Virus record (IMG/VR): IMGVR_UViG_3300042452_000786 | Coordinates: 11,875-75,874 of that record | DNA from: a virus | Strand: one strand, 5' to 3' | DNA: 64,000 bases | Shown here: positions 1 through 64,000 of the stretch, one piece after another | How the letters are laid out: the number at the start of each line of letters is the position of its first letter | How positions within the stretch are numbered: the first letter of the stretch is position 1 | Program-made: the position numbers and the translations under genes | Notes under the pieces: model-generated | The model's database searches: none | Seen by the model: only the letters and a program-made list of their open reading frames with translations | Told to the model about the DNA's origin: nothing

Positions 1-309
1 AGCATGGGTTTCCGCGTGGAAAGCTGGGGTGACGACGCTAAGCGGCTGAACAACTTGCTCTACGTCGGTCGCCAGATGGCTTTGGCTGGTTCGCTTCGTT
101 ACAACACCTGGCAAGCTCAGGACGGTTCTCATCGCGCCACATACCAAGTCAGGGTTCGGGCGTCACAGTACTCCCTCTTTGGTAAAAATCAAGCCAAGGA
201 CACGCAGCAAGCAGCCCCTGCACTGCCTGTTCAGCAAGGGGGAGAGGTCAGAACCGTTGTGGCAGCAGCGCCCTCATCCTTTGAAGAGACCGTTGACCCG
301 CCGTTCTGA
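1..309 (+). CDS. ssb: single-stranded DNA-binding protein, C-terminal part (5' truncated)
   Basis: OB-fold pattern FRVESWG..A..L...L..GRQ....GSL....W...DG..R and acidic tail ending DPPF; frame open to the window edge. Confidence 0.8.
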   Translation, partial: SMGFRVESWGDDAKRLNNLLYVGRQMALAGSLRYNTWQAQDGSHRATYQVRVRASQYSLFGKNQAKDTQQAAPALPVQQGGEVRTVVAAAPSSFEETVDPPF

Positions 310-500
310 TCCATAAGATAAAGTAATGAATGATGGGTGGGACAGGGTGTCCTACTCGACTACGCTTGCACAGGTGGAACCGGCTGCAGTTGCTTCGGCT
401 GCAGCTTTTCATCCTTGGGCCGACGCCGGTGGTGGCTTTAAACCATCCGCTGTTCAGGTTTAACTCCTGTTCCAAGGACAACTGCCCACTTACAAAAGAC

Positions 501-1424
501 ATGTCTGTTCTCGACCGTTACCTAAACACTGAAAAGTATCAAGGTGAAATGCGTGATCTGGTTAATGCCCAGATCCTCAATGACAAAACTCAGTGTGGTC
601 TCTTCTTGAAAGATACTGCACTTGCACGTATCGGCTGGTCTGGAAACGCTAAGCAGTTTCCTAAAGCTGAAGAGTACGTCCACACGTACAACAATGGCGA
701 CAAGAACGAAGGCATCTTCTTTAAGACGCCGCGCATGGTGGTTCTCCACTGTGGTTTCCGTAAAGATGTAACCTTCATCGAAAACTCTGATAAAGGTGGC
801 ATCGAAGGTCTCTACCCCAGGGATTCATTTCTGTATGACGATTGGGAAGCTGCTAACCCCAACAAGCCAAGCCCCTACAAGCGTCGTCGCCTTGTACTGA
901 TCTTCCTGGTGGACGCAAACGGTGTAGCTGTGCACAAAAAACCGTTGATCCTTTCGATTCACGGCGGTGCATCGAACCTGTTCTGCGACGCTTACTCCAC
1001 GTTCATCGAGCAGCTTGAATCTGCTTTTGCTGATCGTATGGGTCTTAAGTCTGCTGCAGGTTTTGACCCCAAGCAAACTGCCGCTGCTATCTTCACTCCG
1101 ACATTTGGCTCGCAGCTCTACGGCGGTGACAAAGCCAAGTCTTGGATTGCTTATCCCGAAAAGTGGGTGACGCCTACTGCTGAAACCGTGGAAGATTTCT
1201 TCCCCAAAGCAGAAGATGACATCGATTTCATCGAGAGCGTCTGGGAAACCTGCCCTCCTGAAGTGTACGCCTCCAGCTTCTTCAAGCAGTGTGAAAAGGA
1301 GATTGGCTATCACGCCATCAAGCCGGGTCTTGACTTCACCCTTCCGCCCGTTGAGTCCTCAAAAAACTCCCGTGTTCTGCTCGGGGCCAGGGATGAAGAC
1401 ACGGGTGAAATCACCCTCGACTGA
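501..1424 (+). CDS. conserved hypothetical protein next to SSB (possibly DUF5895-like)
   Basis: Probable start ATG 501 within ORF 330..1424; tail DEDTGEITLD resembles the D..TGE tails of phage recombination/replication proteins. Confidence 0.5.
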   Translation: MSVLDRYLNTEKYQGEMRDLVNAQILNDKTQCGLFLKDTALARIGWSGNAKQFPKAEEYVHTYNNGDKNEGIFFKTPRMVVLHCGFRKDVTFIENSDKGGIEGLYPRDSFLYDDWEAANPNKPSPYKRRRLVLIFLVDANGVAVHKKPLILSIHGGASNLFCDAYSTFIEQLESAFADRMGLKSAAGFDPKQTAAAIFTPTFGSQLYGGDKAKSWIAYPEKWVTPTAETVEDFFPKAEDDIDFIESVWETCPPEVYASSFFKQCEKEIGYHAIKPGLDFTLPPVESSKNSRVLLGARDEDTGEITLD

Positions 1425-1443
1425 TCGTTGACTGTTGTTTATG

Positions 1444-1469
1444 GCCGGGCCGTTTGGTCCGGCTTTTTT
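1444..1469 (+). terminator. intrinsic terminator
   Basis: GCCGGGCC-gttt-GGTCCGGC stem followed by TTTTTT. Confidence 0.75.
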
Positions 1470-1470
1470 C

Positions 1471-1695
1471 GTGGCTAGCAAATTATCTGAGATCAAGAAG
1501 CACCTAAAAAAGTATGGGTGGCTCCTAGTAAAAAACGGAACAAATCATTTCATCTATGGCAAAGATGAAAAGATGATCCTTATACCAAAAGGCAGGAAGA
1601 TATACTCCAGGAGTTATAAGCAACTCCTGTGGAAGATTGAAGGTAGGACTGATGTCAGTAAAGAGCGTCAGCTCAGTTTTGATATCGAGTCTTAA
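1471..1695 (+). CDS. HicA-like small protein
   Basis: LKKYGW.LV..GTNHFIY......ILIP pattern with conserved His; GTG start after the terminator. Confidence 0.6.
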   Translation: MASKLSEIKKHLKKYGWLLVKNGTNHFIYGKDEKMILIPKGRKIYSRSYKQLLWKIEGRTDVSKERQLSFDIES

Positions 1696-1918
1696 TTACA
1701 TCAGCTTCTAGGTTTGCAAGCCTTTTAACCAGGCCACGAATCACTCCTTGACGGAGAACTGCTAAATGCAAAAGCTTCAACGCACCTAGCTTGATTTGTT
1801 CTATGTCAGTTACAGCTTCAATTTCTTTTGTGAGTTTTGCAATCAAAAACTCATCTTCAAGTGTTGACTCAAAGTTCATCGCGTCAAACGGAACTTCAGT
1901 CAGCTCAAACTCAGACAT
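1673..1918 (-). CDS. possible NblA-like helical-hairpin protein
   Basis: STLEDEF...L.KEI....D.EQI....LKLL.L...RQ..IR.L resembles the NblA L(S/T)LEQ.F pattern. Confidence 0.4.
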   Translation of the reverse strand: MSEFELTEVPFDAMNFESTLEDEFLIAKLTKEIEAVTDIEQIKLGALKLLHLAVLRQGVIRGLVKRLANLEADVIKTRYQN

Positions 1919-1986
1919 TGTCTTTGAGCATAATGCCCAGTCTACATAGTTCACGCCTTGCTTGTGTTACCACGTATACAAAAAAC

Positions 1987-2679
1987 ATGAACAGCGCACT
2001 CACTCTTGAATCCAGCAACGGTAAAACCGGTCCCATTGCAGTCAGCACAACCTCAAGAACTAGCTGTGCTCCAGGGTGCCCGCTGTCTGGTGTAAACGGC
2101 TGCTACGCAGAGGCTGGTTACTACACCAGGATGCACTGGGATGCTGTAACAGCGGGTACACGTGGTCAAGGTCCAGTAGATTTCATCAACCGCGTTGCTA
2201 CCCTGCCAGTCGGTTCATTGTTTCGTCACAACGTTGCTGGCGATCTGTGGCCTGGTGTCAGACCAAACCTGATCGATGGCGTCAGGCTCACCATGCTGGC
2301 TGAGGCTTCTCGTCACCTGACAGCTTGGACCTATACGCACCACGAAAGAAACCTGGAAAACCTGGCTGCAATCAGAGCTGCACTCCGCAGAGGGTTCACC
2401 GTCAACCTTTCGACCGAGTCCAAGAGGGATGCAGCCACCTTCTACAAGCGTGGTTATCCGGTTACCTGCGTCGTACCTGCGGATTCCCCCAGGTCGTTTA
2501 GGTACAAAGAGACTCTGTTCAGGCAGTGCCCAGCAACGGTAGAAGGCTCGACGGTAACGTGTGCAACTTGCGGTGGCGCTAAGGGTAAACCCCTGTGCTC
2601 CCTGGCAAACCGTAATTTTGTCATTACTTTTCCCGTCCACGGTTCCCGCTCGAAAGCTGCAGCGTTGCAGTGCAGTTGA
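1987..2679 (+). CDS. Cys-rich, radical-SAM-like phage protein (gp88/DUF7227-like)
   Basis: SN.KTG.I, C...CP......CYA, FRHNVAGDL, WTYTH, CP.......TC..C motifs. Confidence 0.6.
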   Translation: MNSALTLESSNGKTGPIAVSTTSRTSCAPGCPLSGVNGCYAEAGYYTRMHWDAVTAGTRGQGPVDFINRVATLPVGSLFRHNVAGDLWPGVRPNLIDGVRLTMLAEASRHLTAWTYTHHERNLENLAAIRAALRRGFTVNLSTESKRDAATFYKRGYPVTCVVPADSPRSFRYKETLFRQCPATVEGSTVTCATCGGAKGKPLCSLANRNFVITFPVHGSRSKAAALQCS

Positions 2680-2729
2680 CTCTCCGTTTGCAGTGCAGTT
2701 GACTCTCCGTTTGCAGTGCAGTTGACTCT
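2665..2729. repeat. 23-bp tandem repeat, about 2.8 copies
   Basis: TTGCAGTGCAGTTGACTCTCCGT at 2665, 2688 and 2711 (partial). Confidence 0.95.
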
Positions 2730-2776
2730 GCGGAGGAAAAACCTAGACTGTCACTGCAATCTCGCCTTGTCCTAGG

Positions 2777-2911
2777 ATGGCTAGCAAGTCCCTGAGCGGC
2801 TCACCACATAAAGATGGGGTGCCAAAACGCACCTCGATCGGTCACGGTCGACGTAAGCGCGGCTCATTCAAGGTCCGCAGCCAGAAGAAATACCGGGGAC
2901 AAGGTCATTGA
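2777..2911 (+). CDS. small basic protein, 44 aa (absent from ORF track)
   Basis: MASKSLSGSPHKDGVPKRTSIGHGRRKRGSFKVRSQKKYRGQGH; the KKYRGQG ending is a familiar small phage protein motif. Confidence 0.65.
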   Translation: MASKSLSGSPHKDGVPKRTSIGHGRRKRGSFKVRSQKKYRGQGH

Positions 2912-2928
2912 TTCTGAAACCACAACGT

Positions 2929-3126
2929 ATGTCTGACTCTTCTTCTTCTAGTTCTGGTGGAACTGGATTCATTGGTCTTTTGCAAGTTTTGTTTATCGGT
3001 TTAAAGCTGACCAATTACATTACTTGGCCATGGTGGCAAGTGCTTTTGCCAACCATCATTGGTTTATCTCTAGTTGGTATTCTTCTTTTGTTTGCGCTAC
3101 TTATTATTTATTTACCACGCAAATAA
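2929..3126 (+). CDS. small two-TM membrane protein
   Basis: SSSSSSGG.GF.GLL..LFI.LKL...I.W.WW.VL.P, common phage membrane protein pattern. Confidence 0.75.
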   Translation: MSDSSSSSSGGTGFIGLLQVLFIGLKLTNYITWPWWQVLLPTIIGLSLVGILLLFALLIIYLPRK

Positions 3127-3180
3127 AGTCCAACGGTCCTGGGCATGACCTAAAAAGGCTCACACACAACACCACCCACC

Positions 3181-4014
3181 ATGTCTACAGTTGTATCTCA
3201 ACTGACGACTGCACAACAGCTGATCTACAGCCGTACTCGCATCGTCAACTCCACATCAAGGATTAGCCCTGAATTGTATGGCAGCCTTGAACCCAGAGAC
3301 ATCCTTTCAATCTCCCTGCAAGGAGACAAAGTTCACTGCCTACTTGCAGATGGAGAGATTGCAGTTGATCGCTCAACTGTTATTGCCAACTTCTGGGAGT
3401 ACAGGACACGTACACCCTCGTTCTTTGACTACAAGATTTGGCGCCAGGTAGAAAATCCGGAGGGGTTTTCAGGTGTTGCAGTTGGTGCAATTAATTATTC
3501 AATGATTCCAAACCGCATTGCCGTTGATCGACACGGGGTCCGCAAGCTTTACTTTGTTAACGAAAACGAGAAGCTGTGCACCTGTGGTTCCTGGCAACAA
3601 CTTAATGAACACAAGTTGGAACTGGAAAAAGAGTTTAAAGAGCACGGTCAACGTTGCTTTGAACCTACCTGTAAGCACTTAAGGTGGGCTGAAGCCAACA
3701 CCAAGCTGCAGGCGCTGCGTTACCTGACAAAAGATAACAAGGGAGAATACAACCCACGGCTTTGTGTTTACACTTTTGATCACCGCCGTGGCATGCTTCT
3801 CTATCGCATCACCTATGACGGAGTAAAAAGTAAAGGTCAATGGTTTCCAGTTGAAGGCTGGAAAGAAAAAGAAGTCTATGGAAAGAGCGGTATTCCTAGC
3901 GGAGAATGCTGGGATACTTTCTTTTCTGCTCTAAGTCAGACTGAACCATTCAAGCTTGTCAAGTTTTCGCACGGTGTTGCAAGCTTGATGAACAGCACAC
4001 GTTCCAAAAACTGA
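3181..4014 (+). CDS. SWIM-type zinc finger protein
   Basis: CTCGSW...PTCKH motif. Confidence 0.55.
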
Positions 4015-4031
4015 TTACCCACGAACACATC

Positions 4032-4628
4032 ATGGCTGACAAACAGAGTTACATTCAATTGGCAGAATCCGTTCAGCACATTACTTTTCTCAAAGATTTT
4101 CCTGACGCCAGTGAAGATGAGAAGGCTGAGCTGGAGGCGCACCTCAAGGATCTTGCTTCCAGGCAAGAGTCCAAGTTTGATTCAATCATTGGATTGATCA
4201 AGAAGTGTGATGCTTATATAGATGCATTGCAGAGTGAGCTTGATGAGATTAAAACAAATCTTGATGCTTGGAAGAAGAACAAGGAGAAGATTACGAACAT
4301 TATTAAGTTTGCTTATCAACAGGATCTGATTGGTGGTACGCCAACAGGTGTTAAGTATCAAGCAACTATTAAGCGCGTTAAACCTAGGTTGGTTGATAAC
4401 TTTGAGCACTGGAGCGATGCGGAAAAAACGGAGTACGGACTGCGTAAAACAACGACCGTTACACGGATCAAAGATGACGTTGTTGTTGACGTTAAGCAGG
4501 AGGATCTTCCTGATAAAACACGAGTCAGGGAATCGTTGACTGCGGATGACGGGGCTGCTCCAGTGTCGTCCCAGCTTGTTCCTGGGTTTGCGTTTGTGTA
4601 CGAACGTCGTAAGAGGTTGACAAACTGA
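4032..4628 (+). CDS. siphovirus Gp157-like coiled-coil protein
   Basis: K.D.I..LIK.......AL..E...I......K.....I pattern. Confidence 0.55.
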
Positions 4629-4641
4629 TAAGATAAAAAGC

Positions 4642-4820
4642 GGGTGCGCGTCAGGCACATAGCCTGAAAGGCGGCCCTTGCTAAGTCCTGGGTTTCCAGG
4701 CCAGGGGGATGGCCTCCCCTGCTCGAAGGGTGCAACAAGGAACGTTGCATTAAACGAAGGATCCCCTCAGCCACATCGTAGAAGCACTGTTAAGGTGATC
4801 GTGGGTGGACATCCTCGCCC
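4642..4820 (+). ncRNA. candidate structured non-coding RNA, ~180 nt
   Basis: GC-rich intergenic stretch with at least five stems and 5'/3' end pairing; see findings. Confidence 0.5.
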
Positions 4821-4841
4821 TACATTTAATCTGTGTTAATC

Positions 4842-5006
4842 ATGCCTCAAAAGAAACCCGGCGACCCCGGCCTTTACGCAAACATTCGAGCTAAACAAGA
4901 GCGCATCAAGCAAGGCAGCGGTGAAACCATGCGCAAGCCTGGCGAGAAAGGCGCTCCAACAGAAAAAGCATTTAAGGATTCCGCTAAGACTGCAAAGAAA
5001 AAGTAA
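4842..5006 (+). CDS. small basic protein, 54 aa (absent from ORF track)
   Basis: GLYANI.AK..RI..GSGE.MRKPG.KGAPT..AFK.SAKTAKK, a recognisable small phage protein pattern. Confidence 0.75.
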   Translation: MPQKKPGDPGLYANIRAKQERIKQGSGETMRKPGEKGAPTEKAFKDSAKTAKKK

Positions 5007-5082
5007 GTAAAACGATTTCCTAACACTGCTTGTCGTTGCAGGGCTTCTGTGGTTACGCTGTACGCGGACACCGGAGCCCTCA

Positions 5083-5409
5083 ATGACCGAGTTTTACGTT
5101 GAGAATTTTAAGTCTTATTCAGCGATTTTCAAAAAACACGCATGTTACATTGCGGAACTCATGGAGATCCTAGAAAATGCAATTGTTTTTAGGGGTATCC
5201 CGCCAGTGGGCAGAACAGAAAAACTGTTCAGGATAACCCTAGACCTGCTCTATCACGTCGACCAATCTTATAAGAAAAAGTATGAGATTGATGAGCCTGA
5301 GTTCAAGCTGACAACTTACATGAGTGAAGAAGATGTCATTGGTGCACTGCGAACTGCAATCAAAGAAGAACTTATTGATCTCAACGGTAACAACAATGGA
5401 ACCAAATGA
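5083..5409 (+). CDS. hypothetical protein
   Basis: 108-aa ORF in a co-oriented run. Confidence 0.6.
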   Translation: MTEFYVENFKSYSAIFKKHACYIAELMEILENAIVFRGIPPVGRTEKLFRITLDLLYHVDQSYKKKYEIDEPEFKLTTYMSEEDVIGALRTAIKEELIDLNGNNNGTK

Positions 5410-5578
5410 AAAAACGGAAACCAAGCGTTGGACACTTCCTGTTGATGAGGACGGTGTTCTTATCCTCCCAGATGAACTCTGGGCTGAGTTGGGGTGGAAA
5501 GAAGATGACTCCCTGGAATGGGTTGATCAAGAAGATGGTTCATTTCTTCTCGTAAAAGTTGAAGAAAGTGACGAGTAA
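5396..5578 (+). CDS. AbrB/MazE/SpoVT-like DNA-binding protein
   Basis: VDEDG.L.LPDELW.ELGWKE.D.LEW.....G...L pattern. Confidence 0.7.
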   Translation: MEPNEKTETKRWTLPVDEDGVLILPDELWAELGWKEDDSLEWVDQEDGSFLLVKVEESDE

Positions 5579-5768
5579 AGATCAACCGGACTGGGTCTGC
5601 AACAACTGCAATGAACAGTTTGGAAAATGGTGGGTCGATGATCAATACATCGGCCCTTCTTCTTATTACGCCACGTACCACTCAGGTCCCTGTGAAGTCT
5701 GTAACCAAGTCAAATACGTTACAGAAGCCAGGGATTTTGGTTATCTCAGATCTGACTGGAAGAATTAG
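5568..5768 (+). CDS. small CxxC/CxxC zinc-binding protein
   Basis: WVCNNC...CEVC....VTEARDFGYL. Confidence 0.6.
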   Translation: MTSKDQPDWVCNNCNEQFGKWWVDDQYIGPSSYYATYHSGPCEVCNQVKYVTEARDFGYLRSDWKN

Positions 5769-7078
5769 CGGCTGATCTCTTCGAAGTCCATCGAAGCGTA
5801 AATGTTTGCTCCATTTGAACTTGCAGCCGCAACTAACGTCAATTCATACGGCGTGCTAGTAAACGGTTCTCGTTCCAGCTGGAACTTAAACAACGCTTCT
5901 TTAAGGATGTCAATTGTGTTGCGGGATTGGTTGGATGCACTGGAGTAACCAGAAGCAAGGATGCGTCCGCTAGCAAACGATGTTCCTGTGATGTTGTACT
6001 CAACTGCAGAATCTACTCCGGCGCTTACCCACGTACCGCCTGTTGTTGTTCCGCTTGCAATGACTTGCCAGTTGTAGTTAGCGTTGTTTGTAATGCCCAT
6101 AATTGAAAGGGCTGTAAGAATGACAATTGCATCTAAACGATTGGGAGAAGCTTTAAGGCGAATTGAGATTACAGGGTAGTAAGTTCCTGCTGTGGTTAAA
6201 GCATGAGGTGTAGTAATCGGAACGCTGATTGCTTTCTGAGCGCCACGTAATTCGTATCCTCCTTCTGATAAAACAGAAGAGCAAATTTGTTTTAGCGTAC
6301 TGCTACTTGCTGTTGTTGCTGTGTTTTCAATCTCATAACGCAGCGGCAGAGAAGCAGTCGTAATGTACGTTGATGCAATTACGTTTGCATGTTGGAACAC
6401 GTGGCAAGCAACAAACTTGCCGTCAATAACAAAACCCAGCCGCACACTGCCAAGACCTAACCACTCAATATCCATCCACAGGATTTGAGCTTTGGTAACA
6501 TCCAAAGTCATTCCGGAGATCCCCGTTCCATCCAAGGGATCAAGGTTCCAGTTGGATTGAGAAACTCGTGTTTCAGTTACTGTTCCAGTAACAATGCTGC
6601 GTTCAACAAAAGAAAGGGAGTTAGCACCTGTGCCGTTTAGCTCCAGGTACATGCCATTGTCGTTGCCGTAATAGCCGACACGCTGTCTCAACCCTGTTTT
6701 GGCAGGGCTCATTACAAAAGTACTCAGCACCAGCAAAGATTTGCCGGGTTGGTAAGAAAAAACTTTGGTGGTTTCGCGGTAAACCCTGGAGCCAGATGTA
6801 GTCGTTACGGCTAAATCAACTAAACCTTGGTTGGCGTTAAACGTTGTTGTGCCACCAGATGCAGTAGACGTTGCCCACAGCCCGTTCTCCCGGTAACGAT
6901 GGCTGGAATCAAACAGAGTCAAGGGCGTAGAAACCCGAAGGCGACCAAAAGAATCAATAGAAGAAGGTTGTGCTGCTGTACCAGAGTCAAGAATGACCCT
7001 CAGTGGTTCATCCAATAAACCGGATACCTTAACTACCTCGTAACGAGCTTCATCTCTTGGGTCAATAATTGTTGCCAC
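5765..7078 (-). CDS. putative virion structural (beta-rich spike/fibre-like) protein
   Basis: DSFGRLRVS.P.TLFDS, YQPGKS, WLG.G.VR.GF motifs; Ser/Thr rich; paralog of 30969..33893. Confidence 0.6.
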   Translation of the reverse strand: MATIIDPRDEARYEVVKVSGLLDEPLRVILDSGTAAQPSSIDSFGRLRVSTPLTLFDSSHRYRENGLWATSTASGGTTTFNANQGLVDLAVTTTSGSRVYRETTKVFSYQPGKSLLVLSTFVMSPAKTGLRQRVGYYGNDNGMYLELNGTGANSLSFVERSIVTGTVTETRVSQSNWNLDPLDGTGISGMTLDVTKAQILWMDIEWLGLGSVRLGFVIDGKFVACHVFQHANVIASTYITTASLPLRYEIENTATTASSSTLKQICSSVLSEGGYELRGAQKAISVPITTPHALTTAGTYYPVISIRLKASPNRLDAIVILTALSIMGITNNANYNWQVIASGTTTGGTWVSAGVDSAVEYNITGTSFASGRILASGYSSASNQSRNTIDILKEALFKFQLEREPFTSTPYELTLVAAASSNGANIYASMDFEEISR

Positions 7079-7163
7079 GCCGCGCCTAAAAAACTATCTA
7101 CTCAGTTTAACGGTTGCATTCCAGATTAGAAAGGTTAAGCTGTCCCTGTTACTACTTCCTGTC

Positions 7164-7403
7164 ATGCGGGAATCTAAAAAGATCAGGTACAAGGGAAAGC
7201 CTTCTGAGATCCTGGAGTCTATCCTTTACGAAGGCTACGAAATTAAAAGTCTTAAGCACGGCAACACAGGCCACACTCTATACAGCTCGCCAAGCAAGGA
7301 ATATGAGTGGGAAAACTGCTGGGGCATGGATCTTCAGACAGCAAAAAACAATGTGCTGAAGTACAACCAACACCTGACTGAAACAAGTTCGGTGCCAGGG
7401 TGA
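7164..7403 (+). CDS. hypothetical protein
   Basis: 79-aa ORF with ATG start. Confidence 0.55.
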   Translation: MRESKKIRYKGKPSEILESILYEGYEIKSLKHGNTGHTLYSSPSKEYEWENCWGMDLQTAKNNVLKYNQHLTETSSVPG

Positions 7404-7449
7404 AACGCCCGTAGAATCAACACTGTATCGATTTTGTGGTAGCTGAGAA

Positions 7450-7710
7450 GTGGTTCGCCCGGTGATGACTGATCTCATGGATGACCTGGCAATGGACATC
7501 CATGCTTATCTTCTTGAAATTTCTACCGAATACCAAGGAAATAACTACGTCCTGATTCCAATTACGGATGTCGTTAAGAAGTTTCAACGGAATCACCGCA
7601 CCATTCAGCGGCGCATTGGTGCGCTTAAAGATGAAGGGCTTCTTGTTCCTGTCATCCGCAAAAACACGATTGCGCTCTACCACGTTAAAGAACAGGAGGA
7701 CCAACCATGA
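7450..7710 (+). CDS. winged helix-turn-helix protein
   Basis: ITDVVKKFQRNHRTIQRRIGALKDEGLL. Confidence 0.6.
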   Translation: MVRPVMTDLMDDLAMDIHAYLLEISTEYQGNNYVLIPITDVVKKFQRNHRTIQRRIGALKDEGLLVPVIRKNTIALYHVKEQEDQP

Positions 7711-8012
7711 CGGATAAGCCGAGTGATAGCAGTCATCTTGAAGCTCTTTCGTTCCTCCTTTCTTCTTTTACAGACAACGGCAGATCGCTTAGAGCATTTA
7801 CAGCTAACCCTCAGGAACTGGCTATCACAATCTTGACTGCAGGTCTGCTTGCCAATTCAAAGCTGATGGTCAGCCCAGAGGATGCGGTCAAATGTGCTTT
7901 TGATATTCACTCCAGGATTCAAAGGCACGTGAGCCAGCATCAGTCGATGACGTTTGCAGCCAACATCGAGAACTGTTTTACGGGATCGCACCCTGAAGTT
8001 GAAGGCGATTGA
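7707..8012 (+). CDS. hypothetical protein
   Basis: ATGA overlap with the upstream gene. Confidence 0.6.
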   Translation: MTDKPSDSSHLEALSFLLSSFTDNGRSLRAFTANPQELAITILTAGLLANSKLMVSPEDAVKCAFDIHSRIQRHVSQHQSMTFAANIENCFTGSHPEVEGD

Positions 8013-8403
8013 CGCTGTGACCTTCTCGGGATAGCAGCTTCATTGATCCTGCTGTTGCCTTTAAGGATTTTCTTAGGCTGCGGCACGCTGCTTCTGGATT
8101 GGTGTGGTCACCGCAGGTAAACGCGTCAATTGCTGCGTATCCGTGCTCAGGCCAGGTGTGAATTGAGAGGTGTGATTCGGATAAAAGGGCAACCGCAGTC
8201 ACCCCCTGGGGTTCAAATTTATGGGAAACCATGCCCAAAAGCGTTGCGCCAGAAGCGTCTGCTGCTTGCGTCATGGCTTCCTTGATGAAGGCTTCATCAT
8301 CGAGCAGGTTCGGATCGCCGCCCTGTAACTCGTAAATGCAATGCCGTCCTACAACACCAGGAACTTCATACACCTCTGCTGAACCATGCAATTTTCTCTC
8401 CAT
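7978..8403 (-). CDS. speD: S-adenosylmethionine decarboxylase proenzyme (pyruvoyl type)
   Basis: GRH, HKFEPQGVT.VALLSESH.SIHTWPE.GYAA.D.FTCG including the E-S self-cleavage site; start ATG 8403 or slightly later. Confidence 0.92.
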   Translation of the reverse strand: MERKLHGSAEVYEVPGVVGRHCIYELQGGDPNLLDDEAFIKEAMTQAADASGATLLGMVSHKFEPQGVTAVALLSESHLSIHTWPEHGYAAIDAFTCGDHTNPEAACRSLRKSLKATAGSMKLLSREGHSVNRLQLQGAIP

Positions 8404-8481
8404 TTTACGCAGGGTGTATCGATCTAAAACGTAGACAGGCACTGGTTTAGGCGGTACCTTTTGTTGAACTGCTGCACCCTC

Positions 8482-9393
8482 ATGCCCCCTGCGTTGCTTG
8501 AAATTCCTGCAGCAGTTCTTGGAAGAGAAGAACTGGAGCGCAAAATTCATACAACGTACGATCGGACTGCATCGTATAAGCAGTTCGTGGATTATCGATC
8601 GGAAGGAGATACCCGGCTCCAGGATAATATCGGAAGGCTGTACCGAACTCCCTACGGTGCATTGGCATCCACTACCACAATCTTGAGTGCTACTGGTGGT
8701 AACAAAGCTGCTCTTGAACGTTGGAATCAGAAAAACCCGGGTAAACGAGAGGAGGCGGCAAAGCGTGGAACTCTTGTACACTCTTACATGGAGCGGTACA
8801 TGCTGGGAGAGCGCAATTTTGAAATCGATTCTGCTGTTGAACCGTTTTGGCGAGACCTTCCTAAAAACCTGGATAAACTGGGTCGTTGTATTTGGGCAGA
8901 AAATCCTCTCCACGATGCGTTTCCTTGGTGCGTAGGAGCAGATGGCATCTCCAGGGTGTGGCATCCTGGTCGATGCGAATCCGAGGTTCGTGGCTGGGCC
9001 GGGGCGCCAGATTTAATTTTTGAATACAAAGGTAAAATTGTATTAGGAGATCTAAAGACAAGCGCAAACCGATACTACGCACGCTGGCCAGGGCCTGAAA
9101 CACCAAAATCGGAATACGGCTTGAAGCGTGCAGGATTCCTCAAGTACGAAAAGTGCCAACGTCAAATGGCTTCCTACGCTTTAGCGTGTGAGCACACCAT
9201 CGGCATTAAGCCCGAAATCTTAATGACCTTTGTGTGTACAGAAGAAACTACTCAAGTATTTGCTATTCAAGGCTCTACAATCGACAAGTACAAAGAAAAA
9301 TGGTGGGACACTGTAGATAAGTTTTACGATGAACTCAGCAACAAAAAGCTAAACGAAATTGACATGAAAGTTGTTGATGGAGATAAAGGCTAA
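8482..9393 (+). CDS. PD-(D/E)XK exonuclease
   Basis: STTTIL, RGT..H...E, AG.PD...DLKTS, Q...Y motifs. Confidence 0.8.
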   Translation: MPPALLEIPAAVLGREELERKIHTTYDRTASYKQFVDYRSEGDTRLQDNIGRLYRTPYGALASTTTILSATGGNKAALERWNQKNPGKREEAAKRGTLVHSYMERYMLGERNFEIDSAVEPFWRDLPKNLDKLGRCIWAENPLHDAFPWCVGADGISRVWHPGRCESEVRGWAGAPDLIFEYKGKIVLGDLKTSANRYYARWPGPETPKSEYGLKRAGFLKYEKCQRQMASYALACEHTIGIKPEILMTFVCTEETTQVFAIQGSTIDKYKEKWWDTVDKFYDELSNKKLNEIDMKVVDGDKG

Positions 9394-10310
9394 TGAAAGA
9401 GAAAAAATATAACTATGTTTATGCTGTTATCAATTTTGATCAGCGCCTTGCTTATATTGGCTCCAGAGGTAGCAATAAACCACCCCTGGAAGACTCCTAC
9501 ATGGGCAGTTTCAAAAAAGACTCAAAGTTTGTACCTGTTAAAAAAATTATCCTTAGTGAACATCCTGCAAGAAAAGAAGCTTATGATGCCGAGAGAGAAT
9601 GGCAAATAAGGTTCAATGTGGCAAAAAGTAAACTCTTTGTTAACAGAGGTATCCTGACTTCTTCGGGTTTCAGTAACGCTGGAAATATCGGAGGCATCGG
9701 GCACATGAAAGGAAAAACGCACACAAAAGAAACAAAAAGACAAATTAGAAATAAAATGAAAAGCCGATTTAAAAATGTAACAGTCAAAAATATTGATACA
9801 GGAGAAGTGTTTAGTTTTGACTCTATCGGCCAAGCGTCTCGCGAGTTGAAGATTTCCTCTACTCAGTTAACTTTTTTGTTGCAAGGCAAATACAAAAGAA
9901 CTCACAATTACTGCCTTGAAAACACTGATACAAGCATTTTTGAAACAAAGTTTGTTTTAAAGAACTCCACTACCGGAGAACTTGTTGAGGCTACATCTCA
10001 AGCTGAGATGGCTAATAAAATTGGTGCCGGCTCAGGAAGCGTGTCCCGTGTCTTCAGCGGTTTAAGGCTTTCCGTTAAAGGTTATTGTTTACCGGAAACA
10101 GACGTTAGCTTGCTTGGTATTAAAAACCGCACTATAAAATTATTCAATACTTGCACTGAAGCAGTTGAAGAATTTAAGGGAGTTACTTCAGCCGCTAAGA
10201 AAATTGGCGTCAGCCACTCGTTGGTGTCAATGGTATTGAAAGGAAAGAGGCCGCGAGCGGGTAATTACGTGCTCTGTCCGGTGTTTAAAGGCGGGGACTC
10301 ACAGGACTAA
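9393..10310 (+). mobile_element. free-standing GIY-YIG homing endonuclease with NUMOD3 and repeated NUMOD1/HTH modules
   Basis: YVY..YIGSR, A..AE, KGKTHTKETK, three F.S...A..(L/I) HTH repeats; visibly AT-richer than its neighbours. Confidence 0.8.
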
Positions 10311-10449
10311 TGGTGAGACGGGAAAATGCAGATGCATTCCCCGTACATTGGAAGGACAGAAAGACTACAGGATCGATGGCTGCCACGGGCTGCGCCAGGG
10401 GCTACTCTCAATCTGATGTCAACCCTCAAAAGCTCGAAATAAAGACATC

Positions 10450-13053
10450 GTGACGACAGCAACCCCGGAGCCACAGCGTCCAAGGAAAGGTCTCAAGCCT
10501 GGACAGATTGATCTCAGTCTGATACCGGTTGATTGGGCGCTTACTCCGCTGCGGGATAAGCGTGCATACGTTGCTGGTTGGACATCTCAACCTTTTTCCA
10601 TTGAGCAAATCCGCAAGGAGCTGGATGAAGGGCGTGCGACTGGGGTTGGCCTTCTGAGTGGACAGTGGTCCAATGAATACGCGCTTGTTTGGGTTGATAT
10701 TGATGGTCCGGATGCCATCCCAGCCTTAGAAGAGCTGGCTGGTGGTCAACTTGATGTTATTTTCCCGCCCACACTGACTGTTTCATCGGGTAAGCCCGGC
10801 AGGCAGCGGATGCTTTACAGCGTCCCGACAGCCAAAATTCCGCTGTTGCCGGATAAAGCAACAATCAAAATCGGAATTCCGTCGTTTGAAATCCTGTTTC
10901 GCTCCAGGCAAGGAGCAATCATGGGTGTCCATCCTGAAACGGAAGGATACTATACAACAACCCACGGTGGCTTTGAGTTTGCTAAGAATCCTCCGGAGCT
11001 GCCGGAGTGGATGTATGCCGCAATTGGTCGTGCTTTTCCCACCAACAAGTACCGCAAACCTGTAACCGGTGGTGTAGTAACTCAGAGCATCAACATTCAC
11101 TACGAGGATGGCTCTAAGTTCCAGATGGAAGAAGCCGTCAACGAGGCCAAGGTTTACCTGGAGCACCTTGACCTTGAACGGGCTATCGATTACGAAGAGT
11201 GGTTAGCCGTAGGTATGGCTCTCCACCAGGTGGATGATTGCTTGCTCAGTTCCTGGATTGAGTGGTCTGCTCAGGCAGAGAACTTTGAGGCGGGTGCTTG
11301 TGAAGATAAGTGGCGCACATTTGAACGGCTTCCAGGTGGTCCAAGTCCTGAAGGTGCTCGTGGTCTGCAGACGCTCAGGGCAAAGGCAAAGGAAGATGGT
11401 TACTTAGAGCTTGGTGGTTTTGTTGTTGAATCACCTGAAACTCTTGCACAGCGTGCTCAAGAATTGTTTGGTGAAGAAGGAGAAGGCGAAGAAGGTGCTT
11501 TTGTTCCTGGTATTGCTGGTCTTTTTCAACGGAACATGCGGCATCTTTTTGGTGGCCCTGATGAAGATGAGGAAGAGGAAATCAGGAGCACTGCAAAAGG
11601 ACGTGGTCGTCCAAAAACTCCACCGTCGTCGGAGCTGGCAAATCTTGTTACCGGAATGGTTAATGAGATTGGTTGGAGGTACGACCCCAAATACGACACC
11701 TTTATGTTCTACCACCGCGATCGTGGTATCTGGCGTCGTGAAGACTATGCTCAAGAATTTAAGCACACGGTTCAAGATCTGTTTATTCGTGAAGCAATCC
11801 CCACGCCAAGTGGTTTTACCTCTCACTTAATCAATGACGTTGTCAACCTGACTCAGGCGTACATCTCGCAGCCTGATTGGAATGACGACGACGACATGCT
11901 GGCTTTCAGTAACGGTGTCCTAGAGATCAGTACCGGTGAATTTTTGGACCACGACCAGGAAAACTACCTGACCTGGGGTTTGGATTTTGATTATGATCCC
12001 AGTGCTGACCCTGGTCCCATCATTGATTGGCTGCGTCGGACGCAATACAACGATGAGGATCGGGTCCAGGTGCTCAGGGCCTGGTTAAGAGCTTGTCTGC
12101 TTGGGCAAGGTCACGAGCTGCAGCGTTTCATGGAGGTCATTGGTCCGGGAGGTCGTGGTAAATCGACTTTTGCTAACCTCTGCTGTGCTCTTGTTGGCTC
12201 AGGCAATTACGCCAGTACAACGTTGAACCAGCTGGAGCAGAGTCGGTTTGAGGTGGCATCTATTAAAGGGAAGCGGCTGACACTGATCAATGACTCGGAA
12301 CGTTACGGCGGTTCTGCTCAAATCTTTAAGGCCCTGACCGGTGGTGACAATCTTCGCTTTGAAGAAAAGAATAAGAATGTGGGTGAACCGTTTGTGTACA
12401 CCGGCATGGTTATGGTCTGTGCCAACGAACCAATTCAAACTACAGACAATACTTCGGGTCTTACCAGGAGGAGGCTGACGCTTGAGTTTAATCGTCCCCT
12501 CTACGATAAAAACTCGGAAGCCAAAGAGATGATTAAGCTCGATAACGGTATTGTAAGAGGCTTATGGAAGAATTATTTACCCGGCTTGGTGAACTGGGTT
12601 CTGCAGATGACCGACAAAGAAATGCGGGAATATCTGTTGGATACTTATGACAAAGTCCCATCGTTGCGTCGCGTCAGGAATGAAATCCTACTGAACAGTA
12701 ACAACTTGATTGAGTGGCTGCAGTCAGAAGTTGTGCATGCTCCAGATCACACCTCTTCTGTTGGTAAGAAGATTCCAGCAGCAAAGGATGCTCCAGAGCG
12801 GTACAACAACAGCAATCACCACCTGTATGCAAGCTACTGTTCTTACGCGGAAGATACTGGTAGTAAGCCAGTGGGCCAGAAACGATTTATTGCTTTGCTG
12901 TTAGATTGTTGTGTCAACCAGCTTGGCCTGAAAGATGTGCGTCAGTTCAGCAAGCAAGGTCGTCCATTTATTAAAGGACTTGCTATCCGAGCTGGAGATA
13001 CCAAGTTTCAGGATTATCCGACTATTCTTCCTGAAGGAATGAAGGATTTGTAA
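10450..13053 (+). CDS. Prim-Pol/PriCT-2/D5-type SF3 primase-helicase
   Basis: WVDID, YEEW..VGMAL, F.NG.L, Walker A GPGGRGKST, K.LTGGD, motif C AN..RR. Confidence 0.92.
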   Translation: MTTATPEPQRPRKGLKPGQIDLSLIPVDWALTPLRDKRAYVAGWTSQPFSIEQIRKELDEGRATGVGLLSGQWSNEYALVWVDIDGPDAIPALEELAGGQLDVIFPPTLTVSSGKPGRQRMLYSVPTAKIPLLPDKATIKIGIPSFEILFRSRQGAIMGVHPETEGYYTTTHGGFEFAKNPPELPEWMYAAIGRAFPTNKYRKPVTGGVVTQSINIHYEDGSKFQMEEAVNEAKVYLEHLDLERAIDYEEWLAVGMALHQVDDCLLSSWIEWSAQAENFEAGACEDKWRTFERLPGGPSPEGARGLQTLRAKAKEDGYLELGGFVVESPETLAQRAQELFGEEGEGEEGAFVPGIAGLFQRNMRHLFGGPDEDEEEEIRSTAKGRGRPKTPPSSELANLVTGMVNEIGWRYDPKYDTFMFYHRDRGIWRREDYAQEFKHTVQDLFIREAIPTPSGFTSHLINDVVNLTQAYISQPDWNDDDDMLAFSNGVLEISTGEFLDHDQENYLTWGLDFDYDPSADPGPIIDWLRRTQYNDEDRVQVLRAWLRACLLGQGHELQRFMEVIGPGGRGKSTFANLCCALVGSGNYASTTLNQLEQSRFEVASIKGKRLTLINDSERYGGSAQIFKALTGGDNLRFEEKNKNVGEPFVYTGMVMVCANEPIQTTDNTSGLTRRRLTLEFNRPLYDKNSEAKEMIKLDNGIVRGLWKNYLPGLVNWVLQMTDKEMREYLLDTYDKVPSLRRVRNEILLNSNNLIEWLQSEVVHAPDHTSSVGKKIPAAKDAPERYNNSNHHLYASYCSYAEDTGSKPVGQKRFIALLLDCCVNQLGLKDVRQFSKQGRPFIKGLAIRAGDTKFQDYPTILPEGMKDL

Positions 13054-13136
13054 AGGGTGCGCCCGGATGTGGTCAGGATCGCCGCCATCGAGTCACCAGT
13101 CCTTCGTTGCCATCATAGGAGTCCTTTCGGCTGGGC

Positions 13137-13286
13137 TCAGCGGTTGCGGGTGAACTGATCGACAAACCACGCCTGGTACTCAGCGGGTTTGGTGGCTGCT
13201 TCCAGGATGACCTGGCGCTGCTCAGGCGACACTTGATACGTGTCCAATAATTGAAGAACGCGGGAGGAGGGGTTAGAACAGGTCAT
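13137..13286 (-). CDS. possible small hypothetical protein
   Basis: 49 aa overlapping the tailspike stop by 14 nt. Confidence 0.3.
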   Translation of the reverse strand: MTCSNPSSRVLQLLDTYQVSPEQRQVILEAATKPAEYQAWFVDQFTRNR

Positions 13287-15240
13287 TCCAGGTCGATCCG
13301 TTATGGCACTGCAGCTTATTAGTCGTTTGGTCGTAGTACACGTCGCCCGCTTGTGCTGAAGCGGGAGTGTTCTGAGGGATAAATCGCACTTGGCCAGATT
13401 GCTTAATCCGAAGACGTTCAACGGCAGTGGTTGATCCAGAGGGGGTGGTTAAAAACTCTATTCTTCCGGGACAGCTATTGGCGGCCGCGACTCCATCAAC
13501 TCTAAAATCTATTGACGTAAATACTCTGTAATCAACTCCGTCGCTTCCGCGCGAAATAACCGAGGCGATCAAATCTCCGTCAAGAACAAGACCTGGGGAG
13601 TAGGGACTTGTGGACCTCGTTTTATTGAATCTGATCCCGGCTCCGTTTACGTCGTCGCCCCAAGCCAGAAGATGAACGGGTGGGATTCCGCCGCTTGAGG
13701 CCACCGTCAACGCTGCCCCAAATGTGGCAGGTGACAACCTAACTCCGACCTTACCATCGTTATCGATAACGAATGGAGTGGCGTCGGGGGAGGCTTGATC
13801 TTCAACCACAAAAGCGTGGCCAGTTCCTGTCTGGGTGACTGTAAGCGCAGCGTTGCTGTTGTCTTCAACTAGGATGTGGCGGCGCGAGTATTCTCTTGTT
13901 AAGCGAGTAGAGGCGTCGGCATCGATGACCTGAGTCGTGGCAGAAAGCTGACTGGGCTGCGTGAAGGCTAAAACCTGGCCAGCAAATGGATTTACAACAA
14001 AGTAACCAATTCTTGAGGTGCTTACATTTTGAACAGCATTATTCAAGAGAAGAACGTTGACGGCATTTGTTTGGACAACTATGCCAAACTCCGTCTTGGA
14101 AGGCGTGTTTGTGTCACTGATTGCGTTATTGCTTACCGTTACGTTCTGCGAAGTGTGAACCGCAATGGCGCAAAATCGGATATTGCTGTTTTGCATGGCA
14201 TTGACGATGGTGTTGCCCGCCACCAATGCGTCCCTGGTGCCTGAAAAGATTCCAATGGCAGCCGTGTCGCAACCATAGACAGAGTTTCCAGCCAGCACCA
14301 GTCCCCTGACATCAGGCAAGTCAAAAACTACAGGTGGCACTGCAGTGCCAGCTGTGAACTCTGAGCAGTTTCCAACCACGTTGCCTTGCACAACCAGGTT
14401 AGTCACAAAATGCGGGCTTGGGTTGTTGTAGAGAAGTGTGTAGCTGTCAACAGAAAGGTTGTTCAGGACGGCAACGTTGTCAATGTCTTCCAGAGAAATG
14501 CAGTCAAGGCCTTGGCGGTAGAAATAGCATCCTTCGATCACAGCGTTCTTGCATCGGTATGGCGCGTCGTTGGTAAAGGCAATGGCTTGCCACCTGTAGC
14601 CGTCCGAGTTGTCCGGATTTCCACCGCACTCCAGGAACTGGCAGTCTTGAATTTTAATGTCATCAATGTCTGTTGAAAGAAAAACGCTAATGCCTTCTAC
14701 ATTTTCAAAAATGCAGTTTCTAAGTTTTATGTTTTGGGATCTAAAGAAAGCAATTAGAGGACTTCTGTTTGTGCCAATGTTGCCCTTGTTTCCGTCAATG
14801 CGTAAAGACTCTAGTTCAATGTCTACGAGCAGGGATGCGTTGAATAAAATCCCGGTTTGCGCAGGCCAGTTTTGAGTCGCCAGTTTAAGTATTGACTGCC
14901 CGCTCTCCCCCTTAAGATGAGTGTTAGAAATAAACGTAATTCTGCTGGCTACAATGTATGTGCCAGGGGGGAAGTAAATTGTCTTTCCTGCACAGGCATT
15001 TACCGCAGCCTGAATAGCCGCAGCGTCGTTTGTTACGCCATCGCCAACCGCTCCGAAGTCTTTTACTGACACCACATCGCGCAGCTTGCTCTCAACCGTC
15101 CGCGCAACTGCGCCGGTGCCGGACTGCGTAAAACTTAACTTTGTTGCTTCAATTGCCGCATTTACAGCAACTTGTGGATTGGTAATTGAGCTATTGCCGG
15201 GTACAGCAACTACGTCAGGTTGCTTTCCTATATATGACAC
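13273..15240 (-). CDS. tailspike with pectate-lyase-like right-handed beta helix
   Basis: ARTVESKLRDVVSVKDFGAVGDGVTND..AIQAA, YFPPGTY, Asn-ladder repeats; MSYIGKQP N-terminus. Confidence 0.85.
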   Translation of the reverse strand: MSYIGKQPDVVAVPGNSSITNPQVAVNAAIEATKLSFTQSGTGAVARTVESKLRDVVSVKDFGAVGDGVTNDAAAIQAAVNACAGKTIYFPPGTYIVASRITFISNTHLKGESGQSILKLATQNWPAQTGILFNASLLVDIELESLRIDGNKGNIGTNRSPLIAFFRSQNIKLRNCIFENVEGISVFLSTDIDDIKIQDCQFLECGGNPDNSDGYRWQAIAFTNDAPYRCKNAVIEGCYFYRQGLDCISLEDIDNVAVLNNLSVDSYTLLYNNPSPHFVTNLVVQGNVVGNCSEFTAGTAVPPVVFDLPDVRGLVLAGNSVYGCDTAAIGIFSGTRDALVAGNTIVNAMQNSNIRFCAIAVHTSQNVTVSNNAISDTNTPSKTEFGIVVQTNAVNVLLLNNAVQNVSTSRIGYFVVNPFAGQVLAFTQPSQLSATTQVIDADASTRLTREYSRRHILVEDNSNAALTVTQTGTGHAFVVEDQASPDATPFVIDNDGKVGVRLSPATFGAALTVASSGGIPPVHLLAWGDDVNGAGIRFNKTRSTSPYSPGLVLDGDLIASVISRGSDGVDYRVFTSIDFRVDGVAAANSCPGRIEFLTTPSGSTTAVERLRIKQSGQVRFIPQNTPASAQAGDVYYDQTTNKLQCHNGSTWNDLF

Positions 15241-15257
15241 AGCATTTCATCTTTGCT

Positions 15258-15428
15258 TTATTCTACTTTACAAGAACAAGACTTACATTTTTTGCAGTTC
15301 TTTTTCTTGCTCCAGGTTTTGTCTCCTGGGATTACCTCAGTCCCGTACTCAAAGTCATCGTAGTCAGTCTGGTTACGCAACCAACTTGCAAATTCCTGCA
15401 TGTATTTTTTGATAAGCTGTGTCGGCAT
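15258..15428 (-). CDS. small hypothetical protein with Cys/Lys tail
   Basis: TGATG coupling to the upstream gene; ends CKKCKSCSCKVE. Confidence 0.5.
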   Translation of the reverse strand: MPTQLIKKYMQEFASWLRNQTDYDDFEYGTEVIPGDKTWSKKKNCKKCKSCSCKVE

Positions 15429-15790
15429 CAGATAGAAAGTCTTTTGCGGTTCTGTTTTATGATTCCTGGAGATTTTTCTTGAAAGTCTTTCCAGGTTGGA
15501 TATGCTTCCATGTATCGGTTTGTACCAGTGCGATTCTCCCGCATCCACCTGTCAACACTTCGATCATCAATGTAAGGAACCATATCAAAAGAAGCAGCCT
15601 GTTTTACGCCAGGTTGGCCAAATTTTCTGCGAAGATCGTCAAAAAAACCAGGTGGCGGGGGAGTCCCTGGCTTGTTCATTTTTTCTAGTACATCAGGAGG
15701 TACCTCTTGTCCAGGTGATCCTCCCCATGCAGGCTGCTCTTGATTGCTTGCAAGAAAATTTTTCAAAAAAGCAATGCCACTATAGTCCAT
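15428..15790 (-). CDS. hypothetical protein
   Basis: 120-aa ORF, tightly packed. Confidence 0.6.
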   Translation of the reverse strand: MDYSGIAFLKNFLASNQEQPAWGGSPGQEVPPDVLEKMNKPGTPPPPGFFDDLRRKFGQPGVKQAASFDMVPYIDDRSVDRWMRENRTGTNRYMEAYPTWKDFQEKSPGIIKQNRKRLSI

Positions 15791-15792
15791 GA

Positions 15793-16689
15793 TCAGGAAC
15801 CAAAAGCTCCTTTACCCTGCATCCCCTTAAGAACACCTAAGTTCTTCAAGAAATCTTCGGCTCGGTCGCCCACCGGCATCTGGGAAGACGCGTTCTGAGG
15901 GTTTGTTTTGGCAGCAGCCAGAGCATTAGCTTGAAAGTACGGTGCGCTTACAGCTTGACCCTGGGTCATGGCGCCGCCGGGAAGCTCAAAAGGCTTCATG
16001 ATAGGGTCTGTACCAGCAAGGGAGCTGGTGTCAAAGCCACCTGCAGCGTAGTCGGCGGCTTCTGGTTGTGCGGTCGTGCCAAGGAGTTGAGAAGCTTTAC
16101 CGCTCTTGGCGTACTCACGCTGAGCCAGCATGGGGTTAGCTCGGGCCCACTCAGCCATTGGTCCCTGGTAACCCATGGCAGAGATGATCTCCTCCATGTT
16201 CCCACGGCCTGCAGCGCTCTGAGAGCGGTAGTAGCTTGCCAGGGGAGTGTCGGTCGGAGCTTTTGTCTGGCCCGCTAACGCCTGCATAGCCGCAAGGTCC
16301 TTGGGGGCTCCAGCGCCACGGGAAGCAGCACCAAAATAAGGATCCATTTCGCTGCTGCCGAAGTAGCGATCAAATTGACCCTGAGGATTCAAAGCGTATT
16401 GCTTGTAGAGATCGGATTGAGTGCGGTCAGGTGTTACGCCGTCACGGGTGCCACGAACAATGGGAGTGGGGCGTTGCCCAGGAAATCCTGCACCTGCACG
16501 AAAATTCTCTGCTGCCTGTCCAGCCGCTAACTCAGCCTGTTTGTAGTTAGTGGGAAGGTTGCGGACGCCAGGTTGCCACATTTTGTCGGGGCGATCAGTT
16601 AAACCTTGCACACGATTTAACCAATCAACTGCATCTTGGAGTGGGCCCCAAGGCTTCCCACCTGTTGGACGACTAATAGGAACAGGCAT
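15793..16689 (-). CDS. hypothetical Ala/Gly/Gln-rich protein (possible internal virion protein)
   Basis: 298-aa low-complexity ORF. Confidence 0.6.
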   Translation of the reverse strand: MPVPISRPTGGKPWGPLQDAVDWLNRVQGLTDRPDKMWQPGVRNLPTNYKQAELAAGQAAENFRAGAGFPGQRPTPIVRGTRDGVTPDRTQSDLYKQYALNPQGQFDRYFGSSEMDPYFGAASRGAGAPKDLAAMQALAGQTKAPTDTPLASYYRSQSAAGRGNMEEIISAMGYQGPMAEWARANPMLAQREYAKSGKASQLLGTTAQPEAADYAAGGFDTSSLAGTDPIMKPFELPGGAMTQGQAVSAPYFQANALAAAKTNPQNASSQMPVGDRAEDFLKNLGVLKGMQGKGAFGS

Positions 16690-16738
16690 TTAATTACAAC
16701 AATCCTTTCTTACAATAATAGTATCGATAAACGTAACA

Positions 16739-16927
16739 ATGGACGTTCTTCAAACTTTTGATAACGGAACAACAATTGAATTTGGTGAAGATAATCACGG
16801 CAACCAAGTTCATCGCATCTGTACTCCCAGTGGGTCGATGTGCCGGTTTGCAGAGCCATACCACGTAGCACTCACCTATGCGCAGCAATACGAAGAGTTC
16901 TACGCGGTTAAGCCGGACTCAAAGTGA
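16739..16927 (+). CDS. hypothetical protein
   Basis: 62-aa ORF, divergent from 15793..16689. Confidence 0.55.
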   Translation: MDVLQTFDNGTTIEFGEDNHGNQVHRICTPSGSMCRFAEPYHVALTYAQQYEEFYAVKPDSK

Positions 16928-16954
16928 GTCTTGTTGAGACAGACCTAAGAACTG

Positions 16955-17287
16955 TGTGGGTACTACTTGTGCCAGTACATTCTTAAAGTGCACGGCTATG
17001 TACTCTCACAGGTAGAACCCACACTCAGAAACCACCGCTTGGTCCGCCCCAAAGGGGCAGAAATTTGTCTTGAAATGGTAGCGTTGTGAACATTTCGGTG
17101 TTTGTGGTTCTCAAGAAATTGCTTTGTTTGGCTGAGATCCCTTGCGGTGCAAGGGCATCTGATAAACGACCAAGAGGAGTCAAGATTTCGGCTATTTCAC
17201 TTCCCGTGTAATTTTGTGGGTACTACTCTTGACCGTATATTGGAGGCCCAAAAAGCCAAAAATGTACGGGCACAGGGCTAACCCACA
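16955..17287. promoter_or_regulatory. array of four 26-bp TGTGGGT-N13-GTAYAT boxes in two inverted pairs
   Basis: Boxes at 16955-16980(+), 16998-17023(-), 17215-17240(+), 17262-17287(-). Confidence 0.8.
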
Positions 17288-17348
17288 AAAAGTCTTCTAA
17301 GATAAAAAAGGCGTTTTTTTGACTCCTTTTGGTCGTTTATTAAAACCC

Positions 17349-17377
17349 TTGACACGACAGGGGTTTCGACCTACTCT
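17349..17377 (+). promoter_or_regulatory. sigma70-type promoter
   Basis: TTGACA (17349-17354), 17 bp, TACTCT (17372-17377), upstream of ATG 17399. Confidence 0.6.
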
Positions 17378-17398
17378 GCACTTGAACACTAAAACCTC

Positions 17399-18565
17399 AT
17401 GGAAATTCTGCGTTTTTTCTTTGAGTCCAGCCTGTCCAGCGATGATGCAGTGGCTTTTGCCAAAGCTGTTCAGATCTGCTTCCACACCCTTGGTGGCGAC
17501 AGGTGTTGGTGTATGGACAAGAGCAAACACTCTTCTTTTCAGGGGTTTGTCACCAGTCACGGTTCCCGGTTGCTCTACAAAAACCAAGACGCCAGACCGT
17601 TTCTTCTTGCTCTCAGCAACCGCTTCTACAGTGACGACAGGCCAGTTATTGTTCGCAGGTCCTGCTGCACCTCTAAGTACTGTCTGAACCCCTCCCACGT
17701 TTATTACGGCACCAGGAGCGACGTTGCGCTTGAAAACGAAACCAAAAAACCACAAGCAAAAAAACGCCGCACTGTGGTAACAGTAGAAATGGCGGAACAA
17801 ATGCGTCAATGTCGAGACGCAGGTGAGACTATCCTGAAACTGTCAAGACGATACAAGCTGCCTTATCACGTTGCACGTCGCATCTGCAGTGAAAATGCAT
17901 ATTCCAGTTACAACGGAAACTTCAGTACGAAATATTTAGAAAAGTTGTGGCAAAAAACGATTGAAAACTGCGTCGAAATTTGTAAGAATAATCCAGAAGC
18001 ATCCCGCTCCTACAACCTGGCGTATCACGTGTCAACTCATCTTGAATGCCCCTGGCACCGGAAAGGACAATCCAGTCACAAAGGCAACTTTGGCCTCATG
18101 GGAGAATGCCTGGACTGCATGGAAGAGATTAAGAAAGGACGCTGCACGGTTGATGTGCGGGAGTTTGATCTTGACTGGTATTGGCAGGTCAAGCGCTTCT
18201 GGGAACAGGTTGATATTAAATCCAATGACGAGTGTTGGCCTTGGCGCGGAGCAACACGTCGGGACAACAAAGAATCGTTGGCGTATTTTCCGTCTCCTTT
18301 TCACTCGGGTAAAGTTCATTCCGCTCCCAGGGTTGCTTTTTGGTTGAGCCGTGGGTACACAGGCAAATATCGCGTCTTTAACAAAAATACGTGCGAGCCC
18401 TTTTGCTGCAACCCGTTGCACATTACAATAAGGGAATTGAAAGGCTGCCCTGATCCAACGGGTATTGCCGATATACAACTGGTTCATACCAATGTCTTCC
18501 AGCACTACAGAAAAAATCTTCAGCAAGAGCAGTCAAATTCTGCCGTCGAACTACCACCTTCCTGA
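17399..18565 (+). CDS. protein with two degenerate HNH/His-Me zinc-finger domains flanking an HTH
   Basis: CWCM...CCTSKYCLNPSH and CWPW.G...CEPFCCNPLH; central TILKLSRRYKLPYHVARRI. Confidence 0.65.
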   Translation: MEILRFFFESSLSSDDAVAFAKAVQICFHTLGGDRCWCMDKSKHSSFQGFVTSHGSRLLYKNQDARPFLLALSNRFYSDDRPVIVRRSCCTSKYCLNPSHVYYGTRSDVALENETKKPQAKKRRTVVTVEMAEQMRQCRDAGETILKLSRRYKLPYHVARRICSENAYSSYNGNFSTKYLEKLWQKTIENCVEICKNNPEASRSYNLAYHVSTHLECPWHRKGQSSHKGNFGLMGECLDCMEEIKKGRCTVDVREFDLDWYWQVKRFWEQVDIKSNDECWPWRGATRRDNKESLAYFPSPFHSGKVHSAPRVAFWLSRGYTGKYRVFNKNTCEPFCCNPLHITIRELKGCPDPTGIADIQLVHTNVFQHYRKNLQQEQSNSAVELPPS

Positions 18566-18830
18566 AAAACAATACGTCGGTTGCGTTCGCATCGGCCCCA
18601 AAAATTACTACACTCCTTACTACGCTTCAATTGATGAAGCTGCATTGGAGTTGCGTTGCTTGGAAAAACAACTCAGTTATGAGCTGATTAAAACTGTAGA
18701 GGAAGACGGCTTCTACCCTCATCGCGCTATACTTATAGAAGAAAAGTATCAACAATCCGGCAGGACTAATGGTCTATATACCGGATTGAACATGCAAGAT
18801 GGCTCGTTATCTGTCGACAGTCCCGAATAA
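18492..18830 (+). CDS. hypothetical protein (AP2-like pattern possible)
   Basis: YVGCVRIG.KNYY...YASIDEAA. Confidence 0.45.
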   Translation: MSSSTTEKIFSKSSQILPSNYHLPEKQYVGCVRIGPKNYYTPYYASIDEAALELRCLEKQLSYELIKTVEEDGFYPHRAILIEEKYQQSGRTNGLYTGLNMQDGSLSVDSPE

Positions 18831-19473
18831 TCTAGGGTTTTTTAACCTAGGGACTGTACAAAGTTATCCAACGGGTGGAACAGGGCCGACAGCATATGGA
18901 CCTACATCATATTTCGGTTCTGATCCACTCCCTGCGAACGCTGGAGATAGCCTCTACACTGCTGTTGATCTGGGCAATTTTAGCTCTCCGTTCAGGTCTA
19001 TAACAATAACCAACTCACATGGTGGCTTATCTCGGCGTCAAACAACATTTTACAGGCTGAGTTTAACGACACCTAGGGCTATTCAGTTTACCCAGAATTA
19101 CAGCCAGTTTGCTTACACGGCAAACACAAACAAGAACACCCTGGTAGCTTTCTATAAAATTGCAGAAGGCACAAAAAGAGTAGAGCTGCCAATCAACAAC
19201 TTAGGTTACGTTTACAAAAGCACTGGTCTGGATTACGACAGCGAAGACGTTGATTATTCTGACTATCCAATTACCAGGCTCGACCCAGGGGAATACCTTT
19301 TTTTAATTACAAACGATATCCGTTACTTAGAAACAACGTATTCGATTACATTAAACATTGCTTCAACCGACTGGCGTTATGTATATGAAGGCGTTGATGA
19401 TGCGCTTGACTTTGGCTTAGTAACAGAAGCGCTAAACACAGAAAGTGTTGACTTTGGTCTTATCAGGTCTTAA
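18799..19473 (+). CDS. beta-sandwich (PPC-like) putative virion decoration protein
   Basis: A.DLG, FYRL.L, L.PGEY..I motifs; C-terminal LDFGLV/VDFGLI. Confidence 0.45.
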   Translation: MARYLSTVPNNLGFFNLGTVQSYPTGGTGPTAYGPTSYFGSDPLPANAGDSLYTAVDLGNFSSPFRSITITNSHGGLSRRQTTFYRLSLTTPRAIQFTQNYSQFAYTANTNKNTLVAFYKIAEGTKRVELPINNLGYVYKSTGLDYDSEDVDYSDYPITRLDPGEYLFLITNDIRYLETTYSITLNIASTDWRYVYEGVDDALDFGLVTEALNTESVDFGLIRS

Positions 19474-19497
19474 GCTGTACTGAAATTCAGCAATGCC

Positions 19498-19752
19498 ATG
19501 AAAGTCATCACTGTGCAGAAACTTCAAGAGGATCTTGAGGCAATCCTGGATGACGTGTCAGACAACAAAGCTATCTATAAAATCCAAACCGAAAACGGCG
19601 ATCTTATTTTGATGCCTTACGACCACTACGAAGTAATGGCAGACGCATACAAAGAATGGGTTGACGAACCTAAAAGTAGTTTAAAAGAGGAATTCGACCC
19701 TTATCCTTTGCCTGTTATGTATGTTGACGATGCTGAACCTAAACCGCTTTAA
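19498..19752 (+). CDS. Phd/YefM-like antitoxin-fold protein
   Basis: MKVITV..L...L..ILD.V......I......ILMP...YE. Confidence 0.65.
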   Translation: MKVITVQKLQEDLEAILDDVSDNKAIYKIQTENGDLILMPYDHYEVMADAYKEWVDEPKSSLKEEFDPYPLPVMYVDDAEPKPL

Positions 19753-19773
19753 CTGTTAAACCTACACCAATTT

Positions 19774-20415
19774 TTACATAGCCCAGATAGTTGCATTCGT
19801 GTTTTTGCCGAGAGCTGGAACTTTTCTCGCGCCTCTTGCAATGTACCAAGCATCGCTTCCCATCGGAGGCTCAGGAGCAGGAGCAGGAGCAGGAGCAGGC
19901 GGGGGCGGAGGCTCAGGAGCAGGTGCAGGAGCGGGTGCAGGAGCAGGAGCCGGTGCAGGTGCAGGAGCAGGCGGTTTCCTTTCTTCTTCAACCTTTTCTA
20001 CAGCTCTACCGTATTCTTTTTGTGCTGCTGTTAACTGCTCTCTTGCAACATTAGCTGCTTCTTTAAACATGTTCTCCCATTCAACTTGCTGACCTCCTTG
20101 AGGTTGCTCGGTGCCTTCTTTTTGTTGCGCAAAAGGTTGCTTAGCTTCTTTTAAGTATCTGTCGCCAGTTGGAAGCGAGCTGAGATAAGAAGCAATTTCT
20201 TGAGTGCGACGACCAGCTTGCCTTGCACCTAATTCAGCAGGAGTACCAACTTCTTTATACCGCTCTCCCAGGGCAACTTGTGTATCCGCTTTAATACGAC
20301 CAAGTCTTTCCTCTAAACGTTTATAATCTTCTTCAGGCACAATGCTCCGATACACCGTAGCAGAGGTTGGCGACGGCATGTAAACCGTTGGTGCGCTTGG
20401 GCTAGATCCACCCAT
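19774..20415 (-). CDS. Pro-Ala repeat protein
   Basis: 213 aa; ~40-residue (PA)n tract encoded by GCAGGA-type hexamer repeats near 19865-19975. Confidence 0.7.
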   Translation of the reverse strand: MGGSSPSAPTVYMPSPTSATVYRSIVPEEDYKRLEERLGRIKADTQVALGERYKEVGTPAELGARQAGRRTQEIASYLSSLPTGDRYLKEAKQPFAQQKEGTEQPQGGQQVEWENMFKEAANVAREQLTAAQKEYGRAVEKVEEERKPPAPAPAPAPAPAPAPAPAPEPPPPPAPAPAPAPEPPMGSDAWYIARGARKVPALGKNTNATIWAM

Positions 20416-20420
20416 TTTTT

Positions 20421-20546
20421 TTACTTGACACGTACTTCTATACTGATTTTACTGTCGATGAATCCGTACAGATGCTGAAGACCGACGAGTCCCAGCGGTC
20501 CCAAGATGAGAACCAGGAGAAGTTCAGCCCAAGTGATTCGGCGCAT
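20421..20546 (-). CDS. small single-TM protein
   Basis: MRRITWAELLLVLILGPLGLVGL, 41 aa. Confidence 0.45.
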   Translation of the reverse strand: MRRITWAELLLVLILGPLGLVGLQHLYGFIDSKISIEVRVK

Positions 20547-20594
20547 GGTAATTGTTATCCCTATCTGAACGAGTTTAGCGAATTTATCTCTGGA

Positions 20595-20876
20595 GTGTCC
20601 ATTGATGCGTTGAAATACAAGTTGATGACACACCGTCAACGTTTAACTGCAGAAGCAATGTGGGCAGCAAACAACTACGGTGGATCAAAAGCCAATTGCG
20701 CAAAACACCTAAAAGAAATTTACGGCCCTCGCTGGTACAAAGTAGTAAAAATAGAGGATTACATGGAGCCAGTCAGACTGTACTACGAATATGTTTTGAT
20801 ACTGGCGCACCAAAACCAGTGGAATAAACGCCAAGAATTGGCTAAGCTAATCGAAAGCAAGGCGACCGAGGTTTGA
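20595..20876 (+). CDS. hypothetical protein
   Basis: 3' part of ORF 20472..20876; start uncertain. Confidence 0.5.
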   Translation: MSIDALKYKLMTHRQRLTAEAMWAANNYGGSKANCAKHLKEIYGPRWYKVVKIEDYMEPVRLYYEYVLILAHQNQWNKRQELAKLIESKATEV

Positions 20877-20877
20877 A

Positions 20878-21462
20878 TTGGAGTCCGTAGATTGGCTGGA
20901 TGTATTGGATCGTACAGAGTACGAGCCTGTTTCTGGCAGCATAAATACATACCAGAGCTACCGGTTTTCCAATTTAAACATCGAGGAAGTAACAGTAGAC
21001 AACTACGAAGATAAACTTGTTCCATCGTTGGCTGAACAAGTCAGTATGTTCATTCCACCATCTGGTAGCTTTGAAACTCCCGACTTAAGTCGATACTTAG
21101 AACTTGTTTGCAGTTACGAGACAAGCACTGCAGACATTGTTTTTGGTTTATCTTTGGCTGACCAAATTCGGTTGACGTTCAGCGATATGAAAACCAGTAC
21201 AATTTGCGACCGTTACCCAGAAATCAACTTGGCTGAAAAACGAAGGTATCGTTGTGTTGCTGAGTACCTGATTCGCCAGGGGGAACTGACCAAACTACGA
21301 GATGAAAACGGGAAACTCATCAAGAAAATTGGTAACATGCAAAAAGCTGTTGTGCTTTACAAGCCGTTACCAAAACTGCTTGAAACCTTAAAGAAATCAG
21401 GACTCGGTCACCTTATCAAGAAAAGCCAGAAATCCGAACTGGAAGTTAATGCAGAATCTTGA
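20878..21462 (+). CDS. hypothetical protein
   Basis: 194-aa ORF in an operon-like run. Confidence 0.6.
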   Translation: MESVDWLDVLDRTEYEPVSGSINTYQSYRFSNLNIEEVTVDNYEDKLVPSLAEQVSMFIPPSGSFETPDLSRYLELVCSYETSTADIVFGLSLADQIRLTFSDMKTSTICDRYPEINLAEKRRYRCVAEYLIRQGELTKLRDENGKLIKKIGNMQKAVVLYKPLPKLLETLKKSGLGHLIKKSQKSELEVNAES

Positions 21463-21487
21463 TAAACTAAATCAACTGGAAAAAACC

Positions 21488-21892
21488 ATGAGCACACGCC
21501 GCAAAGAAATGATTGCAAAAATGCTGTTGTCAGCCCCAACTGAAACAGAACAAGCAATGATGAAAGTTGCTATCGAGCGCATCTGCGCCGATATGTGCGA
21601 ATATTTCAGAGGGTTTTACAGCATTGAAGGCCCCGGAGCAATGGTGTATGTTCCAGAAGCAGACGAAAAGGATAGCATGTTTTATTTGACAGTTGAGTGC
21701 TTAATGAACGCACTTACTGATTTCAATAAACGAGATATGGAAGGTCCAGCAGAGATAATGAAAAAAGCTATTGCACGCGCAGAATCTATTGAACCAGACA
21801 AAGAATCTCTTTTTATCATTCAAGATGCGCAACAAATGTCCTTGATTCATTACAAACATGACAACCAAGAACACAGCTTTATGCGGATGTGA
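21488..21892 (+). CDS. hypothetical protein
   Basis: ATG 21488; overlaps the next gene by 4 nt. Confidence 0.6.
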   Translation: MSTRRKEMIAKMLLSAPTETEQAMMKVAIERICADMCEYFRGFYSIEGPGAMVYVPEADEKDSMFYLTVECLMNALTDFNKRDMEGPAEIMKKAIARAESIEPDKESLFIIQDAQQMSLIHYKHDNQEHSFMRM

Positions 21893-22515
21893 ACAAACCA
21901 AAAATTCCGTGGCATGAATACAAGAATTTTCTTGGCCGTGTAAAACACATTACTCATGATTGGCTCACCCCAGTTGATTATTTACCTTATATTGACGCAT
22001 TACTTGGTGATATTGATCTTGATCCTTGTTCAACACATCATGCAAATGCGCAATTTTTAAGGGCAAGAAAAGTTTACACCCTAAAAGAAGACGGTCTGAA
22101 CATCAATGAACCTTGGACTGGTAAGGTTTATCTGTTTCCACCAACCTATGGTCGCTGTTCTTTCAGTAAAGAACGTGGTACATGGCGCTGGAGTATGAGA
22201 GCTTCAGGAGTTTCAAAAGCTCCTTCAGTTATTTGGTTTAGGCGCTTGCTAAAAGAGTGGAAGCTTCGGAATATCAGCGAAGCTTTGTTTTATACTATCT
22301 ACCCAGAAATGCTAAGGGTGTGCCCAGAGGTGTGGGATTATCCGATGTGTTTCCCAAAAGACCGAGCAAATCTAGTTCACGGACACAAGTTATTTACTTT
22401 GAAAGCCCCTGTCCATTGGGGGTACTTCATCTATTTACCTCCAATGGATCTTGGCTCAAATCAGATAGAGAAATTTGACGAAATTTTTTCGCACATTGGC
22501 AAGGTTATTTACTAG
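21889..22515 (+). CDS. phage N6-adenine DNA methyltransferase-like protein
   Basis: DWLTP, IDLDPCS, YT.KEDGL...W.GKVY; catalytic motif reads FPPTY rather than NPPY. Confidence 0.7.
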   Translation: MNKPKIPWHEYKNFLGRVKHITHDWLTPVDYLPYIDALLGDIDLDPCSTHHANAQFLRARKVYTLKEDGLNINEPWTGKVYLFPPTYGRCSFSKERGTWRWSMRASGVSKAPSVIWFRRLLKEWKLRNISEALFYTIYPEMLRVCPEVWDYPMCFPKDRANLVHGHKLFTLKAPVHWGYFIYLPPMDLGSNQIEKFDEIFSHIGKVIY

Positions 22516-22726
22516 CCCTGAACGAGTTTTTAAACGAATACGTTCCATCACCAGGACCAGCAACTACGAAACGGTCTTCCGATGCTCTTTCCTGACCTAA
22601 ACGGTCAGCAATTTTACGACGCTTGATGTAACTGGCAACAAACTGCTTGCTTGTTTTGTTGTCGACAGCACGTTTTGTTTCTGCGTACCTTGCGTCAACG
22701 TCGTATGTTTGGCTAAGCTGTTGCAT
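22505..22726 (-). CDS. hypothetical protein
   Basis: 73-aa ORF with TAGAAT just upstream. Confidence 0.5.
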   Translation of the reverse strand: MQQLSQTYDVDARYAETKRAVDNKTSKQFVASYIKRRKIADRLGQERASEDRFVVAGPGDGTYSFKNSFRASK

Positions 22727-22746
22727 AGAAGTATTCTAGACCCACC

Positions 22747-23034
22747 ATGGCTTGCGGAGAAGCAACAGCCCATCAAATCTGTACTGTCTGCGATTCGGTT
22801 AAAAACTTGCTGCTGGACAAGAACAAAAAATATGGAGACTCAGCGTTAAACCCTGTTCGTATTTTCAGTCAAGCAACTGAAATTGAACAACTTCTTGTGC
22901 GTATCGACGACAAGCTAAGCCGCATCCAGAAAGGAGCCGGTTTGGTTGCTAACGACGAAGACATCATTCAAGATCTAATTGGTTACTTGGTTTTGTTGAA
23001 AATTGCTACTTCTAAATTCGCTATTCGCAAATAG
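22747..23034 (+). CDS. nucleotide-modification-associated alpha-helical protein (DUF1599/Nmad-like)
   Basis: LL.KN.KYGDS....RIF......L.VRIDDKLSRI....ED...DLIGYL.L. Confidence 0.65.
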   Translation: MACGEATAHQICTVCDSVKNLLLDKNKKYGDSALNPVRIFSQATEIEQLLVRIDDKLSRIQKGAGLVANDEDIIQDLIGYLVLLKIATSKFAIRK

Positions 23035-23133
23035 CGAATACAGGGATTGATTAAATGAATTACGAAGACTTCATTGAAAACTATCCTCTTGAATTGCAGT
23101 TAGTCGATGCTTTAGACCGTCTTAATCCCTTTT

Positions 23134-23868
23134 CTACTGTTGCTGCGGAGACTGTTGACCACCTGGCTTCATGCTCCAGTAACGAAAAAATCTCCTCATT
23201 ACCTCTCCAGATTCATCCCAAGCAGAAATCTTTCTCTCTAAATATTCAACAGCTTTAATTTGATACGGAGACCCATTCCAAGTCTCGCAAAGATTGAGCA
23301 AACAATACTTGTTTTCACAGGTGTGTTTGAAGTACGTCGTTATTTCCCTGTCTGGCTCCAGGTAAGTATTCAACTCTGCACGTCTACGCGCAACAACAAT
23401 ATCGCCACCTGACTGCCAAAGAGTGTTGATGTAAGGGCTCCACTCACGTATGATCTCTTTACGAGGAGCACCGCTATTAATCAACTGCAGAAGCCTGCTG
23501 TTTTTAAATGAAACAATTCCCAAGTTGTAAGCAAAACTTACAAGTGCGGCTTTTTTGTTATCGTTTAGCCTGACAAAAATGTACGGTTCCAGCTCTTTAG
23601 AAAACGCTTTTAAATCTTCTACCAGTTGTTTGTCAATTTTCTCTTTATCTGTTCTATCGTAAAAATTAACGGAGCGTTTTCCAAGTTTGCGGCTGCCGTA
23701 TCCAATGCGCCAAAAATCTTCCCCATACAACTTGTATGCTGCATACCGGTTCATCCCAATGCAAGTTTGCGGGATCGTGTATTTTTTGATTAGGTCCACT
23801 CCTTTTTGCACCAGTAGCGGGTAGACCGTTTTATTTTTCTCGTGTTCCTGTTCTTTTTTATGGGACAT
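23134..23868 (-). CDS. GH24 lysozyme homolog with degenerate active site
   Basis: G.DLIK, W.IGYG, L.DN..AALVSF.YNLG...F..S.LL..IN, RR.AE. Confidence 0.75.
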   Translation of the reverse strand: MSHKKEQEHEKNKTVYPLLVQKGVDLIKKYTIPQTCIGMNRYAAYKLYGEDFWRIGYGSRKLGKRSVNFYDRTDKEKIDKQLVEDLKAFSKELEPYIFVRLNDNKKAALVSFAYNLGIVSFKNSRLLQLINSGAPRKEIIREWSPYINTLWQSGGDIVVARRRAELNTYLEPDREITTYFKHTCENKYCLLNLCETWNGSPYQIKAVEYLERKISAWDESGEVMRRFFRYWSMKPGGQQSPQQQ

Positions 23869-24244
23869 TCACTGATGCTACGTAGCTTACTTCAGAGTAG
23901 GCATCTAGCTCTAAAATGACAACGTAATTTTTAGTAGCGTCTGTTACAGTAACGCCGACGGCTCCTTTTCCTTTGCCATCTTTTGCAATGTTAGTAAACT
24001 TTTTATATCCAGTTGGAGCAGTGCTTGCTGTGTAAGCATCTTCTTGAAAAATTTCTACTGTGTTAACGCCAGAGGTTTTAACCATGTTTACCGTGATGTC
24101 TCCAGTAGAACCTGGATCGATTCTGAATGCACGAAAACTTAAGCCGCCGGTAGAGCCAGCCGTGCTGTTACCAAGATAAGTGATTTCACTACCTGCATTA
24201 ACAAAAAAATTATCTAGTGTTGCAGTAATTGTGCGAATTGGCAT
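23858..24244 (-). CDS. small beta-rich putative structural protein
   Basis: 128 aa, Thr/Gly/Ser rich. Confidence 0.5.
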   Translation of the reverse strand: MPIRTITATLDNFFVNAGSEITYLGNSTAGSTGGLSFRAFRIDPGSTGDITVNMVKTSGVNTVEIFQEDAYTASTAPTGYKKFTNIAKDGKGKGAVGVTVTDATKNYVVILELDAYSEVSYVASVNVP

Positions 24245-24249
24245 GGCGG

Positions 24250-24465
24250 TTACGAGACTTGTCCTAAGGTAGAAAAATTAAAATTGATGTTGGCATCAAT
24301 CCCATGATCCTTGAGAATGCCTAAAAACATTTGACGATCAAGTGCTTTTTGGTGAAGGATCTCAATAAACGCTTCTTCCAGTTCATCCCTATCTAGGTTT
24401 TGAATTGCAAGGGCAGCAGCGTGGATTGAAAACTCCACATCCATTGGAAGGCCTACAGCGTCCAT
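24250..24465 (-). CDS. nblA: phycobilisome degradation adaptor NblA-like protein
   Basis: LPMDVEFSI......IQNLDRDEL...FIE...Q....RQMF..ILK matches the NblA two-helix pattern; 71 aa. Confidence 0.7.
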   Translation of the reverse strand: MDAVGLPMDVEFSIHAAALAIQNLDRDELEEAFIEILHQKALDRQMFLGILKDHGIDANINFNFSTLGQVS

Positions 24466-24511
24466 GGTTGATCTGAACCGTGTACCTATCCTAACAGCGC
24501 TGAATTAAACA

Positions 24512-24670
24512 TCAACAAGAAGGCCGAACCATTTCTGGGAGCGGGCGATAGGTTTGATCCACTGCAAAATGCGGATCATCAAATGCGCCGTCAAAAACTT
24601 TTTCAGAGTTGTCAGGGAATAGTGACGTTACGTATTTTTGCAGGTGGTCTTTTGGTGTAATGTGATCCAT
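24512..24670 (-). CDS. possible small hypothetical protein, 52 aa (absent from ORF track)
   Basis: MDHITPKDHLQKYV...; fills an otherwise empty gap. Confidence 0.35.
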   Translation of the reverse strand: MDHITPKDHLQKYVTSLFPDNSEKVFDGAFDDPHFAVDQTYRPLPEMVRPSC

Positions 24671-24807
24671 GGATTTGCAAGATTTTTCGGATGTAAACAG
24701 AACTCATCCCGTAAGCACTCAAAAAAGCTACGGCAAAAGTTAAGACAACAGGTTCCACTTGAAAGTCGCCTTTAAACTACTATATTGTAAACAGCCTGAG
24801 ACCCTGA

Positions 24808-25602
24808 ATGAACACGAGTTTTCTTGCTGAAGAACTTATGCACTCAGCCGTAGGAGGTGTAAGCAAAAGCTTAATTACAAGGACATTTAAAGAGCAGTAC
24901 GGTTGCACAGAAGAGGAAGTAGAGCAACTAATCCGCTTGTGCCGATTCAAGTCAAAGCCAGACAGGATTGATTACGACAGGTTTTACGATATTCCTTTGA
25001 CACTGAAAGCAAAAAAATACTGCTATCCGTTTACGCAGCTTTACGAAATTGCTGGGTTTCTGCCAGAGAAGGACTGTGAAAAGCTGATTGAGCTAGCAGA
25101 CGGAAATTTACGGCCGTCTACGGTGGCCGATCCGACTGACACAGGCACTGTTAACGATTACAGAACAAGCCATACCGCAGACTTTAATTGTTTCACCGAT
25201 CCTTTGTTTTTTTCAGTAGATAAACGAATCACGCAAATGCTTGGTCTTTATCCGTTCCTGGGAGAGACTATGCAAGCGCAGAAATATGAGATTGGTCAGT
25301 ACTACAAAGAGCACTGGGACTTCTTTAACCCGATTACGGAAGAATATAAAACCTACTGTGAGTGGATGGGACAGAGAACTTGGACTGCAATGATCTATTT
25401 AAATGATGTAAAAGAAGGAGGAGAAACTTACTTCAAACACTTAAAGTTGCGCATTAAACCTAAAAAAGGAACGCTTATTGCCTGGAATAATCTTTATAGA
25501 AACGGCTTACCTAATATGAAAACTATGCACGAAGCTTGTCCACCCGTGAGTGGGCCAAAATATGTAATCACTAAATGGTTTCGCAGCTGGAGTTTAATTT
25601 AG
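24808..25602 (+). CDS. prolyl 4-hydroxylase-family 2OG-Fe(II) oxygenase
   Basis: RTS, Q..Y..GQ.YK.HWD, GQR..T..IYLNDV.EGGET.F, HEA.P...G.KY..TKW.R. Confidence 0.9.
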   Translation: MNTSFLAEELMHSAVGGVSKSLITRTFKEQYGCTEEEVEQLIRLCRFKSKPDRIDYDRFYDIPLTLKAKKYCYPFTQLYEIAGFLPEKDCEKLIELADGNLRPSTVADPTDTGTVNDYRTSHTADFNCFTDPLFFSVDKRITQMLGLYPFLGETMQAQKYEIGQYYKEHWDFFNPITEEYKTYCEWMGQRTWTAMIYLNDVKEGGETYFKHLKLRIKPKKGTLIAWNNLYRNGLPNMKTMHEACPPVSGPKYVITKWFRSWSLI

Positions 25603-25943
25603 TTTGCTGAGATCCTGAATGTGACAATAGCATTAGTTCCACCAATTTCTTTGTAGAAATTAGCACGAACTTTTTTCATTGGAAATCCATAACTGTTATA
25701 AACGTAGTTACCGTTTTCTTTGATAATCTCAGAAAGCAAAGGAGCATATGTCGTTCCATCTAGAGTTCCCTCAAGTCGGACAACTATACTTTCATCGATG
25801 TTAGTTACGTTTACATTAAGAGTGTAGTTTCTTGTCGAAAGATAGTTAATGACATAAACTTCAGCAGGATCGGTGTATCCAGGAAAATCCAAAGCGTCAT
25901 AAATAAAAAACGCTGTTTGCTGGTAACTCTCAAAGAAACTCAT
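25599..25943 (-). CDS. small beta-sandwich structural protein
   Basis: VRLEG(T)LDG..Y motif, similar to the EGS.D.G motifs in the upstream fibre. Confidence 0.5.
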   Translation of the reverse strand: MSFFESYQQTAFFIYDALDFPGYTDPAEVYVINYLSTRNYTLNVNVTNIDESIVVRLEGTLDGTTYAPLLSEIIKENGNYVYNSYGFPMKKVRANFYKEIGGTNAIVTFRISAN

Positions 25944-26004
25944 TAGCAGTGAATTTTTTTATGACTTGATTAACAGTATGCCGTATGTGATTTCAGCATT
26001 ACTA

Positions 26005-28623
26005 TCAGTCGTGTGCCTTAATTAGGACATAGCCAGGGGTGACGCCTAAGCCAGCTGCGCTTACTCTAACGCGCATCAGTGCAGCGTTGATATCAAGCAC
26101 GGTCAACTGCACCGTGCTACTAGCCACAGCGGTGAGCGGGGTGCCGATTGAATACCAGCTGGCTCCGTTGTCGTCTGAACCTTCCATCTGAAGCGCAGGG
26201 GCGGTGGTGGCAGCGCCGATGTTTACCACCAGCTGGGCGCGGTTGCCTGCGTCCCTGGTATCGAGGCTTGGCGTCGTCGAGTTTAGTGTGGTCAGCACGA
26301 TCGAGCGGTCAATCAGCTGGCGCACGGCTTCGGAGCTGTTGCTGTTCTGCAGGCGGTTGATTGCCCTGGTAAACGATGGCGTGGTGCCGCCCACGGTCTG
26401 CACATAGCGCACCCGGTTGCCGACAATCCTAATCAGCGGTGAGCGGTAGATTCCCGTGCCGGTAATCCTCGGGAAGTCGTAGACCTTGAACCAGTTGCCG
26501 CCCGAATCGTCGGATTCTTCAATCGCCACATCCAGCGTTGGCGTGCTGCCCGTGACTGCGGTGACCGGGATGCTGACGCTGTAGCTGGTGCCAAATGTCG
26601 GCGTGAATGCCGCCGTGGTCGTGGTTGTTGTCAACGCGGCTGAGGCCACATCCGCGATGATGCCCGGCAGCGCCAGGTTGGCAGAGGTGACGGCTGCAAC
26701 GGTGCCTGTGCCGATGTTGGCGGTGACGGTGCCGCTCACCGGCTGGGTGCCCAACGCACCGCCCAGCACCTGCACCGGCAGCGCATGGCTGCCAACGGGA
26801 TCGCTACTCGCTACTCGGATCTTCTGCCGTCCCTGATCCTCAATCTGAATAAATCCGGTTGTCAGTGTGGTGGTGCTGGCCGGCGCAGTGCTGCCGTTCT
26901 GCACCACGATGAACAGGTACAGCACCGTCTCAGGATCGGGGACGTTCTCGATCCTGCTGGCTCGGTTTGTCCACTGGTAACCGGTGTTACTGGCCACCAG
27001 CGCATCAGAGAATCCGGCCGTGAGTACGTCGAAGTTGATCTGCCCGACATGGCCAGGCGATGCAGTGGTGTTGATCGTGGCGGTGGTGTTGCCGCTGTTC
27101 CAGCCACGGCGCTGTGCGTCGAAGCTGGCATTGGTCGCAGTGGTGCCGCTGTACTCCAGCTGGATGTAATTCCAGCCGTACAGGGTCAGGGTGCCACTAC
27201 CGGATGCTGGCCATGCTGCAACGGTGAAGTTAACTGTGAGCCCTGAGACGCTGGCAATGGCATAGCGGCCTGGGATGCCAGCGGCGCCAGTGATTCGCGA
27301 CAGTCGGACGCCCTGGCCGACATTGGCCGCTGTGAACGGGTTGGTGGTGGGGAAAGTAACCGTGACGCTGGTGGCGCTGTTGATTGTGTAGGACAGCGCC
27401 TCGCCAATGAGATCGGCCAGCTCGTATCTGAATGTCTGGTTAGCGATCCTCTGAGACAGGATCACCTTCAGGCGTGCCAGCAATGAGCCTGAGAACGTAT
27501 CAATCGAGCGGATCACCGTTTCGCTGTTGGTGGTGGTGCCGGTCGTGATGACAAGGTTCCCGGCCGACTGGTTCACCGTCATGCCGCTGCCCGTCTGCAG
27601 CAGGGTGAACTCCTCGGCCGCTTTGCCGACGATCCCGCTACCGACTTCAGCAAAGCCAGCACGCATAAATGCCGGGGCGCTGTTGGTGACCGGCACAGGC
27701 GAGGCCCGCAGCTCGCTGTTAGTCAGTCCGCTACCGCCAGCTGGCAAAACCACCGGCAGACGGCCGCTGTCCAGTGCCGGAAGCTTCCCGTTCACTGCTG
27801 CCAGCGTCGTCTCTGTTGCGGCGCCAGTCGGAAGCGGTAGGGCACTGGCGCTTACTGGCTGCGTGGCCTGCCAGAACGTGCCAGACACCGGCACCGCCGT
27901 GGCTCGCAGCTGGACATCAGTCAGTGGGCCGGAAACCGTGGGGGTTCCACTGATAGTGACCGCAGGGGTTCCAGTGATCGAAACACTTCCACTGATCGGC
28001 TGAGTCGCCTGCCAGAACGTGCCAGACACCGGAACTGCCGTGGCTCGGAGCTGCGTGTCCGTGAGCGGGCCGCTTACGGAAACCGCTGCTGCGCGGAGTT
28101 GCGCATCAGTTAACGGTCCTGAGACTGCAGCTGTACCTGTAATTGAAACACTACCGCTGATTGGTTGCGTAACGCCGCTACCATCCACTGGCACGCGACC
28201 GCTTACCAGTGCTGGTGTTTTCCCGTCAATGCTGGTTAAACTGCTGTTACCACTTGTTTGATTGGCTGCAGTAGCTGCGCCTGTTGGCAATGGCAAACTG
28301 CTTACACTTGCCGATACAGCAGAAGCACGTAATTCCGAATCCGTAAGGCCGCCAGAACTTGTACCTTCTTCTACAAAAATCTGAAGCCTATCACCAGAAC
28401 TCATTGCACTGGTATCGTAGGTTAACGCAAGAGTTGTATTACCCCCACCAGTACTAACTGTTCCCCCTAGAGAATTAACATCAAACTCGTAAATTATAAT
28501 GTTGTCTGTTACATTTGTAATCAATAAAAACTTTTCTAACGTATACGTACCAGGAATTGTTACTGTTCCAACAGTAGAAACACCCGGCGTAAAGGTGTAA
28601 CTTGTAATCAATTTCTTAGCCAT
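26005..28623 (-). CDS. tail fibre/spike-like structural protein
   Basis: LTD.QLRA..V.VSG and TFWQATQP repeats; Thr/Ser/Gly rich. Confidence 0.75.
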   Translation of the reverse strand: MAKKLITSYTFTPGVSTVGTVTIPGTYTLEKFLLITNVTDNIIIYEFDVNSLGGTVSTGGGNTTLALTYDTSAMSSGDRLQIFVEEGTSSGGLTDSELRASAVSASVSSLPLPTGAATAANQTSGNSSLTSIDGKTPALVSGRVPVDGSGVTQPISGSVSITGTAAVSGPLTDAQLRAAAVSVSGPLTDTQLRATAVPVSGTFWQATQPISGSVSITGTPAVTISGTPTVSGPLTDVQLRATAVPVSGTFWQATQPVSASALPLPTGAATETTLAAVNGKLPALDSGRLPVVLPAGGSGLTNSELRASPVPVTNSAPAFMRAGFAEVGSGIVGKAAEEFTLLQTGSGMTVNQSAGNLVITTGTTTNSETVIRSIDTFSGSLLARLKVILSQRIANQTFRYELADLIGEALSYTINSATSVTVTFPTTNPFTAANVGQGVRLSRITGAAGIPGRYAIASVSGLTVNFTVAAWPASGSGTLTLYGWNYIQLEYSGTTATNASFDAQRRGWNSGNTTATINTTASPGHVGQINFDVLTAGFSDALVASNTGYQWTNRASRIENVPDPETVLYLFIVVQNGSTAPASTTTLTTGFIQIEDQGRQKIRVASSDPVGSHALPVQVLGGALGTQPVSGTVTANIGTGTVAAVTSANLALPGIIADVASAALTTTTTTAAFTPTFGTSYSVSIPVTAVTGSTPTLDVAIEESDDSGGNWFKVYDFPRITGTGIYRSPLIRIVGNRVRYVQTVGGTTPSFTRAINRLQNSNSSEAVRQLIDRSIVLTTLNSTTPSLDTRDAGNRAQLVVNIGAATTAPALQMEGSDDNGASWYSIGTPLTAVASSTVQLTVLDINAALMRVRVSAAGLGVTPGYVLIKAHD

Positions 28624-28799
28624 TAGCTTAAAGCAATAACAAAGGGAACGGGGTTTTTGCCAGGGGCTCCAGCTGGTCCTGTATTTCCGATATCTCCTTT
28701 AGGTCCTTGCGGTCCAGCTGTGACAACTTTGACAACTTCTGTTTGTACAGTTTTAACAAGGACGTTATTAATTGGAGTTGTTATGAGAATTGTTGTCAT
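28623..28799 (-). CDS. small collagen-like protein, 58 aa (absent from ORF track)
   Basis: GPQ GPK GDI GNT GPA GAP GKN; ATGA and TAATG overlaps with both neighbours. Confidence 0.75.
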   Translation of the reverse strand: MTTILITTPINNVLVKTVQTEVVKVVTAGPQGPKGDIGNTGPAGAPGKNPVPFVIALS

Positions 28800-29134
28800 G
28801 CTGTGTAACCCTCAGAAACGTAAAAAGTCCCTTCTAAATAATACTCTTTTCTTCCGCTTGGATTTGTTAATAGCACATCGTAGTAACACTTATCAGGCAA
28901 AGAAGTTGTTTGCGTATCTGTAAGACTAAGCAAAATTTGTCCGTTAGGTCTACTTGTATATGTGACGGTAAAATCAACGTACTTTGTTGTACGGGTCAAG
29001 TCCCAAATTTGAGATGCAACAGTCCAACCAGTTAAGTTAATGTTGGTGTTTTCTTCATCGATAAACTGCAGCGACATGTCATAAACAGCACGCCGCTGTA
29101 TGGTGTCATCAAATTTGGCTGGGTGGACCGACAT
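28796..29134 (-). CDS. fibre adaptor / BppU-N-like protein
   Basis: INLTG.TV.SQI, G.I.LSL...QT..L....YYDV.L.......YLEG...V. Confidence 0.65.
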   Translation of the reverse strand: MSVHPAKFDDTIQRRAVYDMSLQFIDEENTNINLTGWTVASQIWDLTRTTKYVDFTVTYTSRPNGQILLSLTDTQTTSLPDKCYYDVLLTNPSGRKEYYLEGTFYVSEGYTA

Positions 29135-29185
29135 ATTAAAGCTTATTAGCCACTTTTAACTACCCCAATTTTAAGTGGGAAACAT

Positions 29186-29482
29186 TTAAAAAAACACCCG
29201 CACTGGCTGTTCAGGCGTGACGACATAGACGTCCCACCCTTCAGGCAGCTCACCGATGTAGTTGACGTGCCAGCCGTTCAACAGCACGGGTGGGGTAAGC
29301 ACCTCGCCGGTCTCGGGGTCGTAGGTGCCTCCTGTGTAGATGGGGCCGATGACATCCAAGGCGTGCGTGTGGCTGGCGGTGAGCACCACGGTGTCGCCGT
29401 CTTCATTGGTGGTGGTAAGGCCAGCAGCATCCAGCGCAGCCATGCCGGTGGATTCGTCGGGGAAGCGGATGTAGTGCGTCAT
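29186..29482 (-). CDS. fibre-associated small protein
   Basis: ALDVIG.I....GWHVN....V.P..P.RVF, pattern commonly seen after spike genes. Confidence 0.6.
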   Translation of the reverse strand: MTHYIRFPDESTGMAALDAAGLTTTNEDGDTVVLTASHTHALDVIGPIYTGGTYDPETGEVLTPPVLLNGWHVNYIGELPEGWDVYVVTPEQPVRVFF

Positions 29483-30519
29483 TGCGTGATCGCCTGCAAA
29501 GTGCTGTTGGGGAGGCGCTGGGGCCAGTAGGTGAGGCGGCGGATGGTGCCGTTGAAGTATGAGCTGGATACAGTTTCAAAACCAATCCGAGCCGTAGTTA
29601 CCAAAGGCATGGATCCAGTAGCACTGGTTGCAACCGTTGATCCTGCAAGAACCACCCCAAAATCATTTACCTTGAATGCTGCGGCAGTTTTTCCTGATTG
29701 GCCGGGGGTGTAAGCATTTGTTGTAGTTGAAACTGATGAAACGCCACCGCTAACAACGTTCAGTCGGATTGTCTTTGCGCCTGGCAGCCTGTACTGCAAA
29801 CCGATGTAGTTGTTATTTGTGCCGTCGTCAAAGTACGCGGGATTGGGCCAATGGCTTCCTGTGCTTGGATCACACTTCCACTCCGCAAACACCGTCCCCT
29901 CATCCTGCCGATACCAGGAGCTGAAGTTTGCCCCCGTGATGCTGGCAACGTCCGCGCTGCGGGTGGCTGCGGCGGTGGTGGTGGGGATGTAGCTGGTGGC
30001 AAAGGCGCCGGCTTCTAGTTGGGCGCTGGTGACACTGCCTGTCACCGTCAGCGTCAACGTGCCAGCAGATGGCGTAAATGTCAGTGTTGTCCGCGCCGGA
30101 AACGCACCGCTACCAACAGCTGGGCCTGCCGTGCTTGCTCCAGAAAGTGTGACAGTCCCCGAGCCGTAAAAGGACAAGGTGTGAGCGACCGCTGTAACGG
30201 TGACTGATTGAGTCGATAGCGTTGCTGTATTCAGTAGCAGATTCGTCCTCTGCTCCTCCGGCAGCAGGCCTAGGCTTTCGCCGGTCGTGGGGTTGTGGTC
30301 AAACCTCGGCACATCCACAGCTGCCGTCTGCAGCGTTCCCGCACTGTCGATGTAGGTTGCGCTGCTGGCGCGAGTAAACGTAACTAAATTTAGACCAGTT
30401 GCAGAATCAATTAAACTTTTAGTAGACGCAAAGTTTAAATCTAGAACAGCAGATTTAAAAGTATTTGAAACAAAACTGCCAACAGCGGCGCCACGTGCAC
30501 TAGGAATTGCTAAAAACAT
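29479..30519 (-). CDS. spike/fibre protein with C-terminal lectin (LamG-like) domain
   Basis: TFTRAS.ATY, PRFDH...GLL.EEQRTNL, QLE.G.FATSYIPT..A.ATR.AD. Confidence 0.8.
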   Translation of the reverse strand: MFLAIPSARGAAVGSFVSNTFKSAVLDLNFASTKSLIDSATGLNLVTFTRASSATYIDSAGTLQTAAVDVPRFDHNPTTGESLGLLPEEQRTNLLLNTATLSTQSVTVTAVAHTLSFYGSGTVTLSGASTAGPAVGSGAFPARTTLTFTPSAGTLTLTVTGSVTSAQLEAGAFATSYIPTTTAAATRSADVASITGANFSSWYRQDEGTVFAEWKCDPSTGSHWPNPAYFDDGTNNNYIGLQYRLPGAKTIRLNVVSGGVSSVSTTTNAYTPGQSGKTAAAFKVNDFGVVLAGSTVATSATGSMPLVTTARIGFETVSSSYFNGTIRRLTYWPQRLPNSTLQAITQ

Positions 30520-30524
30520 ATTTA

Positions 30525-30929
30525 TCAGGAAGTGGTATCACCAGCAAACAAGTACTCGTTTGCAACAACGCTAATTAACGATGAAACAGAATATTGCCCG
30601 CTAGTTTTATTTGCACTGGACCTTAAACGCAAAGTGACGCCTGCACCAGCAGAAACCGCAACCTGACCTGTACCGTACTGAACAACGCTGCAGTTAAATC
30701 CAACGCCTAATCCACTTGGGATTGTTAAAGTAACTGCGGAACCGTTTGTAAAAACAATGACTTTACCGTTATCTGTTGTCTTTAAAGTATACGTTGTACC
30801 TGATTGAGTGTTAATAGCTTGCGCTGTAAACTGATAGTTATCAGCAAAAATGCCAGGAACATCAACATAGGAATTAAAAACCATTATCCCGTTGCTTGGG
30901 TTAAGTGAAACGTATCCAGAGATGTCCAT
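30525..30929 (-). CDS. short fibre-tip-like protein
   Basis: N.Q.GT.YTL...D.GK.I......V..TIP.....GF...V.Q.G.GQV. Confidence 0.65.
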   Translation of the reverse strand: MDISGYVSLNPSNGIMVFNSYVDVPGIFADNYQFTAQAINTQSGTTYTLKTTDNGKVIVFTNGSAVTLTIPSGLGVGFNCSVVQYGTGQVAVSAGAGVTLRLRSSANKTSGQYSVSSLISVVANEYLFAGDTTS

Positions 30930-30968
30930 AGTAAATTTTTATCTTGAGTCAATTTTAAAGCAAGATAA

Positions 30969-33893
30969 TCAAGCTTGTGCTTCTGTCCAGGACATACGCG
31001 CCTGGATGGAGTTAGTAGCAACTGAACTTACATTTGTTACCCTAACGGTAACCACATCTGGACCATCAGGATAAAGATTCGCAACAGTAGTAGGAACGTT
31101 AGCGTTTACGCCACCGCCAAGAATACTTGTACCTAAATCACGAACAAGAGTAAGTTCCTGTTGAACAACGGATGGAGTGTATACAAAGAATGAGAAGATG
31201 CTTTCACCGCCCGTCACAGTTGTGCCAGCTGAATGGTAGGAGACCTGTGCCAGGCTAGAGCCGCCAGCTGCCGAAAAAGTTCCGGAGCTTACCCGACCAT
31301 TGAGGATGAGTTCAACGCGGAAGATAGCAGCGGTCCCAGTAGCAGCGATGTCCATCTGGCGCAAAGTCAGCTGCATACGATTAATCAGGTCTCTTGCACC
31401 AAGAGCACCGATCAAACCAGAGTCAACGCTTGGTGCCAGGCGAACACTCATTAGAGCAACAGTACCGCTTGCAGCAATGTTAGTCAAGGCTGTTGTCATG
31501 CCAGCCTGGAATACGAATGATTTGTCGTCGTCGTAACGACCATCCATGATTACAGCGGAGCCCCAGTGCGAAAGCGTAGAAGCAAATTGCGCGGGGAAGG
31601 ATGCAACCTGTACTGGTGCAGTTGCACTATATGTAAAAGTTTGAGCTGTAGCTGCGCCGCCACCGCTGCTTAAACCACCAGAACCACTGATGTTTGTAAC
31701 AGCCCTGGTCAAACCAGTAAACGTTGTTGCTGTCTTGCTGTTGTAACGGATGTATTCAATTGCAGCACCTGTATTACCCGGCGCAGTAACAATTACAACA
31801 CCTGACTGCGGAAAGTTAGCGGTGCTTGCAACTGTAAGCGTGCTGAGTTCTGTGTTAGAAAGAGTTGCAGCTAACGTCGTAAAAAGCGGAATAGTATTGC
31901 ACTCATAACGAGAGCACATGTTGCCGGAACGCATGTAAGCTTCCGTATTACGGTTGCTGTTAGAAATGCGGTGACAATAAATGACCTCACCGTTTTGATC
32001 TTTAAAGCCGAAGCGAATTGCGCCAGCACCGTACCAGGAGTAATCGATATACATCATCTGCATCTTTGTAAGATCCAGATTGAATCCGGCGCTTCCAGTG
32101 CCGTTGCAACGATCAAGATTCCACTGAGATTGCGAATATCTTTCATCAATACGCTTACTGGCAATACAGTTTGAAACGTTTGTAGCAGAACGGTATTCAG
32201 GATAAATAACCATTGAAGTATTACTGCTAATCGATTGGACCAAATAGGTCATGCCTCGAATAACAACGTAATCACCAGGAACTAACTGCTGTGCAAATTG
32301 AGTATTTGTACCGGTTACAGAACCAGAACCGGAGTTTACTGCCAGAGTTCCAGAAAGCTGTTTCGTACTGCTCCGTTTAACGGCGTACAAGGTTTGTCCA
32401 TCAAACTCAAAAAAGAATCCGTTTTGTTCATCAAAAAGACCAATACGACTGCGAGCGCCGTACCAACCAGAAGGCGAAACAATGATAGCAGAACCTGTAG
32501 CTGTAGCAGCACTAGGAGTAGATGCTGCAGTGTAAGTAAAACTCAAGTCAGTTGGAACAGTTTGGACAAGAAACGTTCCGTTGTAAGCAGTTTCATTGCA
32601 ACCAGTAACCACAACATAGGGTCCACCTGGGACTGGATAGAGAGTTGATGTTGAGCCAGCAGCTGCAGTAATAGTTCCAGTTGGTGCGCTTCTTACATCA
32701 AACTGGAACACAGTCGGACTAAGAACAGCTTTAACTGTCCAATTGCCATTAGGAGGGTTTGTAGTCGCTGTTGTACCTGTCACAAAAACAGGGTCACCAA
32801 CAGCAAAACCGTGCGGGTTTGTCGTTGTGCAGTTGATTGTTAAACTGTTGTTGATGAATTGTGAATAGGTAAACGCCAGGCCTGCACCAGCGTTAACAGC
32901 AATGCCAGTGTCAGAGACGTAAGACGGGTTTAAGTTGTGTGGGAATTTAAGGTTGACAGTGACAGTAGCGCCAGAAGAAGTAATCGAATCTACGTTAAAT
33001 TCTGGTTTTACGCATGTACCAGTACTGAATTGAATGCCTTTACCGGACTGGTAACGGAAATAACGACGCGTTTGGCGAATCAGTTGGTTACCTGAATAAG
33101 GATAGCCAGCAGTAAAAGCAACGCCACCATCAAACGAACGATGGATAATGCTTCCGTACGGACGAGGATAAAGGTTGGTAGAACCTGCAGTGTTATTGAT
33201 TGTGCCTGTTGGAGCGTTGATTACTGCAAAAGTAAACGTATTAGATGTTGGAGTAGTACGTACAACCCACGAACCGTTAGGTGGGTTTGTTGTTGCAGTA
33301 GTGCCAACAACATAAACGGCATCACCGATGCTTAAGCCGTGGGCATTTGTTGTTGTACAGGTAATAGTTGTAGTCGAAAAAGTAAATGCAGTTGTACCTG
33401 TTAACGGAATACCCGAGCCCGTATAAAAGTTACCGCTGAAAATATACGTTTTTGTTGCGTCAAAAATTGAACCAGCACCAATTGTATTAGTTGCTACATA
33501 CGTAAAGTTCACACCAGCGCTGACAGTGTTTACTAGGAACCAACCGTCAGCCAAAGGATTGGTCGTACTCTGGACGTAAATAGGCGTACCGACTGCGGGA
33601 GGCGTGGTCGTCAGAACAGTGACAACGCGTGTGCCAGCGCCGGATACACCTGTAATGGTTAACGGTGTAGTAACGTCATAGAATGCACTGGGCCGGTTAC
33701 TTAACAGGTTCAGCGATTCCCACTTAGTTGACTGAGTGCTGTATTCAAAGTCAGTATCGATCAGTGCCTGCGGCGTAGAAACACGCAGTTTGCCCACAGG
33801 GTCCTGCAGAGTTTCACTGGGGGCAATCGGAACGGGATTATAGAAACGATCAGTCCCGTCCGGGAACATGTGCTGAAAAGATGTAGCAGGCAC
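30969..33893 (-). CDS. large virion structural protein with repeated small beta domains
   Basis: KLRVSTPQALIDTDFEY, RQTRRYFRYQSGKG, repeated TT..HG...GD.V.V.G.....NG.W.V. Confidence 0.75.
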   Translation of the reverse strand: MPATSFQHMFPDGTDRFYNPVPIAPSETLQDPVGKLRVSTPQALIDTDFEYSTQSTKWESLNLLSNRPSAFYDVTTPLTITGVSGAGTRVVTVLTTTPPAVGTPIYVQSTTNPLADGWFLVNTVSAGVNFTYVATNTIGAGSIFDATKTYIFSGNFYTGSGIPLTGTTAFTFSTTTITCTTTNAHGLSIGDAVYVVGTTATTNPPNGSWVVRTTPTSNTFTFAVINAPTGTINNTAGSTNLYPRPYGSIIHRSFDGGVAFTAGYPYSGNQLIRQTRRYFRYQSGKGIQFSTGTCVKPEFNVDSITSSGATVTVNLKFPHNLNPSYVSDTGIAVNAGAGLAFTYSQFINNSLTINCTTTNPHGFAVGDPVFVTGTTATTNPPNGNWTVKAVLSPTVFQFDVRSAPTGTITAAAGSTSTLYPVPGGPYVVVTGCNETAYNGTFLVQTVPTDLSFTYTAASTPSAATATGSAIIVSPSGWYGARSRIGLFDEQNGFFFEFDGQTLYAVKRSSTKQLSGTLAVNSGSGSVTGTNTQFAQQLVPGDYVVIRGMTYLVQSISSNTSMVIYPEYRSATNVSNCIASKRIDERYSQSQWNLDRCNGTGSAGFNLDLTKMQMMYIDYSWYGAGAIRFGFKDQNGEVIYCHRISNSNRNTEAYMRSGNMCSRYECNTIPLFTTLAATLSNTELSTLTVASTANFPQSGVVIVTAPGNTGAAIEYIRYNSKTATTFTGLTRAVTNISGSGGLSSGGGAATAQTFTYSATAPVQVASFPAQFASTLSHWGSAVIMDGRYDDDKSFVFQAGMTTALTNIAASGTVALMSVRLAPSVDSGLIGALGARDLINRMQLTLRQMDIAATGTAAIFRVELILNGRVSSGTFSAAGGSSLAQVSYHSAGTTVTGGESIFSFFVYTPSVVQQELTLVRDLGTSILGGGVNANVPTTVANLYPDGPDVVTVRVTNVSSVATNSIQARMSWTEAQA

Positions 33894-33956
33894 TGGCTTA
33901 CTATTAATCTAGGCTGTTTAAATTCTAGCAGCGTTGTCAATTAAGCAGAAATTCTT

Positions 33957-34412
33957 TTAGCAACCAAGGTTAGATTTAAGCAGCCATTGGAATTTTTTGT
34001 GCGCACGCGCCCGCTCTACTGCCAAATCAAGAGTTAGGTCATCGCCAATAGCACCAGCTTGCTTTGCAATTTCAGCAAATTTATCTGCTAACAGATCAGA
34101 GTTTGCTGCCAGTGTGCCGATCAAACCTTCCTGATCAAAGCAGTCGTCTGGAACAGCAGGAAGTGTGGAATAGTTGAGGTCTTCAACTGTTTTAGGAGCA
34201 GCAATATCCAAAGAACGAAGATGCTCAGCGATTGCATCAAGGCCATCTTGAAGCTCTTCATACATTGACTCCGTCAGTTTATGGATTGAGTAGAACTTAC
34301 AGCCGATTAAATTCCAGTGCACAATATACGTCTGATTAAGCAAGTAAGACGTATCACGCAATGCTTGCACCAATGCAATGTAGCAACCTGTTTTTTTGTC
34401 TGTTTTAGCCAT
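33957..34412 (-). CDS. dps: Dps-family ferritin-like protein
   Basis: HWN..G..F..IH...E..Y.E.....D.IAE..R, H.K..W.L. Confidence 0.88.
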   Translation of the reverse strand: MAKTDKKTGCYIALVQALRDTSYLLNQTYIVHWNLIGCKFYSIHKLTESMYEELQDGLDAIAEHLRSLDIAAPKTVEDLNYSTLPAVPDDCFDQEGLIGTLAANSDLLADKFAEIAKQAGAIGDDLTLDLAVERARAHKKFQWLLKSNLGC

Positions 34413-34417
34413 AAGTG

Positions 34418-34717
34418 TCACCATTTTTCACGATTAGCCCAATATGCAGCTGAACCTTTGCCTTTAGCAATGTTTTTAGCATGTCGAGCTTTAAAACTTG
34501 CACGTTTTTGTTTCATGCGTTCAGACTCACCTTCTTTAGGTTTGCCTGCTGTTTCTGCACCTTGCTCCCCAAACCGAATGATCTTTTCGCCGCCAGTGAC
34601 ATCTTTCCCGCACGCTTTAACAACATGAGATTTGGTGGGATGCCCTGGAGTGCGGACAGGTTTATTGCACTGCATGTGTGCTTTGGATAGCTTTTTTGCT
34701 TTAGCTCGATCAGACAT
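34418..34717 (-). CDS. small basic conserved phage protein
   Basis: CNKP.RTP.HPTKSHVVKAC, KIIRFG.QG, SFKARH..NI.KG..SAAYWA...W. Confidence 0.75.
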   Translation of the reverse strand: MSDRAKAKKLSKAHMQCNKPVRTPGHPTKSHVVKACGKDVTGGEKIIRFGEQGAETAGKPKEGESERMKQKRASFKARHAKNIAKGKGSAAYWANREKW

Positions 34718-34719
34718 TG

Positions 34720-34908
34720 TCAGACCTTGATTACCCCACGGGCTACTTTGTCATTAACACTGTCAGGAACTTCACCCTTTGTTAACTGATCGAACCCAGA
34801 CGGAATCCGTCCCTTCTGCAAGGAATCAATGCTGTCGATATAGTTAGCAAGAAAAACCGTTGAGTCGCGTTTAGCTTGCGATCCATCCGATGTAGGAATC
34901 ACTGGCAA
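34720..34908 (-). CDS. hypothetical protein
   Basis: 62-aa ORF filling the gap. Confidence 0.45.
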   Translation of the reverse strand: MPVIPTSDGSQAKRDSTVFLANYIDSIDSLQKGRIPSGFDQLTKGEVPDSVNDKVARGVIKV

Positions 34909-35281
34909 TGTACGGAATAGCCGCGTCAGTTTGCGGTAGCTTTATGGAACAAGGTTTTTGCTCCATCCATTGCTTTAGTTTACCAAGCCTCTCCTCCGAG
35001 TAACAGGGATGGCTGTCTGTATACCAGACTTCAAGAAGAGTCGACGCTTTCGACTTGTTGCAGTTTGTACAACAACAAGCTAGGTTGTTTTTTACGTTAT
35101 GACCACCTCTATGTTTTGGTAAGATATGGTCAATCGTAGCCGTACCTTCGCTTAATTGTTTATCGCAGTAAGCACATTTCCATTGCCACTCTTCAAAGAT
35201 GTGCTGTCTGAATTTTCGACGCGCAAGCTTAGGACTGAGAACAATAAGATTTGCTAAAAGGTCTTGCTCACAGTGGAACAT
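34871..35281 (-). CDS. HNH endonuclease (McrA-like)
   Basis: CAYC...ATIDHI.P..RGG....NL..CC..CN..K. Confidence 0.85.
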   Translation of the reverse strand: MFHCEQDLLANLIVLSPKLARRKFRQHIFEEWQWKCAYCDKQLSEGTATIDHILPKHRGGHNVKNNLACCCTNCNKSKASTLLEVWYTDSHPCYSEERLGKLKQWMEQKPCSIKLPQTDAAIPYIASDSYIGWIAS

Positions 35282-35351
35282 GTCTGTCATGCATCCATGA
35301 CAAAACTGTATGGTGCATACACCTGCCTTTTGCGCTATGCTTTTGTCGCCA

Positions 35352-35435
35352 GGGAGCATGGCGGAATTGGTAGACGCAGCGGATTTAAAATCCGCAGGCG
35401 GCAACGCTGTGGGGGTTCAAGTCCCCCTGCTCCCA
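35352..35435 (+). tRNA. trnL: tRNA-Leu(UAA), intron-less, no encoded CCA
   Basis: Acceptor GGGAGCA/TGCTCCC, anticodon arm GCGGA-TTTAAAA-TCCGC, long variable arm, GTTCAAGTC. Confidence 0.95.
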
Positions 35436-35437
35436 TT

Positions 35438-35510
35438 GCTGGATTAGCTCAGTGGTCAGAGCACTCGCCTTGTAAGCGAGGGGCCGTCAGTTCAAATCTG
35501 ACATTCAGCT
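35438..35510 (+). tRNA. trnT: tRNA-Thr(UGU), no encoded CCA
   Basis: Acceptor GCTGGAT/ATTCAGC, anticodon arm CTCGC-CTTGTAA-GCGAG, GTTCAAATC. Confidence 0.95.
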
Positions 35511-35737
35511 TAATCAATCAAAGCGGAGATGTCGTTGCAATCTTCCGCTGGGTCATATTCAGCATCCTCTAGTAGCTTCAGTAAGAAGTAGTGGAGTTTG
35601 TCTGTAACCCAGCGTAAATCTTCATCGCTGACATTGCAAACGATGGCATTAAGACGAATTTCGCGGGAGGGTTCACGAATGTAATCAGCGATTAGCTCAA
35701 GCGCTCGATAACGACCTTTCGTAAACTCTCCCAACAC
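35510..35737 (-). CDS. hypothetical protein
   Basis: 75-aa ORF, tightly packed. Confidence 0.55.
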   Translation of the reverse strand: MLGEFTKGRYRALELIADYIREPSREIRLNAIVCNVSDEDLRWVTDKLHYFLLKLLEDAEYDPAEDCNDISALID

Positions 35738-35738
35738 C

Positions 35739-35942
35739 TCAAAGAACCTCGCTGATTGCTTCTGCTTCGTTCATTTTTTGTTCCTCTTTCTGGAAAATTT
35801 CCAGCAGCTCCAAAGCACCTTGAACTTTTAAGTACCCTTCTTTAAGAGCAAAAACATTAGTTTCGGCTTGGCGAATTTGGTTGGCAAGGTCAGCCAGTTG
35901 CTCTTTGAGCTTGGGACCCATTTCTTTGATGATTGCTTCCAT
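35739..35942 (-). CDS. small coiled-coil protein
   Basis: LKE..LKVQGALE.LE pattern. Confidence 0.6.
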   Translation of the reverse strand: MEAIIKEMGPKLKEQLADLANQIRQAETNVFALKEGYLKVQGALELLEIFQKEEQKMNEAEAISEVL

Positions 35943-35946
35943 GAGA

Positions 35947-37194
35947 TCAAAGTTTTTTAAAGTTTAACCAACACCAGCCACTTCCGCCACCCTCAACAAA
36001 AAACCTGGGGTCAGTGTTCTTGAAACTGTAACGAACATTTTTTCCAGCTTCTGCGCCGGTCTTTGCCCAGCCTCCGTTAACGAGATCAAGCTCTCCATAC
36101 GGGTCCTGTACCAGCCAGTATCCATCCCCATATCCAGAAATAACCACGAAGTGACCACTACCAGAAGGATCAGATACAGCTCCATGATGAAGAATACCGG
36201 CAACAACAGGTTTGCCTTTGTCGATCTGATCTTTGACATCTTGCTCATCTGCTGTCTGCGTGAATTTAGCATCAACGTTTAATTCTTTCAAGGCACAGAT
36301 ATGTGGGTAACGCGCTGGACTATCACCGTACTTATTGACAATCTTTAAGTAATCTATATCGTCATTAATACCAGGCACGTCTAAGTACTTTAAGCACATA
36401 GCAATGCTGCTGGATTGGCATTGGCGCCAGCCTTGAGGACCGTTATCAACTTGATAAAAGTAAGGGAAGTTGCGCAGGTAACGAAGATCACCTGTAGTCG
36501 CATACGGCTTGACTTCTGTTGTTGTTACAAGTCCCTCCCAATGTTCATCAAACACCCACCACTTACCGAGGCCAAAGCCTAATTCAAGAAGCGTGTGTTT
36601 ATCTTTTTTATCAAGAACCTTACAGTTTCGAATTGTACGTTTTGCAACAACTGAAGACTTTTCATCATTGCTTAATTCCGATGAAGGAATAGGACGTTTT
36701 TTGAACCAGGTTTTTGTGTTGCTGGTAATCTCAACTGTTCCTGTTTTTAACTCGGGAGCAGCAGAACAAAAAACTTCAACTTCTTGAGTTCGTCTACGAC
36801 TCAAACCTTCTAAAATTTTTCCATCTCCTTTGTTCCAGCGGGGCAGCTCTTCTTTGGCTACTGTGTTTGGGTCTTCTCCAGCATTTAGGCGCTTAAGTAG
36901 AGTGGATTGACCAAGGGCACCGGCCCCGACGTTAAAACAAAAAGAAACAAGAGCATCAAACTGATGCTGATTAATCGGCACCTTAACAAGGTTCTCTACT
37001 GCTTTTTCTGTGCTGGCAAGATCAGCCTTCAATAAAATTTCTGCATGCGCCGACGTAATCTGCGTATTTGGTTTAACGTCTGGACCTGTGTGACCGTAAC
37101 CTACAGTCCAAATCCCTACGGCATCTTTATAGGAGACGCAACGTAAACCTTCAAAAGCTTTAATTAGTTCGATTCCAGCTTTAGATGTTTTCAT
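35947..37194 (-). CDS. endolysin: GH24 lysozyme plus C39-like peptidase domain
   Basis: IKAFEG....Y.D.VG.WTVGYGHT (E-D-T intact), GL.RRR..E; C-terminal QC.SSS.AM, GH.VV..G, V.DP.G. Confidence 0.9.
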   Translation of the reverse strand: MKTSKAGIELIKAFEGLRCVSYKDAVGIWTVGYGHTGPDVKPNTQITSAHAEILLKADLASTEKAVENLVKVPINQHQFDALVSFCFNVGAGALGQSTLLKRLNAGEDPNTVAKEELPRWNKGDGKILEGLSRRRTQEVEVFCSAAPELKTGTVEITSNTKTWFKKRPIPSSELSNDEKSSVVAKRTIRNCKVLDKKDKHTLLELGFGLGKWWVFDEHWEGLVTTTEVKPYATTGDLRYLRNFPYFYQVDNGPQGWRQCQSSSIAMCLKYLDVPGINDDIDYLKIVNKYGDSPARYPHICALKELNVDAKFTQTADEQDVKDQIDKGKPVVAGILHHGAVSDPSGSGHFVVISGYGDGYWLVQDPYGELDLVNGGWAKTGAEAGKNVRYSFKNTDPRFFVEGGGSGWCWLNFKKL

Positions 37195-37228
37195 TAACGC
37201 AGTCAACTCAACTTACATCTTAATTGAT

Positions 37229-39694
37229 TCAAGCCGTCTCCAGTGCGGTAACTTTGTTTTCTAAAGTTTCAATGCGATCCACTGCTTCTTGAAGTGCTTT
37301 AATGGCCATCCAATACATTTGTTGTTCTTTAACGCCGAGTTGATCAGGTTGGCTTTGTGTTGCTTTTTGGAATACTGTAATAACTTCCGGAGAAATTTCA
37401 GCAACCTGCTGAGCAATAACACCAAAATTTAAATCACTTTCATTTGACTGATCTTTGTACTGATAGCTGACAATTTCCCACTGCTTTAAATGCTCCCACG
37501 TACTGTTTGCAGGTAAAATATTTTTTTTAAGATTGATGTCAGAAAGATTGACGTTATTTGCTTGAAAATTTGCAATGCCGCCGTTAGATCGAATTGCAGC
37601 TCTTGTTGCTGCGTTATCTGTGCATAACAGAAAATCATTAACATTTCCGTTTGGAGCAGCGTTGTCATAAGCAATTAACAACCCATTACAATTTGACGCA
37701 GTACTGTCTACATTGCGAAAGGCGCATCGATGGGAACCTTGCCAACAAAACTCGTGCGTTCCAATTGGAGCTACGCTTGTACCAAGTGCTAATGTCCCAA
37801 TGCCAGTCAATCGCATGCGTTCAACACTTGTAGTTCCAAAAACAAGTGGTGTTGCACCGTTTGTAAGAATTAAACCAGTGCTTGTATTCTGGAACGTTAA
37901 AACTCCAAGGTTTGCGTTTGCTTGTCCACCAGTTGTGCCAGTTGCAGTTGATCCATACTGTGAGATCGCAGTGCCAATAAATGTAGATCCTGATGTGTAA
38001 TTTTGTACCTGGGCTTCAATGCGTGCTTCACCACCATTAGTCGCATTACGGCAAACAATACGATTACCGTCACCAATAACTTCAAATTTGTTTTCAGGAC
38101 TACTCGTCCCAATTCCCACGCGGCCGGAGCTGTCGATGCGGAGGCGTTCCGTAGGACTAGCAGCGCCGTCGGCCGTAGTGGAGAACACTAGGCGGCCCGG
38201 CATGTCATTACTGCCAGGCGTTGCATCTACCCCCGCTACAATACTGGCTCCTGGAGTATCAAGGTCGGTGCCATCTGCACCGCAGAAGTAAATTTCTCCT
38301 AGTGTATCGCCGTTTTGAACAATAGTACTAGAGCCGTTAACACTACCACGGGATTTGCCCAGCATGAGCAAAGGGCCGGCTGTGCTCGCATTGTTGAGAA
38401 TTATGTTTACACCTGATGATGCGTAACCTGTGCCTTCTGTTTGAAGAACCCCTGTTTGGCCATAAAGACTACGTGCCGTACTCGATCCCACCAGCAGCTT
38501 GCCGGAGCTGTCGATGCGGAGACGCTCAGCATTCACTGTCCAGAGTGTTAATGCATTACTTTGATAACCTATGTATCCATTTGGGTCGACACTGTTAACA
38601 AAACGTAGATATAAATCCGCGTTAGACGTTTGAAATGTTGCGGGCGTAATTGCGCTACCAGAAACGTGCAAAGATGTGCTAGGACTACTAGTCCCAATCC
38701 CCACGCGGCCGGTGCTGTCGATGCGCATGGCCTCGAGCATCGTGCCGCCTGCATTATTAACTGAAAATTGCAAATAACCAGCATAGTTGGCTGATGTGGC
38801 ATTTACTTTGCGGCCTGCTATTTGTCCAAAAGCGCTTGAGCCACCTCCGGTCTGGCTGACCCCACCTAGGCTGATTGCACCACCAGTGTCGGCAGCGAGT
38901 GCGCTGGATGTCCAAACACGGAGGGCATTAGATCCGCCGCCGTTGTCGTTGATGGGGCTGGTAGCAAATCTGAGATCGAGCAGGCTTCCTGGGCTGCTTG
39001 TTCCGATGCCTACGTTGCCGGAACTGTCGATGCGGAGACGTTCGGTTGTACCGTCTGCAGTTCTAAACCGATGCTGGTTACTGTCAAAAACAGCTAAATT
39101 GGCAAGCGTTGGGTGCGAACCACCGTACAATTCAATGTTTGCGCCGTTTCCTGCGCCACCGAATATGGTTAAGTTTCCTGTACTGTTAGAACAATCAATA
39201 ATTCGACTACCACGTATATTTACTCCAGCAACATCAACAGTTAGTGATGATGTGTCAAATGTGACTGTTTTTGTTCCATTAGAAGTAAAACCAGCAGACC
39301 CTGAAGAAAGACGGTAAAAACCTGTATCCGTATCTTGATCAAATGTAATAGAGGGAACAGTTGCAGTGCCGTCAGGGAAATTTGCTCCAACGTTGATGTA
39401 ATCTGCTCCCGCTAAAATAATGCCGAAAAACGTGGCTCCTCCAGCTGGAGCATTTTTAAATACAATGTCTGTTCCTACAAGCCTAAAACCTTCTGTTGCG
39501 GTGTCGTCGGGACGCAAAACAACGCCGTTAACAGAAATCAAGCATTGTTGTGGGTTAATAGGAAACGGTACTGGAGAAGCTCCGCCGACCCTAAGTGGAA
39601 ATGTTGTTGTGACTCCGTTAAAAGAAGCCCGAATATCATCAATGTTTAAGTAGCTGCTATAGGCTGCTTGAAGATTGTTACCAAGATAGGCCAC
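37229..39694 (-). CDS. tail fibre with C-terminal S74-type intramolecular chaperone
   Basis: Repeated ERLRIDSSG.VGIGTSSP; SD..LK.NI, G.IAQ.V, IKALQE. Confidence 0.85.
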   Translation of the reverse strand: MAYLGNNLQAAYSSYLNIDDIRASFNGVTTTFPLRVGGASPVPFPINPQQCLISVNGVVLRPDDTATEGFRLVGTDIVFKNAPAGGATFFGIILAGADYINVGANFPDGTATVPSITFDQDTDTGFYRLSSGSAGFTSNGTKTVTFDTSSLTVDVAGVNIRGSRIIDCSNSTGNLTIFGGAGNGANIELYGGSHPTLANLAVFDSNQHRFRTADGTTERLRIDSSGNVGIGTSSPGSLLDLRFATSPINDNGGGSNALRVWTSSALAADTGGAISLGGVSQTGGGSSAFGQIAGRKVNATSANYAGYLQFSVNNAGGTMLEAMRIDSTGRVGIGTSSPSTSLHVSGSAITPATFQTSNADLYLRFVNSVDPNGYIGYQSNALTLWTVNAERLRIDSSGKLLVGSSTARSLYGQTGVLQTEGTGYASSGVNIILNNASTAGPLLMLGKSRGSVNGSSTIVQNGDTLGEIYFCGADGTDLDTPGASIVAGVDATPGSNDMPGRLVFSTTADGAASPTERLRIDSSGRVGIGTSSPENKFEVIGDGNRIVCRNATNGGEARIEAQVQNYTSGSTFIGTAISQYGSTATGTTGGQANANLGVLTFQNTSTGLILTNGATPLVFGTTSVERMRLTGIGTLALGTSVAPIGTHEFCWQGSHRCAFRNVDSTASNCNGLLIAYDNAAPNGNVNDFLLCTDNAATRAAIRSNGGIANFQANNVNLSDINLKKNILPANSTWEHLKQWEIVSYQYKDQSNESDLNFGVIAQQVAEISPEVITVFQKATQSQPDQLGVKEQQMYWMAIKALQEAVDRIETLENKVTALETA

Positions 39695-39750
39695 GTTTTT
39701 GAGTCACACTTATTGTTCTATTGTATTTGTGGTTGACGCAGGTCGCCGTG

Positions 39751-40095
39751 TTATGGCGTTTGCTCTAGATAGCTTACAGAAATATCCAGGGCACTTGAAG
39801 TATCCGCACGTGCTCGCAGGATGTCATTTGAACTCAAGATAATTTTGTTACCGTTGATTAATTCAAGGGTAGAGCCGCCAGGAATAGGTGCGTTACGGAT
39901 TAAGTAAACGTCGTCTCCGGTGCTTGTTACTAGATAAACATCTGCACTAGCACTTGATCCAACCTTATTGGAAATAAGAACGCTAAGAACTATAGACGTT
40001 GCTGTGGAGCCAATTGACAAAACGTTTGTTGTTGAGTTGCTTACCGCATCAGTAACCAAACTGGATTTGGTAGCCATTTTAAAAATATTGGCCAT
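39751..40095 (-). CDS. small fibre-associated structural protein
   Basis: MAN.FK, IP.GS.LE...G.K..L...D.L. Confidence 0.65.
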   Translation of the reverse strand: MANIFKMATKSSLVTDAVSNSTTNVLSIGSTATSIVLSVLISNKVGSSASADVYLVTSTGDDVYLIRNAPIPGGSTLELINGNKIILSSNDILRARADTSSALDISVSYLEQTP

Positions 40096-40096
40096 A

Positions 40097-40501
40097 TTAG
40101 CTCAGAGCAACTATAAGCGCAAGGTTATCGGAAGAACTAAATCCTCCGGTTACAGAAAGATTTCCTGCGATAGATACATTACCTGGGATAGTAATTGCAC
40201 CAGCCGCATCTGCTGTAAGTCTAGCAACTCCCCCAGTTACAATTGCAAATTGATCCGTGCCGGGGGAAATAAAACCTGTGTTCGGATCTCCAAAGAACTT
40301 TAACGCACAATTGCTTAAAGATCCTGGAAACAATGCAGAGTTGTTTCCATTTTCAAGCATAAGCGGATATCCGCCAGCTTGTGTACCGTCGTGAACAACG
40401 CAAACATGTTTTGTTGTATCGACAGTAACTTCACCGACAACACCAGTAAAATTGCTGGTTTCAGCTGTAGTGCCGCGTCGAAACTGTACTTGTGTTGCCA
40501 T
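40097..40501 (-). CDS. Mtd/hyaluronidase-N-terminal-like fibre attachment protein
   Basis: QVQFRRGTT.E...FTG..GE.TVDT.K...VVHDG...GG.PL. Confidence 0.75.
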   Translation of the reverse strand: MATQVQFRRGTTAETSNFTGVVGEVTVDTTKHVCVVHDGTQAGGYPLMLENGNNSALFPGSLSNCALKFFGDPNTGFISPGTDQFAIVTGGVARLTADAAGAITIPGNVSIAGNLSVTGGFSSSDNLALIVALS

Positions 40502-40601
40502 TTTAGAACTTTAAACCGGGCGCACCGGTAGCCGCAAACTACTTCTGAAATTCATTATAGGTTGTTAAACACTTTAGAATAGGAGAAAAAGCAAGCTTCG
40601 C

Positions 40602-40853
40602 GTGGCACCTGACACAATTATTGCAATCTTATCTGGTATCGCAGGTGCGGTCACTGGTTTTTCTAAGGCGTTGTCAAATTTTAATCAAAAAATCAATTCA
40701 AGGTTTGAGTCAATTGAGAAAGATTTGGACAGGCTTGAAGAGCGTGTTCTTCACGATTACGTTTTAAAAGAAGACTTTCTACGCGAAATTGAAGCCGTCC
40801 ATAACAAGCTTGACAGAATTTTAGACTATCTCCTCAGTTTAAATAAAAACTGA
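40602..40853 (+). CDS. single-TM plus coiled-coil protein (holin/hemolysin-like candidate)
   Basis: N-terminal hydrophobic helix, YV.KEDF, KLDRI; lone + strand gene with its own TAGAAT. Confidence 0.5.
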   Translation: MAPDTIIAILSGIAGAVTGFSKALSNFNQKINSRFESIEKDLDRLEERVLHDYVLKEDFLREIEAVHNKLDRILDYLLSLNKN

Positions 40854-41279
40854 CTACACAGCCAACCAAGAAACTGTTGTGGAATTGTACATGAATAAAC
40901 CAGGAACTAAATTGTCGTAGTGTAGCTGACCATCAATAGGATTTGCAGGCTTGCCATTACCCCTGGAAGCAACAGCTTTTGGAGTTTGCCAGCTAGTCCC
41001 ATCAAATAATTTATGGATGTAAGTACTAGATGTGTCTAACCAAGATTCACCTTTTGAAAATGAAACAAATCCTGCCGCTGGCGTATTGGGTGCAGTTGCA
41101 CCAATGTAAGTAGGGCCAACTTTAATGAGCCCTGTTGAAGGCGAAGAAGTACTATCAGCGAAGAACAAACCTGGATCGCCAGAGTTGTAATTAATTGCAA
41201 CTTCACCAGTACCTAATCTGATTGGGTAAGGGCGATCATAAAGAACATTAGAACGACGACCGAGAACTTGAATAGCCAT
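40854..41279 (-). CDS. fibre attachment protein
   Basis: RRS....RP....L..GE.AINY...PGLFF.D....L.KVGP, GE.WLD. Confidence 0.65.
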   Translation of the reverse strand: MAIQVLGRRSNVLYDRPYPIRLGTGEVAINYNSGDPGLFFADSTSSPSTGLIKVGPTYIGATAPNTPAAGFVSFSKGESWLDTSSTYIHKLFDGTSWQTPKAVASRGNGKPANPIDGQLHYDNLVPGLFMYNSTTVSWLAV

Positions 41280-41281
41280 AA

Positions 41282-43582
41282 TCAAACGTTAATGTACAAT
41301 CCGGCATCAACCACTGCATCCTGATCGGTCAGCGGTGAGTAGGTGCTACAGTCAATTGTACTTGTAGAAGAAGCAGGGTCAACAGGATCCCCGTTTAAGT
41401 AAGAACCACTATCAACAAGACCTGACTCAAAATTTTGATTGTAGTTGATTAAAGGTTGATTAAGCGTTCCAAATTTAATATCGTTTATAAGGGTAGGATC
41501 TACATTTAAAAGCTTGCTAAGCATTGAAATCATACGGTTTGTTGTATTTAAAGGTTTACCACTGCGGTCTAATTGATTAGTGTAATCTTTTCGAATGTTG
41601 TCAGTTACCAACATAGTCAAAAGCTGCGGATCGTAATTTGCAACTTGTTGTGGTTGATTGTAATCACCAATAATAGGTTTGTTTCCGGACCACGGCATTC
41701 CTTTTTGTACAAGCATTAATCTTTCTGCTGCTTGTTTTAACTTCTCATTCTCTTTATCAAAGTTACGATAAAAAGTATCTAGATCGTCGCCAATAGGTTT
41801 ATCACTTGGCTCAAGCAACCAGTTTGAAACATATTCATGTTCTCTTAAATTATTGACAGTGCAATAACCGCTAGTTGCATTGGAAAATGGGTAAACAATT
41901 ACAAAACTGTCTTTGTTTAGAACACTTGTAATTGTGTACTCGCCTGATATAGCAGAGCCGCTTGTAAAATCAAGTTGAATTTTAGTGTTTGCTTCTAAGC
42001 CGTGATCTGATGCATAAACTGTAACGTTTGGACCGGTCTGAATATAACGTGCAGTTAAATCAATCTCCTGGTTTCCTTCATTGTGTTGAAGAGAAAACAT
42101 TGCTGCATAAATGTGTTTGCACCAGCGCAACTGATAGTACATCAAGTTAGGATACGAGGTGCCTGCTTTATCTTTGTAATTTGGAAGTTGATAAAAATTG
42201 TTAATTGAAATATAACCTAAATCAGAAAAACTACCTGGAATGTCTCGGGTATCGGTGATTGTGCCGTCTTTATTTTGGGTTTGACCTGGTTTTGTAGACG
42301 TAATTGCAGTTACAGGAAATTTTCTAGCCTGTACTTCTTTGTACAAGTTATAACCAGAGCGACGAATGTAGTCTTGACAGCCGCACTGCCAACGTAATTC
42401 AGTTGTTAAAAACCTACCAACAGCAAAACCTCTGTGGGCTGGGACAATTGTTTCTGTAATACCGTTTGCAGTTCTTGCTCCATAGCTGTCGTCTCTTTGG
42501 AAAATAATTTCACTTGTTGTTACATCTACACCTGTAACGGTATATCCTACATAGTCATCGTACCTGTAACCGGGGATTAATCTGTTTAACGTCAAGTTAC
42601 CAGAAGTACTGCCGCTATCAATTGTTGAAAAAGTAAGTTGAGTTGGCGTTATTACTGTAATCTCATATTGCCCAGAAGAAACAACTCCTCCAGTAATAGA
42701 AACAAAAACTTTATTTCCAGTTGACAACCCGTGCTGTGAAGAACAATTTACAGTAACAATTGAACCGGTTCTGGAGTAAGTTGAAATTACTCCTGGATCA
42801 CGTTCTACAATTCGATCGGCAAGCCGTTCTCCTGCAAAAAGAAGGGCTGGCGTAGGCAAAAAACGAAGTTGTACTCTAGTTGAAACCCAACGAGTATCGT
42901 TAAATGTTGTTGAAAGGTAGTATTTTACAGTTCCACTTGTTGTTAGTGGAGAAGCCGAAGTCACCGTAAAAGTGTTTTGCGTTTTACTTACAACAGGAAG
43001 TGTTACGTCTAATGCGCCACCAGATTGAAAATCAAGATAAACGTTTTCACCAACCAAAAACCCATGGTCACTTTTGGTTACTGTTATGGAAGTACCTACT
43101 TGAGCGTAGCTTGCGTTTATAACTTCTCCGAGATAACGAACAGCAAGAATAGGTAAACCAAATTTGTAAAAACTAAATGAGTTGGTATCTCGCATACCAA
43201 CAAACTGCCCGCCTGTTTCTTGATTTATTGACGGAAAAGTAAATACACGCGCAGGGATAAATTCTCCAGGGTACTGTTGATATGCACAGTACACTCTGTA
43301 ATCTCCTCTGGATTTTCGTTCTGATGCAGAAGAACCTAAAACACTTTGGGTTATTGCGTATAACTCGTAACCGCGTCTCCATCTGGCCCAAAGAGAATCT
43401 TGATCGTAGTACTTAATTCGACTACGAACTTCATCTTTATCCGGCGTAAACTTAAACGGGTTTGCATCTAATGAATATGCAGGTGATTTCCGAAACTGTT
43501 TTGGATCTTCAAAACCACCAAAAGACTTTCCGTTGAAATTTAATTTAGCTGGATTTTTGAATCCGCTAGAATTAAAGGGCAT
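41282..43582 (-). CDS. large protein with beta repeats and a SWIM-like zinc finger
   Basis: Three HG...G..V...(F/I)..G repeats; CGCQDY...WCKH. Confidence 0.6.
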   Translation of the reverse strand: MPFNSSGFKNPAKLNFNGKSFGGFEDPKQFRKSPAYSLDANPFKFTPDKDEVRSRIKYYDQDSLWARWRRGYELYAITQSVLGSSASERKSRGDYRVYCAYQQYPGEFIPARVFTFPSINQETGGQFVGMRDTNSFSFYKFGLPILAVRYLGEVINASYAQVGTSITVTKSDHGFLVGENVYLDFQSGGALDVTLPVVSKTQNTFTVTSASPLTTSGTVKYYLSTTFNDTRWVSTRVQLRFLPTPALLFAGERLADRIVERDPGVISTYSRTGSIVTVNCSSQHGLSTGNKVFVSITGGVVSSGQYEITVITPTQLTFSTIDSGSTSGNLTLNRLIPGYRYDDYVGYTVTGVDVTTSEIIFQRDDSYGARTANGITETIVPAHRGFAVGRFLTTELRWQCGCQDYIRRSGYNLYKEVQARKFPVTAITSTKPGQTQNKDGTITDTRDIPGSFSDLGYISINNFYQLPNYKDKAGTSYPNLMYYQLRWCKHIYAAMFSLQHNEGNQEIDLTARYIQTGPNVTVYASDHGLEANTKIQLDFTSGSAISGEYTITSVLNKDSFVIVYPFSNATSGYCTVNNLREHEYVSNWLLEPSDKPIGDDLDTFYRNFDKENEKLKQAAERLMLVQKGMPWSGNKPIIGDYNQPQQVANYDPQLLTMLVTDNIRKDYTNQLDRSGKPLNTTNRMISMLSKLLNVDPTLINDIKFGTLNQPLINYNQNFESGLVDSGSYLNGDPVDPASSTSTIDCSTYSPLTDQDAVVDAGLYINV

Positions 43583-43591
43583 TGTCTTGCA

Positions 43592-44383
43592 TCAATAGTA
43601 TCCGCCTTGGACACCTACATAGAAACCATTAGTTAGCGCAGTGGGACCGCTTACTGCTGCATAAAGAGCTTGTCCACGTTGCAACATTAAACCACGAATT
43701 TTAGGCGATGTCAGGCTGTTTGTACTTGTAAAGTTTGCGCCAGCCTGAGGAACTGGGTGGTTAATGAGAGGAAGAACGTTATTAGAGCTGAGGCTAAAAA
43801 ACTGGTTATCGTAAGTTGCGGGGATGCTAGCAACAAATAAAGGAAAGAACTGGTTTGTATTTGTAAGAGTTGCTGCGTTAACAAGATAGAAACAAAAGTC
43901 AAGTGGCAGGTAAGCATTGACATTACCGGTAATTGGTCCTGAGACAGAGGCCGCTGTTGTGCCGGTAAAGGTTGTTAGAGTTACGGAAGTAACTGTAATA
44001 ATTTCATCTGCTGGTAAGCTGCCAGAGCTGTAGCTGGTGTAATCCAGAACAACTTTTTGTCCAATCTGCGCGTTGTGACCAGCTGCAATTGTTACGGTAA
44101 CTGTTGTTCCATTTGCAGAGTAAGTTCCCGTTGTTGGGGACTGCGCGTCAATAGCTGTGTTATTTCGTTTTGCGTATTGAAACCAAATTTCGTCAATGTA
44201 TGCGCCACTGACAGATGTATCAGTTAGAGAGGAATCAACATCAAAAATTTTTGTAGCGTTGCCAACAGATGTCGGCACCAGTGTGGTAGAAAATGTTTGG
44301 CCCGAAGCAACAGTGACAAGAGTGCTTGTAGTTGCTGGACGATCAACCAGCATTGGTTGTTTATTTGAACTAGAAGACGACAC
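43592..44383 (-). CDS. putative tail/structural protein
   Basis: NKQPM.VDRP N-terminus, one beta repeat, ends QGGYY. Confidence 0.55.
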   Translation of the reverse strand: MSSSSSNKQPMLVDRPATTSTLVTVASGQTFSTTLVPTSVGNATKIFDVDSSLTDTSVSGAYIDEIWFQYAKRNNTAIDAQSPTTGTYSANGTTVTVTIAAGHNAQIGQKVVLDYTSYSSGSLPADEIITVTSVTLTTFTGTTAASVSGPITGNVNAYLPLDFCFYLVNAATLTNTNQFFPLFVASIPATYDNQFFSLSSNNVLPLINHPVPQAGANFTSTNSLTSPKIRGLMLQRGQALYAAVSGPTALTNGFYVGVQGGYY

Positions 44384-44437
44384 TGCGTTTTACGTTTCTG
44401 ATTTTTAGATTCTAGTCTAGGTCAACAGTTATGGCAT

Positions 44438-44752
44438 TCAGTAGAGAAAGGGAACCCTGATTTCTGCTCTTCCTACATCAGGCAACGGCTCTGTGGATGG
44501 CGTACCAGTTGAGTTTATGAACGCTTGAAGGGCTTCTCCTGCCATACGCGCTTTACGAGGAGCGCCGGTCATTCCAGGCCCTGTACTGGTTGCAGATGGA
44601 CGTTCGTAGGGAGGAGCGTTGCGGTTCAGTCCCAGGGTGTAGCCAAGTTTAAAGTCGCCTGGCCTTGCCACGGGAGGCTCATTTTTCCTACCCCAATCGT
44701 CTGGATGCTCCGTAGGCTGCACAAAACGATTAAAGCTGCTAAGACGTCGCAT
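44438..44752 (-). CDS. hypothetical protein
   Basis: 104-aa ORF abutting the upstream stop. Confidence 0.5.
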   Translation of the reverse strand: MRRLSSFNRFVQPTEHPDDWGRKNEPPVARPGDFKLGYTLGLNRNAPPYERPSATSTGPGMTGAPRKARMAGEALQAFINSTGTPSTEPLPDVGRAEIRVPFLY

Positions 44753-45424
44753 CTATCCCAACCCAAATGAGGAATACACGTTGGAAGGAGCAGCAGCTGA
44801 TGTCAGCATTTTATAGATGGAGTTAGCTGAAAGAGGCGACTCTTTTTGTTGCTGAAGGTTTTCTTCAATAAAAGAAGTAAGGTAGTCTTTAGAAGATTTT
44901 TGTTTTTTTGGTTGAACGTAGAAGTTGTATGTAACGTTTGTACCAAAAGCGTCAGTTAATTGAGTTTGAGGTTGCGGTTGAACAGTTGTTTGCTGTGTGG
45001 GTTGAAGCTGAGTTTCTTTTCCTCCTTTGGTGTGAAGAAGACGAACTTCGTATCCTTCTGGGGTTGTAATGCTTCCGTACCCTTTGCCAGGTTTAAAAGT
45101 TCCTGGGCCCTCCCAGAACAGCTGCTCTCCTCCTGCAATACCGTAATCAATGCCCTTGTGGTCTGTTGATGCACCAGCCGTAGGAGCGACCCTAGGGCCG
45201 TAACCAGAAGTAATTGCAAATCCCGGAGACCACTTGTCTCCTTGTTGCCGATAGAGCGGTGTACGAGCAGATCCAATTTTTAAACGTTGTAAACCTGAGC
45301 GCCAAGTAGATGGATCAATATACTGACCGTCTTTAAGAACACGAACATCGAGATGTGGGCCAGTAGAAGGGAGAACGTCTTCTCCGCTTTTTGCTACATA
45401 TCCGACGTGCATGCTGTTGGTCAT
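44753..45424 (-). CDS. M23-family peptidase, circularly permuted
   Basis: STGPHLD.RV..DG..IDP precedes ITSGYG.R.AP..GAST.HKGIDY. Confidence 0.75.
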   Translation of the reverse strand: MTNSMHVGYVAKSGEDVLPSTGPHLDVRVLKDGQYIDPSTWRSGLQRLKIGSARTPLYRQQGDKWSPGFAITSGYGPRVAPTAGASTDHKGIDYGIAGGEQLFWEGPGTFKPGKGYGSITTPEGYEVRLLHTKGGKETQLQPTQQTTVQPQPQTQLTDAFGTNVTYNFYVQPKKQKSSKDYLTSFIEENLQQQKESPLSANSIYKMLTSAAAPSNVYSSFGLG

Positions 45425-46152
45425 CAGCTCATACCAAAACCAAAGTTCTGAGGAGTGCTGGCGGCGCCAGCAATTGCACTAGCCATGTCAGCAACGTTTA
45501 AATTGTTACGGCGACCAAGAGCTAAGGTTCGCATGAAATCCATGGGATCAACAGATTCTTTTTGGTCTTCATCTGTTAAATAAATGTTGTAGGTAATTCC
45601 ACCTGGGGTTTGAGCTTGTCTTGCAGCTACGGGTTGTTGTGTAAGTTGTTGTGTGGGTTGCGTTGTTTTTGGAGTTGTGCCAAAAACTTTTTGTAGATCT
45701 TTTAAAGACTTGACCGGTTGTCCGTAATAGCTTTTACCGCTTTGCGTGGGGAACGATGCCCACTCCGGAGATAAAGCGGCCGCAACTTCTGGAGACAACC
45801 CTTCTTTTTCTAAACGTGCAAAACCACCAATTGGTTTTAAACGTTGATGCGCTAAGTACGTACCAGCAATGTCTTGCTCTTTAGGGCCAAAACCTTTTAG
45901 TCCAAGTTTTTTTGAAACAGATTGCCAAGTCGGTGTTAAAAATTGATAGGCTCCAGCGGCGGTGCTGGTGTATCCACCTGAACTGATTGCTTGATCTGGA
46001 TGGCGACTTAAATCAGAAAACTTTTTACCACTGAACTGTGTTTGGTAGCCTTGAGGACCAGCTGTTCCTTCTGCGTAACGAATTGCGTTAAGCAGCTTTT
46101 GCACAGAAGGATTCTGTACTTGTTGTTGGTAAAAAGCTAGATCTTCTGCCAT
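45424..46152 (-). CDS. lambda-R-like muramidase/transglycosylase (GH104)
   Basis: LL.AI..AEGT, F.D.S.HP, STAAGAYQFL..TW, F.P..QD, EWAS.P. Confidence 0.88.
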   Translation of the reverse strand: MAEDLAFYQQQVQNPSVQKLLNAIRYAEGTAGPQGYQTQFSGKKFSDLSRHPDQAISSGGYTSTAAGAYQFLTPTWQSVSKKLGLKGFGPKEQDIAGTYLAHQRLKPIGGFARLEKEGLSPEVAAALSPEWASFPTQSGKSYYGQPVKSLKDLQKVFGTTPKTTQPTQQLTQQPVAARQAQTPGGITYNIYLTDEDQKESVDPMDFMRTLALGRRNNLNVADMASAIAGAASTPQNFGFGMS

Positions 46153-46174
46153 GACTGATGCAGCTGATGAGGAT

Positions 46175-46654
46175 TTAGCGGAAGCTGTTGTTGAGCATAA
46201 GTCGAGTGCCAACAGCAACGTCAGCGGGGCCAGGAAGTGCTTGGATAAACTCAGCGCCTTCCCGATTAAACCGATACCTCGCTTGTTCAGGATTTCGGTA
46301 ATTGGGGACATAAAGATGAAGGGCTAGTCGATCCGTCTCGTATAGATAAATTGCCGTCCAGGTTTTTAGCGTGTCCCTAAAATCAGAAGTTGCAATCGTA
46401 CGATCAACGTCACCAGCGATGCTTTCAATACGATTACGAGGAACGGTGTTATTGTTCACGCTACCTGTCATGTCTGTGCGTTTTTCAGCCTCATCGCACC
46501 GACCGACCTGTTCGACAATCTTGCTATACCAGAACGAATCTGGGATGTTGTTGACAGCTTCCTCTAGCCGCGCTTGGTCACCAGCGGGGATGGATGTAGT
46601 GTTGTACCCCAGGTGCCAGCGGACCTTTGATTTAAGGAAGGTATCGAGTTGCAT
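46175..46654 (-). CDS. putative head-tail adaptor
   Basis: K..VRWHLGY N-terminal helix; position downstream of the capsid genes. Confidence 0.5.
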   Translation of the reverse strand: MQLDTFLKSKVRWHLGYNTTSIPAGDQARLEEAVNNIPDSFWYSKIVEQVGRCDEAEKRTDMTGSVNNNTVPRNRIESIAGDVDRTIATSDFRDTLKTWTAIYLYETDRLALHLYVPNYRNPEQARYRFNREGAEFIQALPGPADVAVGTRLMLNNSFR

Positions 46655-46728
46655 TAGTTTTTATTAATGCGTTTTTGGGTATCGCAGGCTATAGCTATAC
46701 CCAGTAACACACTAGCACGCGCAAATTA

Positions 46729-47169
46729 TCACTCTACGCGGACAAGATTTTCTTTAAAAATCTCATCCCAATCGACGCGTTTAATTGATCGGAGTTGCTC
46801 TAACTTCTGGAAACGTTCAGCTGGCAACGACGTTTGCAAGTCTTTAATGTCACGGGCTGTCTTAAGTCCGACGCCAGGGAGAGAGTCTGCGATCTGACGT
46901 GCAGTTGCTGTGTTGATATTGATGCGGACATCAAGAGGGAAAGTTTCCCGTGTTGTTGGCTTGGCTGGACGAACGCCTTCAGCTTCAAGCTGAGCAGTTA
47001 GACGTTCTTCCGTCCGAATTTTTTCGTTGGTGGCTTCAAGATGAGGCGTCAAGTCGTTTTCTTCGACATAGATAACCTCATCTTGAGAGTCCACACACAT
47101 TAAGACACCGTCTCCGTGTTTAGAAACAACTTCAACGAGTCCGCCAGTCAGTTTGTATTGGTAGAGCAT
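46729..47169 (-). CDS. helix-hairpin-helix DNA-binding protein
   Basis: ININTA....I...LPGVG.K.A..I, F..LEQL..I. Confidence 0.75.
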   Translation of the reverse strand: MLYQYKLTGGLVEVVSKHGDGVLMCVDSQDEVIYVEENDLTPHLEATNEKIRTEERLTAQLEAEGVRPAKPTTRETFPLDVRININTATARQIADSLPGVGLKTARDIKDLQTSLPAERFQKLEQLRSIKRVDWDEIFKENLVRVE

Positions 47170-47226
47170 TCCATAGGAGTGACAACTACCAATACAATAC
47201 CAACATTAACCTTGTTGCGCTACTGA

Positions 47227-48033
47227 TCAGATGTCGTCGCCACCCACTTGGGAAGCAAAGTCAATCAGACCCTCAATGTCGCGCCAGGAGACGGCGGCTT
47301 GAGGACGAATGTAGTTCACGCGACACACAAGGTAGCCTGCACGTCCAGCATCAAAATCAGTTTGGCTGATGAAGATACCGGCGCCATTTACCGTTGTGGA
47401 GGTGATGGCAGTGGTGTTGAACACCTTGAAGGTGGTGTCCGAAGTTACTTTGTACATCATGCTGTTGGCAAGGTCGCCAGCAACAATTGTGCTAGTAACG
47501 CTGGACGGGAAGGGAAGACCAGCAGCCGTAACGCCAGACAGGCCCTGAGTAAACAGGGAGCTGGCAGCAGTGATGCTTGATGTAGCAGCGGCAAGACCGT
47601 TCAGCTGAGTAGCAGGAATACCAAAAGGTACGCCAGCGTTGTTAGGACCAAGAACCAGCAGCTCGGAAGTGGTACCACCAATGTTGGCAGTCACAGGATC
47701 AGCGGGGAAACCAGTAACTGTGTAGTCTTGGGCCACCGCGATCGACGCACCCACAACGTAGGTAGGACGAGCTGAAGAAGCTGGCACCACGAGAGAGGTG
47801 CGGTTGTCGCGCACACGGTCGTCAGGACGACGATCCGGGGAAGGCACGGTGATGTCAAAGCTCTTGAAGTTAGCTTTGTCAGCAGCAAGGTTGCTGATCC
47901 TGACGTAACCAATAGTTTCGTAAGCTTCAACACCTGGCCAACCAAACACACCCTCGCCGTTGTAACCAGAGAGGCGGTTAACCTGGTTGCCTGGTTGCAG
48001 AATTGCACCAGCGTTTGATTTATAAGTAGCCAT
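47227..48033 (-). CDS. putative capsid decoration/minor capsid protein
   Basis: Immediately downstream of the capsid gene, strong GGAGG RBS, beta-rich. Confidence 0.6.
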   Translation of the reverse strand: MATYKSNAGAILQPGNQVNRLSGYNGEGVFGWPGVEAYETIGYVRISNLAADKANFKSFDITVPSPDRRPDDRVRDNRTSLVVPASSARPTYVVGASIAVAQDYTVTGFPADPVTANIGGTTSELLVLGPNNAGVPFGIPATQLNGLAAATSSITAASSLFTQGLSGVTAAGLPFPSSVTSTIVAGDLANSMMYKVTSDTTFKVFNTTAITSTTVNGAGIFISQTDFDAGRAGYLVCRVNYIRPQAAVSWRDIEGLIDFASQVGGDDI

Positions 48034-48047
48034 TGTTAGTTACCTCC

Positions 48048-50000
48048 TCAAACGATGGTGAAAGCTGCGGTGACGAAGTCCTTGTTCAGGTTGGCAAAGC
48101 CAGCGTACAGCTGCCAAATCAAGATGATAAAGCGGCTGAAGTCATCGTTGTTGTTGATGAGAACCTGAGCGTTGGGGCCACCGATGCCCACGCCAACGGC
48201 CTGAGGACCGAAGAACAGAGCAGGAGGAGTGTTGTGAGACACAGCGCCGAGACCGTCGCCAGTGTCCACAGTGATGGACTTGTCAGCAAAGTTGGTGGAC
48301 TCGAAGAAACGTACGCCTTCAAAGACAAAGCCAGAAGGCATGATCGGTTCACCAGCCACGAATTGAGCTTGGCCGTACTGACCGCCGCCATAGATGGAGG
48401 CGTTGGGAGCCATGGCACCCATAAGGGGGTTAGGCTGGCCCATGCCAGGGTAACGAGCCACTTCACGGAAACCTTGGTCAGCACGCAGATCCTTCATGAA
48501 AGAGGGATCAGCAATACAGCGGTAGTAACCGTCAGCAAAGACAGGCACATTGCGCTTGCGGAGTTGCTTGACAACTTCCAGAAGGTCAGTTTTGACGTTG
48601 AACTTATAACGCTCAGAAGCGTATTCTGTAGCGGAATAAGCAGTCAGCGTGGTAGAGCCAGTCTTGATCTTACCGTTGGGGTAGTAGTAACCACCTTGGG
48701 TGTCAGAAGAGGCACCACGAGCTTCCGATTTCGAAAACTCATCAAGGAACACACGATCGCGCCAGCGGCGATAGTCGTCTAGCAGGGTCAGCGAACCGAT
48801 GGACTGGTGGAACATGTTAAGGTTCCCGGTGTCCAGCAGCAGACGCTGAGCGGTCATCAGAGTCTCACGAGCAATTTTGAAAGTGCTCGGGAGGTTGGAG
48901 TTGTTCGGGTCGGCAGGACCAGTGTACTCACGCAGAGAGACGAGCACTTTGTCCTTAACGATGGAGCGGCTATTAGCCGTACCAATCGTTTGGTCTTGGG
49001 TACGCTCACGCTGAGTTTTGGTGCCGGGGTTGCCCCAGAAACGGTACCGGTCTAACTGAACAGTTTGACCAGGCTGTTTAGTGAAGTCGTGGACAACAAC
49101 AGGCTCGGCTGCCATTTCCACAATATAAGCCGGGTGGGGACGGTACAGCTCCGCGCCCAACAGCTTGGGAAAATCGTTCTCCTGATCTCCAGTCTCCTGA
49201 AGGGGTGGACTATCTCTTCACCCTGTAAGGGTGCCGGGCGCTAATGGCGTATTACGAATGAAGCGTCATTCACCGCCTAGTCTCTGCACCTTCCAACTAC
49301 GTACTTAGTTGGCTTGGCTCAGGATTACCCTCGACTTGACGTTAGGGCTTCCCTGAATTCACCCGGTTTTCACTGATCAGTTGCCTGATCAGGCGACAAC
49401 GTTGACTACTCAGCTAAGTCGTGTTAGGATTGGAATCAAGTTGTTTTTATACAACATGGAACCAAAACTTGTTCCTGGATTTGAAAACCTTTACTTGAGC
49501 TTTTCTGGGACTCCTTATCAAAAAATCAATGAAGACTTTGTTGAATTAAAGGTCAGCTCATCAAGCATGTACGACAGGGTTTCTGTTCTTAAAAATGAAA
49601 AGAAAGAAAGGCACCATGTACACGTTCTTATGGCTGTGACATTTTTAGATTTAGATTTAGCTTTACACGGAACCGGAAGTGCTTCTCTTCAAGTTGATCA
49701 CAAAGACGGAAACAAAAGAAACAATTCTCTTGAAAACCTTGAAGTTGTTACAAAAAGAGAGAATTACGATAGGGCGTTAAAAGCTGGGTGCTACTCTAAA
49801 AATGGTTACGCCAGTAAAGGTAGGCCAAAGAAAACATTAAGAAAGTTTTCGGAGGATGACATTGTGCAGATTAAAGAAATGAGATCAGACGGTCTTTCTT
49901 ATAGAAAAATTGCTGCTTACTTTAACTGCAATCACTTGGCCATTTATCAAATCTTAAAAGGAAAAACCTATCAGGATCTGAGTTAGCTATCGATAAACAT
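48048..50000 (-). CDS. major capsid protein (N4-gp56-like), spliced: join(complement 49989..50000, 48048..49178), 380 aa
   Basis: Position after portal and scaffold; G.TVQ..RY, GV.F.EST, ALFFG..A.G, D..R...L.W motifs; in-frame join gives MFID-NDFPKLLGAELYRP. Confidence 0.85.
49179..49988 (-). mobile_element. group I intron (810 nt, IC-type core)
   Basis: P AAUUCAGGGAA, Q AAUCCUGAGC, R GUGCAGAGACUA, S AAGAGAUAGUCC; exon ends in U, intron ends in G; P1 CGAU/AGC pairs with GUUGUCG. Confidence 0.92.
49456..49986 (+). CDS. intron-embedded HNH homing endonuclease, antisense to the host gene
   Basis: VH.L.A..F, VDHKDGNK.NN...NLE.VT..EN, C-terminal HTH. Confidence 0.88.
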   Translation: MEPKLVPGFENLYLSFSGTPYQKINEDFVELKVSSSSMYDRVSVLKNEKKERHHVHVLMAVTFLDLDLALHGTGSASLQVDHKDGNKRNNSLENLEVVTKRENYDRALKAGCYSKNGYASKGRPKKTLRKFSEDDIVQIKEMRSDGLSYRKIAAYFNCNHLAIYQILKGKTYQDLS

Positions 50001-50121
50001 GTTGGTAATTCAGCGTAAGTTTTAGCTGAAACCAGGATCTGGAGGATCCTTGGGTACAGTAGTTTCCGGTTTCCCGTAACCGCTGCTTGCCTGGAACTTC
50101 CGTCCCATTGAAAAAATTATA
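50001..50121 (-). promoter_or_regulatory. capsid gene promoter (TGC-TATAAT) and structured ~108-nt leader
   Basis: TATAAT at complement 50116-50121; three hairpins in the leader. Confidence 0.6.
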
Positions 50122-50152
50122 GCAACCCTTTATCAATCCAGATTATTTAAGT

Positions 50153-50416
50153 TCAGTAGTTGACCATATGCGGAGCATTGTGACCGGCAAGCATATTACC
50201 TGCTGTATATGACGTTGGAGCCATTGTACCGGTTGCTCGATAAGGATTGATGTAACCGTCTGCTGGTTGCAGTGAGATGGAAGAAGCTTGAACTTCAGGG
50301 TTAATTCCAGCGGTAGCACTCATCATGCCAAGGGCTGCTGCTGGATCTTCCTGTTGCGCAGTTTTTTTACGACCTTTTGATTTGCTAACTGCTTTTTTTG
50401 CTTTTGCTTTGTCCAT
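50153..50416 (-). CDS. hypothetical protein with basic N-terminus
   Basis: TGATG-coupled to the upstream gene. Confidence 0.6.
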   Translation of the reverse strand: MDKAKAKKAVSKSKGRKKTAQQEDPAAALGMMSATAGINPEVQASSISLQPADGYINPYRATGTMAPTSYTAGNMLAGHNAPHMVNY

Positions 50417-50853
50417 CAGCGGTTACCTTTCTTTTGGGGAACGGGAGGCATAATACCCATGGGAAGTTGTCCACGCATCGGCATCATTTGTGACATCATC
50501 ATTTGCTCACTGGCGAGCATCTGATCTTGTGTAATTTCTGTTGCTTTAACATTACGATCTGTAAACAAACCATGTTGTGGCAACGGAGATCCTGGAAGGT
50601 TTAACTTTAGGTAGGCAGCATCCAGGTTTTGTGCCATTGGAGGTTGCGGAGCACGAGGATCACCAACACCGGTTCCGTCACTCATCATTCGCACAGCAGC
50701 AAAATGATCTGTGTTACCTGCTTGAACCTGCTGTGCAAGATCGTAACCACCAAAACCAACCAATGAAGGTGAGCCAATTGGTCCGCCAGCTGTGCCAATA
50801 CTGGCCAAGAACTGTTGCGTCCTGGCACCCACACTGGCTTTTTTTGATGCCAT
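50416..50853 (-). CDS. hypothetical protein
   Basis: 145 aa between scaffold and capsid genes. Confidence 0.6.
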   Translation of the reverse strand: MASKKASVGARTQQFLASIGTAGGPIGSPSLVGFGGYDLAQQVQAGNTDHFAAVRMMSDGTGVGDPRAPQPPMAQNLDAAYLKLNLPGSPLPQHGLFTDRNVKATEITQDQMLASEQMMMSQMMPMRGQLPMGIMPPVPQKKGNR

Positions 50854-50865
50854 TTTTTTAGAAAC

Positions 50866-50891
50866 AAAAACGGGGCAGCTATTGCTACCCC
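50866..50891 (-). terminator. intrinsic terminator after the scaffold gene
   Basis: GGGGTAGC-aata-GCTGCCCC then GTTTTT. Confidence 0.7.
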
Positions 50892-50946
50892 TTATTTTAC
50901 AGTTACTATGTTTTCTAATAAACGGATTATATCAACAATCCGAGTA

Positions 50947-51948
50947 TCACTCCATCACCATCAGCTTCTGACGGAAAGCATCGGGAGATGCCATGTTCAG
51001 ATAGCGCCAGGCATTGGAAGGATCACGTTCGGCCAGAGCACCAAAACCGTTCCAGAAGTCAGCGGGGTTGCCCTGAACTTGGGGCTGCGGGGGAGCAGGC
51101 ATTTCAGGACGCTGAGGAGCCACAGGACGCTGGAACTGTTGACCAACGGCTTGAGGGGCACGGCTGTAACCAATTTCTTCATCGGGCACCGGATAGGGGC
51201 CATTTTCACCGAAAAACTCACAAGTGTAGTCAGCCAGGACGTCCGGATCGGTCAGGATGGTCTCATAGGAGCGGTGCTCGTTAGAGAGTTCCTGGAGCAG
51301 ACCAACAGCCTCAGTGAGCTGCTGGTTGGTAGCAATCAGAGCATCTTCTAACTGACACGCGTAGCTATTGAGAATAGCTGGCACGTCAGCACCGAAGTGA
51401 TCAATGACCTGAAGACTAGCTTCGCTTACCCCGCTTGCGCGGAGTTGGTCCGGGCTGATTTCCTGCGAAGTTTGGGAATAACCGTTGGAGTAAGCCTGGT
51501 TGTTGTTGATCCCAGGCATAGAGGTCGGCATCCCCGCGTTGTTGTACTGGGGAACCGGTTGGGAATTGTAGTTGACCGGTGCGACTTGTTGGTTCGCGCT
51601 CGATTGTTGACCCTGGAACGGGAATTGGACGGGCGAACTCAGGAGCCCCACTACCCGGTTGAATGCCTCCTTGTAAGGGTTCTCCGATTGTGGTGCTGTT
51701 TGTTGGGGCGCCAGGGATTCCTGGTGGTAGTACGGTGTAGGGCTGGATTGGTAGTTGCTGACCCCCATCTGGGCCTGCATTTGCGGGGCTGGGGCCACCG
51801 CTTGCTGGTAAGGCGCCACCCATTGGGGAGACGTTGCCACCGCCGGGGCCTGAGCCGCCGTCTGTGCTACCGGAGCCGCGTAGCTGATCGGCTGGGTCTG
51901 GGATACTTGGGGTACCGATTGGATCGGCGCTGCGGTATCGGCCTGCAT
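50947..51948 (-). CDS. putative capsid scaffolding protein
   Basis: AGAGGT RBS 5 nt before ATG; Q/P/A-rich N-terminus, central coiled coil, helical C-terminus; between portal and capsid. Confidence 0.65.
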   Translation of the reverse strand: MQADTAAPIQSVPQVSQTQPISYAAPVAQTAAQAPAVATSPQWVAPYQQAVAPAPQMQAQMGVSNYQSSPTPYYHQESLAPQQTAPQSENPYKEAFNRVVGLLSSPVQFPFQGQQSSANQQVAPVNYNSQPVPQYNNAGMPTSMPGINNNQAYSNGYSQTSQEISPDQLRASGVSEASLQVIDHFGADVPAILNSYACQLEDALIATNQQLTEAVGLLQELSNEHRSYETILTDPDVLADYTCEFFGENGPYPVPDEEIGYSRAPQAVGQQFQRPVAPQRPEMPAPPQPQVQGNPADFWNGFGALAERDPSNAWRYLNMASPDAFRQKLMVME

Positions 51949-53683
51949 AGGTTACCTCTTTTTGTAGGCTTTCGAGAGTTCGGTAAAGGAAGGGAGTGAG
52001 ATCTAATCTCGGATCCGCAGCCATCGGAAGATTGGGTTGCTGCGGATGTGGTGTTCGCATCTCTTGATTGATTAGATCAATAAATGCGGAGTAGGCCCTC
52101 TGTACTTCCCCTACCATTCGGAATGGGAAACCGGAGAGCATTCCCGCGATTTCGTCATCCGTTTTTGAAGGGAATAAATACTTCAGTGCTTCAATGCTAT
52201 CAACACCTAATTCTTGTAGGTTACGAGTAAAGATAGATTGGTTTAATTTGTCCTGTGCAGTATCTTCATAAACGGGTCCCATCCAGCGCCAGTTAACTAC
52301 CCGATCCCCGTCTGGCGCTAATCCAAGAACGCCATCAGGTACTTCTTTTGTTTCCAGGGCAGTGTCAATAGCTTTTTGAAGTTTTTTTTCATACGCTGCT
52401 TTTTGTTTGTCGTATTTAATTTGCGCAGCTTCGTCATTAGGATCTTCCGGAGGAGCCGGATATTTGATGCCGGAGGCGTACGCCAAAGACTTACGGAAAA
52501 TCTGTTCCTCCTGGAAGATCATTAATTCAAAACACTTGCACACTCCATAGGTATAAAGTTGTAAGCATTTTTTCTTTGCAGTAGCACTTACGCGTCCATA
52601 AGCTGATTTAATCTCCGTAGCTGTTACATTTGTAATGCTAAGGTCATCGATACCACCTAAAGCAAGCCGGATCTCATTACGAAGTTGTTCGGAATACCGA
52701 GCTTGATCAGAGCTAACAGCATTGGGAGTAATGAAGCCAACACGATCAGTTGGCTCCAGGTTTGCAATGACTCGTGGTACACGCATGCCACTACCTGGAC
52801 GCCCAATGTATCCAGGAGCCTGGCGACTTACGTTGTCTTGTTTGTACGTTGAACTTGAAAGAAAGAAGTCTGATTGGAATCCAGATTGACTGGAAATGCT
52901 GGGTCTCTGCGCAACATCATTGTCTTGGCTTTCAATAATGTCTTGCTTGGGGCGAGAAGAAAGAAGAGTAGGGTTGCCAAAGAATGAAAGGTTTGCTCTG
53001 ATATTTTTAACCATTTCATCGTGAGCAAGAATTTGATTGGATAACCACTCAAATTCACCTACACCTTCTGTGCCAAAAGCATCGGGATTGTTAAAGACTT
53101 CAATGCAAGGAATAAATTCCATTGTATTGATTACAGTCTTTTTTTCGGTTATACCAAACTCCATGTTTGGCATGTCGAATGTAATTTCTTGTTCGCTGTG
53201 GAACTCTTCGATTTCTGTAGCGGTAATGCGAAGCCGCATGTAACGCTTATCCGTATTTAAACCAACACCCTGGAAGCCACGCGAAGCTTTAACTTTGTAC
53301 GGATAAATGATGATAACTTCTTCTAGTTCACCTTCTGGAGAGTAATAGGTTCGATACGCGTCTTTATCAAACCAATAAAGGCGGTACGTTTTTTTGGTAG
53401 GACGTATATAGAAAAGACCTTTTCCGTAGCACAAGAATCGATCCCAAATGGAATCGAGCCTGGCATCGAGCTTGTTAAATTTGATGACTTGTTGAATGAA
53501 GTCAAACCGTTGAGTACCAAAATTATCTTGCTGCGGATAAAACTCAACTCCCTGACGCACCCCAAACATTTTCATTTGGGATAGGTGCGCATTAACCAGC
53601 ATGGTGTCAGCCGTGCCGGTACCATCGCGGTTTACGACGGCTTTGAGGATAGCGTCGAGTGCGGATTTACTACTATCGCTCAT
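51416..53683 (-). CDS. portal protein with long C-terminal extension
   Basis: Large ORF downstream of TerL; P...V.N......G..E, V.W.W.PV.E motifs. Confidence 0.7.
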   Translation of the reverse strand: MSDSSKSALDAILKAVVNRDGTGTADTMLVNAHLSQMKMFGVRQGVEFYPQQDNFGTQRFDFIQQVIKFNKLDARLDSIWDRFLCYGKGLFYIRPTKKTYRLYWFDKDAYRTYYSPEGELEEVIIIYPYKVKASRGFQGVGLNTDKRYMRLRITATEIEEFHSEQEITFDMPNMEFGITEKKTVINTMEFIPCIEVFNNPDAFGTEGVGEFEWLSNQILAHDEMVKNIRANLSFFGNPTLLSSRPKQDIIESQDNDVAQRPSISSQSGFQSDFFLSSSTYKQDNVSRQAPGYIGRPGSGMRVPRVIANLEPTDRVGFITPNAVSSDQARYSEQLRNEIRLALGGIDDLSITNVTATEIKSAYGRVSATAKKKCLQLYTYGVCKCFELMIFQEEQIFRKSLAYASGIKYPAPPEDPNDEAAQIKYDKQKAAYEKKLQKAIDTALETKEVPDGVLGLAPDGDRVVNWRWMGPVYEDTAQDKLNQSIFTRNLQELGVDSIEALKYLFPSKTDDEIAGMLSGFPFRMVGEVQRAYSAFIDLINQEMRTPHPQQPNLPMAADPRLDLTPFLYRTLESLQKEVTYAGRYRSADPIGTPSIPDPADQLRGSGSTDGGSGPGGGNVSPMGGALPASGGPSPANAGPDGGQQLPIQPYTVLPPGIPGAPTNSTTIGEPLQGGIQPGSGAPEFARPIPVPGSTIEREPTSRTGQLQFPTGSPVQQRGDADLYAWDQQQPGLLQRLFPNFAGNQPGPTPRKRGKRS

Positions 53684-53701
53684 TGCTGCTTAAGAGTCAG
53701 A

Positions 53702-53884
53702 TTATTCTTCAATATCGTAGCCAGCGGAAAGCCGTTTGAGTGTGATGATGTCATCTTCAACCTCAACTTCAAACCTTTCATTTGGTTGAAGGGCCATGTC
53801 GTGGCACAGCTCATCAGGAAGAGGAATGACTGCAGAACCGTAAGCGTCTTGCTCCAGTTCTACATTGTAATAGCTGGTAGACAT
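53702..53884 (-). CDS. AbrB/MazE-like protein
   Basis: G..VIPLPDEL...M.L......E.EVE.D.I.LK. Confidence 0.7.
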   Translation of the reverse strand: MSTSYYNVELEQDAYGSAVIPLPDELCHDMALQPNERFEVEVEDDIITLKRLSAGYDIEE

Positions 53885-53913
53885 TGTGAGGGTGATTTCT
53901 TTAGTTTAAATCG

Positions 53914-55437
53914 TCAATACTCTAACTGCAGTGCGCCTCTGGTCATTAAGCCATTGCACAACCAAATTAACGCGTCAACGCAGTCGTCATGAGAGCTTAC
54001 ACCAAAGTTTACGATCTCATCTGTTAAAGCGCCAAATCTGCGAAACCTGTTAAAGATGATTTTACGCTGCTCAAACAAACCCATGATTCCTCTAAACCGC
54101 GCAACTTTATCCCCACGGAAACCTTTTACTGCATGCCAGTTCATGTTGTAAAGCCCGTGTTCGCCTAAACAAATTCGTTTAAAGTCTGCCTCCAGGGATG
54201 CTTGGTATGCGACGGCTTCTGACCAAATGTCAATGTGGCTTCCCGTTGGGAAGTATTGATTCTTATCTTTGTGGATGACGCCCCATTCTTCCATCATTTC
54301 CATTAAGGCTTCCAGTTTTTCTAGGTTGCCCATAATCCGGAGACGTTTGGAATCAATGATATGAATCTTGTCTCCGACACGCCCACCCATTACAAAAACG
54401 GTGTAGTCATTACGTTCTCGTACACCAGCGGAAAGATCGACGCCAACGCCAAGGGTGTCGAATTGTGTAGCGATGTTTCCTTTAACAATCAAATCTGGCG
54501 AAAGAGACAGCTCGCTGGTTTGAACAATTTGGTTTTGATACTGAAAGCTGAATGCAATGGGAGCTTGGCGACGCCTGTCTTGCAGGTATTCCAATGACCA
54601 CATTTCGGGCCAGTATGATTCTTCGTCTCCGTGCTCATCTACGGTAATTGCTGATTGAACGATTTGGACCCAATCATTAGCTGGAGTAAAAGTACTGTTG
54701 TGAATGTCGTCGTGCCGGAAACGTGTGCCAAGGCAAATGGCGCGTCCGCCTTCAAACATAGTAGGAACAATAACTGAGTTCCAGTTATCTTCCATTGCTG
54801 ATCGGATGTCGCGGTTTTTAATATCGTCGGCACTCTTAATAGCATCATCGATAATACACAGATGGGAACGCTTAGAGGTCACAGCACCTTTAAGACCAGC
54901 ACAACAAACAGTGAATTCTTCTTCACCTGTTGATTTAATGCCTGCAAATTTCCAATCAATACTCCAGTATTCATTGGAGTTAATTCCTTTGGCAATTTTT
55001 ACCATTGGAAAAACTTCTTTGTATGCTTTGCTTTCTTCAATAATTCGTTTAATGGCCGCGCTTTTGGGACGGGCAACATCAACGGTGTATGAGATATAGA
55101 GAATTTTTAACGGTTTTTTGTGCAGAGCGTGAACACCAACTGCCCAAGCAGTATAGAGACCTAAGATTGTTGACTTTGCTGAACCGCGAGGTGCCAGAAT
55201 GTCAATGTTTGGTCCACCAATGCCGATTAAACATTCAGTGCTTTCGTTAGTACAGAGATAACGGTGCCATTCTTTGTGATGTCGTGCTGGCGGTTTGTCA
55301 CCTACAACGTCACAAAAATAAGCAAAATCTGTACGTGCTCTTTCTATGTCAATATCTGTTGTTTTTTTAACAACGCGTTGCTGTGCTGCTGCACGAGCAG
55401 TACGACGGTAAACGGAATAAATGCTAGTGCCTGCCAT
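53914..55437 (-). CDS. terL: terminase large subunit
   Basis: Walker A APRGSAKST, Walker B CIIDD, GTRF..DD, nuclease GVDL..D.T and HDDCVDA. Confidence 0.93.
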   Translation of the reverse strand: MAGTSIYSVYRRTARAAAQQRVVKKTTDIDIERARTDFAYFCDVVGDKPPARHHKEWHRYLCTNESTECLIGIGGPNIDILAPRGSAKSTILGLYTAWAVGVHALHKKPLKILYISYTVDVARPKSAAIKRIIEESKAYKEVFPMVKIAKGINSNEYWSIDWKFAGIKSTGEEEFTVCCAGLKGAVTSKRSHLCIIDDAIKSADDIKNRDIRSAMEDNWNSVIVPTMFEGGRAICLGTRFRHDDIHNSTFTPANDWVQIVQSAITVDEHGDEESYWPEMWSLEYLQDRRRQAPIAFSFQYQNQIVQTSELSLSPDLIVKGNIATQFDTLGVGVDLSAGVRERNDYTVFVMGGRVGDKIHIIDSKRLRIMGNLEKLEALMEMMEEWGVIHKDKNQYFPTGSHIDIWSEAVAYQASLEADFKRICLGEHGLYNMNWHAVKGFRGDKVARFRGIMGLFEQRKIIFNRFRRFGALTDEIVNFGVSSHDDCVDALIWLCNGLMTRGALQLEY

Positions 55438-55461
55438 GCCCGTAGCATAGCGTACTAATCC

Positions 55462-55947
55462 TCAGGATTCTTCTGACAAGATCTTGGTCCAAACACCCAT
55501 GGAAGCTTCCTGGAGAGGACCTTCAATGGGATCATCTCGAAAGATGGATAACATTTCACGCAATGCTCGGTCTGCGCCAGCAAGGATTAAACCTTGTTTA
55601 TCAAGCAAAACCTTTTCGTCGTTCAGTTGTTTAATTGAGCCACGCAGTTCTTTTTGGAGCATTGCAATTCTCGACGTGCCCATATCTTGTTTAACCATGC
55701 CCATGTCAATGGCATCGCGTAGCTTGGCGATGTCACTTTGCATAGAATCAATTTCGTCTTCTAAGATAGCGTTAAAGTTTCGTTTTTTGTATTCGTTTTG
55801 CGACCACTCATTGCACTCTACAATGCTACCTGTAAACCCGAGAAAACGGGCATACAGGTACATTTGAATTGGAGAAGATGTACGTTTACAAAATGCAAGA
55901 AAGGATTCGCGGTCTTTGTCGGTTAAACTTTGAATCCAGGTTTTCAT
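55462..55947 (-). CDS. putative terminase small subunit
   Basis: Helical 161 aa directly upstream of terL; positional inference. Confidence 0.45.
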   Translation of the reverse strand: MKTWIQSLTDKDRESFLAFCKRTSSPIQMYLYARFLGFTGSIVECNEWSQNEYKKRNFNAILEDEIDSMQSDIAKLRDAIDMGMVKQDMGTSRIAMLQKELRGSIKQLNDEKVLLDKQGLILAGADRALREMLSIFRDDPIEGPLQEASMGVWTKILSEES

Positions 55948-57056
55948 GCACGGTATTGGCGTTGCGCCTGTTCGTAATCTCTGTTCTCTTTATAGCGCCT
56001 AAACATCTCTTGTTGCAAGTCAGTTGTACGTTGTTCACCTGCAGTAGTCTGGATTCCTTTACGCTGCTCTTCTCCAGAAACGCGAGTAGTTGCACGTTCT
56101 TGTTCGCCACGAGCACCAACTAAACGCTCCTCACCGCCATAACGTTCAGCTTGTGTTGCACGCTCTTGTGCTCCGGATTCCCTAAGCAATCCAGTTTCTC
56201 CTAAGTACCGTTCTGCTTGGGTTTGACGTTGCTGCGCTCCAGTAGCCCCAATTAAACGTTCTTCACCGGTGTACCTTTGAGCCTGTGTTTGACGTTCTTG
56301 TTCGCCGGCTGTTGCATAACCTAAACGTTGTTGCTCGCCAGTAACGCCAATTGTGGCACGTTCTTGCGTTCCACGGGCACCGACCAATCGTTCTTCGCCG
56401 CCATAACGTTCAGCTTGGGTTGCACGCTCTTGCGCACCAGAAACGCCGATTGTTGCACGCTGTTGTTCACCTGTTGCACCAATTAAACCGGTTTCACCAG
56501 CATATCTTTGAGCTTGGGTTTGACGTTGTTGTTCACCTGTTGCACCGATTAAACCAGCTTCACCGGCGTACCTTTGTGCTTGCGTTGCACGTTCTTGTTC
56601 ACCGGCTGCTGCATAGCCGAGACGTTGTTGTTCACCTGTAGTTCCGATTGTGGCACGTTCTTGCGTTCCACGGGCACCGACCAATCTTTCTTCGCCGCCA
56701 TAACGTTCAGCTTGGGTTGCACGCTCTTGTGCGCCAGCAGTTTCTAAGCCGGTTCGATATTGTTGGCCTGTTGCACCAATAGTTGCACGTTCTTGTTCGC
56801 CAGCGGTAGCTGTTGTTAAACGTTGTTCGGCGCCGGCACTTTGAGTTCGCCTGATGTCTTGACCGGTAAAAAACTCACTGTTAGTGCGATCAAGTTGGGC
56901 GCCTAACTCCATGTTTAAGCGTTGTTGCGCTGCCGCTACTTCATCAAGCGCACTTTGCGTACGTACAGCTTGAGTTGGTGTAGGAGTAACCGTTGGAGGA
57001 GGCGGCGGCGGATTATAAACGACGTTTGGGGGCGGCGGTGATGATGGTGATCCCAT
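55944..57056 (-). CDS. 11-residue repeat (hendecad) protein with Pro-rich N-terminus
   Basis: About 25 units such as GEQERATIGAT / GAQERATQAER / YGGEERLVGAR. Confidence 0.8.
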   Translation of the reverse strand: MGSPSSPPPPNVVYNPPPPPPTVTPTPTQAVRTQSALDEVAAAQQRLNMELGAQLDRTNSEFFTGQDIRRTQSAGAEQRLTTATAGEQERATIGATGQQYRTGLETAGAQERATQAERYGGEERLVGARGTQERATIGTTGEQQRLGYAAAGEQERATQAQRYAGEAGLIGATGEQQRQTQAQRYAGETGLIGATGEQQRATIGVSGAQERATQAERYGGEERLVGARGTQERATIGVTGEQQRLGYATAGEQERQTQAQRYTGEERLIGATGAQQRQTQAERYLGETGLLRESGAQERATQAERYGGEERLVGARGEQERATTRVSGEEQRKGIQTTAGEQRTTDLQQEMFRRYKENRDYEQAQRQYRA

Positions 57057-57084
57057 TGTCAGTTAGTCTTTTAATGTATTATAA

Positions 57085-57717
57085 TCAGGCTGCTCTGCCG
57101 CGTGGAGCAAGACCTTGAGCGTTTGCCATGGCAGCTCTGTAAGCAGCGTTAGAGACGGCATCAAGTTCAGTGGCAAAACTACCAGAGGCTTGTGCTAGTT
57201 GATTTTGAGCTGAGGCTGCACGAGCCGCAACCGCAGAAGGGCTTTGCTCACGAATATTTAACCCTTGGGATCCGTAAGCAAGATCCATTGCACGCGTTTT
57301 CTGTGCAGTATCTAAAACACGTTTTTGAAGCGGGTCAAGCATTGCAAGGTTGTAAGCGTAATCATCTGCGCGTTGTTCACGTGCGAGAGCCCTGTATTTA
57401 TCGTAAAGGCGATCAAGATTGGTTTCGCTAATTGGGCTTGCCGGGTCTGAATAAGTTGGGGGAGTTAAAACGTTAGAAGAAGGTTCTGCCCCAGGTGAAT
57501 TAATACCGAAGTTTGCATATTGCCCAAGGTCAACAGCTTTACCGGTTGTAAAATCAATTCCTTTAAAGGAAGGAAGTTGCGTTTTTGATGGTAGTTGTTT
57601 GTATTCAGAGTAGTCTGGTGCAGCTCCTGTTGCAATTCCAGGAAAGTATTTTTTCCAGGCAGCGCTACTACCAAGCCTGGAAGTGATTGCTTCAAACGGC
57701 GTGGAGAAGTCTGCCAT
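57085..57717 (-). CDS. hypothetical, putative internal virion protein
   Basis: Ala/Gln-rich helical C-terminus. Confidence 0.55.
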   Translation of the reverse strand: MADFSTPFEAITSRLGSSAAWKKYFPGIATGAAPDYSEYKQLPSKTQLPSFKGIDFTTGKAVDLGQYANFGINSPGAEPSSNVLTPPTYSDPASPISETNLDRLYDKYRALAREQRADDYAYNLAMLDPLQKRVLDTAQKTRAMDLAYGSQGLNIREQSPSAVAARAASAQNQLAQASGSFATELDAVSNAAYRAAMANAQGLAPRGRAA

Positions 57718-57719
57718 TA

Positions 57720-58523
57720 TCAAAGATAACGATATTGGGTGCCAGCAATTTGACCAATATTAGCTAGTGCTTGTCCGGCTTGTGCACCAGCGATTTGTTG
57801 GCCTTGCAGTTGCATCTGGGATTGAGTGGCCAACAGGGTGCTTAATTGTGCAGCAGCAGCATTGCGTTGCATGTCACGTTGCTTAACAGCATCACTAGCC
57901 TGCAGTTGATAGTTTGCAAGACTGCGGATATTTTGATTGTTAATGTCTTGAAGCTGTTTTTGATATTGGAGATTAGCTTGCCAAGGGCCCAGGGGGTTTT
58001 GTTGCTCAATAAGACCGGGATAGCCGTATTGACTAATTTGTGGTACAGCACCGGTTTGATACTGCGGACCAGCACCCATTTCTTCTGGGTTAAAAGTTGC
58101 TGTGCGCCCTAGTCCAGCGGCACCGAGAGCGGCTTTGCCTGCACCACCAGCAACGCTTGCAGCTGGACCCGATGCAGCGCCTGCTAAGCCGCCGATAAGG
58201 GGCACTGCTGCGGCTGCGCCAGCAAGCGGAATTCCGATTTTAGCGGCGTTGCCAAGTGTGGACATTAACTGTCCTGTCTGTGTACCGGCAAACGCTGCTC
58301 CCGCCGGTCCTGTCATAGGAACAGCAAATCGTCCTGCTGCTTTTTCTGTAACACTTTTAATTCCTTTGCTGCCAAGACCGCCGCCAAAATAACCAAGACC
58401 GCCACCAAGCGCAGCTTTACCTAAATCACCTTCTCTTAAGCCAGGGGCTGCACCCATTGCAGCGGTTACGTACGGGAGCGCTTGCATAGCAAACCTTCCA
58501 GCACCAAGTAAAGCAGGCAGCAT
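57720..58523 (-). CDS. putative DNA pilot/ejection protein
   Basis: Gly/Ala hydrophobic N-terminal half, Gln-rich coiled-coil C-terminus. Confidence 0.55.
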   Translation of the reverse strand: MLPALLGAGRFAMQALPYVTAAMGAAPGLREGDLGKAALGGGLGYFGGGLGSKGIKSVTEKAAGRFAVPMTGPAGAAFAGTQTGQLMSTLGNAAKIGIPLAGAAAAVPLIGGLAGAASGPAASVAGGAGKAALGAAGLGRTATFNPEEMGAGPQYQTGAVPQISQYGYPGLIEQQNPLGPWQANLQYQKQLQDINNQNIRSLANYQLQASDAVKQRDMQRNAAAAQLSTLLATQSQMQLQGQQIAGAQAGQALANIGQIAGTQYRYL

Positions 58524-58564
58524 GATTTAAATCCTCTTGTTTGTTATTTTAAATGAGATACGCT

Positions 58565-58984
58565 TTAGCCAAACCAAGGTGCAGCACCACCTGCAATTGC
58601 TCCTGCAGGTCCGCCAGTTAAGAAACCGCCGACACCGCCGATTATAGATTGACCAATGGTTTCACCAAATCCTTTTTTACCAGGTGTACCTGGAATGTAC
58701 ATTGGTGCTTGTTGTTGCGGGTAAACAACATTTAATTCCGGAGACAAGTTAAACGCACCTCCAGACATAGAGTTTCCAAAAGAAGGTCCGTTTTCCCAAT
58801 TCCTGTATTTGTTATCATTGTCAGCGGAACGACTTTTTAAAAACCCAGAAGCTAGATCAAAAGCTTGTTTCCATTTGTTGCCGCTGTCCCCAGAAGAGTA
58901 TTTATAGTTTGACGAACCAAAGTCTCCTGTGAATCCTCCTTTGGGCTTGTAGATATAATCGTCAGTAAAGAAACTGCTAGCCAT
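58565..58984 (-). CDS. Gly-zipper protein
   Basis: C-terminal IGGVGGFLTGGPAGAIAGG. Confidence 0.55.
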   Translation of the reverse strand: MASSFFTDDYIYKPKGGFTGDFGSSNYKYSSGDSGNKWKQAFDLASGFLKSRSADNDNKYRNWENGPSFGNSMSGGAFNLSPELNVVYPQQQAPMYIPGTPGKKGFGETIGQSIIGGVGGFLTGGPAGAIAGGAAPWFG

Positions 58985-58985
58985 T

Positions 58986-60104
58986 TTATTTTACGTAAGG
59001 AGTTAATTGTTGCCAGTTCTGTGCATTAGGTTGGCCCAGGGCTTGGGCAGCTTCTTGGAAGGATCCGTGTTTATGCTTTAGGTATTCTATTGGCTCTTCT
59101 TTTTTAACACGACGCTCTGCTGCTTTTTGAAATGCTTTTTTGGTTGCCATACCAACTGCAGCGGCAGTAGCTGCTCCAGCTGCAAGCAGAGCTGTATCAG
59201 TATGTTTTCCTAGTTTTTCTGCTATTTTTTCACCGATAGTTGGCACTCTAGAAATAAGTTCTTCTCTGGAGCCAGTCTTAAGTTCAATTGAAGGGCTCAG
59301 TGTTTTTGATAAACCTTTAATTGCACCGAGTCCAGCGGCAGTACCGAGTACTGCACTTGCCGTAACAGGAACACCTTTGATTCGAAGTTCAGGATCATTC
59401 AGTCCACGTGCGGTTCCTTTTATTGCTCCACCTAAAGCAGAAAAAGATTGCGTTTCAGGATCAGCCGAAAAAAATTGACCAGCTTTTGGCTTCATTCTTT
59501 CGTAACGACGATATGCTGAATATGTAGACGGAAGAACATCTGGACGTTCTTCTTTGAAATCTTTATAAGCAAGCAGTTGACTTTTCTGCCCTAGCAGATA
59601 GCGCATTGCTGCTTCACTTGCTGGAGAGATTGGGATTTTGCCTGACGGGTCTTCTTCTTTTGAAACAGGAGCAACTGCTTTATATCCTGCGGGACGAAGA
59701 CCTTTGTGTATCGGACCCACTTGACCGCTTAGCATACCAATTGCAACAGGAACTGCTGCAGCCACAGTTGCCCCAGCGAGGGGGCTGTCTAAGCCAAGCC
59801 TGGGCCCTACGTATTGACCAACATCACCAACCATGCGATGCATGTTTGTAAAACGCCAAACATCTTTTCGTGTTTCATTTGTTAGGGCATCAAGTGCAGC
59901 TGCGGCTGTAACTCCTGCCGGTCCCATGCGACCTGAATCAGTTACAGTTGTTGCAGCTTCTTTTACGCTACCGTACGCACTTGAATAGCGTCCCCATGGT
60001 TTACGCTCAATTCCTTCTTGCATTTTGTTGACAACTTGCCCTGCAAAACGCTGTACAGCTTGTGCGCTGTTTGTAAGATGGTTAAGCGTTGTATTTGGAT
60101 TCAT
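58986..60104 (-). CDS. hypothetical protein with Ala/Gly hydrophobic segments
   Basis: 372 aa; TAATG coupling. Confidence 0.6.
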   Translation of the reverse strand: MNPNTTLNHLTNSAQAVQRFAGQVVNKMQEGIERKPWGRYSSAYGSVKEAATTVTDSGRMGPAGVTAAAALDALTNETRKDVWRFTNMHRMVGDVGQYVGPRLGLDSPLAGATVAAAVPVAIGMLSGQVGPIHKGLRPAGYKAVAPVSKEEDPSGKIPISPASEAAMRYLLGQKSQLLAYKDFKEERPDVLPSTYSAYRRYERMKPKAGQFFSADPETQSFSALGGAIKGTARGLNDPELRIKGVPVTASAVLGTAAGLGAIKGLSKTLSPSIELKTGSREELISRVPTIGEKIAEKLGKHTDTALLAAGAATAAAVGMATKKAFQKAAERRVKKEEPIEYLKHKHGSFQEAAQALGQPNAQNWQQLTPYVK

Positions 60105-60634
60105 TACCTCAAGATGTTGCGAACCATTTCATTTGCAGTAGTGGACGCATCTTTGGAGCTGTGGTGATACATGAAAGTTGGCGGACTATAGTTACGCGCG
60201 TATGCTAATTGAATTTGGTTGTTAACTCTTTGTTGTTCTTCAGCGGCACGCATTTGTTGCATTGCATACAACTGGTGAAAGTTAGCGTGGTTTTCTTGAA
60301 CAACTTCAGGATCAATTTGATTTGCAAATTGAGCTGCTGCTGCGCTACCTAAAATACCACCGGTTGTTGCAGCAGCAAACGCAGGCGTACCAATAGATTG
60401 CAATGCTCCAGAAACAGGAACATTTACAGCTGAGTGCACGCCAGCGTGAATTAAGGATTGAGGAATTGATTGGGCAGGACGTTGACCAACCATCCGAGGA
60501 ACGATCTGTTGTGCAGCAGCACCTAACGCAGCTTCAGTCCCGATTGCTTTTCCAATCTGTTTAAGACTGGCGGGATCAGTGAAGTATTGCTTTAAGGCGC
60601 TGCCAGCTGTACGGATTGATTGCGGGATGTTCAT
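60104..60634 (-). CDS. hypothetical, putative internal virion protein
   Basis: Ala/Gly segment followed by a Q-rich helix. Confidence 0.55.
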   Translation of the reverse strand: MNIPQSIRTAGSALKQYFTDPASLKQIGKAIGTEAALGAAAQQIVPRMVGQRPAQSIPQSLIHAGVHSAVNVPVSGALQSIGTPAFAAATTGGILGSAAAAQFANQIDPEVVQENHANFHQLYAMQQMRAAEEQQRVNNQIQLAYARNYSPPTFMYHHSSKDASTTANEMVRNILR

Positions 60635-61080
60635 CCGATTTGCGTTCCTGATTCTCCGGGGAATTTACTTGCAGTTTGCGGACTTCTTTCGGAAGATCCT
60701 GCAGTAGCGTCTTGTGAGGAGATATACCTAAGTTTATCTGGACCTACCCTATCTTCTTCTGAAATTAAACCTCTTTCAACACCTTGGAGATAGCGATTTA
60801 AAAAACCTTGTGCAATAGTGTTGTCTGCTGGATCTTTAAAGTTGGGTTGACTCGTTCTTGATGCGTTATCAATCTTTACTTGAGATTGATCTGCAATGTC
60901 TTGAAAAAATCCGTTATCATAAAAACCTTTGTAGTCAGGGTTTTTATCTAGCTTACTTGCAAATGCGTTCTTAAATTGAACAGAGGCGTTTGGCCCTAGG
61001 GTTCCAGCATCTGGGTGGAAGCCGGATCTCCAAGCTTGGTCAGGAGGAGACGTGTAATCTTTTGAGAACGGTTGTCTCAC
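60631..61080 (-). CDS. hypothetical protein
   Basis: 4-nt overlaps at both ends. Confidence 0.55.
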   Translation of the reverse strand: MRQPFSKDYTSPPDQAWRSGFHPDAGTLGPNASVQFKNAFASKLDKNPDYKGFYDNGFFQDIADQSQVKIDNASRTSQPNFKDPADNTIAQGFLNRYLQGVERGLISEEDRVGPDKLRYISSQDATAGSSERSPQTASKFPGESGTQIG

Positions 61081-61277
61081 TGTTCTTTTTTCTTACGGAG
61101 TTTGCTTAAGGTTTTAGCAAGATTTGCTTGACGAACAGTTTTTTCGTCGTGTTTTTCTGGGTTAGCAGACACCTCGGCTGCATATTCTTTAACGCTTTTG
61201 CCAGCCGCTTCTGCTTTTTTGGTAAAAGCGCCAGGGTGTTTAATGGCGCCTTGAATCCATTTCTTATCTTCAGCCAT
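61077..61277 (-). CDS. small basic conserved phage protein
   Basis: KWIQ.AIK.PGAF, RQA.LA.TL.K. Confidence 0.7.
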   Translation of the reverse strand: MAEDKKWIQGAIKHPGAFTKKAEAAGKSVKEYAAEVSANPEKHDEKTVRQANLAKTLSKLRKKKEQ

Positions 61278-61286
61278 GGTTGGTAA

Positions 61287-61682
61287 TCAGAAAGGAAGAG
61301 AGTTTACTCTTTTGGCAATGCTGGCGGCAATTTGCATTTCAGGTACAAACGTAGAAGACCGTTCAAAACGCCTTACTTTGTCTGCGGCTTTTTGCGGAAG
61401 CCAAGCTTTGGCCATTTCAAAGGCTAAAGTCTTTACTTCGCTAGGAGTTAGTTTACCATCGGCAACAGTTTGGATGGCAAGTTCAAAAGCTGTATCAACT
61501 TGTGACCCTCTCCAGCCGTGAAGGTTTTGGTCAAGGATTGGGTCAATAATGTTGTAAGCTTTTTGGACTAGCGGGCCGTAACGAAGCAGTAACCTTGCTC
61601 CTCTGGTTTTATTGATTTGCATAGTCAAACCAGTAGCTGCAGCACCGATAGCAGCCGCAATGATGGGTTCCAGTAATTCCAT
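61287..61682 (-). CDS. N-terminal TM protein
   Basis: EPIIAAAIGAAATGL; AGAGG RBS. Confidence 0.6.
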   Translation of the reverse strand: MELLEPIIAAAIGAAATGLTMQINKTRGARLLLRYGPLVQKAYNIIDPILDQNLHGWRGSQVDTAFELAIQTVADGKLTPSEVKTLAFEMAKAWLPQKAADKVRRFERSSTFVPEMQIAASIAKRVNSLPF

Positions 61683-61759
61683 GACAACCTCTATTTGTTT
61701 TTAATTTAGCAGAAGGTGTCATTAGGACACCGAACCGAGGTGTTACCCTTGGTTTTGTT

Positions 61760-64000
61760 TCAGAACGGAACTCCGTTGTATTTGGTGTAGTCAAAGTGTG
61801 TTATACCAGGCTGGACCGGTTCATTTTCAACATTTAGCGATGGCTGATAAACAGCAGCTTTGGAAAGAGCTTTTTGCATTGCAGCGCGAAGATTCCGACC
61901 AGGGCGGGTGCCCATGTATTGTTCAGTAGCAACAGCTTCTTCCAGTGCTGGAGTAGAGCGAATTTGCGGTGCTACGCCTGCGCCAGGAATTACGAGCTGG
62001 GTTGGCTTGAATTCACGGTGAGTCACAACTGTTGCAGAAGCGGGCTCAAGTTGAATTGTTTGAGCAGCACTATTACTTTGCAGATCAGCGGGATCTCCCC
62101 AAATCCCAGCATGGATATGTGCACGCAAGAAGGATTGTTCTGCTGGTGTTGGAACACGCGTTGAAATTTTTTCCATTCTGGTTTTGTATGCGGTTTGAGG
62201 ATTAACATTTTGCGCAACGCCAGATGAAGCAATTAACGAATTAATTTTTGCTTCACGTGCACTACCTGGAGTTGGTAACGGCGTTTGTTCATCAGGATCT
62301 AACCAAAAACCTGTTTCTCTTTCTGCACGTGAAAAAGCGGGGCTTTTGTCAAAACGTGTTCCAAGAGTTGATCGGGCTCCACCACCAGGGCTTTCTAATG
62401 CCCCTGGCGCATAAACTAATCCTTCTGGAGTTTTAGCTTCTGGGAAAGCAGCAAGCAATCTTTCACGTTCAACGGGATCAAATGAAGCACGGTTAATAAC
62501 GTCTGCGGAAATGCCTTTAAACGTACGTCCTTCTTTACCCATAATGCGTTGCGGTTCAACTGTTTCACCTGAAATAGGTACAACGGAACCATGTGCAATT
62601 TCGGCAAGTCCGACGTCGCTGCCGGTCAAAATTTCTCCTGTATCTTTATGTCTGTAAAGAACAGTTTCTAAATCAAGCGGTGAACCAGAACGTGTGTGGC
62701 CATATTCAGATTCAAGTGATTCACGACGTCGTCCAACGCCACCAACTTCTTGGCGGCCAGCGCCACCAGCTGCACGCATGCGATACAACTCAGGGGTTGC
62801 AACTGCTTTTTCAGCCGGAACAGCGGACATGCCTACAACATCGCCAGTTGTTTGGCTGACGATAGGAGCCATTTTTGTTCCTTGTTGAATTTCTTCTGGG
62901 ATGGAGAAAAGAACAGGCATATCTTTTGCTCGATTTAAACGAGTTGTTGCTTCAGTCCAATCACTGTGCGCATCCATTAAAACTTGTCGTTGCGCTTGAG
63001 GAAGTTGATTGAACATGTTGTTTGTAATTTTGTCAGTCGGTTCTTTTCCAAACTGCTTTAAAATCCCTGCTTTTACATTGTTTAGTGTAGTCTGCTTGCC
63101 AATTGCAATATTTTCAAGAGCTTGAACTTGCGTCGGGTTTGTTGTTATAAACTCATTTGCGCTAGGTTCGCCAGCACCAACAACACCAAACGGTTTAAAG
63201 AAACTTTTTGTTGGAACAGTTTCGCCGCCAGGGAGTGTGACATTCAAGGGAAGCGCACGTTGTCCAGCCGCTTCTAACAGCTTAGGATCTTCTGTGATGT
63301 CGTACAGACCTGTAACTTGTTTTAAGAAAGTAAGTGCACGCGGGTCTGTTTCGGCTTCAAGTCCTGCTGCTTTACGTTGTTGAGGTGTACCCTCAATTTG
63401 CATCTTGAGTGCAGCAAGTTGTGGCGCTGCTTCTGCTAAACGTTCTTGCCTTGCAATTTCACGTTGTTGTTTTGCTTGCTCGACCCAACCAGCTTTTCCT
63501 CCCAAGTAACCTTGAACTTTGCCGAGAACGCTTTGTTCGCCAGCGGTAACAACACGTGGATCAATTGTGCTTGATTGACGCCAAATTTCACTTGCAGGAG
63601 CATACTCTTCTCCGCTTACCAGGGAAGAGTAACGGCCTTCGGGATAAACTCCTTGTGCTTCACGTGTTGCAATAGCAGCTTCAATATCTCGTGCGCCAGC
63701 TAGACGTGTAACTTTAGGTGTTAAGAATGCGCCAGTAATATCCCGTTGCTCTGCAGGACCTATTTCACCTGGATAAAATTGTTGTTCAACTGTAGCTGTT
63801 TCCCGGCTTGGACCTTCACCTTGGATACGGACTAAACTACGTCCGCCTAATTTAGGTGCAGGTACTTCCCCGTGGTGAACAATTCGACCGGAGCCAGAAT
63901 AGCCGATGTTTCTTGCGGGAATGTCTAATTGTTCTTTGACTGTTGGGTTTAAATCTGATGTTTGTTGAAAAGGAGAATAAGTAGGAACAGCAGGGGTGTA
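61760..64000 (-). CDS. large hypothetical protein, 5' truncated (over 746 aa)
   Basis: I read the frame from 63505 to 64000 and found no stop. Confidence 0.7.
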   Translation of the reverse strand, partial: YTPAVPTYSPFQQTSDLNPTVKEQLDIPARNIGYSGSGRIVHHGEVPAPKLGGRSLVRIQGEGPSRETATVEQQFYPGEIGPAEQRDITGAFLTPKVTRLAGARDIEAAIATREAQGVYPEGRYSSLVSGEEYAPASEIWRQSSTIDPRVVTAGEQSVLGKVQGYLGGKAGWVEQAKQQREIARQERLAEAAPQLAALKMQIEGTPQQRKAAGLEAETDPRALTFLKQVTGLYDITEDPKLLEAAGQRALPLNVTLPGGETVPTKSFFKPFGVVGAGEPSANEFITTNPTQVQALENIAIGKQTTLNNVKAGILKQFGKEPTDKITNNMFNQLPQAQRQVLMDAHSDWTEATTRLNRAKDMPVLFSIPEEIQQGTKMAPIVSQTTGDVVGMSAVPAEKAVATPELYRMRAAGGAGRQEVGGVGRRRESLESEYGHTRSGSPLDLETVLYRHKDTGEILTGSDVGLAEIAHGSVVPISGETVEPQRIMGKEGRTFKGISADVINRASFDPVERERLLAAFPEAKTPEGLVYAPGALESPGGGARSTLGTRFDKSPAFSRAERETGFWLDPDEQTPLPTPGSAREAKINSLIASSGVAQNVNPQTAYKTRMEKISTRVPTPAEQSFLRAHIHAGIWGDPADLQSNSAAQTIQLEPASATVVTHREFKPTQLVIPGAGVAPQIRSTPALEEAVATEQYMGTRPGRNLRAAMQKALSKAAVYQPSLNVENEPVQPGITHFDYTKYNGVPF

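Follow-up and report, generated by a model that had tools for sequence, protein, structure and literature searches.

A large nested palindrome upstream of the gene for a putatively nuclease-dead tandem His-Me finger protein in a cyanophage lineage: a candidate operator array

The binding sites of phi29 p4 lie between early and late promoters, the lambda operators OR and OL act with looping, and the res sites of Tn3 and gamma-delta are placed upstream of tnpR. Palindromic or iteron-containing replication origins are likewise found beside their initiator, as with the iterons of lambda ori and the O protein, and with HSV oriL and oriS and UL9. Sequence-specific DNA reading by dead His-Me fingers is known from the eukaryotic Smad and NFI factors. 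Tandem homing-endonuclease-like proteins that combine HNH_3 or zf-His_Me_endon domains with an HTH are placed in His-Me finger group 2, the I-HmuI group, and the Smad MH1 domain provides the precedent for a dead His-Me finger retained as a DNA binder (PMC5714182). NFI-X has a CCCH site made up of C103, C156, C162 and H167 (PMC12630593). No phage example of a dead His-Me finger kept as a DNA reader was described in the literature searched.

The locus considered here belongs to a freshwater cyanophage, and lies in a 64-kb window (the whole stretch of DNA analysed, 64,000 nt) taken from a 75.9-kb virus record. It consists of the gene for P0001, a protein of 388 aa encoded on the plus strand (17399..18565), and of the intergenic gap of 471 nt that precedes it (16928-17398), which is without a conserved ORF.

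P0001, a degenerate tandem His-Me finger protein

P0001 is made up of a degenerate His-Me domain 1 (residues ~30-115; C36/C90/C95/H100), an HTH (residues ~122-168) followed by a helical linker, an extra CxxH...CxxC zinc module (residues 217-249) and a degenerate His-Me domain 2 (residues ~258-345; C279/C332/C337/H341), two CW...C-x4-C-x-NP-x-H units thereby flanking the HTH. The His two residues before the first Cys is absent from both units (VRRSC, NKNTC). This description, of two zinc units around an HTH and neither with its His, had been given in the original prediction for the single protein and holds throughout an alignment of 30 members. When compared by hhalign with the active tandem HNH_3+HTH protein P0183, P0001 aligns from end to end (probability 97.4%, E 1e-11), and the catalytic columns are found to be substituted. 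The catalytic His column (V-x-H-x-C motif) is occupied in domain 1 by R88, and by R, K, S or T across the family; in domain 2 the residue two before C332 is N, P, T or K in the family, and hhalign places a gap at the template His column. The column of the metal-binding Asn (GTQKEN of GT-x3-N) has V109 in domain 1, while domain 2 is without the GT...N segment. The candidate CCCH zinc sites are nevertheless invariant in the family alignment, as C36, C90, C95 and H100 and as C279, C332, C336/C337 and H341. Substitution of the catalytic columns across the whole family supports the proposal, already part of the original prediction, that P0001 is a probable nuclease-dead descendant of a homing endonuclease of the tandem His-Me/HNH_3 plus HTH type.

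Domain 2 is matched by the PHROG HNH families 1872 and 3593 (E 4e-10 and 4e-6), and in tblastn P0001 matched actinophage HNH genes with 30-37% identity over ~80 residues. Pfam and NCBIfam searches with P0001 and its neighbours returned nothing, none of the Pfam models reaching even E 0.01 on P0001, and profile searches of all PDB sequences gave no Smad or NFI match, even at E 10. The C-terminal half is poor in the full-length AF2 model (pLDDT 67), with which fold searches returned the HTH only; this resembles the HTHs of IstA, Tc3, Hin and resolvase (Z 5-6.7). A separate model of the C-terminal half reached pLDDT 87, and the fold matches that follow refer to this half. In a search of 48,161 PDB chains only four had Z of at least 2, and the values are low: the weak match to NFIC has Z 5.2 (rmsd 4.4, 107 residues aligned), that to the Smad4 MH1 domain, also weak, Z 4.6 (rmsd 3.2, 84 aligned), and I-PpoI and I-HmuI follow with Z 3.4 and Z 2.4, respectively. 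Foldseek gave E 0.3-1 for the same half. The model supports, at these low Z scores, a predicted fold of the NFI/MH1/I-PpoI/I-HmuI kind for the C-terminal half.

The modular build of the protein is exposed by natural split forms, in which the N-terminal and C-terminal halves are separate genes. In P0012 the C-terminal half is nearly identical to that of P0001 and the N-terminal half is foreign. For the short-form homologues P0126 and P0137 no loci were found.

The nested palindrome, its promoter and its conservation

The window contains four exact matches to TGTGGGT-N8-TG-N3-GTAYAT, at 16955-16980 (+), 16998-17023 (-), 17215-17240 (+) and 17262-17287 (-), where 0.17 would be expected by chance and none of 100 shuffles had four or more; when the whole 75.9-kb virus record was scanned, the pattern was found at the same four positions only. 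The two pairs, with spacers of 17 nt and 21 nt, have their starts separated by 260 bp. The four 26-bp boxes with exact spacing on which the original prediction was built are therefore real and confined to a single locus, and they are merely the core of a larger conserved cis-element. Boxes 3 and 4, with the 21-nt spacer, form the palindrome H2 (17212..17290), which is the universal core of the element. H2 is flanked by an outer inverted pair of sites: O_L (AAACGACCAA; 17164..17173, minus strand; family form ACnnCCAA), which in relatives lies at about -203 to -220, and its mirror O_R (TTGGTCGTTT; 17329..17338, plus strand; family form TTGGnnGT). This flanking is family-wide, with z up to 15, and the layout of the element is O_L, box, box, O_R over 160-275 bp. 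Boxes 1 and 2, with the 17-nt spacer, form the palindrome H1 (16954..17024), an optional second copy of the element upstream of H2 that occurs only in relatives whose intergenic gap exceeds ~440 nt. At 11 nt 3' of H1 there is a TTGGTC site resembling O_R (17035..17044, plus strand), 90% complementary to 17168-17177. The variable positions of the boxes had been said not to be complementary between arms; this is true of the N3 triplet and a few others, but the arms are largely complementary, those of H1 (27 nt, 85%) having 23 of 27 positions paired in addition to one G-T.

In this phage the dyad extends over ~275 bp and overlaps the promoter. The nested imperfect palindrome has its full extent at 17111..17385, centred on the H2 loop and with the promoter inside its right arm, and its 59-nt outer arms lie at 17139-17197 and 17305-17363. 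For 17110-17390 the predicted fold is one continuous rod (-116.8 kcal/mol; z -9.9 against shuffles), and the extended nested palindrome is present also in the relatives L039 and L029.

The promoter of the P0001 gene is of sigma-70 type, TTGACA-N17-TACTCT (17349..17377, plus strand), and stands within a small CCCTTG...CAGGG dyad. TTGACA-N17-TAnnnT occurs once in the 75.9-kb record, and relatives keep both TTGACA and TAnnnT. A simple consensus scan made no promoter or terminator calls in 16500-17500, the promoter being missed because its -10 hexamer matches at only 3 of 6 positions. O_R starts 20 nt upstream of the -35 hexamer. Its TTGG and GT are invariant in a 13-sequence alignment, in 36 of the 39 distinct upstream regions it lies 69-74 nt ahead of the start codon, and in relatives TTGGnnGT stands mostly 20-22 nt ahead of a TTGnnn hexamer. 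An array kept at a fixed distance from the consensus promoter of the gene itself suggests that control is local, at this promoter. It was considered whether the variable N-terminal half of P0001 reads the likewise variable outer motif and the conserved C-terminal half the conserved inner one; this was rejected, as loci with a 34%-identical N-terminal half keep similar outer motifs.

More than 100 relatives of the locus were found, from both marine and lake samples, and an H2-type palindrome is present at -155 to -188 in 53 of the 53 with enough upstream DNA, over a range of protein identities from 48 to 99%. The gene lies in a plus-strand cassette that is opened by the small conserved orf62 (16739..16927, plus strand), for which tblastn gave matches in 51 related loci, invariably upstream of the palindromes, and which has no Pfam or PHROG match. 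Downstream, orf112 (18492..18830, plus strand) overlaps the end of the P0001 gene by 74 nt in another frame; this conserved cassette member has matches in 58 related loci, and there the overlap is preserved. The most conserved neighbour, always directly downstream, is orf224 (18799..19473, plus strand; 110 loci), for which fold comparison gave only weak beta-sandwich look-alikes. Every locus found via orf224 with enough upstream DNA has P0001; the same search found no cassette lacking it.

Searches of a phage collection by blastn and tblastn, using the region and the full-length protein, gave no match; when the C-terminal half was used as query, with E up to 1, the cultured phage S-EIV1 was found together with the actinophage HNH genes. 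The S-EIV1 homologue, of 225 aa, corresponds to the C-terminal half only (E 1.5e-8), and in the S-EIV1-like lineage the P0001 gene belongs to the core, with conserved synteny. At the S-EIV1 locus an outer 29-nt inverted repeat encloses an inner 13-bp inverted pair, and a third copy of the 13-mer shares two bases with the TATAAT box and has its end 13 nt ahead of the ATG, which looks like a classic operator position. Conservation of the boxes beside the homologue is thus borne out by all 53 loci and by this analogous nested palindrome.

Possible roles of the element

Complementarity of an arm to its own partner is 0.694, against 0.691 to the partner from the other palindrome; in 19 of 21 loci the resemblance is greater between arms on the same side (0.765), and L-type and R-type arms differ consistently (TGAGTGT versus TGACTGT). 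Mismatches compatible with G-U pairing number 86 for the plus strand and 94 for the minus strand in the redundant set; in the non-redundant sets the figures are 37 and 37 for H2, and 16 and 38 for H1, favouring the minus strand. Arms that behave as sequence classes rather than as compensating stems, taken with the lack of a G-U strand bias, favour protein sites on double-stranded DNA, and to this extent the preference for such sites over RNA hairpins in the original prediction stands. It is weakened by O_L and O_R, which covary: compensatory changes (G:C to C:G, A:T to T:A) are seen at 7 of 12 pairs, which leaves room for a hairpin or cruciform role. Dyad symmetry also continues through the stretches between motifs, and this symmetry and the O_L/O_R swaps are more easily explained by a base-pairing constraint than by separate protein sites. 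Among relatives, the two inner motifs of a palindrome are separated by anything from 5 to ~30 nt; a rigid dimer cannot read both arms, and the freedom is like that of a hairpin loop.

The best explanation of these observations, to which a probability of roughly 0.45 is given, is that the element is an operator or architectural array for P0001 at its own early promoter, and that P0001 is a DNA-binding switch. Several copies of P0001 would occupy the boxes in both arms of the DNA duplex, bringing O_L and O_R, ~148 bp apart, together around H2; the complex, with O_R starting 20 nt upstream of the -35 hexamer, would then set the activity of a strong promoter for host RNA polymerase. In this way P0001 would either regulate its own expression or serve the cassette that it heads as an early on/off switch. 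Here P0001 is the presumed binder, and the direction of regulation is likewise presumed. Counting against the operator reading, the C-terminal half is conserved to an extreme degree not usually seen in operator-binding proteins of phages.

An unlikely alternative is that phage replication starts at the nested palindrome, with P0001 as the initiator that binds this origin. Melting or extrusion of the palindrome by P0001 would then bring in the phage PrimPol-helicase and family-A polymerase, and the strong promoter alongside would supply transcriptional activation. The phage does encode its own PrimPol-D5 helicase and DNA polymerase A, the element lies a few kb downstream of the primase gene both here and in S-EIV1, and its layout is like that of palindromic origins with initiator boxes on both arms. 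One locus per genome, arm-to-arm covariation and a loop of free length would fit cruciform or hairpin extrusion, and NFI, the nearest fold, is itself a factor that binds the adenovirus origin (PMC12630593). An origin would not, however, need to keep so closely fixed a distance from the -35 hexamer and the start codon. There is no clear conserved AT-rich unwinding element, the H2 centre in this phage not being AT-rich, and the third box of S-EIV1, at -10/+1, is placed as in an operator. The idea of an iteron-type origin in the original prediction also found no backing in GC skew, which is cumulatively flat from ~14 to 22 kb without a turning point at the locus, a weak test for a phage. The two other roles it offered fared no better: the terminase gene is 37 kb distant from the supposed packaging site, and the box, half-box and O_R-plus-promoter patterns are confined to the locus upstream of P0001, which speaks against a master regulator and led to rejection of a global regulon. 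What survives of that interpretation is the probably dead nuclease, the boxes conserved beside its homologue and the preference for sites on double-stranded DNA.

It is improbable, given the behaviour of the arms, that the element acts as RNA. In that case transcripts reading through from the promoter of orf62 would contain H1 and the 275-nt rod in folded form, and these would serve the P0001 message as RNase III-type processing sites, as stabilisers or as gates on translation. The two genes are indeed on the same strand with no terminator called between them, the rod folds far better than shuffles, O_L and O_R show compensatory pairs, loop length is free, and in L039 the tip of H2 has a GAAA loop. 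Yet no plus-strand excess of G-U pairs is seen for H2 or H1, about one-fifth to one-quarter of arm positions are true mismatches, arm-specific conserved bases break the pairing (G opposite G), and complementarity is no higher in cis than in trans, same-side arms being more alike than partners. H2 was not recovered as a consensus helix by RNAalifold; Rfam searches of the locus, run with gathering thresholds and again with E allowed up to 10, yielded nothing beyond miRNA and CRISPR-repeat matches of chance level; and transcripts from P0001's own promoter would lack the structure. It is more improbable still that the palindromes are read by another factor, whether a host factor, a different phage protein (that of orf62 or orf112, for example) or an enzyme that acts in recombination or on particular DNA structures, with P0001 merely downstream. 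The link between P0001 and the boxes is one of adjacency alone, another small dyad (CCCTTG...CAGGG) shares bases with the -35 hexamer, and there is a ~2.5-fold excess of contig ends in the 400 nt ahead of the P0001 gene, a hint that the DNA structure there may be fragile or variable. Against this, box sequences differ between phage lineages while arms and palindromes within one genome are alike, which fits a co-evolving phage factor and not a conserved host factor. S-EIV1 keeps its palindrome beside a truncated homologue though orf62 and orf112 were not seen there, and P0001 is the only protein of the cassette with recognisable DNA-binding modules. Boxes of the cyanobacterial NtcA and LexA types gave no fit on visual comparison and were set aside.

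Comparison with known systems

The gene for the putatively inactivated P0001 is a core gene of a whole cyanophage lineage, widespread in both marine and fresh waters, and is accompanied by an unusually large conserved cis-element; since S-EIV1 is in culture, the role of such a domesticated homing endonuclease is directly testable. In a phage group with almost no gene of known function, the element is also a candidate for the region that controls an early promoter, or for the origin. It is tempting, if doubtful, to see in P0001, as a doubly inactivated homing endonuclease, a viral counterpart of the Smad-MH1/NFI DNA readers, combining a switch of the strongest early promoter with origin recognition on a nested palindrome through TTGG-core sites. 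If true, this would be an independent and still traceable passage from a homing endonuclease to a sequence-specific organiser of a nucleoprotein complex.

P0001 has the same domain order as the tandem HNH_3+HTH endonucleases, with a profile alignment over the full length, and some of those relatives already carry degenerate His-Me units ahead of the active one. It differs from them in that the catalytic His is missing from all units and the Asn from domain 1, in its inserted CxxH...CxxC module, and in being encoded by a core gene kept in synteny, not by a mobile insert of sporadic occurrence. Structurally, the C-terminal half comes closest to the Smad MH1 and NFI domains, which have lost the catalytic His while still binding DNA (PMC5714182); Z scores are low and there is no detectable sequence homology, and P0001 is viral, prokaryote-associated, tandem and HTH-fused. 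Its CCCH spacing, C279-53-C332-5-C337-4-H341, is similar to that of NFI-X. NFI half-sites are palindromic and of TTGGC type, and O_L and O_R have an invariant TTGG/CCAA core, a resemblance that may be due to chance.

With the sites of phi29 p4, lambda OR/OL and the res of Tn3 and gamma-delta, the element shares imperfect inverted repeats, unequal spacers and a position just upstream of, or overlapping, the promoter of the binder's gene, the binder here being the presumed one. P0001 has an HTH of resolvase type, as in the res systems, but is without a recombinase domain. In comparison with phage operator arrays the boxes, which are predicted sites, are much longer (26 bp per arm), and the whole region is one nested palindrome. 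Repeated boxes on both arms, at one locus near replication genes, are shared with lambda ori and HSV oriL/oriS, whereas here there is no skew signal and no conserved AT-rich unwinding element, and the phasing to the promoter is fixed.

The phage genome and its palindromic element

The window spans positions 11875-75874 of an IMG/VR virus entry of 75.9 kb, which is estimated to be 88% complete and is contained in many lake-water metagenomes. The phage encodes a terminase, a tail-fibre protein, an endolysin, a PrimPol-D5 helicase and a family-A DNA polymerase, and its portal-like protein shares 51% identity with the counterpart in Synechococcus phage S-EIV1. A T7-type RNA polymerase was sought in the phage and none was found, in a search whose control was uninformative. 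A 305-aa ORF with NUMOD1 / I-HmuI-NUMOD-like motifs (9393-10310), immediately before the PrimPol-helicase gene, is probably a free-standing homing endonuclease. A group I intron (49186-49426, minus strand; Rfam 93.7 bits) was also detected, as was a GC-rich island (26000-28000; 0.62 against ~0.46 for the genome) within the gene for an 872-aa virion protein.

The four 26-bp boxes (TGTGGGT-N8-TG-N3-GTAYAT) upstream of the gene for the 388-aa protein P0001 (17399-18565, plus strand) lie exactly where the original prediction placed them, with four matches in a pattern scan against 0.17 expected; its spacers of 17 and 21 nt and its 260-bp offset between the pairs are likewise correct, and no further match occurs across the whole 75.9-kb record. 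Together the boxes make up a pair of imperfect palindromes: H1 (16954-17024), in which 23 of 27 positions form Watson-Crick pairs and a further one is G-T, and H2 (17212-17290). The element extends beyond the boxes first described. H2 is flanked by an outer inverted pair, O_L (17164-17173) and O_R (17329-17338), within 59-nt arms (17139-17197 and 17305-17363) of 71% complementarity; folding predicts a single rod for 17110-17390 (-116.8 kcal/mol, z -9.9); and the right arm carries a promoter, TTGACA-N17-TACTCT (17349-17377), whose end is separated from the start codon by 21 nt; no other TTGACA-N17-TAnnnT occurs in the record. The -35 hexamer is surrounded by a small CCCTTG...(C)AGGG dyad (17346-17362), with a mirror copy on the left arm (17139-17155); the promoter-side dyad is kept in freshwater relatives, and may be a separate operator.

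Conservation of gene, cassette and element

P0001 has 188 database matches at E <= 0.001, with identities of 49-99% over most of the length among the 120 listed, and 114 loci were located in viral and metagenome contigs from marine and freshwater samples alike. The gene order orf298 (minus), orf62 (plus), palindromes, P0001, orf112, orf224, orf84 is kept, and P0001 is present in every locus fetched through orf224 that has enough upstream DNA. All 53 loci with enough upstream DNA have an H2-type palindrome, positioned -155 to -188 relative to the start codon; H1 is seen only where the gap exceeds about 440 nt. The outer pair, ACnnCCAA ... TTGGnnGT, is family-wide (z up to 15); of 39 distinct upstream regions, 36 have O_R beginning between -69 and -74, and the site is usually 20-22 nt ahead of a TTGnnn hexamer. 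Within the palindrome region (the 400 nt that precede the gene) contig ends are ~2.5 times more frequent than at greater distances upstream, which may reflect assembly breaks at inverted repeats or local hypervariability.

Downstream, orf112 is read in the +1 frame and shares 74 nt (18492-18565) with the 3' end of the P0001 gene, an overlap retained in relatives. Its YVGCVRIG...IDEAALELRCLEKQ stretch has by eye a degenerate AP2-type strand-strand-helix look, for which no library gave support. The N-terminus of orf84 (19498-19752) is Phd/YefM antitoxin-like at a sub-threshold score (E 0.0026, 18 bits).

S-EIV1 has a homologue corresponding to the C-terminal half only (225 aa, E 1.5e-8), in an open frame at KJ410740.1 7027-7704 (minus strand; also L121:2528-3205, among our related loci), of which the GenBank annotation covers 147 of the 225 aa and places two tiny opposite-strand ORFs over the 5' part. 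Upstream lies a nested palindrome, a 29-nt outer inverted repeat enclosing a 13-bp inner pair with 20 nt between; the 13-mer recurs a third time, sharing two bases with a perfect TATAAT and leaving 13 nt between its end and the ATG. The association of palindrome and gene thus outlasts very deep divergence, although the sequences themselves have changed.

Duplex recognition, pairing and function

Whether the boxes are duplex sites or hairpins was addressed by four tests, on loci that are phylogenetically related, so that counts are not independent events. G-T mismatches between arms, at 86 against 94 A-C in the redundant set, show no plus-strand excess; in the non-redundant sets H2 gave 37 of each and H1 16 against 38, favouring the wrong strand. 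Roughly one arm position in four or five is a true mismatch. Across 21 two-palindrome loci, arms were as complementary to the partner from the other palindrome (0.691) as to their own (0.694), and same-side arms were closer (0.765), the value being higher in 19 of the 21. The left arms form one conserved class and the right arms another (TGAGTGTATAT against TGACTGTTAAA, for instance), a difference that sets G against G. RNAalifold did not recover a consensus H2 helix, and an Rfam search gave no match for the element. Sequence-specific constraint on the arms is clear, and together the tests favour recognition of the box sequences on duplex DNA, as had been argued. Three observations count against this reading: at 7 of 12 pairs both O_L and O_R have changed with complementarity kept, dyad symmetry continues through the stretches between motifs, and the inner-motif distance between arms varies among loci from 5 to about 30 nt. 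Such variation excludes a rigid dimer and would be tolerated by a loop; an additional pairing constraint, as a cruciform or single-strand hairpin, may also operate.

Because O_R and H2 keep a fixed phase with a consensus host-type promoter, and S-EIV1 has a box at -10/+1, we rank first a local control of the promoter by P0001, to which we assign a probability of about 0.45. P0001 would occupy both arms, and O_L would be drawn to O_R, some 148 bp away, around H2; binding by P0001 is suggested by adjacency, co-conservation and domain content. A replication origin with P0001 as initiator comes next but is unlikely; GC skew has no turning point at the locus. A role at the RNA level is less probable again, and recognition of the element by something other than P0001 is the most doubtful of the four. 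The original suggestion of a master regulator fares poorly because the box, half-box and related motifs are confined to one locus, making a genome-wide regulon unlikely, and that of a packaging site is disfavoured by the distant terminase gene.

P0001 as a two-module degenerate His-Me protein

In a freshwater subclade (L129, L130, L131, L134 and L140) two ORFs stand in place of a single P0001 homologue, one for the N-half (about 167 aa, 197 at most) and one for the C-half (about 235 aa), overlapping by about 128 nt in different frames (for example L131:1669-2172 and 2045-2752); a genuine split, translational coupling or programmed frameshifting could account for this. Half-length proteins are also common among 50%-identity representatives. 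In the relative P0012 the C-half, starting at ~residue 215, differs hardly at all from that of P0001 and the N-half is foreign, only ~40% identical and grouping with P0022, a mosaic whose sequence suggests recombination at a domain boundary. These forms together indicate that the two halves are separable modules.

Pfam models gave zero matches to P0001, PHROG HNH families match residues 263-343, and over 20,000 His-Me proteins are recovered with a family profile. The whole of P0001 aligns by hhalign with a tandem active HNH_3+HTH protein (probability 97.4%); R88 falls in the column of the catalytic His, V109 in that of the metal-binding Asn, and the column of the domain-2 His holds a gap. These losses are common to all 30 aligned family members, in which two CCCH sets, C36/C90/C95/H100 and C279/C332/C336-337/H341, are invariant, as is a central cluster, C217/H227/C237/C240. 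Some remote relatives have degenerate His-Me units preceding an active one. The HTH (residues 122-168) resembles those of IstA, Tc3, Hin and resolvase (Z 5-6.7).

Residues 205-360, modelled separately, gave a confident prediction (pLDDT 87, pTM 0.84). Against 48,161 PDB representatives it gave Z >= 2 for four only, with low scores: the NFIC DNA-binding domain (5.2), Smad4 MH1 (4.6), I-PpoI (3.4) and I-HmuI (2.4); Foldseek likewise ranked NFI and Smad at the top, at E 0.3-1. All four are His-Me-finger folds, of which two are homing endonucleases and the other two nuclease-dead DNA readers. The fold of NFI-X is MH1-like and includes a CCCH zinc site, whose spacing is similar to that in P0001 (PMC12630593), and Smad MH1 is the textbook example of a degraded homing endonuclease in which DNA binding has been kept (PMC5714182).

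Follow-up and report, generated by a model that had tools for sequence, protein, structure and literature searches.

In mycobacteriophage LittleE, the major capsid gene is interrupted by an intron of about 810-820 bp, with exon 1 ending in U and the intron ending in G (Pope et al. 2013, PMC3706429). This intron carries a homing-endonuclease-like ORF on the bottom strand, and a related ORF-less intron of 265 bp occurs elsewhere. Its splicing was demonstrated by RT-PCR and N-terminal sequencing, and the intron type was given as 'unclear, most likely group I' (PMC3706429). The introns encoding I-HmuI, I-HmuII, I-BasI and I-PfoP3I reside in phage DNA polymerase genes (SPO1, SP82, Bastille, Pf-WMP3), and phage introns of the subgroup IA2 type possess extra helices, P7.1 and P7.2, between P7 and P3' (PMC3428280). 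In Dir.S956-2 of Didymium iridis, the I-DirII gene lies antisense in a peripheral loop and has its own promoter; P1 is among the known endonuclease insertion sites in nuclear rDNA group I introns (PMC3073962, PMC3679873). An antisense endonuclease gene in an intron is a rare arrangement for which precedent exists, in a capsid gene (LittleE) and in rDNA (I-DirII). An earlier note on the DNA described here had made the case look less precedented than it is, given the bottom-strand ORF of the LittleE capsid intron (PMC3706429). The rV5 terminase intron was considered as a second antisense precedent and rejected, its HNH gene being on the sense strand.

The present locus lies in a window of 64,000 nt (the whole stretch that was analysed; positions 11,875 to 75,874 of IMG/VR virus record IMGVR_UViG_3300042452_000786). 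It very probably represents a composite mobile element, consisting of a group I intron with an antisense HNH gene, in the capsid gene of an S-EIV1-like freshwater cyanophage. A literature search of incomplete coverage found no report of this capsid intron. Exon 1 of the major capsid gene (49989..50000, minus strand, the ATG beginning at 50000) is only ATG TTT ATC GAT (MFID). It is followed on the same strand by an intron of 810 nt (49179..49988), which opens with AGC UAA and closes with the omega-G at 49179, just before AACGAU, in agreement with the terminal G named in the earlier note. Read from the sense RNA, AGC-UAA brings an in-frame stop straight after exon 1. Exon 2 (48048..49178, minus strand) comprises 376 codons and a stop and opens with AAC GAT TTT CCC AAG; its frame is that of the 370-codon ORF to which the mechanical ORF list gives a TTG start at 49160.

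The splice junction is fixed at 49989|49988 and 49179|49178 because intron-less alleles and phage S-EIVl begin with MFID|(N/T)DFPK. Among the informative close capsid loci of IMG/VR, 73 of 78 are intron-less with the N-terminus MFID|NDFPK, and these alleles read ATG or GTG, TTY ATH GAY and then directly AAY GAY TTY CC. The capsid homologue of S-EIVl starts with GTG and reads MFID|TDFPK, with ACC where the IMG/VR alleles have AAY. The claimed split after codon 4 therefore holds. Homologues at 45-50% identity have the N-termini MFIDE, MFNETDFP or MTFIDNQFP. An alternative exon 1 at the minus-strand ATG 49457..49455 (MLYKNNLIPILTRLS followed by a stop) was rejected; it offers no in-frame omega-G junction and matches no homologue N-terminus. 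The forecast that gene callers would truncate this gene was also correct, as the ORF list begins it at 49160 and the S-EIVl record is without any annotation of the homologue.

Since the Pfam search of the capsid and neighbouring genes returned no matches, the identity of the capsid was taken from PHROGs and the predicted fold. The exon 2 product matches the PHROG 1357 major head protein (3.5e-16), and the gene is located downstream of the terminase and portal genes. The AlphaFold model (pLDDT 81) was closest in Foldseek to the HK97-fold capsids of cyanophages P-SCSP1u and Pan3, then GP4, T7 and N4, with E values of 1e-13 to 1e-9 and a probability of 1.00 against solved podophage capsids. By these matches, the modelled fold and its place among the head genes, the split gene is identified as that of an HK97-fold major capsid protein.

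The intron matches Rfam RF00028 at 49186-49426 (minus strand) with 93.7 bits (E 1.8e-24), the curated gathering threshold of this model being 50 bits. Among relatives, the model scores 102.4 bits for the mini-intron of contig L144 (230 nt), 91.2 for L003 and 82.6 for L101. The ribozyme core (49186..49426, minus strand) includes P2 (49392..49373), P3 (49366..49360 / 49240..49234), P4 (49356..49351 / 49324..49319), P5 (49347..49344 / 49331..49328), P6-P6a (49318..49288), P7 (49282..49278 / 49212..49208), a P7.1-type hairpin (49277..49246), P8 (49233..49219) and P9 (49202..49187). Over 17 variants, 99.8% of cells of the 75 proposed pairs were paired, falling to 27-42% when the partners were slid. 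Compensatory changes occurred in 12 pairs (six in P2, two in P7.1, and in P3, P8 and P9), as against 4.8 in shuffles, none of 500 of which reached 12. The P3-P9 core, including the P3/P7 pseudoknot, is thus supported by covariation, and the earlier assignment to a group I intron with an intact core stands. Between P7 and P3' there is a single 32-nt hairpin with an internal loop (49277..49246), not two separate hairpins, and the predicted ribozyme is best called subgroup-IA-like. Its core is 69.5% identical over 186 nt to the annotated psbA intron of S-CBWM1 and 83.5% identical over 103 nt to an unannotated stretch of phage S-SRM01.

The 5' splice site is defined by a long-range P1, as the earlier note had proposed. 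Its 5' strand, CGAU|AGC (49986..49992, minus strand, splice after U 49989), pairs with GUUGUCG (49400..49394), the P1 3' strand within the internal guide sequence (49394..49401, minus strand). The U·G wobble falls at the splice site, and 585 nt separate the two strands. GUUGUCG is unchanged in 17 aligned variants; L129 has GUUGUCA, with a compensatory change of the -4 pair from C-G to U-A. P1 is invariant, and so uninformative, in 16 aligned variants, and its support therefore rests on L129, L144 and the homologue N-termini. In the L144 mini-intron, P1 becomes a plain hairpin, AUCGAU|AGC-UAAC-GUUGUCG, to which the conserved U·G of the Rfam model aligns. A local P1 from the Rfam fit of the window, ACGACUUAG with CAACGUUGU by the core, was rejected in favour of the long-range one, having two non-standard pairs, one of them U-C in place of U·G. 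The suggested P10 is possible as 4 bp between CGUU (49401..49398) and exon-2 AACG (49178..49175). It is reduced to wobble pairs in L087, L090 and L129; position 49401 is C in the window and U in L087 and L090.

A further helix, P1a, closes the resulting loop of 565 nt. Its 5' strand ACUCAG (49978..49983, minus strand) is complementary to the last two HNH codons, Leu-Ser, and its 3' strand CUGAGU (49408..49413, minus strand) lies inside the spacer of the HNH promoter-like element. The helix covaries between ACUCAG/CUGAGU in the window, GCUCAG/CUGAGC in L003, L086 and L136, GCUUAG/CUAAGC in L131 and GCUCCAC/GUGGAGC in L101, and the MFE fold of the L003 mini-intron recovers it. L003 was left out of the P1 and P1a counts in alignment A1 because MAFFT misplaced its 5' end there; its pairing was read directly.

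The P1/P1a loop holds the complete opposite-strand ORF announced in the earlier note, an HNH homing-endonuclease gene of 176 aa (49456..49986, plus strand). It runs from ATG at 49456 to TAG at 49984-49986, 2 nt from the 5' splice site. In every 802-810-nt variant examined the ORF is intact, wholly intronic and on the strand opposite to the ribozyme. The protein matches Pfam HNH_3 (5e-11, 42.4 bits; cut-off 24.8), PHROG 59 (5.5e-24) and the I-HmuI structure, PDB 1U3E (2e-6). The catalytic DH...N...N residues (QVDHKDGNKRNN...N) align to the I-HmuI motif and are kept in the aligned variants, also in L101 and L129. A C-terminal HTH at residues 129-168 is indicated below the cut-offs of its models (HTH_38, 22.2 bits, 1e-4, cut-off 27; HTH_7, 18.4 bits, cut-off 23.8). 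Relatives of the protein in cultured phages reach at most 33% identity. Among aligned variants with 59-100% amino-acid identity, dN/dS is 0.08-0.18, or about 0.1, at dS > 0.6, and judging by these ratios the HNH gene is under purifying selection. The ribozyme core of those variants is 90-99% identical (80% in L101). The GC content of the HNH gene is 35-37%, versus 51-56% for the ribozyme and capsid and 52-56% in the flanks.

The promoter-like TGn-TAGGAT that the earlier note had ascribed to the HNH gene is present at 49422-49430, as part of a candidate promoter with TTGACT, a 17-nt spacer and TGT-TAGGAT (49402..49430, plus strand). It is the only sigma-70-like site in 49100-50300, where shuffles give 1.6 by chance; on its own, the match is no better than chance. 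Diverged variants keep the TGnTAnnnT pattern at the corresponding position (TGCTATAGT, TGCTATGCT, TGCTACAGT, TGCTAACTT, TGCTACTTT and TGCTATACT). The capsid leader (50001..50124, minus strand) carries a candidate extended -10 promoter, TGCTATAAT (50124..50116), and TGnTATAAT occurs at most 160 nt from the capsid ATG in 55 of 78 relatives. The two candidate promoters face each other about 690 nt apart, the stretch from the HNH stop to the capsid promoter contains no plus-strand terminator, and no Shine-Dalgarno sequence is visible for the HNH or the capsid gene. Facing host-type extended -10 elements such as these show, as sequence motifs, a potential for antisense interference, not its timing.

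Introns at the same site are 806-810 nt long in > 20 contigs and 802 nt in L101, which has the same layout at 69% capsid identity. ORF-less introns at this site measure 230 nt (L144), 268 nt (L003) and 271 nt, and the HNH gene has been lost independently at least three times (268, 271, 230 nt). One site thus has coexisting alleles, with 73 intron-less loci, > 20 with HNH and three ORF-less forms. The window's intron allele is present in 14 lake metagenome runs, and intron-bearing contigs derive from many samples. Well-supported branches in a distal-capsid tree require the intron state to have changed at least 11 times, and the distribution does not follow the host phylogeny, although chimeric metagenome assemblies could inflate apparent gains and losses. 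Near-identical backbones differ in intron state in three pairs (L002/L088, L044/L099 and L039/L096). L002 and L088 agree completely (100%) from -201 to -1200 and almost completely (about 99-100%) downstream; their identity drops to 40-69% over the 200 nt before the site, and they also differ at exon-2 nt 6, 9 and 12. The leader of L099 shares 98% identity with that of L031, which has a different backbone, but only 48% with the leader of its intron-less sibling. The L144 mini-intron is located in a leader of the intron-less type. The divergent tracts of about 200 bp beside the site look like co-conversion; the divergent leader could instead reflect co-adaptation.

From these data, a composite element with the following course of events may be proposed. 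The guide GUUGUCG, 585 nt downstream, would pair with four bases at the end of exon 1 and three at the start of the intron, and the 6-bp P1a would clamp the base of the loop between the P1 strands. After guanosine attack, the guide CGUU would align exon 2 through P10 and the intron would be released at the omega-G, giving an mRNA predicted to read MFID-NDFPK; ribosomes on unspliced RNA would stop at once at AGC-UAA. The HNH gene fills the loop: its promoter-like element straddles the P1a 3' strand, and its stop codon overlaps P1. The host RNA polymerase would transcribe it from a predicted start near 49437 towards the capsid promoter, reading through into the capsid leader. The enzyme would nick or cut intron-less capsid alleles during co-infection, and repair would copy the intron in along with about 200 bp of capsid leader; the conversion-like tract hints that the cut may fall upstream of exon 1. 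Self-splicing, use of the HNH promoter, and the activity and target of the endonuclease are what we infer here from the sequence.

Of six public RNA runs, in which only 5-13% of sampled words were present, four supplied contigs. None of these contigs covered the intron or the HNH gene, which carries no weight, as the window's genotype is not demonstrably present in those runs. Contig X18, the sole RNA contig joining exon 1 and exon 2, connects 49177 to 49988 and skips 49178-49987 (810 nt). With 24 mismatches to the window in 259 positions (about 91% identity), it may stem from an intron-less relative. The loose ends of X16 read ATCAATAAACAT, that is, exon 1 with ATT-GAT, typical of intron-less alleles. 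X18 and X16 are most readily taken for RNA of intron-less relatives and speak neither for nor against splicing.

That the intron does not splice at all, the genomes being defective or the capsid being made from an internal start (TTG 49160) without its first ten residues, is extremely improbable. A TTG-initiated ORF of 370 codons does exist; however, compensatory changes maintain the ribozyme helices across lineages, exon 1 and the leader are kept 230-810 nt upstream in every intron-bearing allele, and the MFID-NDFPK N-terminus is conserved to about 45% identity. The spread of intron-bearing contigs over many samples, with the window allele in 14 lake metagenome runs, also argues against defective genomes. 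The HNH gene might instead be a passenger that entered the P1 loop of a resident intron and no longer drives mobility, the patchiness arising from ordinary recombination among co-infecting phages together with deletion of the intron or the HNH gene. Its low GC content suggests an origin separate from that of the ribozyme and capsid, it has been deleted at least three times, and the L144 mini-intron sits in a leader of the intron-less type. This is nevertheless improbable, given a dN/dS of about 0.1 over saturated synonymous divergence and an intact DH...N...N motif, with a promoter-like element conserved in all 802-810-nt variants examined. The near-identical backbones with a sharply bounded divergent tract at the site are moreover what endonuclease-initiated gene conversion is expected to leave.

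A regulatory role has some claim to attention, though it is unlikely. As an antisense RNA covering the 5' splice site, P1, P1a and exon 1, the HNH transcript would block splicing or capsid translation early, and strong late capsid transcription would silence the HNH gene, so that homing and capsid synthesis were separated in time. The geometry permits this, with promoter-like elements facing each other and no plus-strand terminator between them, and the arrangement is old and stable (dS > 0.6; same layout in L101). Cyanophage S-PM2 reportedly has an antisense RNA that spans the intron region of psbA. Both elements are, however, sigma-70 extended -10-like, and nothing in them points to different timing classes; alleles lacking the ORF or the whole intron are common, which implies that the phage has no need of a switch; and the antisense orientation may just keep ribosomes out of the ribozyme. 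Temporal exclusivity of homing and capsid expression is, on the motifs at hand, speculation. It may still be suggested, very tentatively, that ribozyme, reversed HNH cassette and capsid leader have become co-adapted as a single mobile unit in which endonuclease expression is coupled inversely to capsid transcription and splicing. In such a unit, the HNH promoter would be arranged around the P1a 3' strand, one hexamer would contain both the HNH stop codon and the in-frame stop that halts reading of unspliced capsid mRNA, the intron would carry along about 200 bp of the capsid promoter and leader, and convergent transcription would provide the inverse coupling. If true, this would place a built-in control of timing or dosage for a homing endonuclease in the most highly expressed late gene.

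The composite element also matters for annotation. In a widespread freshwater cyanophage lineage the capsid gene is mis-called, being truncated if intron-bearing and unannotated in the type isolate S-EIVl, and marker use and proteomics are therefore affected. Furthermore, the site offers an unusually complete natural record of the life cycle of a homing intron, containing empty sites, diverged intron and endonuclease lineages, three endonuclease losses and a minimal intron, to which the near-isogenic pairs add a sharply bounded conversion-like tract. How a backwards endonuclease gene inside a ribozyme is expressed without wrecking the splicing of an essential, highly expressed gene has so far been mainly a question of slime-mould rDNA, and the locus could provide a tractable bacterial-virus model for it.

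Among the known systems, the I-HmuI group shares with this locus small HNH endonucleases encoded in phage group I introns, which are of the subgroup IA type in that group and IA-like here. Those enzymes nick, and the present one would be expected to do so. I-HmuI (1U3E) aligns over residues 2-134 and is similar in size (174 aa vs 176 aa here), and Pf-WMP3 is likewise a freshwater cyanophage. The ORFs of that group read in the sense direction, overlap helices of the core (P6a-P7.2 in Pf-WMP3) and reside in DNA polymerase genes, whereas the ORF here runs antisense, stays within the P1 loop and is hosted by a capsid gene. The cyanomyovirus psbA introns (S-CBWM1, S-PM2) are also introns of cyanophage genes associated with endonucleases, and the core resembles that of S-CBWM1; their host gene differs, and the endonuclease is sense or free-standing (F-CphI in S-PM2). 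The Didymium type, a self-splicing group I intron, has in common an antisense endonuclease gene inside a peripheral loop. It belongs to eukaryotic nuclear rDNA, with His-Cys box enzymes, a Pol II promoter, a spliceosomal intron and a poly(A) tail, in contrast to the phage protein-coding gene, HNH enzyme and bacterial-type promoter-like element found here.

The LittleE intron is alike in its length of about 810 nt, its location in a phage major capsid gene, its U/G ends and its opposite-strand endonuclease ORF. In LittleE, a LAGLIDADG-like ORF was described without reference to its place in the fold or its promoter, and the insertion is not at codon 4. Unlike LittleE, the present intron has a firm class (Rfam, covariation) and an I-HmuI-type HNH gene in a P1 loop closed by a covarying helix, and it comes with population data on gain, loss and flanking conversion, while its splicing is a prediction where that of LittleE was demonstrated. 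Read from its sequence and distribution, the locus appears to be a clear, mobile and population-wide case of a backwards endonuclease in a capsid intron.

The intron's host gene is that of the major capsid protein, as indicated by a PHROG match, gene position and predicted fold. The protein found no match in Pfam; it matches PHROG 1357, 'major head protein' (3.5e-16), and its gene follows those of the large terminase (53914-55437) and portal (51416-53683) and small head-module ORFs. An AlphaFold model built with 37 diverse homologues (pLDDT 81, pTM 0.82) matches the solved HK97-fold capsids of cyanophages P-SCSP1u and Pan3, Ralstonia GP4, T7 and N4 (E 1e-13 to 1e-9, probability 1.00).

On direct reading of the minus strand, exon 1 is ATG TTT ATC GAT (50000..49989). 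The intron begins after 49989 with AGC UAA CUC AGA and ends in GGAGAUCAGGAG, its last G at 49179 (810 nt in total), and exon 2 starts at 49178 with AAC GAU UUU CCC AAG; a 370-codon ORF from the mechanical ORF list (start TTG 49160) is in frame with it. At the sequence level, intron-less alleles fix the splice junction. An IMG/VR scan gave 597 related capsid stretches, and 78 of the best 80 inspected extend to the N-terminus. Among these 78 loci, 73 are intron-less, all 73 reading ATG TTY ATH GAY|AAY GAY TTY CC, and five carry an intron at exactly the same point, ending in CAGGAG. The closest cultured phage, Synechococcus phage S-EIVl (70% DNA identity across exon 2), has an unannotated homologue that starts GTG TTC ATT GAT ACC GAC TTT CCT AAG, or (M)FID-TDFPK, and a start of MFIDE, MFNETDFP or MTFIDNQFP is kept in capsid representatives down to ~45% identity. 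The four-codon exon 1 and the junction MFID|NDFPK proposed in the earlier note are thereby borne out, and intron-less homologues start as it had predicted.

In S-EIVl, the type isolate, the capsid gene (383 aa, MFIDTDFPK...) lies at ~60859-62010 of KJ410740.1 (2487-3638 (+) of our locus L001). That record instead annotates an opposite-strand CDS, AHV82227, and a 3' fragment, AHV82228.

The group I class is confirmed by Infernal against Rfam: RF00028 matches 49186..49426 (-) over the full model length (93.7 bits, E 1.8e-24), and this is the sole intron found by Rfam in the 64-kb window. Two adjacent tRNA genes were also found at 35352-35510 (+) (63 and 71 bits). The model's own P1 in the window, a nearby imperfect hairpin with U-C in place of the conserved U·G, was rejected; the model is forced onto it, so the true P1 lies elsewhere. 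A long-range P1 is formed by 5'-CGAU|AGC-3' (49992..49986) and 5'-GUUGUCG-3' (49400..49394), with seven pairs and U·G at the splice site, and CGUU (49401..49398) can pair with exon-2 AACG as P10. In the 230-nt intron of a related contig, L144 (102.4 bits), the model itself places P1 on AUCGAU|AGC-UAAC-GUUGUCGCC, with the conserved U·G at the last exon base. This agrees with the pairing drawn in the earlier note, whose observation was correct in every detail and whose structural interpretation was right. HNH-bearing introns have this P1 too, with ~585 nt inserted in its loop.

The structure was drawn by hand on 17 distinct variants as 75 pairs (P1, P1a, P2-P9, a P7.1-type hairpin and P7 as a pseudoknot). 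Paired cells make up 99.8%, against 27-42% with partners slid by 1-3 columns. Compensatory changes occur in 12 pairs (six in P2, two in P7.1, one each in P1a, P3, P8 and P9), against 4.8 ± 1.4 in shuffles, none of 500 of which scored as high. P1 is invariant across these variants and hence uninformative for covariation; in contig L129, where exon 1 ends in AUU GAU and the guide is GUUGUCA, its -4 pair changes from C-G to U-A. Spanning the HNH gene, P1a (49983..49978 with 49413..49408, (-)) closes the loop and reads ACUCAG/CUGAGU in the window, GCUCAG/CUGAGC in L003, L086 and L136, GCUUAG/CUAAGC in L131 and GCUCCAC/GUGGAGC in L101. The minimum-energy fold of the L003 mini-intron recovers P1a plus P2-P9. 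Separately, intron bases 13-19, UCCUGAU (49976..49970), are complementary to AUCAGGA before omega-G (49186..49180, (-)), a pairing that would place the 3' splice site beside P1a. Both segments, one of them also HNH coding, are near-invariant and so beyond the covariation test, and the 230-nt mini-intron lacks the segment.

The antisense ORF noticed earlier in the P1 loop is indeed complete, running from ATG 49456 to TAG 49984-49986 (+), 2 bases from the 5' splice site. Its GC content is 35-37%, against 52-56% on either side, ribozyme core included. The 176-aa product matches Pfam HNH_3 (5e-11, with weak C-terminal HTH matches) and PHROG 59 (5.5e-24), and its residues 2-134 align to I-HmuI (1U3E, E 2e-6), including the DH...N...N motif. 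Searching with the HNH protein and a 25-nt core word gave ~27 intron-bearing contigs, all with the intron at the same capsid site. Introns of 802-810 nt with the antisense ORF occur in several lineages (HNH 73-100% identical to that of the window); L129 has a 195-aa open frame, and L101, with HNH 59% and capsid 69% identical, has an 802-nt intron after ATG TGG ATC GAT. The ORF is intact in every 802-810-nt variant examined, with a GTG start in some. In pairwise comparisons dN/dS is 0.08-0.18, synonymous sites being saturated or nearly so, and the ribozyme core stays 90-98% identical. HNH is therefore kept as a protein-coding gene in its backwards orientation, and the arrangement is an old one. 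ORF-less introns measure 268 nt (L003, L136), 271 nt (L143) and 230 nt (L144). The 268/271-nt forms differ in deletion junctions and keep about the first 30 bases of the intron, whose opposite strand carries the last HNH codons; the 5' part of the 230-nt form is merely AGCUAAC-GUUGUCG. An in-frame UAA or UAG directly follows the splice site in every variant. The window's hexamer AGC-UAA gives ribosomes translating the unspliced capsid message a stop codon in frame and, read on the opposite strand, provides the HNH stop TAG.

L101 carries two group I introns in its capsid gene (features 1836-2135 (-), 2235-3036 (-) and 2958-3845 (+)): the codon-4 intron with antisense HNH and an ORF-less one after about codon 36 (65.7 bits). 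A LAGLIDADG_2 ORF (Pfam 3.4e-8), likewise antisense, lies just upstream. Homing elements seem to have a hotspot at the 5' end of the capsid gene. Another viral contig, L102, shows the usual sense layout, with an HNH gene (33% identical, 2501-2968 (+)) in the 5' part of the intron and the core (3260-3589 (+), 60.7 bits) directly downstream.

A tree built by maximum likelihood from the distal 830 nt of exon 2 (87 rows) requires no fewer than 11 intron-state changes along well-supported branches. Near-identical backbones differ in this state (L002/L088, L044/L099, L039/L096, L035/L034). Empty L002 and intron- and HNH-bearing L088 share 100% identity between -201 and -1200 and 98.5-100% across 2 kb downstream. 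In the 200 nt directly before the insertion site their identity falls to only 40-69%, and exon-2 positions 6, 9 and 12 also differ between them. The L099 leader shares 98% identity with the leader of L031, which is a different intron-bearing backbone, against 48% with that of L044, the intron-less sibling of L099. Gene conversion initiated by an endonuclease, accompanied by co-conversion of flanking DNA (here chiefly capsid leader), is expected to leave such a pattern. Leader and intron that had co-adapted would look no different, and chimeric assemblies are a caveat.

Upstream of HNH lies a candidate promoter, TTGACT, 17 nt and TG-T-TAGGAT (49402-49430 (+)), the only sigma-70-like site in 1.2 kb. 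The TGn-TAGGAT of the earlier note is thus present, though as a match by itself no better than chance (expectation 1.6). The conservation of TGnTAnnnT at the same place, with varied letters, in diverged variants (TGCTATAGT, TGCTATGCT, TGCTACAGT, TGCTAACTT, TGCTACTTT, TGCTATACT) is more telling than the match alone. Beside the guide, the joining segment contains the -35-like hexamer, and the P1a 3' strand falls in the spacer. The capsid gene has its own candidate element, TGCTATAAT (50124..50116 (-)); of 78 relatives, 55 have TGnTATAAT no more than 160 nt from the capsid start. Use of both elements would make transcription of capsid and HNH convergent, and the resulting HNH RNA would lie antisense to P1, P1a, exon 1 and the leader. 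The temporal exclusivity suggested in the earlier note goes beyond this geometry and is speculative. Exon 1 is so short (12 nt) that a ribosome starting there would occupy both the 5' splice site and the P1 5' strand; on unspliced RNA, translation initiation should therefore be in competition with P1 formation.

In the capsid leader (50001-50124 (-)), a conserved hairpin, UCAGC-n9/10-GCUGA, ends 8 nt upstream of the ATG; a Shine-Dalgarno sequence is not seen there. Exon 1 lies between the two copies of a direct repeat, CAGGATCTG(G)AG (49972-49983 and 50032-50044 (+)), one copy being the last HNH codons and the other lying in the leader (AGATCCTGG on the capsid strand). Six intron-bearing leaders with P1a were inspected and all have the leader copy; the L144 mini-intron leader and the intron-less leaders inspected (L002, L044) lack it.

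The window allele is almost complete in 14 lake-water DNA runs; RNA runs hold small shares only. Direct evidence of splicing was sought in four RNA runs and not obtained: one contig has an exact junction of exon 1 with exon 2, though at ~91% identity to the window, and loose contig ends read ATT-GAT, as in exon 1 of intron-less alleles. Both are most simply transcripts of intron-less relatives. Within 48650-49180, metatranscriptome contigs from freshwater, lakes and aquaculture cover parts of exon 2 with 90-100% identity. RNA libraries of several studies therefore contain capsid genes of this phage group, with DNA carry-over possible.

A literature search found no report of this codon-4 capsid intron. 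Group I introns in phage structural genes and the antisense endonuclease orientation are already known: the mycobacteriophage LittleE capsid intron has an endonuclease ORF on the bottom strand, and RT-PCR with N-terminal sequencing demonstrated its splicing (PMC3706429), while the antisense I-DirII of Didymium has a promoter of its own that drives its expression (PMC3679873, PMC3073962). The HNH nicking enzymes I-HmuI, I-BasI and cyanophage I-PfoP3I are encoded on the sense strand and overlap core helices (PMC3428280). The HNH of the rV5 terminase intron is also sense, whereas that of the window is antisense. I-HmuI is the nicking enzyme of the SPO1 polymerase intron; its relative here resides in a capsid gene. 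What is new is the host lineage and insertion site, the antisense orientation in this enzyme family, the population picture, and the covarying loop-closing helix P1a with a promoter-like element wrapped around it.

Follow-up and report, generated by a model that had tools for sequence, protein, structure and literature searches.

A long same-strand +1 overlap between the portal gene and a putative scaffold gene in an S-EIV1-like cyanophage

Can two core head-assembly genes of a tailed phage be read in different frames from the same half kilobase of DNA, or is one of the two frames open there for no reason of its own? Long out-of-frame overlaps are a textbook trait of tiny viruses, while in tailed dsDNA phages such overlaps are regarded as rare and short, the Rz/Rz1 spanin pair being the standard exception. 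The question is raised by a stretch of 64,000 nucleotides (positions 11,875 to 75,874 of IMG/VR virus record IMGVR_UViG_3300042452_000786), referred to below as the window. Its source is a freshwater S-EIV1-like cyanophage, and the locus of interest lies within the head module, where the portal gene remains open for 533 nt beyond the start of a scaffold-like gene. Among tailed phages, genes unusually seldom overlap over such a length. The evidence set out below makes it very probable that the portal/scaffold overlap is a genuine and ancient same-strand +1 overlap of the head module.

The overlapping frames and their conservation

Four features define the locus:
51416 to 53683, minus strand: portal gene, 755 aa (ORF; start ATG at 53683, TAG stop at 51416–51418)
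50947 to 51948, minus strand: scaffold-like gene, 333 aa (ORF in the +1 frame relative to the portal)
51416 to 51948, minus strand: overlap of 533 nt, very probably dual-coding (portal codons 579–755 plus the stop; scaffold codons 1–177)
51946 to 51961, minus strand: putative scaffold translation start, AAAGAGGT (GAGG at 51955–51958, TAA at 51952–51954, ATG at 51946–51948)

A preliminary description of this DNA had proposed a 533-nt same-strand overlap in which the portal frame stays open for about 177 codons beyond the scaffold ATG, and had noted a good ribosome-binding site, a Gly/Pro-rich portal tail, a Gln/Pro/Ala-rich scaffold head and a raised GC content. The ORF coordinates agree with this, and so do the other measurements. 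By sequence inspection, the GAGG is spaced five bases from the scaffold ATG, and it is kept in all 74 close loci. The portal tail is 18% G and 17% P, and the scaffold head is 17% Q, 14% A, 12% P and 12% S. GC content is 0.55–0.62 across the overlap versus 0.39–0.46 (about 0.43) in the portal body. Since the TAA at 51952–51954 stands in the scaffold frame, the ATG at 51946–51948 is the earliest start available to that frame; this ATG is formed within the conserved Tyr-Ala codons of the portal (TAT GCA). The scaffold-frame protein begins with MQADTAAPIQSVPQ, and the portal ends with ...PGLLQRLFPNF...RKRGKRS.

Three frames are in fact open over the overlap, namely those of the portal and the scaffold and one on the plus strand (51397–51999). 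The last, an antisense ORF of 200 aa, was rejected as a coding candidate after its frame was found to be interrupted in relatives, and its openness in the window is a by-product of the GC-rich, stop-poor composition. A second antisense ORF, of 48 aa (52084–52230), was rejected as well, as in-frame conservation was absent in relatives.

Conservation of the arrangement could be followed over a wide range of divergence. In the 74 complete loci close to the window, both frames are retained without exception, as are the ATG, the stop before it and the SD sequence. For more distant portals, an exhaustive search of representatives (307 matches) supplied the seeds, and among related loci with enough downstream DNA the portal stop is crossed by a +1 ORF in 215 of 215, a set with 171 distinct overlap sequences, portal identities of 29–100% and overlaps of 266–638 nt. 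These overlaps measure 266–341 nt in a short-tail clade and 464–638 nt in a long-tail clade. Nine further loci have no crossing ORF because their contigs run for no more than 106 nt past the portal stop. In a more distant clade (L240–L248), a +1 overlap of 65–569 nt occurs in nine of nine loci. In most clades, including those with portals only about 29% identical, the scaffold ATG sits on a portal [NST]-Y-[GA] motif, and the stop upstream of it is also held in position in most of them. The openness of both frames in relatives, which the preliminary description had named as a check, was thus seen in 215/215 and 9/9 loci, none with a stop; the early portal stop near EVTY, named there as an objection, is absent from all relatives.

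Chance expectation and selection in the two frames

How often such frames would be open by chance was estimated by resampling codons from portal-body usage while the residues of one frame were held fixed. A synonymous shuffle within the region itself is a weak null, because codon usage there has already been shaped by the overlap. In the window, with the portal residues fixed, about 67% of resamplings have an open +1 frame, so that by itself an open +1 frame here proves little. The corresponding probabilities in other deep clades are 0.021, 0.003, 0.026 and <0.0003. With the scaffold residues fixed instead, the portal frame of the window was open in 0 of 4000–5000 resamplings, and in every clade it was open in at most 0.3%, with 5–15 stops expected. 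The case for dual coding is therefore argued from the relatives and from substitution patterns, which point the same way, and not from the open frame of the window.

These substitution patterns were measured as nucleotide diversity at codon positions 1/2/3 among 70 close sequences. The portal body gives 0.10/0.05/0.46 and the C-terminal part of the scaffold gene 0.14/0.10/0.45; for the overlap, with codons taken as the portal reads them, the values are 0.21/0.09/0.18. Synonymous diversity goes from about 0.5 in the body to 0.01–0.4 in the overlap and back to about 0.45 directly past the portal stop. The suppressed synonymous variation that the preliminary description had anticipated was accordingly found, as a collapse in each frame within the overlap, and a deeper set and two independent clades show it too. 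The ratio of portal position-1 to position-3 diversity, which across the body (546 sliding windows) is at most 0.84, has a median of 1.12 and a maximum of 2.9 in the tail.

A further estimate came from an OLGenie-like count, which was the author's own and not the OLGenie program, and whose estimator carries a bias in +1 frames. The scaffold frame gave an NN/NS of 0.30 (0.22–0.40), a sham frame in the portal body 0.67, and the portal an NN/SN of 0.38. A control in the stretch upstream of the overlap was likewise low (0.24, with a wide interval); given this and the +1-frame bias, the ratio is supportive but not decisive alone. Taken together, the substitution data indicate that both frames are under purifying selection, and that the constraint forms a mosaic, with some segments dominated by the scaffold frame and others by the portal frame.

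The mosaic can be followed through four motifs:
51607 to 51681, minus strand: scaffold-head motif NPYKEAFNRVVGLLSSPVQFPFQGQ, residues 90–114 (the head's sole confident helix; scaffold-frame constraint dominant)
51605 to 51643, minus strand: portal-tail motif PEFARPIPVPGST, residues 681–693 (the tail's sole confidently modelled piece)
51467 to 51532, minus strand: portal-tail motif DADLYAWDQQQPGLLQRLFPNF, residues 718–739 (portal-frame constraint dominant)
51419 to 51439, minus strand: basic portal C-terminus RKRGKRS (a basic end occurs in nearly all relatives of 560–840 aa)

In the scaffold-dominated segment at 51613–51684 (scaffold residues 89–112), amino acid diversity is 0.12–0.27 for the scaffold versus 0.29–0.50 for the portal, and the diversity of the scaffold-head motif at scaffold positions 1/2/3 is about 0.08/0.09/0.32, position 3 being portal position 1. 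The portal-dominated segments are the YAGRYR junction at 51925–51948 and the DADLY...QPGLLQRLFPNF motif at 51469–51540; in the segment of the second portal-tail motif listed above, amino acid diversity is 0.19–0.32 for the portal versus 0.36–0.59 for the scaffold. The scaffold-head motif and the first portal-tail motif share 37 nt, where synonymous diversity is about zero, and over the whole of that portal motif it is 0.00–0.09 in two independent clades. The roughly 40 nt at 51605–51643 are hence a core constrained by both frames. As to the age of the two frames, raw codon usage correlates with that of the genome at r 0.25 in the portal tail versus 0.20 in the scaffold head, values that favour neither; in the deepest clades a helix in the scaffold head occurs alongside the motifs of the portal tail.

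The two proteins and the alternative readings

The predicted architecture of the two proteins, both encoded on the minus strand, is as follows:
Portal residues 1–578, minus strand: portal body (confident AF2 model)
Portal residues 579–755, minus strand: Gly/Pro-rich tail, predicted to be disordered (AF2 pLDDT < 50 for most of it)
Scaffold residues 1–160, minus strand: Q/P/A-rich head, predicted to be disordered (AF2; one helix at 91–104)
Scaffold residues 166–246, minus strand: predicted helical domain (AF2, confident)
Scaffold residues 295–332, minus strand: predicted C-terminal helices (AF2)

The gene for the second protein sits between the portal gene and an intron-split major capsid gene, and this position, together with the predicted helical architecture, which is suggestive but unspecific, would make the protein a scaffold. 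Homology to a known scaffold family was not found by sequence or by fold: profile searches returned no Pfam or PHROG match for the protein, and Foldseek no PDB fold match for its AF2 model. The nearest named clusters in ESM-Atlas are the scaffold families PF09306, PF14265 and PF05396, at the level of a lead (0.78–0.80). The single helix of the head (residues 91–104) has block-mean pLDDT values of 73 for residues 91–100 and 63 for residues 101–110.

The adjacent capsid gene has a feature of its own. RNA contigs from two metatranscriptome runs, belonging to a phage 90–95% similar, join 49177 to 49988 and skip 810 nt. This joint is absent from DNA runs, and it fits intron splicing in the capsid gene.

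Where translation of the scaffold-like protein begins determines how much of the overlap is read twice. The ATGs upstream of its helical domain (51948, 51780, 51768, 51531 and 51519) all lie within the overlap, the next start candidate is a GTG at 51384 within the helical domain itself, and the window has no ATG from 51519 to scaffold residue 283. With a conserved domain from residue ~166, the position of these ATGs entails at least 100 nt of dual coding at a minimum. The conserved N-terminus and the start context point to 51948 as the likely start. A start downstream of 51416, which the preliminary description had named as a possible objection, would forfeit conserved, codon-patterned sequence, and even the last of the ATGs, 51531 and 51519, are inside the overlap.

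The strongest competing reading is that only the portal frame is translated over most of the overlap, the scaffold starting at 51531, 51519, GTG 51384 or past the portal stop, with the long +1 ORF a side effect of Gly/Pro-rich portal codons. It can appeal to the roughly 67% chance openness in the window and to the GenBank entry for the homologue in phage S-EIV1, a protein of 133 aa that begins past the portal stop. Yet the same null gives 0.02 to <0.0003 in other clades, and 0 of 224 loci have a stop; the ATG and its upstream stop are held on the portal Y-[GA] motif in most clades, to about 29% identity; the head motif varies at scaffold third positions, which are portal first positions; and the late starts have to contend with the ATG-free interval between 51519 and residue 283. 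A late scaffold start is accordingly judged quite improbable.

The GenBank entry itself merits a closer look. Synechococcus phage S-EIV1 (KJ410740) is the only isolate with this module. Its portal-like protein AHV82224 (767 aa) is 51% identical to that of the window, and the homologue of the scaffold-like protein, AHV82225, about 41%. Much like the window, S-EIV1 has a +1 overlap, here of 554 nt, with the same start context, and its conserved second ORF (5751–6728, 325 aa, beginning MQDATVQSIPQ...) starts 554 nt inside the portal gene. In contrast, AHV82225 as deposited (CDS 6327–6728, 133 aa) begins past the portal stop, leaving the overlap unrecorded. The N-terminus of AHV82225 is probably mis-annotated, and the error has probably spread to relatives.

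On the preferred reading, in which both frames are coding, ribosomes starting at ATG 53683 would translate 755 codons, stop at the TAG (51416) and yield the portal body with its 177-residue tail. Other ribosomes would initiate independently at ATG 51948, with GAGG upstream, and yield the 333-residue scaffold-like protein. Both arms are of low complexity and predicted to be mostly unstructured, with the constraint divided between them along the shared DNA.

The preliminary description had also allowed for a frameshifted portal-scaffold fusion, and such a product would arise, beside the two separate ones, if ribosomes were programmed to shift by +1 past the TAA (51952–51954). The frames do stand in the correct +1 relation, and the SD-like GAGG lies just upstream, as at the prfB +1 site. 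However, inspection of 51900–51960 for frameshift signals (slippery site, stimulatory stop, rare codon, structure) revealed none: the junction has neither an in-frame stop nor a rare 'hungry' codon, and it lacks a conserved slippery pattern. The junction sequence also differs among clades, and a fusion is not needed to account for the two proteins. This part of the earlier proposal gained no support, and a fusion product is regarded as very improbable, somewhat more so than a late start.

The first protein can be assigned with more assurance than the second. Sequence matches to known portals are weak (phrog_64, E 4e-4; PDB profile, E 0.11), and phrog_20475 matches it over its full length, tail included (E 2e-210). 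Its AlphaFold (AF2) model has a mean pLDDT of 74, with residues 1–578 confident, and the top Foldseek matches to this model are phage portals without exception (probability 1.0, E 2e-10 to 1e-5), including those of LME-1, 80alpha, T7, SPP1, lambda and T4. On the strength of these models, the protein has the phage portal fold and a tail predicted to be disordered. Residues 582–755 have pLDDT < 50 except for residues 681–700, which reach block means of 74–79 and contain a strand at 693–695, and a short helix at 731–735. The gene for TerL adjoins the portal gene upstream (53914–55437; Terminase_6C; phrog_38, E 1e-77).

The terminase gene varies in length across the lineage. The large terminase ORF has some 830–846 aa in S-EIV1 (L001, 544–3084) and some close relatives, and 507–516 aa in the window (53914–55437) and other relatives; L002, L004 and L006 contrast in the same way with L005. 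The difference could be an N-terminal extension or insertion.

A disordered tail invites the opposite reading of the overlap, namely that the scaffold is the real gene and the portal tail a tolerated, functionless read-through. Besides the predicted disorder, this reading has on its side that protein evolution is about twofold faster in the tail than in the portal body. Against it, the portal frame is expected to meet 5–15 stops given the scaffold residues and stays open in at most 0.3% of resamplings. The tail motifs [LI]PxPGST and QPGxLxQLFPxF (QPG[IL]LxQLFP[TN]F) and the basic end persist in portals to about 30% identity, portal-dominated segments exist, and the phrog_20475 profile spans the tail. 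A functionless tail is thus the less probable even when set beside the frameshift. On the preferred reading, the tail may lie inside the procapsid, with its basic end contacting DNA or the scaffold core.

An assembly or sequencing artefact (a lost stop or an indel) or a chance ORF, which has nothing in its favour beyond being a general possibility, can practically be dismissed, as the same arrangement recurs in more than 220 independent contigs and one isolate genome, at least 80% of the stretch's sampled words are contained in 16 lake/freshwater metagenomes from 16 studies, and the two of these compared by contig (X1 and X4) have contigs covering the overlap with no indel listed. One metagenome contig spans 49908–52211 with five mismatches and zero gaps. 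The indel or lost stop that the preliminary description had kept in view is therefore contradicted by independent assemblies. RNA contigs from two metatranscriptome runs cover 51734–52707 and speak at most to transcription, not to translation, start sites or expression level. True dual coding of two disordered regions, the central proposal of the earlier description, is upheld by the relatives, the substitution patterns and the predicted structures.

In two lake metagenomes, contigs break or branch at about 52150–52222, with loose ends and junctions at 52187–52211. Such breaks are as expected if co-occurring strains share a nucleotide-conserved island.

The upstream stretch and comparison with known systems

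Constraint on synonymous sites extends beyond the overlap on one side:
51949 to 52210, minus strand: portal-only coding stretch, codons ~492–578, with low synonymous diversity and excess RNA folding

Synonymous diversity in this stretch is 0.07–0.27 versus about 0.5 in the portal body, a suppression of about two- to fivefold. It replicates in the S-EIV1-like clade and is weak in a third clade. The effect is asymmetric, with diversity normal directly beyond the overlap on its other side. No conserved alternative ORF was found for 51949–52210 among the relatives, an Rfam search of 50800–52600 returned nothing credible, and a sigma-70 consensus scan of 50800–53900 found no promoter. A recent recombination sweep was considered as the cause of the low diversity and rejected: distances are unimodal, with 46 haplotypes, and those of the portal body and the scaffold C-terminal part are still correlated (r 0.73–0.74).

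RNA folding may offer an explanation. Compared with synonymous-codon shuffles, 90-nt windows from −240, −150 and −120 have mean z values of −2.2 to −2.9 and fold better than the shuffles in 10 of 10 sequences, the mean being about zero further upstream. RNAalifold gives a weak consensus for the stretch (−11 kcal/mol). The MFE structure that the window's own sequence forms here is only 73% paired across 40 relatives with few compensatory pairs, so that covariation adds thin support. On this basis the favoured, though tentative, reading is an RNA element that acts in cis on scaffold expression, with the odds leaning somewhat against it, and the tie between this stretch and the overlap is putative. 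Were it correct, the upstream constraint may control the translation of a highly expressed gene with its start inside a weakly expressed one. Of course, suppression in the absence of a second ORF means that some non-coding constraint acts nearby and could add to the signal in the overlap. The position-specific patterns within the overlap cannot come from such a constraint.

What the two arms might do for one another is a matter for conjecture. The scaffold head may recruit or contact the portal. The coupled stoichiometry that the preliminary description had suggested gained no support. A more elaborate scheme, in which the overlap serves head assembly beyond mere compression, the disordered portal tail and scaffold head being partner arms with short motifs interleaved on the shared DNA and touching at the portal vertex while the upstream structured RNA sets the ratio of scaffold to portal chains, is unlikely as a whole, although less so than any of the competing readings weighed above. 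If true, partner arms plus an RNA element would give tailed phages a new type of module in which expression and assembly are coupled in cis.

Independently of that scheme, two core head-assembly genes share 0.07–0.64 kb in every examined member of a widespread freshwater/marine lineage, to portal identities as low as about 29%. Gene callers and the sole isolate record truncate the second gene, and hundreds of proteins of the lineage in databases probably carry a wrong N-terminus. S-EIV1, growing on Synechococcus PCCC-A2c, provides a culturable system for the locus. No published description of a portal/scaffold overlap was found in the literature; the S-EIV1 genome paper lay outside the searchable text.

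Long overlaps are rare in phages of about 80 kb. The closest precedents among tailed dsDNA phages are the spanin genes, lambda Rz/Rz1 and T7 18.5/18.7, which are also same-strand +1 overlaps of genes serving one shared process. Rz1, of about 60 codons, is fully embedded, and both are lysis genes. Here, by contrast, the overlap comprises 177 codons (up to 212 in relatives) and runs from the 3′ end of one gene onto the 5′ end of the next, the genes belong to head assembly, and both arms are predicted to be disordered.

Nested head genes are a second point of comparison. In lambda C/Nu3, P2 O and Mu I/Z, head genes are nested in frame and one product is a scaffold. As in the present locus, two assembly proteins come from a single stretch of the head module. 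Frame and residues are shared in those systems, whereas here the frames differ and the proteins have no sequence in common.

Overprinted genes of small phages (phiX174 A/B/K and D/E) and of eukaryotic viruses (reviewed in PMC8227390) resemble the locus in their out-of-frame dual coding, disorder and suppressed synonymous change; disorder is enriched in gene overlaps (bioRxiv 10.1101/229690). The difference is one of setting, in that phiX174-type overprinting occurs in tiny genomes under strong size pressure and the present overlap in a phage of about 80 kb. Finally, the constraint on the HIV-1 tat/rev overlap is described as segregated between the frames (PMC9119678). The likeness is conceptual, virus and proteins being unrelated, but in both cases constraint appears to alternate between frames, and the portal/scaffold locus would add to such systems a natural, deeply sampled case of two disordered proteins that time-share DNA with their motifs interleaved.
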